A DNA stretch of 28,018 bases from a virus (Duplodnaviria > Caudoviricetes), in IMG/VR virus record IMGVR_UViG_3300025267_003074, positions 1-28,018 of that record, one strand, 5' to 3'. The position numbers and the translations under genes were made by a program. The notes beneath the pieces were generated by a model. It saw nothing but the letters and a program-made list of their open reading frames with translations. It made no database searches and had not been told where the DNA came from. Shown one piece after another: positions 1-28,018 of this stretch; the first letter of the stretch is position 1, and every line of letters starts with the position of its first letter.

Positions 1-17
1 ATACTGGAATAGATGGT

Positions 18-3000
18 TTGGCGACTATCAATTCTGGTACTGATAATATAGCTATAGGTCAAGCTACCGGCGGAACTGTAACTGTAAAAAATGACCTTCA
101 AGTAGAGGGTGATATTAATGTAACAGGCTCAGGCGCAGTAGAAGTAAACGTAACTACTCAAGGAACTGTGCTTATAGACTCTACTAATGCTGAAGCATTG
201 TTAGTGCGTAAAAATGGTGATGCGGGAGATATACTGACAGTAGATACCTACGCTAGTAAAGTAACCATGGGTGGTCCAATATTAGCTTCTAATGGGACAG
301 CAGGAGCTCCAGCTTATTCTTTTTCAGGTGACCCTGATACTGGATTCTATTGGACGTCAGTAAATACTTTTGCATTAGCTGCTGGAGGTACGGCAGTAGC
401 AACATTCACTACTACAGCCCTAAATCCTGGATCCGACGGGGCGTACTATTTAGGCCAAAGTGGCCAGCGCTGGAAGGGACTTAGTATTGATGCTGATAGC
501 ACAAACGGCGCAGGACTGGATATAATCAATTCAACAACTCAGACTAGCGGAAGCTTAGTAACTATAACTGGTACGGCTAATAAGGTAGCCCTAGAAGTAG
601 CTACAGGCTATTTGCGGGTAGGTGGCAATATAATTAATGATACTGATAATTCTTATGATATAGGCACATCAACCAGGCAGTTTAAAGATATATATATAAA
701 TGGTATCGGTTATATAGATCAACTTGGCACAGATTCTGACCCTATAACAGCTTATATTAATAGTGGAGAAATAGATGATACCCCAATAGGTACTGAGAAT
801 CACTCTACAGGAAAGTTTACTACTCTAGAAGCTAGTGGAGCAGTAACTATAGGTGGTGATATAGACTTTAATAGTGCTACTATTAATACAGCTTCACAGG
901 AAGTTACAGTAGAGGTAAAGCCCGTAATAGGCTCGTTTCACTTTGATGGAGCTGCTGACAATATTTTATCTATTGATGGTGCCAGTAACAGGGTCGGTAT
1001 TGGGACTGCTACACCAGATTATATGTTAGAACTTGAATCTAGCACCAACAATTCACCTACTTTATGTTTAACAAATTCATCTACTTCAGACCAATTAGGC
1101 TCAAACATAATTTTTAGAAATAGTCACACTGATGGAGTAACCTCAGAAGGTCAATCTCTTGGAGATATGGTTTGGCAGGCTAGTAACAATGAAGACTCTA
1201 ATGCTTATCAAAACGCTTGTGCAATTAAAGGTATAGCAGGTGCAGAGATAGGGTCAAGTGGGGACCCAAGTGACTCTCCTGGGGAGTTACAATTTTGGAC
1301 TACCCCAAATGGTTCTGAATCTTTAGCACAAAGAATGACAATACTTGAAAGTGGCAATGTCGGTATTGGGACTAGTTCGCCAGGTACAGCCTTAGAAATT
1401 GGTGATGGAAGTTCAACCAGTGCTACTATTACTTTAAATGGTTATAGTAGTGCTGATTCAAGGATTCTTTTTGAGAATAATACTTCTACGATGGGGGTTA
1501 TTGGATATGACATCAGTACATCTACCACAGACTTAAAGATAAATTGCTCAGCCAATTTAAGTGATAATCATTTAGTTGTTCAAAGTGATGGCAATGTCGG
1601 TATTGGGACTACTTCACCAGATACTTTATTAGACATAGGAAGTGCCAGTATTGGGACAAGTGCTCCACATATACGAATTTCAAATACAAAAAATGCTGCT
1701 GATTGGCACGCGTCAAATGAAGAAGCTATTGGGGGATTGGAATTTTATAGTGCAGATACAAGTGGTGATGGTGGTGCAGGGGTAAAATCCTCAGTAAGAG
1801 CTTATAATGATAATACTACTTATGGTGGATATTACGGATTAAAGTTTGGCGTATCTGGTTCTACTGCTTCTGGTGGAAACGATTATACCGCTATGACTAT
1901 AAAGGCATCTGGCAATGTCGGTATTGGGGTTGTAGGTCCCAATACCAAACTAGAAGTTCTTGCTGGCACTGCTAATCAATTAAAACTCTCCTTTGATGCA
2001 ACTGAAAATTGCACATTTGGCGTAGATACTAATGGCTATCTTACAATTACCCCTAGTGGTAATAATATATTGTTAGCGGATACAGTGACAAATTTAAAGA
2101 ATACTACGTATACTTCAGGCTTATTCACTGGAGATGGTTGGGGTATATATAAATCAGGGTCTGACTATAATCTTGAGGTAGATAATCTTTGGGTAAGAGG
2201 ATCTATGTTTGTATGGGAGCTTGTCATAAATCAGATTAGAGCTACAAACGGAAGCCTAGTGGTGACCTCTGCAGCTAAAGTATCTGCTGTAACTAATGTA
2301 TCTGGAGATACATGGAATCTAACTTTTGAAACTGGTGATACTTCTGATGTAGATTACCATCCTTTTGCTAATGGTGATCTTATTATGTCACATGAAAGTA
2401 CGCTTGGGGAGAATGGATCTCCAGCAGTTATAACTGAGACGCAATTTCAGGTGACTGATATAGCTGTTGGTGACGTAAATGTACTGGAAGCCACCAAAGA
2501 AAGCACTACTAATGATCCCGCTGTAGGTATGACTTTTGTTAGAGTTGGGAATACTAGTGACGCGGCTAGGCAGGGAGGCGTTTATCTTACATCAGATGAC
2601 TCAGGGTCACCATTTATAGATATATGGAATGGGGTAACAGATTTTGCCAATGGAGAAGCAGCTACATCAGGTGACTGGGAACATAGTGATAAGGTTAAAG
2701 TGAGGCTAGGTAGACTTGATGGACAAACTGGTGGGGATAATGAATATGGAATGTGGGCTGGTAAAACTTCAACTAATTATATAAAGGCTAGTACATCTGG
2801 TGTCTTTATAAAGGGTGATGAGGCTACATATCTTAAGGCTGATGCTGCTAAGATAGAGTTTTATGATAATAATAAGAAGATGGATATTACTGGCAATAGC
2901 ATAAAGATGTATGCTGATGATGGCGCTACTGTTATGACTGAGTGGGATAATACTACTCTTGTTTTAGGTGGAGATGTAGAGGCTGATCCTGCTAATTATT

Positions 3001-5822
3001 CATATTCTACTGTTATTGCTCCTACTGCTGTTACAGTGTATGGTGCTAATGCTACAGATGGTGTTTTTATAACCAATACTGGAGTTGAGATTAAAAAAGA
3101 TACGAATGATTCACTATCCTTAACGTCTGGAAGTATAATTATGAAGAGTAATAATACTCCTCAACTTGCTGTCAGTGAATATGGTATGAATATTGGGCCA
3201 GCTGCTGTTGCTCCTTCTTCTGCAGACTCTCCATCAGCAGTTATTGCTAATGTTAGTGTACACTCTGGTGGGGTTAATATATATGGAGGGACTGACGTAG
3301 ATGACAATGTAGCAATTAATGATACTGGAATGATAGTTACTGTAGGTAATAACGCTGTAGCAGATTTTGGTTCAAATGTAACTTTAAATGGAGGCATAAT
3401 AACTCTTAATGGAGATAGTCAGACACCTACAGATAACCAACTAACAATTACAGATGGTTCTATCAGGATTAAAGAAGGGGGGATTGGATATTTTTCAATA
3501 GTAGAAGGCACAGTAACAGTTGGACAGGCTACTAGGGGCCATATTGAACTAGATTCGGGCGGCTTAACAGTTATGGATACATTTGATAAAGTAGTGTCAA
3601 CCTTTAGGTCGAATGAACTTCGTCTTACACCTAAAGGCCAGACTAGTCCATCAGCTGGAGATAAACAAGTAAAGGTTACTGGCAGCACCATAACTTTTGA
3701 GGAATTCATCGGGCTGGGCGTATGGAGCATTAAGTCTAGCTTTGGTCGTGATATAACTCTAAAAGCTGGAATTATAAGTGTACAGACAGATACTTCTGGT
3801 GTAAACTCAGAGGTAGAAATCTCTAGTACAGGGGTTGAAATAATTGGGCCAGCATCTGAAAAGCTTTCTGTAGATAGCGGTGCTCTGACATTCTATGATG
3901 GTACCAATAATAGAGCAAGTATTAGTTCAACTCATCTAAGGCTATGGAACGAAGCTGGTGATTTAGGGCTGGAAGCTAATAGTAGTGCTCTTAAAATTTA
4001 TGGACCTGGCAGTACTAATGATTACATAGAGCTGGATGGTGATGGAATAACACTGGTAAATGATAATAAGGATAATATAATTATAGGTACTGAGAGTGGT
4101 GACAACTATTCCAGCATCCGACTTGGCTCTAAGAATTTATCCTCCCCTGGCGCCGCAGATTATCGCATTAAAGTTATGCCTGATCAGGAAGGGATAAAAT
4201 TTCAAAGATATAGTTCTGTTACCCCAGCGTCATGGCTCCCATTATTGAGTTTAGATTATGACGATGGTTTAACTATTTATGATGCTAATTATGCCAGTAA
4301 TCCTGACGTAAAAATAGCTAGCTTTGGAAGGGGTACTGACCCTATTGTGAGAGTTGGGAAGTATGAAAATGACTCTTCTCGCCTAGAAATAGATGTAAGT
4401 GGTAATCTATCTATAATAAATAGAGTATCAGGTACTGACACTACTGCAATATCTCTAAATAGTTCTGGCAGTGCTAGTTTTACAGGTGCTGTTACTGCAA
4501 CTTCGGGTACATTCACAGGTACGATTAACGCATCAGGGGGATCTTTTACTGGATCGGTCAATGTTGCTTCCAATATTGTAATAAATACTTGGGGTGGCAC
4601 TATATTGTTTGGATCTGGTTCTACACGAGAAAATATATTAATAGGCCCCTCTACCAGCAAGCCTGGGGATGCATTAACTGATACTACTAACACTAATGAT
4701 AATATAGCTATAGGTGCAAATACACTATATAAGACTGAAGACGGCTCTTATAATATTGCAATAGGCCAGTCCGCTATGAGGTTCATCAATAAAGATAACA
4801 CCGATACCTATTTACATTGTTTGACAAATACTGCAGTTGGCGCCTTTGCTATGCAGGGGTGGGGCCAGGCAGGATATAATAATAGTGCAAGAGATAATGT
4901 AGCAATAGGGTACAATGCTGCGGTGAACTTTGGACAACATAATTCTTCTTCTCTTATTAATGGCAATGTGTGTATAGGTGCTAATGCAGGTGCTGTTGTA
5001 AGTGGGGATAAAAATATAGCTATAGGTTTTGAAGCAGGCATGGGCTTGCAGACAAATACTGATAATATTATAATAGGTAATGGTGCTGAGCCAGGAGGGT
5101 CAGCTTATGTGAATACTATTGTGATCGGAAAGGATGCCACAGGAATGGGGTCTAACACGGTAAAAATAGGCAGCTCTTCTATAACTCATACTAGGCTCCA
5201 GGGAGATGTAAGTATAGGAACTGATAGTGTTGGGAGAATTAATCAGGGCAATTGGGCGACAACTCTTACTATAGAGTCGGATGCAGATTCCCCTGGCAAT
5301 GAGGACCCTCCTATTATAGAACTTAGCTATCATGGCGAGAGCCTAACTGGAGAAAATATTGGATGTATTGCTATGCTTGCTAATGGAAACCCATTAGTAC
5401 AAATAATAGGAGAGACTCAGAATACCTCAGAGAATACTGGAGATTTAAGGTTCTTATTGATGCATAATAGCACTGTTGAAGAAAGGTTTAGGATAACTTC
5501 TGATGGAAATGTTGAAGGCACTCATGGAGACTATCATACTGCCTCAGATATAAGGCTAAAAGATAATATAGAAACTATTCCTAATGCGCTAGAGAGGGTA
5601 AAATCTTTGAGAGGTGTTAACTTCACATGGAAGGATAAGGATAAAGAAAAACTTAGAATTGGTTTAATAGCTCAAGAGGTGGAAGAGGTGTTCCCAGAGT
5701 CAGTACATACAGAGGATACTGAAGAGGCTATTAAATCTGTTGAGTATCAATTTCTTGTCGGGGCATTAGTGGAAGCGGTTAAAGAGCTATCAGCAAAGGT
5801 GGAAGCACTTGAAGCTCAATAA
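18..5822 (+). CDS. Large tail fibre/tail spike protein with GNVGIGT repeats and C-terminal peptidase S74 intramolecular chaperone (probably 5'-truncated by the window)
   Basis: The 1934-aa ORF is Gly/Thr/Ser/Asn-rich and beta-rich. It has four (G/N)xVGIG(T/V) repeats and NIAIG/NVAIG/NVCIG beta-roll-like repeats near 4700-5150. The C-terminal SDIRLKDNI...LRGVNFTW...GLIAQEVEEVFPE...LVEAVKEL matches the S74 chaperone pattern. The frame is open to the window edge upstream of the TTG at 18, so the real start may lie outside. Confidence 0.9.
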   Translation: MATINSGTDNIAIGQATGGTVTVKNDLQVEGDINVTGSGAVEVNVTTQGTVLIDSTNAEALLVRKNGDAGDILTVDTYASKVTMGGPILASNGTAGAPAYSFSGDPDTGFYWTSVNTFALAAGGTAVATFTTTALNPGSDGAYYLGQSGQRWKGLSIDADSTNGAGLDIINSTTQTSGSLVTITGTANKVALEVATGYLRVGGNIINDTDNSYDIGTSTRQFKDIYINGIGYIDQLGTDSDPITAYINSGEIDDTPIGTENHSTGKFTTLEASGAVTIGGDIDFNSATINTASQEVTVEVKPVIGSFHFDGAADNILSIDGASNRVGIGTATPDYMLELESSTNNSPTLCLTNSSTSDQLGSNIIFRNSHTDGVTSEGQSLGDMVWQASNNEDSNAYQNACAIKGIAGAEIGSSGDPSDSPGELQFWTTPNGSESLAQRMTILESGNVGIGTSSPGTALEIGDGSSTSATITLNGYSSADSRILFENNTSTMGVIGYDISTSTTDLKINCSANLSDNHLVVQSDGNVGIGTTSPDTLLDIGSASIGTSAPHIRISNTKNAADWHASNEEAIGGLEFYSADTSGDGGAGVKSSVRAYNDNTTYGGYYGLKFGVSGSTASGGNDYTAMTIKASGNVGIGVVGPNTKLEVLAGTANQLKLSFDATENCTFGVDTNGYLTITPSGNNILLADTVTNLKNTTYTSGLFTGDGWGIYKSGSDYNLEVDNLWVRGSMFVWELVINQIRATNGSLVVTSAAKVSAVTNVSGDTWNLTFETGDTSDVDYHPFANGDLIMSHESTLGENGSPAVITETQFQVTDIAVGDVNVLEATKESTTNDPAVGMTFVRVGNTSDAARQGGVYLTSDDSGSPFIDIWNGVTDFANGEAATSGDWEHSDKVKVRLGRLDGQTGGDNEYGMWAGKTSTNYIKASTSGVFIKGDEATYLKADAAKIEFYDNNKKMDITGNSIKMYADDGATVMTEWDNTTLVLGGDVEADPANYSYSTVIAPTAVTVYGANATDGVFITNTGVEIKKDTNDSLSLTSGSIIMKSNNTPQLAVSEYGMNIGPAAVAPSSADSPSAVIANVSVHSGGVNIYGGTDVDDNVAINDTGMIVTVGNNAVADFGSNVTLNGGIITLNGDSQTPTDNQLTITDGSIRIKEGGIGYFSIVEGTVTVGQATRGHIELDSGGLTVMDTFDKVVSTFRSNELRLTPKGQTSPSAGDKQVKVTGSTITFEEFIGLGVWSIKSSFGRDITLKAGIISVQTDTSGVNSEVEISSTGVEIIGPASEKLSVDSGALTFYDGTNNRASISSTHLRLWNEAGDLGLEANSSALKIYGPGSTNDYIELDGDGITLVNDNKDNIIIGTESGDNYSSIRLGSKNLSSPGAADYRIKVMPDQEGIKFQRYSSVTPASWLPLLSLDYDDGLTIYDANYASNPDVKIASFGRGTDPIVRVGKYENDSSRLEIDVSGNLSIINRVSGTDTTAISLNSSGSASFTGAVTATSGTFTGTINASGGSFTGSVNVASNIVINTWGGTILFGSGSTRENILIGPSTSKPGDALTDTTNTNDNIAIGANTLYKTEDGSYNIAIGQSAMRFINKDNTDTYLHCLTNTAVGAFAMQGWGQAGYNNSARDNVAIGYNAAVNFGQHNSSSLINGNVCIGANAGAVVSGDKNIAIGFEAGMGLQTNTDNIIIGNGAEPGGSAYVNTIVIGKDATGMGSNTVKIGSSSITHTRLQGDVSIGTDSVGRINQGNWATTLTIESDADSPGNEDPPIIELSYHGESLTGENIGCIAMLANGNPLVQIIGETQNTSENTGDLRFLLMHNSTVEERFRITSDGNVEGTHGDYHTASDIRLKDNIETIPNALERVKSLRGVNFTWKDKDKEKLRIGLIAQEVEEVFPESVHTEDTEEAIKSVEYQFLVGALVEAVKELSAKVEALEAQ
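993..1928 (+). repeat. Dispersed DNA-identical repeats encoding (GN)VGIG(T) inside the tail fibre gene
   Basis: TGGCAATGTCGGTATTGGGACTA occurs at 1352-1374 and 1589-1611 (23-nt exact match). Shorter copies are TGGCAATGTCGGTATTGGG at 1910-1928 and GTCGGTATTGGGACT at 993-1007. Confidence 0.9.
5544..5819 (+). other. Peptidase S74 / intramolecular chaperone autocleavage domain
   Basis: S-D-I-R-L-K (Ser1843/Lys1848 dyad in ORF-track numbering), followed by GLIAQEVE and a terminal coiled coil. Confidence 0.9.
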
Positions 5823-5828
5823 TAATAG

Positions 5829-5876
5829 TTGCTTAATAGGTATTAGTAGTGTTAAATTCCTCGGAATTTTAAGGAG
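5829..5876 (+). promoter_or_regulatory. Putative sigma70-type promoter with overlapping palindrome and SD upstream of the core-protein operon
   Basis: TTGCTT (5829-5834), an 18-nt spacer, then TAAATT (5853-5858) preceded by TGT (extended -10). An inverted repeat AAATTCC-TC-GGAATTT lies at 5854-5869 and the SD AAGGAG at 5871-5876. Confidence 0.4.
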
Positions 5877-5882
5877 TTATTT

Positions 5883-7781
5883 ATGAGCGTAATGGATAGA
5901 CGCTTACGTTATGTAGACAGAAAGAGACTGAATAGAGAGCGTGAGCTTGCTAAACAGGAACAAATTGACTTAGCGCAGAAGCAGCAGATGTATACTCTCG
6001 GTGGGGCTGCTGTAAGCGGTGCCTTTAAGCTGCGTGAATCCAATATACAAAGAAATAAGGCTAAGTTAGGAAAGGTTGTGGGAGAGAATCAATGGGGTAT
6101 TTCAGCTGATACTTCTTTATATGAGCAATATCAGCCTGAGAGCCTCCTTGGTAAGGCTAAAAATCTAGTTACTGGTGGAAGTGTAGTACAGAATCCTGCA
6201 GTAGCTCAACAAATACTTAAACATACAGAAGAACAAACAGGCAAGATTCCTGAAACTGGTGATTACTCTAAAGGGGAGCGGCTTAGTGAGATTCCTGCAG
6301 AAGGTGGCGTCATAGAGTATGAGCCCGCTGCTAACGATATAAAGACTTATAGTTCAACACCTAAAACTGTGACAGATTATGATCCTTCTTTTACCGAGGA
6401 TTCCTTTACTAGTGCAGAAGGTTTAGAGGCTGGTACTGGACAAGTTCTGAGTGAAGATGAACTTTTTATGCAAGGGTATGATAATGAACCTATTTATAAT
6501 GAGGAAGAGCTTGCATCTGCTTATAGCAAGCAATATGGCTCTCAGTTTATAAATAAAGATAATCCATTTGCAACATCTGGTAGCGGGGAATCCTACGATG
6601 TATTAAGAGATCCAGCTAGCACTAAGTCTATGCCGGCTGGTGGAGATATGGGCTCTAGTGCAATCCATGGAAGGGCTGGAAGAGTACTTTATGATGCTGC
6701 AACAGAAGATATGAAGGAACCTTTAGATTTTTCTTCCAGTTTTACACGTCCTCTGGGCACTGAAGATATTAAGCCAATCTCTCCTGTTCCTGAACGCTTT
6801 AAAGCTCCTGGGCCAGGAAGTCAACCTATGCCTGAAGTTATGCAAAATATGCGAAATGCAGAGCTAGCTAAATCGCAGGGTGTTAGCGCTGAAGTAGACT
6901 TTAATAAGGCATTATCTGAGGGAAGGAATCCATTAGATGACTCTTTTAATACCAGCCAAACGCTTAATCCTAATAGCCCTATACAGAGTAGATCTCCGCA
7001 ACTTAGAGGAGGAGGGGACTCTTTTAGGCCTGGTGAGGCTACTAAGACAGCGGTAAATAACATAAAAAAGAAGACTCATGATTCAAGGTTGGGCTTATCT
7101 TCCCAGCTTGAGACTCAAAGTAAGATTAAAACTGGAACGAATGCTTTAGGCTCTGCATATAGTGCTTATAAAGCTGGTAAAGTTCTTACTGATGAAGATT
7201 CAAGTGCGTTAGAAAAAACTCAAGCGGGCCTTAATGTGGCTGATGTAGGCCTAAAGGCGGCAAAAGCAGTTGCTAAAAAGACAGCAACAGAGACGGTTGC
7301 GAAAGAAGCTGGCAAAACAGTTGCAAAGGAAGCTGGTAAAACAGTTGCAAAAACAGGTGCAACAGCAGCGGGAAGTTTAGCATCTGGCATAGGTATAGGG
7401 ACATCTGCTGTTGCTACAGTTGCATCAGCCAAGGCAGCCCAGGACGCCTGGCAGTCGGGAGATAAGTTTGCTGGTGCAGCCCATGGAGTTAGTGCCGTTG
7501 GATCAGGACTTACTACTGTAGCCGACGCTGCAACAGCCACTGGTATTGGAGCTATTGTAGGGGTGCCTTTAAGGGCGGTGGGAATGGCGCTTAGTACAGC
7601 AGGAACAGTAGCCACCCTAGGAAAGGCAGGTCATGATATAGCTACAGCAAGTGCAAGTGGGCCAGGATCTTCTTCTCCAGCAGATGATATAGCTACAGTT
7701 CCGCGCGGGAGGGTAGATAGGCTCTCAACTAAAAGAGGAAAGTCTAATAGAGGCAATTTTAGAGGATTAAACTATGCGTAA
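5883..7781 (+). CDS. Putative virion core/ejection protein (low complexity, Ala/Gly-rich hydrophobic C-terminal region)
   Basis: 632 aa with a strong SD (AAGGAG) and no cysteine. The middle is acidic and looks disordered. It contains TVAKEAGK repeats and glycine-zipper-like helices (ATGIGAIVGVPLRAVGMALSTAG). It lies between the tail fibre and virion RNAP genes. Confidence 0.6.
   Translation: MSVMDRRLRYVDRKRLNRERELAKQEQIDLAQKQQMYTLGGAAVSGAFKLRESNIQRNKAKLGKVVGENQWGISADTSLYEQYQPESLLGKAKNLVTGGSVVQNPAVAQQILKHTEEQTGKIPETGDYSKGERLSEIPAEGGVIEYEPAANDIKTYSSTPKTVTDYDPSFTEDSFTSAEGLEAGTGQVLSEDELFMQGYDNEPIYNEEELASAYSKQYGSQFINKDNPFATSGSGESYDVLRDPASTKSMPAGGDMGSSAIHGRAGRVLYDAATEDMKEPLDFSSSFTRPLGTEDIKPISPVPERFKAPGPGSQPMPEVMQNMRNAELAKSQGVSAEVDFNKALSEGRNPLDDSFNTSQTLNPNSPIQSRSPQLRGGGDSFRPGEATKTAVNNIKKKTHDSRLGLSSQLETQSKIKTGTNALGSAYSAYKAGKVLTDEDSSALEKTQAGLNVADVGLKAAKAVAKKTATETVAKEAGKTVAKEAGKTVAKTGATAAGSLASGIGIGTSAVATVASAKAAQDAWQSGDKFAGAAHGVSAVGSGLTTVADAATATGIGAIVGVPLRAVGMALSTAGTVATLGKAGHDIATASASGPGSSSPADDIATVPRGRVDRLSTKRGKSNRGNFRGLNYA
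7293..7352 (+). repeat. 24-nt tandem repeat (2.5 copies) encoding TVAKEAGK
   Basis: acggttgcgaaagaagctggcaaa / acagttgcaaaggaagctggtaaa / acagttgcaaaa. The copies differ only at synonymous positions. Confidence 0.9.
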
Positions 7782-8118
7782 ATATATAAAAAATATAAAG
7801 GTAGGTGATTATGTTAAGTCTCTTAACTTTAAGACTGGTGAATTAGAGAAGCATAAAGTAGAAAGTACGTTCTCTGGAGAAAGTGATCATTACTATATTA
7901 TTAATAAGAAGATAAAGGTTACAGGAGCTCATCCTTTTTATGCCAATGGTAAGTGGACTAAGGTTGAAGATCTATCTACAGGAGATATGTTATTAGACGC
8001 AAAAGGAAAATCTGTCAAGATAAAAAGTATCTCAAAAGTAGACTCCCCAATTACTATCTTTAATATGGAGGTAGAGGGCACTCATAATTATTTCGCTGGG
8101 GGATTTCTAGTACATAAT
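7774..8118 (+). other. Hint/intein C-terminal fragment (IntC, 115 aa; BIL-A/pretoxin-HINT-like)
   Basis: TxxH (T50, H53), NMEVEGTHNYFA and terminal His-Asn (H114-N115). The +1 residue is Lys, not Cys/Ser/Thr. There is no homing endonuclease. Confidence 0.9.
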
Positions 8119-9090
8119 AAGGGTAATAAATGGTACGGCTCAGATAAGAAGGCAAAAAAAATGAGGGATGCAATTAATGATAAGGCTACCGAATATAATG
8201 ATACAGTATATGCTGCCTACGGAGGTGCCATAGATGAAATTGCAGCAGAGGGTATTGAATTTGAAAAGACTACCGCTAATGCAGAGCAAATTATAGATGA
8301 AGGTTTTTCTCCAGATATGGAATTATCGGGGTTGGCTGTAGAATACAAGTCTCAAATAGATGACTTAAATACTGCATTTGGAGATACTCAGCAGACTAAT
8401 GCGCAAACTTTACAGGATCAACGTGCAGAGCTGCAAGTAGCTTCAGAAAACAGCGGGTTAGTTACTGCTGGAGAAGTGGTGAGGGCTAAGGAGGAGATCT
8501 TGGTAGAGAATGCTGAGTCTGCTGGAGAGAATCAACAAGATCGTGCAATCGGTAGAGAGGTTGCTCTCAATGAATTTAAGACATCAGTTAATGATGCTAA
8601 GGGTGACTTTACTTCAGCGGCTAGTGATGATATAGCTGAAGCTATGACAGAAGTTAATATAGGGGTAGATACTCTTAATACATATTGGAAGGATTCTATA
8701 AGAGGCGGGCATAAAAGAAGAAGAAAAAATGTTAATGATTCAACACCTGATGGGGAAAAAATAAGAAGTAAAGATGGCGCGTCATCTGATTATATAGACG
8801 AAGCCCTAATAACAGATTATGACCTAGGTAAAGGTTCGGAGAATCCAGGTATTGATGAAACGCATGATATGTCTGATAAGGATGGCCTTGTCTCAGGCAT
8901 GCAGAGGATAAAAGATGAGTCTGTTTTTATGCCTACAAGAGATGTACAGGATAGGACTCTGATTACTGGAGCTTTTGATAAGAGTCTTCATGGTAAAACA
9001 ATGTCAGATGCTTTTAGCACAGGGAATGCATATATGCATGGTAGAAGGTGTTTTTCAGGCGATACATGGATAGAGGTATATAATGGCTGA
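7774..9090 (+). CDS. Putative virion core protein flanked by a circularly permuted Hint/intein domain (IntC - 310-aa cargo - IntN)
   Basis: Residues 1-115 are a Hint lacking its start: IKNIKVGDYV, block B TGAHPF, WTKVEDLSTGD, blocks F/G IFNMEVEGTHNYFAGGFLVHN. Residues 426-438 are the missing block A, CFSGDTWIEVYNG. The SD is AGAGGA, and an in-frame TAA sits two codons upstream of the ATG. Confidence 0.85.
   Translation: MRKYIKNIKVGDYVKSLNFKTGELEKHKVESTFSGESDHYYIINKKIKVTGAHPFYANGKWTKVEDLSTGDMLLDAKGKSVKIKSISKVDSPITIFNMEVEGTHNYFAGGFLVHNKGNKWYGSDKKAKKMRDAINDKATEYNDTVYAAYGGAIDEIAAEGIEFEKTTANAEQIIDEGFSPDMELSGLAVEYKSQIDDLNTAFGDTQQTNAQTLQDQRAELQVASENSGLVTAGEVVRAKEEILVENAESAGENQQDRAIGREVALNEFKTSVNDAKGDFTSAASDDIAEAMTEVNIGVDTLNTYWKDSIRGGHKRRRKNVNDSTPDGEKIRSKDGASSDYIDEALITDYDLGKGSENPGIDETHDMSDKDGLVSGMQRIKDESVFMPTRDVQDRTLITGAFDKSLHGKTMSDAFSTGNAYMHGRRCFSGDTWIEVYNG
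9049..9087 (+). other. Hint/intein N-terminal fragment (IntN, 13 aa) at the protein C-terminus
   Basis: CFSGDTWIEVYNG matches block A consensus C-F/L-x-G-D-T-x-V/I-x4-G. Its Cys is the only cysteine in the 438-aa protein. Confidence 0.8.
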
Positions 9091-10195
9091 ACAAGAAGAT
9101 ATAATGGCTTTAAACGCCCTTCTAGGGCTTACAGCGAGCATCCTAGAGCACGCGGCTAATGTTAAGAATATTAATACTAGTGCTGAGATAGCTAGAGATG
9201 AGCTACAATTTAGGATAAAGAAGGAGCAGACAAATCAGAACTTAGAGTTTGCCAAGATGGAGTTTGAGCTGAACCAAAGGAAGATAGATCAGTATGATTC
9301 TCTAGAATTACAACTTCAAGAGTCTATGTATGAGAGGACTGGCAAGAGATACAAGTTTAATGAGAAGGATATTACTAGCAGTTATGATCAGCTTCAAGAA
9401 TCCCATTCTAGCAATACTGTTGATAGAATGCAGTCTCTTAGGGCTCAAAGTAAGGCTGAAAGAAGCAATGCTGCTAAGCGTGTAGAGACTTTAAAGAATG
9501 AGATAGAGTCTCTTGATAAGATTAGTAGATATATAAATACTAATCTTTCTCCGGCACTTGCTGGCAATGTAGATTCTTATGATGTTGCAGATTATAAGGC
9601 AGCTGTCACTATGGCAAAGGAGGAATATGGTATAAAAGAGTTTGATGAGTATCAGATGGGTGCTATTAGTGTTAACCAGCCCAGCCTCACTAATCTCATT
9701 AAGCTTAATGCTGCTTTAGATAGTAAGGGCAATGAAGATCTAAGAATGGATATTACCAAGGGAACAGCAGAGGCCAGACAAAGAGCTGAGGCAGAGACCC
9801 ATTTAACTTATATGGGAGACTTGCTCAGTCAGTCAGATAAAGGAGATACTTCCGAAACAGTTACGGCTCTCTTGCAATTAGCTAAGGATAACAAAGGAAA
9901 GTCACTTTGGGGTCTTAATATGGATGAGGATACTATGTTTGGTGTAATAAAGGATTTAGCAACAGCTTTATCCGGTGATATGTATACATTCGAGCAGATG
10001 TTAGCAGATCATCCACACCTAAGAGAGGCTATTAAAAGTAATCCTGCTTTAGCTGCACAATACCAGGCTTTTCTAAATAAGAAGGCTTCCTTTATAGACT
10101 TTTCTAAAGTCCAGCCATTAAAGTCTTCTAGTCCAGACTCTTTAACTGTAGATATTCAATATAAGCAATATTTAGATAATATGAAGGGACAATAA
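9083..10195 (+). CDS. Putative virion core/ejection protein, coiled-coil rich
   Basis: 370 aa with SD GAGGT, overlapping the upstream stop. It has long heptad-like Q/E/K/L stretches and no cysteine. The function is inferred from context. Confidence 0.55.
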   Translation: MAEQEDIMALNALLGLTASILEHAANVKNINTSAEIARDELQFRIKKEQTNQNLEFAKMEFELNQRKIDQYDSLELQLQESMYERTGKRYKFNEKDITSSYDQLQESHSSNTVDRMQSLRAQSKAERSNAAKRVETLKNEIESLDKISRYINTNLSPALAGNVDSYDVADYKAAVTMAKEEYGIKEFDEYQMGAISVNQPSLTNLIKLNAALDSKGNEDLRMDITKGTAEARQRAEAETHLTYMGDLLSQSDKGDTSETVTALLQLAKDNKGKSLWGLNMDEDTMFGVIKDLATALSGDMYTFEQMLADHPHLREAIKSNPALAAQYQAFLNKKASFIDFSKVQPLKSSSPDSLTVDIQYKQYLDNMKGQ

Positions 10196-10196
10196 G

Positions 10197-10982
10197 ATGC
10201 CGCCTAAAGCTAATAATAAATATGACTTTGACTTGAAGCTTCTAGGCGGAGATGAAGAATTTAAGAGTTACCTCCATAAGTCTTTTACATTATTTGAAGA
10301 TATATCTTCTGGTATGACTAATCCTCAGAAAGATGCTCTGCTATTTAAGATTCAAGGCAATATACAAGAGAAGTATAAGTCTAAGGATGCAGAGATAGGT
10401 CATATATATAAATCTTGGTGGGAGAATGATAGAAGTTTTGGCTATTTAAATAATAACCCCTATGATGTAGAGCTTAGAGACAGGGGGTCTAAGTATAACT
10501 ATGAATGGCTCCTAAATAAGAGTGATAGCGAGATAACAGACTTACTATCTCAAAATCCAGCACTAAAGAAGGCTTATAGCATTACAACCCAAGAAGATGA
10601 GTATACGAAACTAATGAGGCAGAGACATGCTGCCGCATCTGTAAAGGAAGGGTTTGTACATAATGTTGACACACGTGAGCATCAGGTAAGCAGAGAGAAT
10701 AGGTGGCTCATGATGGCTGGTAAAGATGTTGGAGTAAAGGCGGGAGTTAATTATGTATTAGGTGCTACTGACAGTTATGAAAATATAGTAGATGAGCTTA
10801 GAAATAATGGCCTTTTACCAGAGAGTTTAGAAAGTAATCTCCAAAGGATATCTAAAGCTAGTGCAAAGAAAGCTAATAAAAGTAATGATGAGCTGTCTAA
10901 AGCTATAAGCAGTTTGAGATATATAGATAATCCTGATGAGTTAAAAGTTTACTATCAATTAATAGAACAGGAAGAGAAATGA
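10197..10982 (+). CDS. Hypothetical protein (likely virion core protein)
   Basis: 261 aa with no cysteine. It has an ATGA overlap with the RNAP gene and no recognisable motif. Confidence 0.55.
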   Translation: MPPKANNKYDFDLKLLGGDEEFKSYLHKSFTLFEDISSGMTNPQKDALLFKIQGNIQEKYKSKDAEIGHIYKSWWENDRSFGYLNNNPYDVELRDRGSKYNYEWLLNKSDSEITDLLSQNPALKKAYSITTQEDEYTKLMRQRHAAASVKEGFVHNVDTREHQVSRENRWLMMAGKDVGVKAGVNYVLGATDSYENIVDELRNNGLLPESLESNLQRISKASAKKANKSNDELSKAISSLRYIDNPDELKVYYQLIEQEEK

Positions 10983-13900
10983 GTGAATGGCATTTTGATC
11001 CTTCTATCTTCCCAGATGAAGACACTGAGAAGAAGAAGAAGAAGCAATTAGGCTTAGTTCCAGTACAGCCTAGATCCGACTTTGAAATCCCAACAGTAAT
11101 AAAGAAAGCAGAGAAGTCTGTGTCAACAGATATCTCTCAAGAGCCTGAAGGTGATTGGGGTGACTTCTTTTCAGCTTTAGGAGGGCACGCACTGTCCAGC
11201 GCTACTATGGGGCTTACTGAGTTTAGTGATGACCTTAGAAATAAAGCATGGGGTGAAAAGAATGCTCATGAATTATGGGGAGCTGCTCTTGGTGAGGCTG
11301 CAGGATTTTTAGTTCCTATAGGGCTGATAGGTAAGGGCGTTAGAGCTGTTGGATCAGGCCTTAAGACTGGCGTTAGGAGTATAGCTAAACAAACAGCAAA
11401 AGAGACTGCAGATTTAGCTGGCACGAATATAGCTAAAACTGTAGGAAAAGAAGCTACTCAAGAGACTACTGAGGCTGCTGCTAGAAATATTATACGAAAG
11501 ACTTTAGAACATGAAAGTGGCGCTACTATAATAGGTAAAAGTCCTAAGTATCTCTATCAGCTAGAGGTTGGTGGAGAGACTGCAGCTAAGGCTTCTTCCA
11601 AGATAGGCCAGATCCTTACTGCAAAACTTAGTACCAATCTATCTGAGGCTGGTATTAAAGTTACAGGCAAGCAGATAGATGACATAGTTACAGGCTTTAC
11701 TAAAGGCATCCAAGAAGGCAAGCATTACAATACCTTAGGATCATGGTTGAATCATTATTCTAGATCAGCCCCTACTGGAGGCTTTTGGAAGTCTAAGTTT
11801 TCTAAATGGGCTGGAGAAGCTACTGATGAAGCATTAGTACTTACTATGGATAGTGTTATGAGGGACTATATCAGGTCCAAATATACCTCCGATGATAAGG
11901 TTCCACATAAGTTTGCACCTGGCACTGCAGCAGGGCATGGTATATTGCTCGGAGCTATCTTCCCATTTATTAGATCTGGCTTTGGTTTACCTTTATTTAA
12001 GAAGGGTGGCAAAGAGAAGCTTACAGATGGTGCAAGAATTATGTTTAACCAATGGAAGAAGACTGACTATGCTAAGTTAGCTGAGACCCAACAGGGACGT
12101 TCTACTCTCAAAGGTTTTTTAGAGATGCTTAATGGAAAGAAGAACATCACTGAATGGACATCTAAGAAGGTTAAGATAACTCGTACTGGAGCTAATGGAA
12201 AGCCTATAACAGAAGAATTACTATTAGATGATATATTGAACATGAACTTATCTTCTAAGGAGGGCGGAAAGATAGCTCGACAAGCATTAGAGCAAATACG
12301 TAGTAGTGTCTCTACCCCTAAAGCTCTAGCTAACTGGGCATTAAAGTGGAGTATGGATACAGCAGTCTCAATACCTAGAATGGCAGTTGGCTCTGCAGCT
12401 ATGAATTGGCAGTCCATAATAGACCCTAGTATGTCTAATGCTAGTATTCATGAAATACTTCCACATATGATGATAGGTGCTTTTATGACCAAGAGCCGGA
12501 GGGGTTGGATGGAAGGAGAGATGGCATCTCGTAATGTAGATAACTATTTTGAGATGGCTCGATATCTAGATATAGATACTAAAGCACTTGCAGATGTGGT
12601 TAATTATCATAAGGCGAGGCAGGATGTAGCTATTAATTCCAGGGGTATGCTTGGTAGTGATTCTGCTAATGAAATATTTGATATCTATGATATTGAGATG
12701 AGGGAGGCCCGGAAGCATAACCAAAGAACTACGGTCGGTACTGAGCATCAAATAGTTAAAGATTGGTATGATATCTATCACAGAAGAGGTCTTGTAGAGG
12801 ATCTAGACTTTAATATACTAGATCTTGAATACCTCTCTAAAAAACAGCTTAATACTATTGCAGGGAAGCTTGAAACTATAGAGTATAATGGCAAAAAGCT
12901 TAGTGAGTTTACTCCAAATGAATGGTTTAATCTGGAGCGTATTAACTGGAATCAGGGTGTAGAGGGGTCACATATTAGGTTCCTAAAGAGGCTTAATGAT
13001 CTAGGGGTAGTAGACTTTAATGTAGATACTAAACAGGTGGGTAGAGTAAATAGAGAAGGTGGCAATGAACATATTAAGGTAGATAGAATGATATTAAGGC
13101 TGCATGATCTTGGTCTGGTTAAAATTACTACCCATTTAGGAGAGAAAGGTAAGGATATATCTCCTGAGGTTATTAGGGAAGCATCAGAGTCCTTTAAAGA
13201 TGGACTACGGGCTGATGCTGTAGGGGAAGGCATTCATGTCCCTATTGAACTTAATGATAACTTATTCCTAGATGAAATGCATGCAGTAAGGAGAATACAG
13301 ACTGAGGAAATTCTGCAGAAATCAGTAGTTGGCGACAATGAAGGTCTCTCTCCCGTTCAGCAAGATTATAGGAAGAGAGCTATTGATCCATTCCTATTAG
13401 ATTCTAAGGGAAATATGGTTGATCCTGTAAGGATAGAAGTTACTGAAAAAGATATTCCAGACCTTACTAGAAAGAAGATGAATGACTCAGACGTTGCCTT
13501 TGCTGAAAAAGATAGGGCTCAATTAGAGTCAGACCTAAGGGAGATAGCTTCTGTTTATCATGCAGGCACTTCTGAAAAATCTATGACTGGTGAGGTAAAG
13601 AAGTTGTCTTATGAGGAGGCTAAATCTATTGTAGATGGATTCAAGGAAATGCAGCTCCCTATATCGGCAGAAAGGCTTATATCAGATGGTATACTTTCAT
13701 CCCAGATAGCTTATAAAGTAAAAGTTCGTAGATTTCAAAAGAAGTTTCCTGATCGGTTGCAATACGAGCTAGTTACAGACTTAGAAGATGCAGGTCTAGG
13801 TTGGTGGAATCCTGAGGCAGAACAGTTTTATGTTTATGACTACCGTACAGCTTCATTAATGTCAGGAGAGACTGGAACTAGTAGGGCTAGAGATAATATG

Positions 13901-16900
13901 TATGCACAACTTTTATCTTATTTAGGAGATAAAGTCCAGACTACTGGTGATTTAACTAGACAGCAGCCTGTAGATATGACTGCTATTAAACGTATCCATA
14001 GCAAGATTCCTGAAGTTCGCAAGAAAATGATAGTAGAGAAGATTGTAGGACTTAGAGATAAGCTTGCGTCTATTGATCTTTTAGAAGGAGAAAATAGTAT
14101 TAAAGCCTTAGAAGATGCACTAAGTGACTCAGATGGTACGAAGGCTCTACAGGCATTAGAGGCTATAGCTGAGAAGCTTCCAGCAGTTAGGGAAGAAATA
14201 CTAAGAGTTAAAGGTTCTTTAGAAAGAGATTTATCTAGAGGGAAGATATTTGAAGATGCTCTTTTAAATACTGATATTTATAATAAAGATTTAGGATTAT
14301 GGATTAATGCTTTGAAAGAGGCATTTGTTACTGAAGGCAGAAGTAGGAATGATGCAGAGAAGTTACTTAGTATGATGCTGAATGAGAGAGATAATTCTTT
14401 ATTCTATATAAAGAATCTTACCAAGGAGATTGAGAAAACTGTTGAAAGGCCTGGTGCTTCATTGGAAGACTTAGCTCTTGAGTTTGCACAAACGCATGGA
14501 CTTGCTGAATGGAAGCGCATGGTCAATGCTGTGTATCTATCTAGGCAAAAACCTATGGAGACTGATTTATACTATCATGAGAATGAGGCTAATTTTGCTG
14601 CCGATATAAGAAATGACGCTGGAAGTGTGTCTAGAAATAGTGTCAAGATTATAGCTGATTATGACCTAGGTAAGAATGGAGAGCTAAAAATAGAGGTGGT
14701 GGAACAACTGAAGACACCAGAAGGAGTATCAAATCTTGTAGCTGATATTACAGATAAGTTTGGGCAGCGTGCTGGAGAGAATTTTCTAAGGAATGATCTT
14801 GGAGTACTGTTAAGAGACAGCGGTTTACAGGAACGCATTACAAGGGTAACTTATAAAGATGGAAATCTAGAGTTTGAGTTTGATGTAGCTTCATCTAGGA
14901 CTAGGGCTAGAGAGATTATTAATGAATTTAACGATGAAGGTATAGTTATTTATGAGGCTTCTGGTAATGCTATGGACAAAGGTAGGAAACCTCTTGAGCT
15001 TATATCAGATCTTTCATCTAAAATACGTAGCGCTAAAGTAAGGGTATCACAAAAAGAAGATTTAAAGAGATTTAATGAAGGTGCGCATGAAGATATATCT
15101 ATAGGAAATACTAAGGAAGCATTAGAGAGAATTGATGGATCTTATGAAGTGCTCATTACTGGATATACTAAGCCATTATTCTTTAAGTCTTCAAAAGAAA
15201 ATATAGCAGCTATTAATAAAAAGTTTAATAATGATCTGGTTCAGATACTAGCTGATGCTCCTGGAGGGGCTAACGGAGAGATAGCCCAAAATATAAGTAG
15301 GGCTTTTGAGAATACTTCTAATGCAGCGTTACAGCTTAGGGCTTTATATTGGTTTAAGACTAATGGCAAGCTTGCTTATGACTTATTTATGAATGATAAT
15401 GTCAGCAGTTTAGAAGCTATGTCTGAGGCATCTAGAAAATATATTAAGTATTCTACTCTATTTGCTAATGAACTATCTAAGCCAGTCTCCAGAGAATCTC
15501 TAGAGCGATTCTTAGAGTCTAATACTGAGCTTTCAAATGAGACTCGTAGGTCTATAGAGACTATCGTAAATGAGTTTGACAATATAGGTGTAGTTCCAGT
15601 GCTAGATGAGAGTTTTGCAAGAACTTTTATAGGTAAGGATGGCTCTATAGCTGAGACTAATATTTTTAATAATAGACTCAATCATGTCAGGCAGATAGAG
15701 ATTGATCAATCCCTACCAAAAGATATGCGTAAGCATTTATCAGAAAAATACTCTAATGAGGAGTTTATAAATAGCTTAAATACCTCAGGATGGGATGGGA
15801 TAATCATTATAAGTAAAGATATGTATCTTACTTCTATGGCTATGAGGCCAGAGGGATCTAATTCTAATGCGTTAAAGCCTACGGTATGGCATAATAGCGG
15901 TGTAAGCACTGTTTTAGGCAAGGGACTATATGCATATATACCAGAGATTTCTGATGTAATGCCTAGAGGTGTTCATATGATCATGTCTGGATCTGCTGTT
16001 AAGTCACTTAGAGGTAGATCTAGGGCTGGCAATGAAATAGTACCTCTAGACGGATCTAATCTGACTACAGGTGCTGATATAGTAAATCCATCTATGGAGA
16101 ATATTATAGATATTAGCTTTGCAGATCAAGGGATTATAAAGAGCTCTCATGGTCTCACTAATGCACCTATCTCTCATACGATTACGTATGGTAAGTCTAA
16201 GAATCTGGTAGACAAGACAAGAGTATGGATGCAATTAGATGAAATAATCTCTAAGGCTGTTGGGTGGGATGCTCATATGAAGAACGCTGCTTCTTCTAAT
16301 CTAGCTCAGGTTCTTGCCAGAATGGAAAAAGAAGGAGGCTATGAGGCTGAAGGACTAGGCTTTGTTAATGAAATGGTTAATGTTTACGGCTTCCATCATA
16401 CTATGCCGTTGGTAAAGAAGTCTATCTTTAGAATGTTCAAAGACAGGATGCTTACTAAGATTAATAAGCCAACTGCAGATGGTAAGCAGGGTAGATACTA
16501 CATCTTACCAGATATGACTCTTAAGAATCCTTATTTTACCACTATGTCTAAAGATGCTTCTACTATTGAGGTGCAGACACAGTTCGGAGAGATTTCCCTA
16601 CCTTATGAGTATGCTTTAGGTATGACAAGGGGAAATAGGGCTTTACGGAGTGTTGATTCAATGCAGGAGCTTCAGTTCTCTTTTAATGAGAATGGTGTAG
16701 ACTACATGTTTACTGTGAATGGGGATGGCACTTATAAAATTTATAACAATATAGAGGCTTATCAAAAGGAAGGGTTTACCTTGCCCTATGCACACAAAGC
16801 TCCAATGGAGGTTCCAGCTGGAGTAAGAGAAATTATAGAGAGTCTTTCGGGCGTTATGAAGAGCGACGAGGGAACATATTGGCTGGGCTCTGGAAATGAC

Positions 16901-19528
16901 TTTACTTTAGGTCGTGTTGCTACAGTCTATAATCAATTAGCCAAAGAAGCAGGCATTAATACTAATATACTTACAATGGTAGAGAGAAGCCCCAGAAAAG
17001 GGCAGAGCGACTTTGTGCTTACTAAGATAAGAGATGTTATGCCTAGGGATCTTGGAGCGATAGCTAAAGTAAATAGCTATGATGTTAGAGTAGCTCTTCA
17101 GGGTGATTGGGATGGTGACGCTGTTACTATCTTTCATGGACAGCCTTGGGATGTAGCTAAAGAAGCGAACTTTGATTCAGGGCTTATTCCTGATTATGTT
17201 AACTTAACCTCATCCCCTAAGATGTTAAACCCATTCGGTATAGAACTTGGTGGCCCTAATAGGGGTAGGGCAGGCCTCTCTCAAGCGAATACTATAGAAG
17301 CTTATATGCAGTATACTCGTCAGGTAGAAAGGACTATGGGCAAGGTTCTAGGCATGAATAATGCTGTTTCTTGGATGGCTAATTCTAAAATAACTATAGA
17401 TGGTATGGATATTAATATGGGCTTCTCTAATGCTGAAAAGATATCCAATAGAGCCAGATTAAACCACTTTGCTAATGCATCACAGTCTATAGCAGATGCT
17501 TCTAAGGGTGTAAATCAAGATCTCTTGAATAACCCTGTTAATACTATATTCTTTAATGAAGGCACAGAATTATTTGGAACTTCACGTCAATCCAATAAAC
17601 TACACAGAGAGATGGCTGGAATAGTTCTTGATGTGCTTAGGAGACCGGCAAATATCTTTAATGATATCACAGATCAGGCAGGTAAGCATAAGCCTAGGGT
17701 TGATGAGATGGATGGAATGTACGCTGATTTAAGAAGCTTTTTCTCTGACCCAAATACCTATGTCTTTAAGGAAATTCTAAGGCGCAATAAAGGCATGTCA
17801 GATGCAGAGATGACCCAATTATTACATATGTTCTTTGGTGAGAATATCTCTAAAGATCTTAAGTCATTAGGCGATATCATTAAGAGAGCTAAGTCCAAGC
17901 GGGGCTTAAGGCCTACTAAGAATATCATTAAGTTTGGCGATGAGTTCAAGAAGGGTTTAAGGTATGATGCTGATAAACTTATGGATCTCTCAGATTCTGG
18001 CGAGATAATTAGAGAGATATCTAAAAACCATCTCTTTAATGACAGAGGCTTTATTGAGGCTTGGAACATTAGCTCTGATAGTAAGGAAGTTTCCAGGTAT
18101 GCTAATATAGTCTCAAATGCAGAGCAAGTATTTGAACTTGGACGTCTTCTTGGGGCTAAAGATGCAGAGATGATGGATATGGGTATGTTCGATACTATAT
18201 TTGATGGCTTCCAATTACCTAAAGGCTCAGACATAAAGAAGGCAGAGCATGTCGCTATGCTTGAAACAGCACTTACGTATGAATATGAGAGAGCTGTTGG
18301 ATACCTTAGATATTTGAGAGGGTATAAATCTAGCAATTCATATCAGGTATCAAAAGCTCAAGATAGAGTTATGGCACTTGGGAGAGCTCAAGATATGCTT
18401 GATATTAAGATAAAACAGATAGCGTTACCAGAGAGTCAACTTCAAAAAATTAAGATAATTGAACTTAAGGGTCAGCGTACCCGACTTAGTAGGCCAGATG
18501 GCCAGAAGGGTTATAGCTATTTTTATAAGATTAAGGATAAAAACTTTGTCAAAAGAGATGTTGATGGTAATATTGTAGACGTTAACTATCAAGCTATAGA
18601 TAGAAATCCTATTATTGTTCAGGCTGGTGAATCTATTTCTAGAGATCAGTACGGTAATAAGTTATTTGGACACTATATAGAGCTTAAAAATCCTATAGCT
18701 TCTAGACGCCTTAATAATGAAGATACACTCACTGGTTATATGAGCTATTTATGGACTAAAAACAATCCTCTTACTACTATATTCCCTGATTCTTGGAGTA
18801 GATTCTCAATAGATGCAGGTGAAAACAGCGTATTTGCCACCAGGAAGGCCATAACTAGCTCCTGGTCGAGGTCTATATCCAGATTGAAAAAAGGTGCCGA
18901 ATATGCGCCGGAGATATTTACGCTAGGCGATGCTGAGATAGCAGAAGCCTTAAGTAGGTATTATGAAGATCACTCTAAGATGATGATAAGGGAAGACGGA
19001 TTTTCTATGGAAGGCCTTACAGTAGAAGGTCTAAGCTCTTCTAAAACACAAGTATATTACCTTACTAAAACGCTTCTAACACCTACCCCCTTGGCTAGAA
19101 TGAAAGTTTCAAGCGACGTTGGAGCTGCGCCTTACTTTTATATTAATAAGACATTGCTTGATAAAACTATGCAATATTTATATAGAAATAATCCTGAGGT
19201 TGCGAGAGTGGTGGGTGAAGAGCTTGGGCAGGTGTATGATTTTATGATTGGAAGAGGGGAGATGCCATATATGACTAAAGATAAGTCTGGATTTTATACT
19301 GGGAAAAACTTTATGGGGATAGAGAATATTCCTACTTTAGCTGAGAGGCCAGATGCATTAGTGAGATTTAATATTACGCCAGATCTAGGATTAGGGATGC
19401 AGTCTAGGGGCGTAATGTACATGGGAGATGTTCAGCGGACTTCAGGTGGAGTAAGTTTTAGAGAGATTAAGAGTTTAGTAGATAAAACTATCAAGTGGGA
19501 AGATACCAAATCTCCCAGTTGTGATTAG
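10979..19528 (+). CDS. Giant virion-associated DNA-dependent RNA polymerase (single-chain double-psi-beta-barrel type, crAss-like vRNAP/YonO/eukaryotic RdRP-related)
   Basis: 2849 aa. The catalytic loop LQGDWDGDAVTIFH (D2043-D2047, nt 17105-17119) is preceded by VERSP (R2003), the same arrangement as the beta' NRxP...NADFDGD region. First-barrel-like motifs are GWDGIIIIS (D1606), LGKGL (K1648) and SAVK (K1675). A downstream SIADASKG resembles the RdRP AVDxxKxG motif. Confidence 0.85.
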   Translation: MSEWHFDPSIFPDEDTEKKKKKQLGLVPVQPRSDFEIPTVIKKAEKSVSTDISQEPEGDWGDFFSALGGHALSSATMGLTEFSDDLRNKAWGEKNAHELWGAALGEAAGFLVPIGLIGKGVRAVGSGLKTGVRSIAKQTAKETADLAGTNIAKTVGKEATQETTEAAARNIIRKTLEHESGATIIGKSPKYLYQLEVGGETAAKASSKIGQILTAKLSTNLSEAGIKVTGKQIDDIVTGFTKGIQEGKHYNTLGSWLNHYSRSAPTGGFWKSKFSKWAGEATDEALVLTMDSVMRDYIRSKYTSDDKVPHKFAPGTAAGHGILLGAIFPFIRSGFGLPLFKKGGKEKLTDGARIMFNQWKKTDYAKLAETQQGRSTLKGFLEMLNGKKNITEWTSKKVKITRTGANGKPITEELLLDDILNMNLSSKEGGKIARQALEQIRSSVSTPKALANWALKWSMDTAVSIPRMAVGSAAMNWQSIIDPSMSNASIHEILPHMMIGAFMTKSRRGWMEGEMASRNVDNYFEMARYLDIDTKALADVVNYHKARQDVAINSRGMLGSDSANEIFDIYDIEMREARKHNQRTTVGTEHQIVKDWYDIYHRRGLVEDLDFNILDLEYLSKKQLNTIAGKLETIEYNGKKLSEFTPNEWFNLERINWNQGVEGSHIRFLKRLNDLGVVDFNVDTKQVGRVNREGGNEHIKVDRMILRLHDLGLVKITTHLGEKGKDISPEVIREASESFKDGLRADAVGEGIHVPIELNDNLFLDEMHAVRRIQTEEILQKSVVGDNEGLSPVQQDYRKRAIDPFLLDSKGNMVDPVRIEVTEKDIPDLTRKKMNDSDVAFAEKDRAQLESDLREIASVYHAGTSEKSMTGEVKKLSYEEAKSIVDGFKEMQLPISAERLISDGILSSQIAYKVKVRRFQKKFPDRLQYELVTDLEDAGLGWWNPEAEQFYVYDYRTASLMSGETGTSRARDNMYAQLLSYLGDKVQTTGDLTRQQPVDMTAIKRIHSKIPEVRKKMIVEKIVGLRDKLASIDLLEGENSIKALEDALSDSDGTKALQALEAIAEKLPAVREEILRVKGSLERDLSRGKIFEDALLNTDIYNKDLGLWINALKEAFVTEGRSRNDAEKLLSMMLNERDNSLFYIKNLTKEIEKTVERPGASLEDLALEFAQTHGLAEWKRMVNAVYLSRQKPMETDLYYHENEANFAADIRNDAGSVSRNSVKIIADYDLGKNGELKIEVVEQLKTPEGVSNLVADITDKFGQRAGENFLRNDLGVLLRDSGLQERITRVTYKDGNLEFEFDVASSRTRAREIINEFNDEGIVIYEASGNAMDKGRKPLELISDLSSKIRSAKVRVSQKEDLKRFNEGAHEDISIGNTKEALERIDGSYEVLITGYTKPLFFKSSKENIAAINKKFNNDLVQILADAPGGANGEIAQNISRAFENTSNAALQLRALYWFKTNGKLAYDLFMNDNVSSLEAMSEASRKYIKYSTLFANELSKPVSRESLERFLESNTELSNETRRSIETIVNEFDNIGVVPVLDESFARTFIGKDGSIAETNIFNNRLNHVRQIEIDQSLPKDMRKHLSEKYSNEEFINSLNTSGWDGIIIISKDMYLTSMAMRPEGSNSNALKPTVWHNSGVSTVLGKGLYAYIPEISDVMPRGVHMIMSGSAVKSLRGRSRAGNEIVPLDGSNLTTGADIVNPSMENIIDISFADQGIIKSSHGLTNAPISHTITYGKSKNLVDKTRVWMQLDEIISKAVGWDAHMKNAASSNLAQVLARMEKEGGYEAEGLGFVNEMVNVYGFHHTMPLVKKSIFRMFKDRMLTKINKPTADGKQGRYYILPDMTLKNPYFTTMSKDASTIEVQTQFGEISLPYEYALGMTRGNRALRSVDSMQELQFSFNENGVDYMFTVNGDGTYKIYNNIEAYQKEGFTLPYAHKAPMEVPAGVREIIESLSGVMKSDEGTYWLGSGNDFTLGRVATVYNQLAKEAGINTNILTMVERSPRKGQSDFVLTKIRDVMPRDLGAIAKVNSYDVRVALQGDWDGDAVTIFHGQPWDVAKEANFDSGLIPDYVNLTSSPKMLNPFGIELGGPNRGRAGLSQANTIEAYMQYTRQVERTMGKVLGMNNAVSWMANSKITIDGMDINMGFSNAEKISNRARLNHFANASQSIADASKGVNQDLLNNPVNTIFFNEGTELFGTSRQSNKLHREMAGIVLDVLRRPANIFNDITDQAGKHKPRVDEMDGMYADLRSFFSDPNTYVFKEILRRNKGMSDAEMTQLLHMFFGENISKDLKSLGDIIKRAKSKRGLRPTKNIIKFGDEFKKGLRYDADKLMDLSDSGEIIREISKNHLFNDRGFIEAWNISSDSKEVSRYANIVSNAEQVFELGRLLGAKDAEMMDMGMFDTIFDGFQLPKGSDIKKAEHVAMLETALTYEYERAVGYLRYLRGYKSSNSYQVSKAQDRVMALGRAQDMLDIKIKQIALPESQLQKIKIIELKGQRTRLSRPDGQKGYSYFYKIKDKNFVKRDVDGNIVDVNYQAIDRNPIIVQAGESISRDQYGNKLFGHYIELKNPIASRRLNNEDTLTGYMSYLWTKNNPLTTIFPDSWSRFSIDAGENSVFATRKAITSSWSRSISRLKKGAEYAPEIFTLGDAEIAEALSRYYEDHSKMMIREDGFSMEGLTVEGLSSSKTQVYYLTKTLLTPTPLARMKVSSDVGAAPYFYINKTLLDKTMQYLYRNNPEVARVVGEELGQVYDFMIGRGEMPYMTKDKSGFYTGKNFMGIENIPTLAERPDALVRFNITPDLGLGMQSRGVMYMGDVQRTSGGVSFREIKSLVDKTIKWEDTKSPSCD

Positions 19529-19536
19529 GAGAGGAT

Positions 19537-22224
19537 ATGAGTTTATGTAGTTATAATAGCCCAGAAGCAGTAAAGAGAGAGAAGGATATAAATACTGTTA
19601 GGGCACATTGGAATAAGTTTAAAAACTTAAAGGAAGGTATTGGAGAGGCTGGCACTGATGTGTTAGCTGAGGAGTCTATACAGATAATGGCTGAGAATCT
19701 TTTTCAAGGCAAGTCGCTATCAATGGATGTATCTTTATCTCCTGGGGAAGTAAGGCGTTTAAATACAGAGATAACTAAGCTCAATAAGAGATATGAGAAA
19801 AATAGGATGGGATCTTTATATCTTAATACAGCTGTTGGTGAATCTATCTCTATTAAGCATCCACTTGCTAGATCCTTTTATGAGTCAGTAAATGAGGCAT
19901 ATAACTTTGAGAGAAACTATCAAGATAACTCTTTCTATAAGATTAAGAATGTAAGTGAACAGTTGCTTGACGCTATGGCTGCTACTGGAAGTAAAGGGTT
20001 CAGGGCTAATCTGAGAAAAGCTCAGGCAGAGTATTTTAAAGCGTCGGCTAATGATAATAAATCTCAAGCTGAAGCTGCTATGGTAGAGGTTAAAAAGGAG
20101 ATAGAATCACTTGTAGCTAGTGATAATGGCAAGGTTTACAGAGACTTCCAAGATTTGATAGAGATGAATAAAACTGATTTTGGCACTAGGAGTAAGATTG
20201 CTCCATACGATATTAGAGTTCGTAATGCTGCAGAGTCTGCAAGGGCACTTCTTGATAAGCTTGGTAAAGAGGTTGCTCTTCCAGGCCTAGATAATCTTAT
20301 GGAGGTTGCTACTAGGGCATCACATAATGGGACTACTCCCAAGCTCATGGACAAGCACCTATATAGATTCCAGGAGAAGATAAACGCTGCAAAAAATAGA
20401 ATTAAAGATAACCTTGAGGCTGGCGGTTACTATCCCCATATTATGCTTGAGGATCTTGTCCAGATCAATGAAGCTCTTCAGAATAAGTTATTAACTGCAA
20501 AGGGAGGCGCTCAAGTGAAAGCTGCTCTAGAAGGTGATGGAGGAGTTATTAGTATGATAGATGCTATGGTACCGGACAGGATAAAAGCTGAGACTTCTTT
20601 GAGTGATAAGTTTTGGAATCATGATCCTATAGAGGTATTGAATCAATATGCTAGAGATATTATAGCCTTTAATAAGATAAATTGGATAGGTGCTAAATAT
20701 CTAGAAGTTATGCCTGCCTTTTCAAGCCCTAAGTTCAGCGAGAACTATATAAATGGCATGAGGCAGTTTTTAGATGATACATTTAGAGTATCTACTAGAG
20801 GTTTTAGAGATAGGCCTGAATGGGTTAATAATATGTCTAGAACCTTACTCTCTGCATGGACATTGAAGACTATGGGGCTGTCCACTACTGGAGCTACTAG
20901 AAACTTTCTCTCAGCAGCCTATTTCTTTGGCGGAGTTGGTATGCGGAAGACAGTTAAGGCTCTTGGAGCTTATAAGAACAAGAAGCATATTGGAGGGGAT
21001 GCTGAGACGATAACAGATATAGTTAATAAGGTTGAAGAAGAACAGGGTTTTCACTTTAAGCAGGCTGAAACCTTCAATGAGATGGTAGCAGATGGACTTG
21101 TAAGCGCTAGTGCCGATAAAGGTAGTATCATGTTTGACCCAAGCTCTAATAAGATAGTCTATAAAGATCAGGGTGCATGGAGAGCGATAGATGACGGTAT
21201 TAGGTGGGCCACGACTAAGTCATTGGTTTTACACAGATTAGGTGAGAATATTACTCGTACTGCATTGTTTAGATCTGCTTTTATACAGTCTTATGAAGTA
21301 TTGTCTAAAACAGATATGCCTAAGCTAGAGAGGACTCTTAGAGCTAAAAGATTTGCTCTTAGGAGTGTAAACCAGTTTGCTTTTGAATACGCTCCTCATT
21401 CTAAGGCTAGAATGGTTGGTGGAAGAGCTGCTAGTGGAAAAATAGATCCAGTTACAGGGAAGCCTAAAATGACAGGCTTAGATGCTGCAGCAGCAGGTGG
21501 GCAGCTTATGTTTCAGTTTATGCACTTCCCTATGTCCTTTATGCAGAATCAAGCCAGAATACTGAAGGGTGGCATAGATGCAGTGAGATCCAGGCAGATT
21601 GATGCACCTGAATATGCTATTGCTATGAATTTTGCAGGGATAGCTTTAGCTACTCAAGCCTTATCAATATTCTTCAATGCAGACTTAAATAATATATTAG
21701 AGAATGATACTTTTGAACGATTTAAAGAACTTGCAGAACATCTTACTGATGATCCTGACGTAGAAGGTAAAAAAAGAGGTATAGTATCCCTAGCTTCAGG
21801 GCCAATATTAAGTGACTTAATTTGGTGGACATCTACTAATCTTATGAATGAGGCCCCTGAGGGTGAGATGTATGAGATGCTTTTAGGTGATATAGACTAT
21901 GATGATCCAGCTGTTGAAACTAATGCTAGACGATATAGATTAGCAAGTGAATGGGGTAGGTGGGCCAATAAGATACTTCCAGAGGTTGGAAATGGCCATG
22001 GTTGGGATGCTATGTGGAGACATATATTTGCTGCATATCCGAGAGATTGGACTAGGAGTATGAATAGAAAGGTTTCTAGATGGCTGGATGATAAGGTTGC
22101 AAGTCCTTTGGGTTACCATGATCTTTATAAGCCAGCAACATTTAAGAGAAAAAGCAACAAAAGAAGTAAGACGTTACGTAAGTTAGCTCAATTATCTGGA
22201 GATATAAGCCAAGGAAGGCTTTAG
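19537..22224 (+). CDS. Large putative ejected/inner-core protein
   Basis: 895 aa with SD GGAGAGG and a helical character. GGYYPH and QFMHFPMSF segments recall large phage internal virion proteins. The single Cys is at residue 4. It is the last gene of the plus-strand block. Confidence 0.6.
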   Translation: MSLCSYNSPEAVKREKDINTVRAHWNKFKNLKEGIGEAGTDVLAEESIQIMAENLFQGKSLSMDVSLSPGEVRRLNTEITKLNKRYEKNRMGSLYLNTAVGESISIKHPLARSFYESVNEAYNFERNYQDNSFYKIKNVSEQLLDAMAATGSKGFRANLRKAQAEYFKASANDNKSQAEAAMVEVKKEIESLVASDNGKVYRDFQDLIEMNKTDFGTRSKIAPYDIRVRNAAESARALLDKLGKEVALPGLDNLMEVATRASHNGTTPKLMDKHLYRFQEKINAAKNRIKDNLEAGGYYPHIMLEDLVQINEALQNKLLTAKGGAQVKAALEGDGGVISMIDAMVPDRIKAETSLSDKFWNHDPIEVLNQYARDIIAFNKINWIGAKYLEVMPAFSSPKFSENYINGMRQFLDDTFRVSTRGFRDRPEWVNNMSRTLLSAWTLKTMGLSTTGATRNFLSAAYFFGGVGMRKTVKALGAYKNKKHIGGDAETITDIVNKVEEEQGFHFKQAETFNEMVADGLVSASADKGSIMFDPSSNKIVYKDQGAWRAIDDGIRWATTKSLVLHRLGENITRTALFRSAFIQSYEVLSKTDMPKLERTLRAKRFALRSVNQFAFEYAPHSKARMVGGRAASGKIDPVTGKPKMTGLDAAAAGGQLMFQFMHFPMSFMQNQARILKGGIDAVRSRQIDAPEYAIAMNFAGIALATQALSIFFNADLNNILENDTFERFKELAEHLTDDPDVEGKKRGIVSLASGPILSDLIWWTSTNLMNEAPEGEMYEMLLGDIDYDDPAVETNARRYRLASEWGRWANKILPEVGNGHGWDAMWRHIFAAYPRDWTRSMNRKVSRWLDDKVASPLGYHDLYKPATFKRKSNKRSKTLRKLAQLSGDISQGRL

Positions 22225-22247
22225 GGGGCTATAACACCCCCCAGCCT
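22216..22247. terminator. Possible stem-loop at the convergent junction of the two gene blocks
   Basis: AGGCT-tta-GGGGG...CCCCC-AGCCT can pair, and it sits exactly across the two facing stop codons. There is no U-tract on either strand. Confidence 0.25.
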
Positions 22248-22426
22248 AGCTGAATATACAAAGGTCCGACACCTAAGACTAAGCCTAGATTTTTTCTTCC
22301 TATATCAATATCTATTGTAAATATCCATAGAAATGTCATACCTATAGTATTGTCAGTCTCTCCTTGATAGGTAGTTAGGTGTGCTAATAAAGGCACTCCA
22401 TAGCTAGCTATTTTTTCCATCATCAC
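22229..22426 (-). CDS. Small hydrophobic hypothetical protein
   Basis: 65 aa, with SD GAGGTG just upstream and a hydrophobic C-terminal half. It fills the space up to the convergent junction. Confidence 0.55.
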   Translation of the reverse strand: MMMEKIASYGVPLLAHLTTYQGETDNTIGMTFLWIFTIDIDIGRKNLGLVLGVGPLYIQLGWGVL

Positions 22427-22763
22427 CTCTGTTATCTATTAAGTCACAAAAAGCCCCTAAAGGTATCGCTATATAGGGGCTTCTTCTATTTTTCTTAAAT
22501 ACTACAGCTGGTGTTCTCTCGCCTGCATTAGCTTCACATTGCTCTATGGCGTCCCACATTTGCAGTCTTTCTACATTCTTACACTCAAAGCTATAAGGTA
22601 TTAGCTTACGAGCAGCTGGAGAGAGCACAATGTCCTCCCCAGTCATACCCATAGTCTGAGATTTAATGTCATCCTCGGCCAGTTGAGGGAACACATCTCT
22701 CAGCATATCTCTTACGAAATTCTGTAGCTTTCTACCTTTAGCCTTGACTGATTTCACGTTCAT
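22404..22763 (-). CDS. Holliday junction resolvase-like PD-(D/E)xK nuclease
   Basis: KAKGRKLQNFVRD...GEDI...YSFECKNVERL...AIEQC...PAVVFKKNR is the pattern of phage Hjc-like resolvases. I moved the start to ATG 22763, which has GGGAGG 6 nt upstream. Confidence 0.8.
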   Translation of the reverse strand: MNVKSVKAKGRKLQNFVRDMLRDVFPQLAEDDIKSQTMGMTGEDIVLSPAARKLIPYSFECKNVERLQMWDAIEQCEANAGERTPAVVFKKNRRSPYIAIPLGAFCDLIDNRGDDGKNS

Positions 22764-22926
22764 AGCATGCCTCCCTAAACTTAACCTTGTCAAAGTTAGG
22801 ATTTAAGTCTTCAAAAATGATACACATGTCTGATACCAGGCTGTCCTTGTATATCGTAAACCCGTCTGGATTCGTCCTCTTTTTGAGCATCATTGCTATT
22901 AACTTGAAGTGTTTCTTCGTCATCAT
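22738..22926 (-). CDS. Small conserved-type phage hypothetical protein
   Basis: MTKKHFKLIA...FEDLNPNFDKVKFREAC resembles a common small phage protein pattern. GGGAG SD precedes ATG 22926. Confidence 0.65.
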   Translation of the reverse strand: MMTKKHFKLIAMMLKKRTNPDGFTIYKDSLVSDMCIIFEDLNPNFDKVKFREACYEREISQG

Positions 22927-23185
22927 TTTCTCCCTTTTTATCTGGTATTCCAAAGCCATACTCACTCTTTAAGCGATTTAAAGCCTCCTTTATCTTATGG
23001 TGAGGTATAAGTCGCTTCTCTTGAGAAGTAGCCTCTAAGGCACCATTTTGGCCCGAATTCGATACCATAGTGTCATTATACTCATCAGCAGTGGTATTTT
23101 CTACCTCAATATATACTGTTGAGCCACAATAAGAGCATTCTTGAGCTAGAATGGAGCTTCCATGTTGCTGTCTATTTCCAGACAT
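22811..23185 (-). CDS. Possible hypothetical protein with CxxC
   Basis: It fills the otherwise empty 22930-23145 gap and contains ECSYCG. It overlaps both neighbours substantially and the start is uncertain. Confidence 0.3.
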   Translation of the reverse strand: MSGNRQQHGSSILAQECSYCGSTVYIEVENTTADEYNDTMVSNSGQNGALEATSQEKRLIPHHKIKEALNRLKSEYGFGIPDKKGENDDEETLQVNSNDAQKEDESRRVYDIQGQPGIRHVYHF

Positions 23186-23370
23186 AGTACGAACTCCTCC
23201 TTTCCCCACTTTCCGTAGGTACGAAATATCTCTGCATTATAGATCTTCCCATCCAGATCGATAGTAGAATGAAACATAGGTACTTCATCACGCACCCAGT
23301 TGCCGTACTTATCGTACTTTCCACCTTTATCGTATTCTGAGTTCTTCAGGAAGTTGAATTTGTACTTCAT
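23146..23370 (-). CDS. Small putative ssDNA-binding protein (DUF736-like)
   Basis: 74 aa: FLKN...PMFHSTIDLDGKIY...GKWGKEEFVLCLE, with a C-terminal EAPF resembling SSB tails. It has an ATGA overlap with the upstream gene. Confidence 0.45.
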   Translation of the reverse strand: MKYKFNFLKNSEYDKGGKYDKYGNWVRDEVPMFHSTIDLDGKIYNAEIFRTYGKWGKEEFVLCLEIDSNMEAPF

Positions 23371-23560
23371 TTATCTTCTGCCAGTCTTCTGAGCTTTTTC
23401 CGGAGTCTTTCTTTGCGCATTTCTTGCAGATCACTTTCATTGAGTAGCCCGTTAGCCAGTAAGTCACCGTTACTCTCAGATAAGCTTCCGTCGGCTTCTT
23501 GTAGTCTGTTCCACACATTGTGCATTGATGGATTGTCTTCTGTCCCAGATATACTACCAT
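23327..23560 (-). CDS. Possible overlapping zinc-finger protein (CxxC...CxxC)
   Basis: 77 aa with CTMC and CKKC. GAGGAGG lies immediately upstream of the ATG. The ORF lies in another frame, mostly over the 3' part of 23367-23861. Confidence 0.45.
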   Translation of the reverse strand: MVVYLGQKTIHQCTMCGTDYKKPTEAYLRVTVTYWLTGYSMKVICKKCAKKDSGKSSEDWQKINEVQIQLPEELRIR

Positions 23561-23861
23561 CTTCCTCCTCTATCATGCCCCATAAGAGCATTAGATATAC
23601 TATTGCATCAGTAATTCGACCTCTTACATCTTCTCTTTGAGATTTATGTCCTTTTACATATGCTGTAATCCCATCAATATGTTTAAGCATATATGTTAAA
23701 AGTATCTTCTTTCTGTCAGAGTCTAGTAAGTTACTGATTCTATTGAAGTTAGCAAAGACATCTTCAGCATCATGTGCATATTCTTGCTGTCCTGCTTGTC
23801 TCATTGTATCTACTTGTTCTGTTATAAGATCAATGATCTCACACATTTTCGAGTGGGTCAT
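23367..23861 (-). CDS. Nucleotide-modification-associated (Nmad1/DUF1599-like) all-helical nucleotide pyrophosphatase-fold protein
   Basis: EYAHDAEDVFANF...YMLKHIDGI...EDVRGRITDAIVYLMLL pattern, located next to the primase-helicase. Confidence 0.65.
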   Translation of the reverse strand: MTHSKMCEIIDLITEQVDTMRQAGQQEYAHDAEDVFANFNRISNLLDSDRKKILLTYMLKHIDGITAYVKGHKSQREDVRGRITDAIVYLMLLWGMIEEEDGSISGTEDNPSMHNVWNRLQEADGSLSESNGDLLANGLLNESDLQEMRKERLRKKLRRLAEDK

Positions 23862-25590
23862 ATTCTATCCTTACATTATTTACTGTTAACTTTACATTAA
23901 GGTCTTCTCTTTCCCTGTTAGCCTCACACCTTAAGTGAAGTAATTCTATTAATCCTGTCGTTCTAGACTTTCTAGGGATCAATGACAAGATCTTGTTAGC
24001 ATTGTAAGCTGTTCTAAAAGATCCTTTAGAAGAGGCTATATTTAAGCCTTCTCTCATGGCTGTCTTATTGATCTCACTTACTGCTATTACTACTATGTTT
24101 TGCTTTACGGCCAGTTCCATTAAGGCTTTTGATGCCTCTTCTACCCTCATATTAGGGTCTTTTATGCTACTTTCAAAGAGTCCCATATGATCTACAACTA
24201 CTAGTCTAGGTTTAAAAGGAAGTGCCATCACAGTTCTTTCTAAATCTCTAGCAGGTATAGATGCAAAGTTAACTTGAAGCCACTTAAACTGTTGATCTTG
24301 TCCGTTCTGTAAAGATCGATAGTGTTGTTTAAGCTCTTCTTCAGTCCACCCATTCTCCATCATTACAAAACGTGACCATATTTGCCTAGGTGACATCTCC
24401 ATTTCTAGAAAGTAAGTAGGTACCTTAAAGCTGGTCATCCAATTCTGTAACAGCATAGTCTTCATAGACTTTGGAGGTGCTTGTAATATAACTACTTCGC
24501 CTGGATATATTGGAAAGTCTTTTCCGTATAAGTTCCCGATATTTAAGGGAGTTACGTCACTTTTGTAGAACTCTATTAAGTTGTTCTCCATAGCTTCAGC
24601 ATCCATAACATCCTGACTCTTTTTAGTGCGAAAGAGACGGCAAGTATTCTTGCAATGCTCATCCATAACAGGATCACTACAGCCATAGCGGTTCCCATCA
24701 CCGCCATGTCCACTGTATGTAGATTCTATTATTTTCTGCATCTCTATCTCACTGAAAAGGTTATTAGGGCTACTTACTTGCTTTCTCCAGTGCTCCATCA
24801 TAGTGATTACAAGTTCTTCTGGGTAGCGCCATCTAAACCAAGCAGCTAATCTTAAAGCTACTACATGTCTTTTACCTACAGGTATTGAATTAACCATACT
24901 AGAGATACAAGGATACATAGTTGGATCAGCTGATCTACCTTTAGATATCTCAACTTGAGATGCTTTCTTTCTAGGTGTCTTAGGCATTACGTCAAATACT
25001 GGTAAGCATTCCATAGTCATATTTACAGGTTCATGTGGCTTCTTAGCATAATCTATGATTTCTTCACATGATGATTCTAGGAGGCCATTTTCTAAATGGA
25101 CCTTATATAAGCCTGACTTAGAATTCTTCGTATTTGGTACCCTTATGAGCCTTAGTTTATCTGTTACTGCTGGATCAGCATACTTAAAGACATCTTGCTT
25201 TGTAAGCTCTTGCTTTACTCTAGCATGTAATTCTGGAAAAGGTTCATAAGCAAAAGCAGTACTAGGGATATGGAAGTGAAATCCAGTACCACTAAAATAT
25301 GCTTTTAAGGGAACACCTTTATTTTCTAACAACTTCTTTAATGCTATAGCCTTAATCTGGGCATCATCTATATTAGCTCCATCAATATCTAATATGAACT
25401 CTTCTGGTATATAGATATCACCATCATATCCTGCTAACTTTCTATTCTTAGCAAAGTAATCTACCACATAGTCATCATACTCATATAAAGACATATAAGT
25501 ATCATGATCTAGGGGTGTCCATTTGATAATATTAGCTGGATCTTCAAAGTAATGACGCCTAGATAGGCTTAATGCGAATTCTCGCTTCAT
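23839..25590 (-). CDS. Primase-helicase: archaeo-eukaryotic primase + PriL-like Cys cluster + SF4/DnaB-like helicase domain
   Basis: AEP motifs ILDID, FSGTGFH and DKLRLIRVPNTKN. Four Cys in YPCI...YGC...HCKNTC. Helicase motifs GEVVILQAPPKSMKT, FLEMEMS, LVVVDHMGL and AVSEINK. SD GGAG. Confidence 0.85.
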   Translation of the reverse strand: MKREFALSLSRRHYFEDPANIIKWTPLDHDTYMSLYEYDDYVVDYFAKNRKLAGYDGDIYIPEEFILDIDGANIDDAQIKAIALKKLLENKGVPLKAYFSGTGFHFHIPSTAFAYEPFPELHARVKQELTKQDVFKYADPAVTDKLRLIRVPNTKNSKSGLYKVHLENGLLESSCEEIIDYAKKPHEPVNMTMECLPVFDVMPKTPRKKASQVEISKGRSADPTMYPCISSMVNSIPVGKRHVVALRLAAWFRWRYPEELVITMMEHWRKQVSSPNNLFSEIEMQKIIESTYSGHGGDGNRYGCSDPVMDEHCKNTCRLFRTKKSQDVMDAEAMENNLIEFYKSDVTPLNIGNLYGKDFPIYPGEVVILQAPPKSMKTMLLQNWMTSFKVPTYFLEMEMSPRQIWSRFVMMENGWTEEELKQHYRSLQNGQDQQFKWLQVNFASIPARDLERTVMALPFKPRLVVVDHMGLFESSIKDPNMRVEEASKALMELAVKQNIVVIAVSEINKTAMREGLNIASSKGSFRTAYNANKILSLIPRKSRTTGLIELLHLRCEANREREDLNVKLTVNNVRIEYDPLENV

Positions 25591-25739
25591 AATTTATCTC
25601 CGCATTTACAGTTATCTTCCAGTTCATTGCAAGTAGTGCAGACCCTTCCATCAAGGATCTCTTGACACCAAGCACAAACAATTCCATCTTTTGTAGGTTT
25701 ATTACACTCTATACAATGATCTGGAAGTGGATTATACAA
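25587..25739 (-). CDS. Cys-rich 50-aa mini-protein (not in ORF track)
   Basis: TTG start, (M)YNPLPDHCIECNKPTKDGIVCAWCQEILDGRVCTTCNELEDNCKCGDKL. It fills the gap exactly and ends in an ATGA overlap with the primase start. Confidence 0.6.
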   Translation of the reverse strand: MYNPLPDHCIECNKPTKDGIVCAWCQEILDGRVCTTCNELEDNCKCGDKL

Positions 25740-26133
25740 AATCTACCAATGCTTTAGTAAGCTCTCTTATAGCAGGCTTAGAAATATATACTGCTGTATG
25801 AGTATCATTTCCTGTTATAGCTATACCGGTAGCATTAGTAGTAATACTAAAAGTCTTACTTGGCTCTTTAGTATAAGTTCTAGGAAGTTTTATTTGCTTT
25901 ATTGGAACTTTTTTCTCTTTATCATGTGGCAATGGAATGTTAGCTGGCTCATCTATAACTAGATCTTTAAGTAGATTAGCCGTAGCTTTCTCTCTGTAAG
26001 TAGTATTCTTTATTACACCATCTTCACATATATGCATTAAGTCATTTTCATCAAATAACTTATACTTACCTTCTGGATATTTCCAATGTAAGTTATCTGT
26101 ACCGCAGCCTCTATTACAGGTTACTAATTTCAT
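25732..26133 (-). CDS. Hypothetical protein with N-terminal zinc-ribbon-like motif
   Basis: 133 aa with CNRGC...HIC, SD AAGGAG and an ATGA overlap. Confidence 0.7.
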   Translation of the reverse strand: MKLVTCNRGCGTDNLHWKYPEGKYKLFDENDLMHICEDGVIKNTTYREKATANLLKDLVIDEPANIPLPHDKEKKVPIKQIKLPRTYTKEPSKTFSITTNATGIAITGNDTHTAVYISKPAIRELTKALVDFV

Positions 26134-26342
26134 TTACTCTCCTTTACTTTCTTTAAAGTAAAATAATCTGCATCTGCATCAGAGATAGTAGCCACATAAT
26201 CCAGCTCTTTGATTAATTCAAATAGCAGACTTTCTATGTTGTCCTGTCTCTCCTGCAGCCTCTTTATATGTTTACGGGTAGTCCTTTGCGTACCATAGTC
26301 ATAATGTCTTGACCACTTCCAGGGTTTTAACCAACTACTCAT
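26130..26342 (-). CDS. Hypothetical protein
   Basis: 70 aa with SD AAGGAG, coupled to both neighbours. Confidence 0.7.
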   Translation of the reverse strand: MSSWLKPWKWSRHYDYGTQRTTRKHIKRLQERQDNIESLLFELIKELDYVATISDADADYFTLKKVKESK

Positions 26343-26514
26343 TGTCTTTCTCCTTATACCAATATGATGTTACTGCACCTTGTTTTGAATATCCATTAGA
26401 AGTGTATGCTTCTACTTCTTTAATAGCATAATTTGCCATCATGCTTGATACTCCTATAAGTATAATAGTTAAACACACCCAAAATATTGCATATAGTTTG
26501 TCTTCACTATTCAT
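26335..26514 (-). CDS. Small membrane protein (59 aa, not in ORF track)
   Basis: MNSEDKLYAIFWVCLTIILIGVSSMMANYAIKEVEAY... has one hydrophobic helix. SD AAGGAG and an ATGA overlap. Confidence 0.7.
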   Translation of the reverse strand: MNSEDKLYAIFWVCLTIILIGVSSMMANYAIKEVEAYTSNGYSKQGAVTSYWYKEKDNE

Positions 26515-26654
26515 TCTTTCTCCTTATATTGATTACATACCTCTTCAAGCATTTTATTTACTGCATAGGTAAGCAGAGGTCTAACGTACCTTTCAGGGAG
26601 CCGTATATTGCAACTGCCATCATTATTCTCTATTACTTCTATTTCTTCTTGCAT
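26511..26654 (-). CDS. Hypothetical protein (47 aa, not in ORF track)
   Basis: MQEEIEVIENNDGSCNIRLPERYVRPLLTYAVNKMLEEVCNQYKEKE, with SD AAAGGAG. Confidence 0.7.
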   Translation of the reverse strand: MQEEIEVIENNDGSCNIRLPERYVRPLLTYAVNKMLEEVCNQYKEKE

Positions 26655-27118
26655 TTCTCTCCTTTCAACTTATTGAGTTCTTTTTCTAACTGCTGAATAG
26701 CCAATCCATTCGCAGAAGTTATCGTATTTAGTAACTTAACTGATCCAAGTAGTTCTTTGACACTTTCATGCGTATCCTTGCCAAGGTGAGCTAACCGCTC
26801 TACTATATTTTTCCATTCACTGTTATCTTTCTTTTGGTAATCCTCTACAAGCCCATCAATAACATCTTTCAGCTCACTAAAATCCACCTTAAAGTCTGGT
26901 TCTCCGCAACAGCCATCACAGCCGTGAGTGCTATAAGCCTTCATCCAGTCTTTACCTTGACTGTTAATACTTAGAAAGTCAGCATTAGGATGTCCAACAC
27001 CGTGCTTACAAGTATCCTCAACCAGTCCATTTATACGGGTAACTTGTCCAACTGCCCAGTTAGGTGCAGGATATTTCGTTACTGTTTGTGGCTCATTCAC
27101 CTTCTTTTTGTGGCTCAT
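26639..27118 (-). CDS. Hypothetical protein with Cys/His metal-binding motif and C-terminal coiled coil
   Basis: CKHGVGHP...HGCDGCC. I moved the start to ATG 27118, which has a GGAG SD and an ATGA overlap. Confidence 0.7.
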   Translation of the reverse strand: MSHKKKVNEPQTVTKYPAPNWAVGQVTRINGLVEDTCKHGVGHPNADFLSINSQGKDWMKAYSTHGCDGCCGEPDFKVDFSELKDVIDGLVEDYQKKDNSEWKNIVERLAHLGKDTHESVKELLGSVKLLNTITSANGLAIQQLEKELNKLKGEKCKKK

Positions 27119-27276
27119 TCTTCTCTCCAATCATCAAACCCCTTGGCAATACTATCTATTTCATTTTCTTTATATCCATTCTGGAGCAGATGTCTTGATA
27201 GATACCTATTTTCAAGGGCAAGCATATCCCTCTCTTCAATTAGGCCTTCTATTTCTTCTATGCTAAGTGTTCTCAT
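27115..27276 (-). CDS. Hypothetical protein (53 aa, not in ORF track)
   Basis: MRTLSIEEIEGLIEERDMLALENRYLSRHLLQNGYKENEIDSIAKGFDDWREE, with SD GGGAG and a TAATG overlap. Confidence 0.7.
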   Translation of the reverse strand: MRTLSIEEIEGLIEERDMLALENRYLSRHLLQNGYKENEIDSIAKGFDDWREE

Positions 27277-27605
27277 TATTTCTCCCTTAAGCCGTATAAA
27301 TCATTAACTATTTCATTTGCTATACTTGCAATAGTTCTGGAAAATCCCTTTGCATTAAGTAACTTCGTTTCTATCATATCAACAGCATATTCAATGCCCT
27401 TTAAAGAAGATATGTCTTTGCCAACAATATCTCCTATCTTGGTGATACAGTTCTTTCTCCCATCCCATACAAGCCATATTCCATCAACAGGGAAACCTTT
27501 GAACTTTTCCCCAACCTCTTCATATCTACCACTTGGTTTTTTACGGTAAACTTTTCGACTGTTTTCCAAGTCTGTTATATAATCTATATCTCTGTCTATT
27601 GTCAT
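27276..27605 (-). CDS. Hypothetical protein
   Basis: 109 aa with SD AAGGAG and an ATGA overlap. Confidence 0.7.
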   Translation of the reverse strand: MTIDRDIDYITDLENSRKVYRKKPSGRYEEVGEKFKGFPVDGIWLVWDGRKNCITKIGDIVGKDISSLKGIEYAVDMIETKLLNAKGFSRTIASIANEIVNDLYGLREK

Positions 27606-27850
27606 TCTTTCTCCTTCTGGTTAGTTTCACTACCCACTTCTTTTTTCTTTACAATTTTCAAGTGTCTTGTAACTTCTTTAACCTCTAAGCCTAAGTATTC
27701 TATGAGGGCTGTATGCTCATCTTCTATTCTTTTTAGGTCTGTTAATATTGGATACCATTCACCTCCCCCCAGTACAACTCTACGCTCTATGAGTCCACAT
27801 CTTTCTAAACTCTCAATTAGTTCATTAAGTCTTCTACCTGTTTCACCCAT
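27602..27850 (-). CDS. Hypothetical protein
   Basis: I moved the start to MGETGRR at 27850, which has a GAGGAG SD and a TAATG overlap with the upstream ORF. Confidence 0.7.
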   Translation of the reverse strand: MGETGRRLNELIESLERCGLIERRVVLGGGEWYPILTDLKRIEDEHTALIEYLGLEVKEVTRHLKIVKKKEVGSETNQKEKE

Positions 27851-27990
27851 TATTCTTTCTCCTCTATATGAAATGTAGCATTTAACCATGACATTCTTGT
27901 TACCCTATATAAAAAAGCGTCCATATCTTCGTCTGCTTCAGGGCATAATGCTGACCCCTCAGTGTGCCACCATATTTCAAAGTCTTTCAT
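27850..27990 (-). CDS. Hypothetical protein (46 aa, not in ORF track)
   Basis: MKDFEIWWHTEGSALCPEADEDMDAFLYRVTRMSWLNATFHIEEKE, with SD AAGGA. Confidence 0.65.
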   Translation of the reverse strand: MKDFEIWWHTEGSALCPEADEDMDAFLYRVTRMSWLNATFHIEEKE

Positions 27991-28018
27991 TCTTTCCTTC
28001 TCTCTCTCATTAGCCCAA

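Follow-up and report, generated by a model that had tools for sequence, protein, structure and literature searches.

The question raised by this locus is whether a marine phage protein can carry the two parts of an intein-type Hint domain in inverted order, with the C-terminal part (IntC) first and the N-terminal part (IntN) last, and whether these halves could join the end of the enclosed cargo to its start. The window (the whole stretch of DNA analysed, 28,018 nt) holds one Hint locus, which encodes the protein P0001. Its features and neighbours are collected in Table 1.

Table 1. Features of the permuted Hint gene and its surroundings
Feature	Position	Strand	Basis
Tail fibre with C-terminal Peptidase_S74 chaperone	18..5822	+	family match
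Upstream gene, 632 aa, without family or Hint piece; 8-nt overlap with P0001 start	5883..7781	+	ORF, family searches
AGAGGA, Shine-Dalgarno-like	7761-7766	+	sequence
TAA, in-frame stop ahead of the 7774 ORF	7768-7770	+	sequence
Permuted Hint protein P0001, IntC-cargo-IntN, 438 aa	7774..9090	+	single open frame
IntC, aa 1-115: Hint with blocks B, F, G, lacking the 12-14 residues at its start	7774..8118	+	profile, Pfam, structural alignment
Block B, Thr50-x-x-His53	7921..7932	+	invariant, 16/16 rows
Blocks F and G: Asn97 16/16, His104 14/16, Asn105 16/16, His114-Asn115 16/16	8062..8118	+	alignment
Lys116, +1 residue and cargo residue 1; not Cys/Ser/Thr	8119..8121	+	sequence, alignment
Cargo, aa 116-425 (Lys116-Arg425), 310 aa, net charge -23	8119..9048	+	sequence, model, alignment
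IntN, aa 426-438: carries block A; Cys426 in 16/16 rows, Arg425 just before it in P0001	9049..9087	+	alignment, motif scoring
Downstream gene, 370 aa; 8-nt overlap with P0001 end	9083..10195	+	ORF list
2849-aa protein; L003/L004 have homologues downstream of their permuted gene	10979..19528	+	locus comparison

The two pieces of the Hint domain

It had been argued from the sequence that the in-frame stop ahead of the start codon excludes an upstream block A. The TAA is present, no block A was found when the P0001 frame was read upstream of the start, and readthrough or frameshifting from the upstream gene was ruled out, because block A is absent there and the upstream genes vary by locus. Cys426 is the sole cysteine of P0001, as had been claimed, and the earlier assignments of Thr50/His53, His114/Asn115 and the cargo limits were recovered unchanged.

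Pfam PT-HINT matches aa 3-116 of P0001 (E 5e-17), and positions 16-128 of a profile built from 190 intact Hint domains align with aa 3-115. In structural alignments, residue 1 of the P0001 model pairs with solved Hint domains around their residues 12-15 (2lwy, residues 13..135 matched, Z 15.4, rmsd 1.4, 115 aligned; 6y75, residues 14..145 matched, Z 15.9), and therefore 12-14 Hint residues are missing from the N-terminus. The terminal peptide from Cys426 has 13 residues, and the length complementarity of the two pieces is exact. P0001 shows the traits of the Hint superfamily, namely the fold (aa 1-115), the block A Cys426 and the block B TxxH, with block A placed C-terminally. The sequence-only reading, in which the frame starts with a Hint lacking its first strand and ends with the missing piece, agrees with both profile and structural alignment, and the IntC-cargo-IntN architecture is borne out by the Hint start and end positions and the terminal Cys426 motif.

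In 12/12 divergent full-length proteins, the terminal window scored highest as block A, and in a shuffle test the terminal block A reached p ≤ 0.035 in 11/12 (0.001 for P0001; 0.11 for P0170). Terminal peptides scored between -4 and 21.5, far below intact block A with its median of 30.8, and the intact-Hint profile called the terminal peptide a domain in only 3/30 proteins, with negative bits. A six-frame search for lone block-A peptides was unspecific, with short non-coding frames reaching a score of 20.

In the AlphaFold model of P0001, aa 411-420 have a pLDDT of 27 and aa 431-438 one of 81, and strands are called at 427-428 and 432-435. In the divergent P0143 the pLDDT likewise goes up toward the C-terminus, from 43 to 88, with an equal strand pattern, and in both models the strands lie at Cys+1..+2 and Cys+6..+9. 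These models have a pTM of 0.37-0.40 and come from a program that knows the Hint fold. It is likely, on these predictions, that the 13-aa tail completes the Hint fold, as was proposed earlier: the confident strands are found in two models, while for the docking itself we rely on pLDDT and the called strands, not on model coordinates. The nearest folds to the P0001 Hint are BIL domains, with the Z-scores of BIL2 and Cth BIL4 tied.

Conservation, distribution and assembly

Homologues had been proposed as a check on the permuted arrangement, and both halves are indeed co-conserved: 14 divergent phage proteins keep them in the same order (IntC first, IntN last) with invariant catalytic residues, and PF07591 (PT-HINT) matches 16/16 permuted rows. 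Mean pairwise identity over 15 rows is 45% for IntC, 45% for IntN and 19% for the cargo, and the cargo of permuted relatives is 9-21% identical to that of P0001. In the loci, every frame with a Hint start at profile position 14-16 (8/8, from 5 distinct proteins) closes with a Cys block-A motif. Four IntC-first proteins are without the terminal motif (P0033, P0035, P0097, P0142; 147-399 aa), and they look as if they were possibly cut short. The residue before the terminal Cys (-1) is Lys/Arg in 11/16 permuted rows versus basic in 6/190 intact relatives, and the +2 residue is Cys in four of the 16 rows.

Searching viral contigs with an alignment query gave 80 loci, and searches of the same kind with a single protein or with the terminal-motif pattern gave zero matches. 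Among GenBank phages there was a single Hint match, of the intact type, and no relative over the full length, and among the matches listed the permuted form occurred in 0 of at least 79 loci from cellular genomes. In an IntC tree (97 rows, 115 columns, quick method) the permuted rows fall into three supported groups, no supported branch unites these groups, and one intact Hint lies inside the main one. The tree neither demonstrates nor excludes a single origin of the permuted form.

The 90% cluster of P0001 has 12 members, 11 of them full-length (438 aa, both halves) and one of 309 aa that starts within the cargo. Among the 11 near-copies, variable sites number 2/115 in IntC, 0/13 in IntN and 34/310 in the cargo. 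Contigs of 4/4 public runs tile positions 7000-9800 and show neither joints nor indels nor loose ends. One run contig spans 7000-9060 and covers both the start codon and Cys426, and the whole of 7000-9800 is in no single piece. That no single contig covers the entire stretch in any of the four runs is what may be said for an assembly artefact or a decayed rearrangement. Misassembly had been named as a possible source of error, and the four-run contigs and the near-copies speak against it; together with the divergent homologues, which effectively refute it, they leave this explanation a negligible probability.

Junction chemistry and competing explanations

On its sequence, the Hint of P0001 is BIL-A-like (type A), with a C-terminal His-Asn and no +1 nucleophile. 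The +1 residue is Lys in 12/16 rows and Gly in 4/16, never Cys, Ser or Thr (0/16), and therefore canonical SICLOPPS chemistry is excluded. From the SICLOPPS analogy drawn in the sequence-only reading, the IntC-target-IntN order stands, but the +1 Cys/Ser/Thr that it requires is absent, a point missed in that reading, and ligation would therefore need BIL-A aminolysis or a Lys isopeptide. An aminolysis route to ligation is described in PMC4031507. In that paper and in PMC7664689, the BIL-A domains tested are reported to give mainly cleavage products, and the review PMC7765530 has BIL-A domains unable to ligate.

To extrapolate from BIL-A chemistry, the two Hint pieces would reassemble into an active type-A BIL-like domain, in which the Arg425-Cys426 bond would become a thioester via Cys426, aided by Thr50/His53, and cyclisation of Asn115 would free the amino group of Lys116. 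This amine, kept in the same active site, may attack the thioester, giving a ring if the reaction runs in cis and head-to-tail chains if it runs between copies, and the Hint pieces would leave after ligation. Reassembly with some self-processing is highly probable. That the reassembled halves also join the cargo end to the cargo start is our main reading, with a probability of about 0.5; of its two outcomes, the cargo ring is tentative and the head-to-tail chain between copies is more doubtful. Cyclisation or polymerisation of the cargo, as first suggested, is plausible by analogy: it has architecture, conservation and predicted docking on its side, but not the standard chemistry. Those refuting conditions of the sequence-only reading that were run here gave no outcome against it.

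We favour ligation because the two halves persist in proteins whose cargo has diverged, because the residues of the N-side and C-side steps are both invariant, and because both cargo ends to be joined show family-specific conservation (the basic -1 residue, and a conserved start motif of the K-G-x-aromatic-x-G-x-D type). A PT-HINT search of 4 related records (45-76% complete) gave one Hint match each, and with the single locus in the window this means that no other partner half is visible. Intact-Hint relatives with a single terminal Lys keep His-Asn-Lys as the permuted proteins do, so conservation of this motif is no proof that the cargo start is the acceptor.

The main rival, possible although we would not expect it, is a self-removing clamp: the halves would reassemble, both junctions would be cut and linear cargo would be freed, the Hint having held the ends or neighbouring copies during particle assembly, or having delayed maturation until synthesis of the last 13 residues. 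The prevalence of cleavage in tested BIL-A domains and the lack of a +1 nucleophile in all 16 rows point this way, and a protein passing the tail channel would presumably have to shed a folded Hint. Intact cargo-Hint-Lys-stop genes also occur in 7 similarly laid-out phage loci, where cyclisation is impossible. However, for release alone such an intact form would do, since it has to be cut once and need not reassemble; the permuted form nonetheless persists with the low cargo identity given above, and conservation at both cargo ends exceeds what release needs. Considerably less probable is an isopeptide cross-linker, in which a lysine side chain (of Lys116, or of another virion or host protein) would attack the cargo thioester and yield a lariat, a branched chain or a cross-link. 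Tetrahymena BIL2, the top fold match, forms Lys isopeptides according to PMC8616854, and Lys at +1 is found in the 12/16 permuted rows as well as in 131/190 intact relatives. Against this, the +1 position is Gly in four rows, L122 and L129 have their first Lys 8-9 residues further in, and BIL2 and Cth BIL4 are tied in Z-score.

Preservation of the active site bears on whether the reassembled Hint is chemically silent and acts as a structural clasp, a reading that would suit the departure of the terminal peptides from typical block A but is most unlikely, as Cys1, the block B Thr/His and the block G His-Asn are invariant (16/16) at 39-61% IntC identity. Slightly less credible again is that P0001 sits in the middle of a trans-splicing chain spread over several genes, where its halves would each pair with one on another phage gene. 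The related records are incomplete, a 13-aa half on its own would easily be missed, and the upstream gene in L129 carries a second IntC end. Each of these records nevertheless has one Hint match (4/4), flanking genes vary among loci and carry no Hint half, and the two halves of P0001 are exactly complementary. The second Hint end in L129 consists of 83 identical bases at a contig end and is most likely an assembly artefact.

Known systems and the virion setting

Cyclisation by SICLOPPS or inverted split inteins is engineered, according to PMC7765530 and PMC5874633. P0001 resembles it in carrying IntC-target-IntN on one chain, from which rings or polymers would result, but belongs to a natural, BIL-type family, divides after about residue 13 rather than close to the C-terminal third, and has a cargo that does not start with Cys/Ser/Thr. 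Cys/Ser/Thr at +1, the mark of class 1 inteins, is lacking throughout the permuted family. BIL-A/PT-HINT domains (Cth BIL4, PDB 2lwy; PF07591) share with P0001 the fold (Z 15.4), Cys1, TxxH, the terminal His-Asn and the lack of a +1 nucleophile; known BIL-A domains are uninterrupted, with a different flank on either side, whereas P0001 is split and permuted, both flanks being ends of one cargo. BIL2 of Tetrahymena BUBL1 (PDB 6y75, 6tmm; Z 15.9) ligates via lysine without a +1 nucleophile, but it is contiguous, eukaryotic and located between ubiquitin-like domains.

The split after strand 2, with a short N-fragment, is of the atypical S1 type of naturally split intein, which PMC13014065 and PMC11766414 describe as functional in natural and engineered inteins. 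The same papers give natural N-fragments with this type of cut for VidaL (16 aa), PolB16 (15 aa), AceL-TerL (25 aa) and GOS-TerL (37 aa). Those inteins have their halves on separate polypeptides and use a +1 nucleophile to link two exteins in trans, while P0001 has both halves in one ORF. A 15-aa N-fragment is termed record-short in PMC13014065, compared with 12-17 aa in the P0001 family and 13 in P0001.

Our literature search found no natural IntC-cargo-IntN case and no natural permuted Hint, and in the literature examined the inverted layout appears as an engineering trick only. If ligation holds, a conserved phage family would cyclise or polymerise a large protein by natural intein-type chemistry, with the shortest known natural N-fragment (12-13 aa) and a junction without a side-chain nucleophile, and BIL/Hint domains would gain a concrete role in virion biology. 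Even if the domain only cleaves, the literature searched has no description of a natural permuted Hint. A natural split Hint with a 12-13 aa N-fragment and no junction Cys/Ser/Thr could widen protein cyclisation and labelling.

The cargo model has long helices to about aa 322, followed by about 115 residues at low confidence. No Pfam or PHROG family and no matching fold was found for the cargo, among known ejection proteins or otherwise. Its Atlas hits (0.78) are at chance level, and those of the whole protein (0.83) are leads only. A cargo-only search of limited sensitivity (length range 240-767 aa) returned the cluster of P0001 alone, which also bears on intein-free alleles such as the conserved host proteins of class 1 inteins have. 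Homology with the cargo of intact cargo-Hint-Lys phage proteins did not emerge: hhalign gave probabilities of 0.1-1.4% and hmmsearch a best E of 0.004 over 48 aa. By gene position alone, the cargo is likely a virion ejection protein. Traits of podovirus-type ejection (core) proteins are present, as the gene has tail genes on one side and very large virion genes on the other and the product is helical with little structure, in a gene order that we take to resemble T7 gp13-16. A covalent chain of this protein, built inside the particle and threading out of the tail as one rope, is an unlikely though conceivable product.

The virion-module context recognised earlier is confirmed by the tail fibre upstream and the very large gene downstream. 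The 2849-aa product of the latter, for which a PDB sequence match is absent, has a conserved D-x-D-G-D near aa 2042-2047, and judged by this motif only it is possibly a virion RNA polymerase. A homologue of the 370-aa downstream gene also follows the permuted gene in L001 (E 3e-11).

Architecture of the permuted gene

The 438-aa frame carries a truncated Hint domain (IntC), a cargo and a terminal peptide (IntN). The native protein matches Pfam PT-HINT over aa 3-116 (E 5e-17) and, over aa 96-115, the NCBIfam intein C-terminal model, while aa 3-115 correspond to positions 16-128 of a profile that we built from 190 intact Hint domains taken from search hits. In structural alignment, residue 1 of the AlphaFold model pairs with residue 13-15 in most solved Hint domains (against PDB 2lwy: residues 13..135, Z 15.4, rmsd 1.4; against PDB 6y75: residues 14..145, Z 15.9). 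The C-terminal 13 residues begin with Cys426, and this piece is equal in length to the one missing from the N-terminal Hint. The IntC-cargo-IntN order proposed in the sequence-only reading is borne out, as are its statements that Cys426 is the sole cysteine and that an in-frame stop precedes the ATG.

Coordinates of the permuted gene, its start region, and the related genes discussed
Feature	Position	Strand	Basis or remark
Permuted gene, single open frame	7774-9090	+	
In-frame TAA	two codons 5' of ATG of ORF 7774-9090	+	sequence
Ribosome-binding-like AGAGGA	7 bases 5' of ATG of ORF 7774-9090	+	sequence
2849-aa protein	window 10979-19528	+	conserved D-x-D-G-D near aa 2042-2047, common to L003 homologue
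Intact Hint, exactly one Lys, stop (phage-like)	L106:1591-2823		
Same	L107:4913-6145		
Same	L109:735-2003		
Same	L113:625-1629		
Same	L116:3198-4976		
Same	L118:3-812		
Same	L119:2075-3364		

The permuted gene is not an assembly artefact, an explanation whose probability is practically negligible: at 90% its protein clusters into a group of 12 from JGI and ENA assemblies, 11 of which are 438 aa with both halves (the remaining one starts inside the cargo), and contigs from four public runs tile 7000-9800 without joints or indels, no single contig covering the entire interval. Parts of the window are present in 19 public DNA runs, and the nine that contain at least half of its words are all marine metagenomes; the window itself may derive from one run. 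Among the 11 near-copies, varying sites number 2/115 in IntC, 0/13 in IntN and 34/310 in the cargo. This variation is concentrated in the cargo's second half (window 8600-9050), in blocks common to near-copies, a pattern suggestive of recombination among strains.

In the monomer model of the permuted protein, pLDDT is 24-45 across aa 311-420 and increases to 81 across aa 431-438; strands are predicted at 427-428 and 432-435, and the cargo is free of any others. The divergent relative P0143, with a tail that scored low on the block-A matrix, has the same strand pattern and reaches 88 across aa 491-500 after 32-43. From pLDDT and strands we infer that the terminal peptide probably docks into the Hint, a fold known to AlphaFold.

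Conservation in divergent relatives

Besides this protein and one near-copy, 14 divergent full-length proteins were found, each with both halves in the same order. Alignment A5 (16 rows, divergent rows at 19-31% identity) was selected for complete proteins with a Hint starting at the N-terminus; Thr50, His53, Asn97, Asn105, His114, Asn115 and Cys426 are invariant in 16/16 rows, and His104 is kept in 14/16. Pairwise identity averages 45% for each of IntC and IntN and 19% for the cargo. Four proteins of 147-399 aa (P0033, P0035, P0097, P0142) have IntC first, break off within the cargo and show no terminal motif, and we take them as presumed fragments.

Among loci with visible DNA, 239/243 gave a Hint match, in 246 frames. 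All eight frames with a Hint start at profile position 14-16 (five distinct proteins) end in the Cys motif; six others, starting at position 28 or at 77 and later, have no terminal Cys motif. With a block-A matrix derived from intact Hint domains, the terminal window was the best match in 12/12 proteins tested (p <= 0.035 in 11), at scores well below those of intact domains. The cargo is homologous to that of the main group (leave-one-out E 1e-18); the three subgroups are linked weakly through their cargo (hhalign probability 6-42%), and a single origin of the permuted proteins does not emerge from the IntC tree. Each protein of one subgroup (L003:9992-11518, L004:9992-11599, P0169, P0170) has a single additional cysteine, at +2, which could take over the thioester ahead of its transfer to the N-terminal amine.

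Junction chemistry and possible products

Asn115 is followed by Lys in 12/16 rows and by Gly in 4/16, never by Cys, Ser or Thr (190 intact relatives: Lys 131, Cys/Ser/Thr 12). The SICLOPPS-type reading therefore stands for the layout and not for the canonical chemistry: because there is no +1 Cys/Ser/Thr, the four-step splicing route is closed, which leaves aminolysis as the available one. The nearest solved folds are BIL domains. PMC4031507 describes type A BILs as ending in His-Asn with no +1 nucleophile and as able to splice through a thioester, Asn cyclisation and attack by the freed amino group, with cleavage products predominating.

At the level established here, that of architecture alone, all processing steps are proposals. 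IntC, translated first and nearly folded, would wait for the final 13 residues; PMC11766414 describes a cavity of this kind for atypically split inteins. Once the tail has docked, Cys426 would link to Arg425 as a thioester, cyclisation of Asn115 would release the Lys116 amine, and this amine would close the bond. Head-to-tail joining in cis, giving a cargo ring, has a probability of roughly 0.3; joining between copies into a chain is ranked lower, as a rather doubtful outcome, because docking in cis is made feasible by a flexible stretch of about 115 residues ahead of the tail. Both cargo ends that would meet look constrained, since the -1 residue is Lys/Arg in 11/16 rows versus 6/190 intact relatives and a motif is conserved at the start of the cargo.

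That the reassembled Hint is a self-removing clamp that only cleaves is as probable as the ring; cleavage is dominant in type A BILs according to PMC7664689 also, and they are unable to ligate according to PMC7765530. An isopeptide cross-link is unlikely; Tetrahymena BIL2 ligates via a lysine isopeptide (PMC8616854), but Gly at +1 in some rows leads us to favour the alpha-amine as acceptor over the lysine side chain. A silent clasp, against which the invariant catalytic residues speak, is very improbable, and a multi-gene chain slightly more so: each of the four related records (45-76% complete) has a single PT-HINT match, and no partner Hint half was seen in them.

No natural permuted intein or Hint turned up among the titles and abstract openings returned by full-text searches of a library with few subscription journals. 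PMC7765530 and PMC5874633 describe the inverted layout as an engineered one, and PMC13014065 and PMC11766414 give natural short N-fragments as 15-37 aa. The permuted protein departs from class 1 inteins and from natural split inteins in a defining feature of each; it resembles BIL-A in its predicted chemistry but differs from contiguous BIL-A domains in a defining feature, and resembles SICLOPPS in layout but lacks a defining feature of it.

Genome context and other Hint arrangements

In this virus record (53% complete), the permuted gene comes after a tail-fibre gene and an unknown gene, and before genes of 370, 261, 2849 and 895 aa. A homologue of the 370-aa gene follows the permuted gene in L001, whose record carries terminase and portal genes, and homologues of the 2849-aa gene likewise come after it in L003 and L004. 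L003 also has a tail-protein gene three positions upstream of the permuted gene and an acetyltransferase (phrog_1249) immediately before it. This order resembles podovirus core/ejection genes (T7 gp13-16), and by gene position and helical make-up only, the cargo is inferred to be an ejection protein. The 2849-aa protein matched nothing by sequence in Pfam, PHROG or PDB; its D-x-D-G-D motif is suggestive of a virion RNA polymerase. At L129:1-83, 83 contig-end bases exactly match the permuted gene's IntC end and are fused in frame to the upstream gene, probably an assembly artefact and less probably a recent duplication.

In seven phage-like loci, large genes are preceded by an intact cargo-Hint-Lys-stop gene; cargo comparisons, including hhalign, did not show homology to the permuted protein's cargo. 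Unrelated proteins in many other marine loci (L082-L121) carry this type of Hint C-terminally. Bacterial proteins P0022, P0037, P0050, P0122, P0129 and L007:8760-10577 carry 3-4 tandem Hint domains with very short Lys-Gly linkers, many with a hydrophobic N-terminus. L154:4477-5442 and 6252-7160 form an apparent ordinary two-gene split intein, IntN ending one frame and IntC starting the next.
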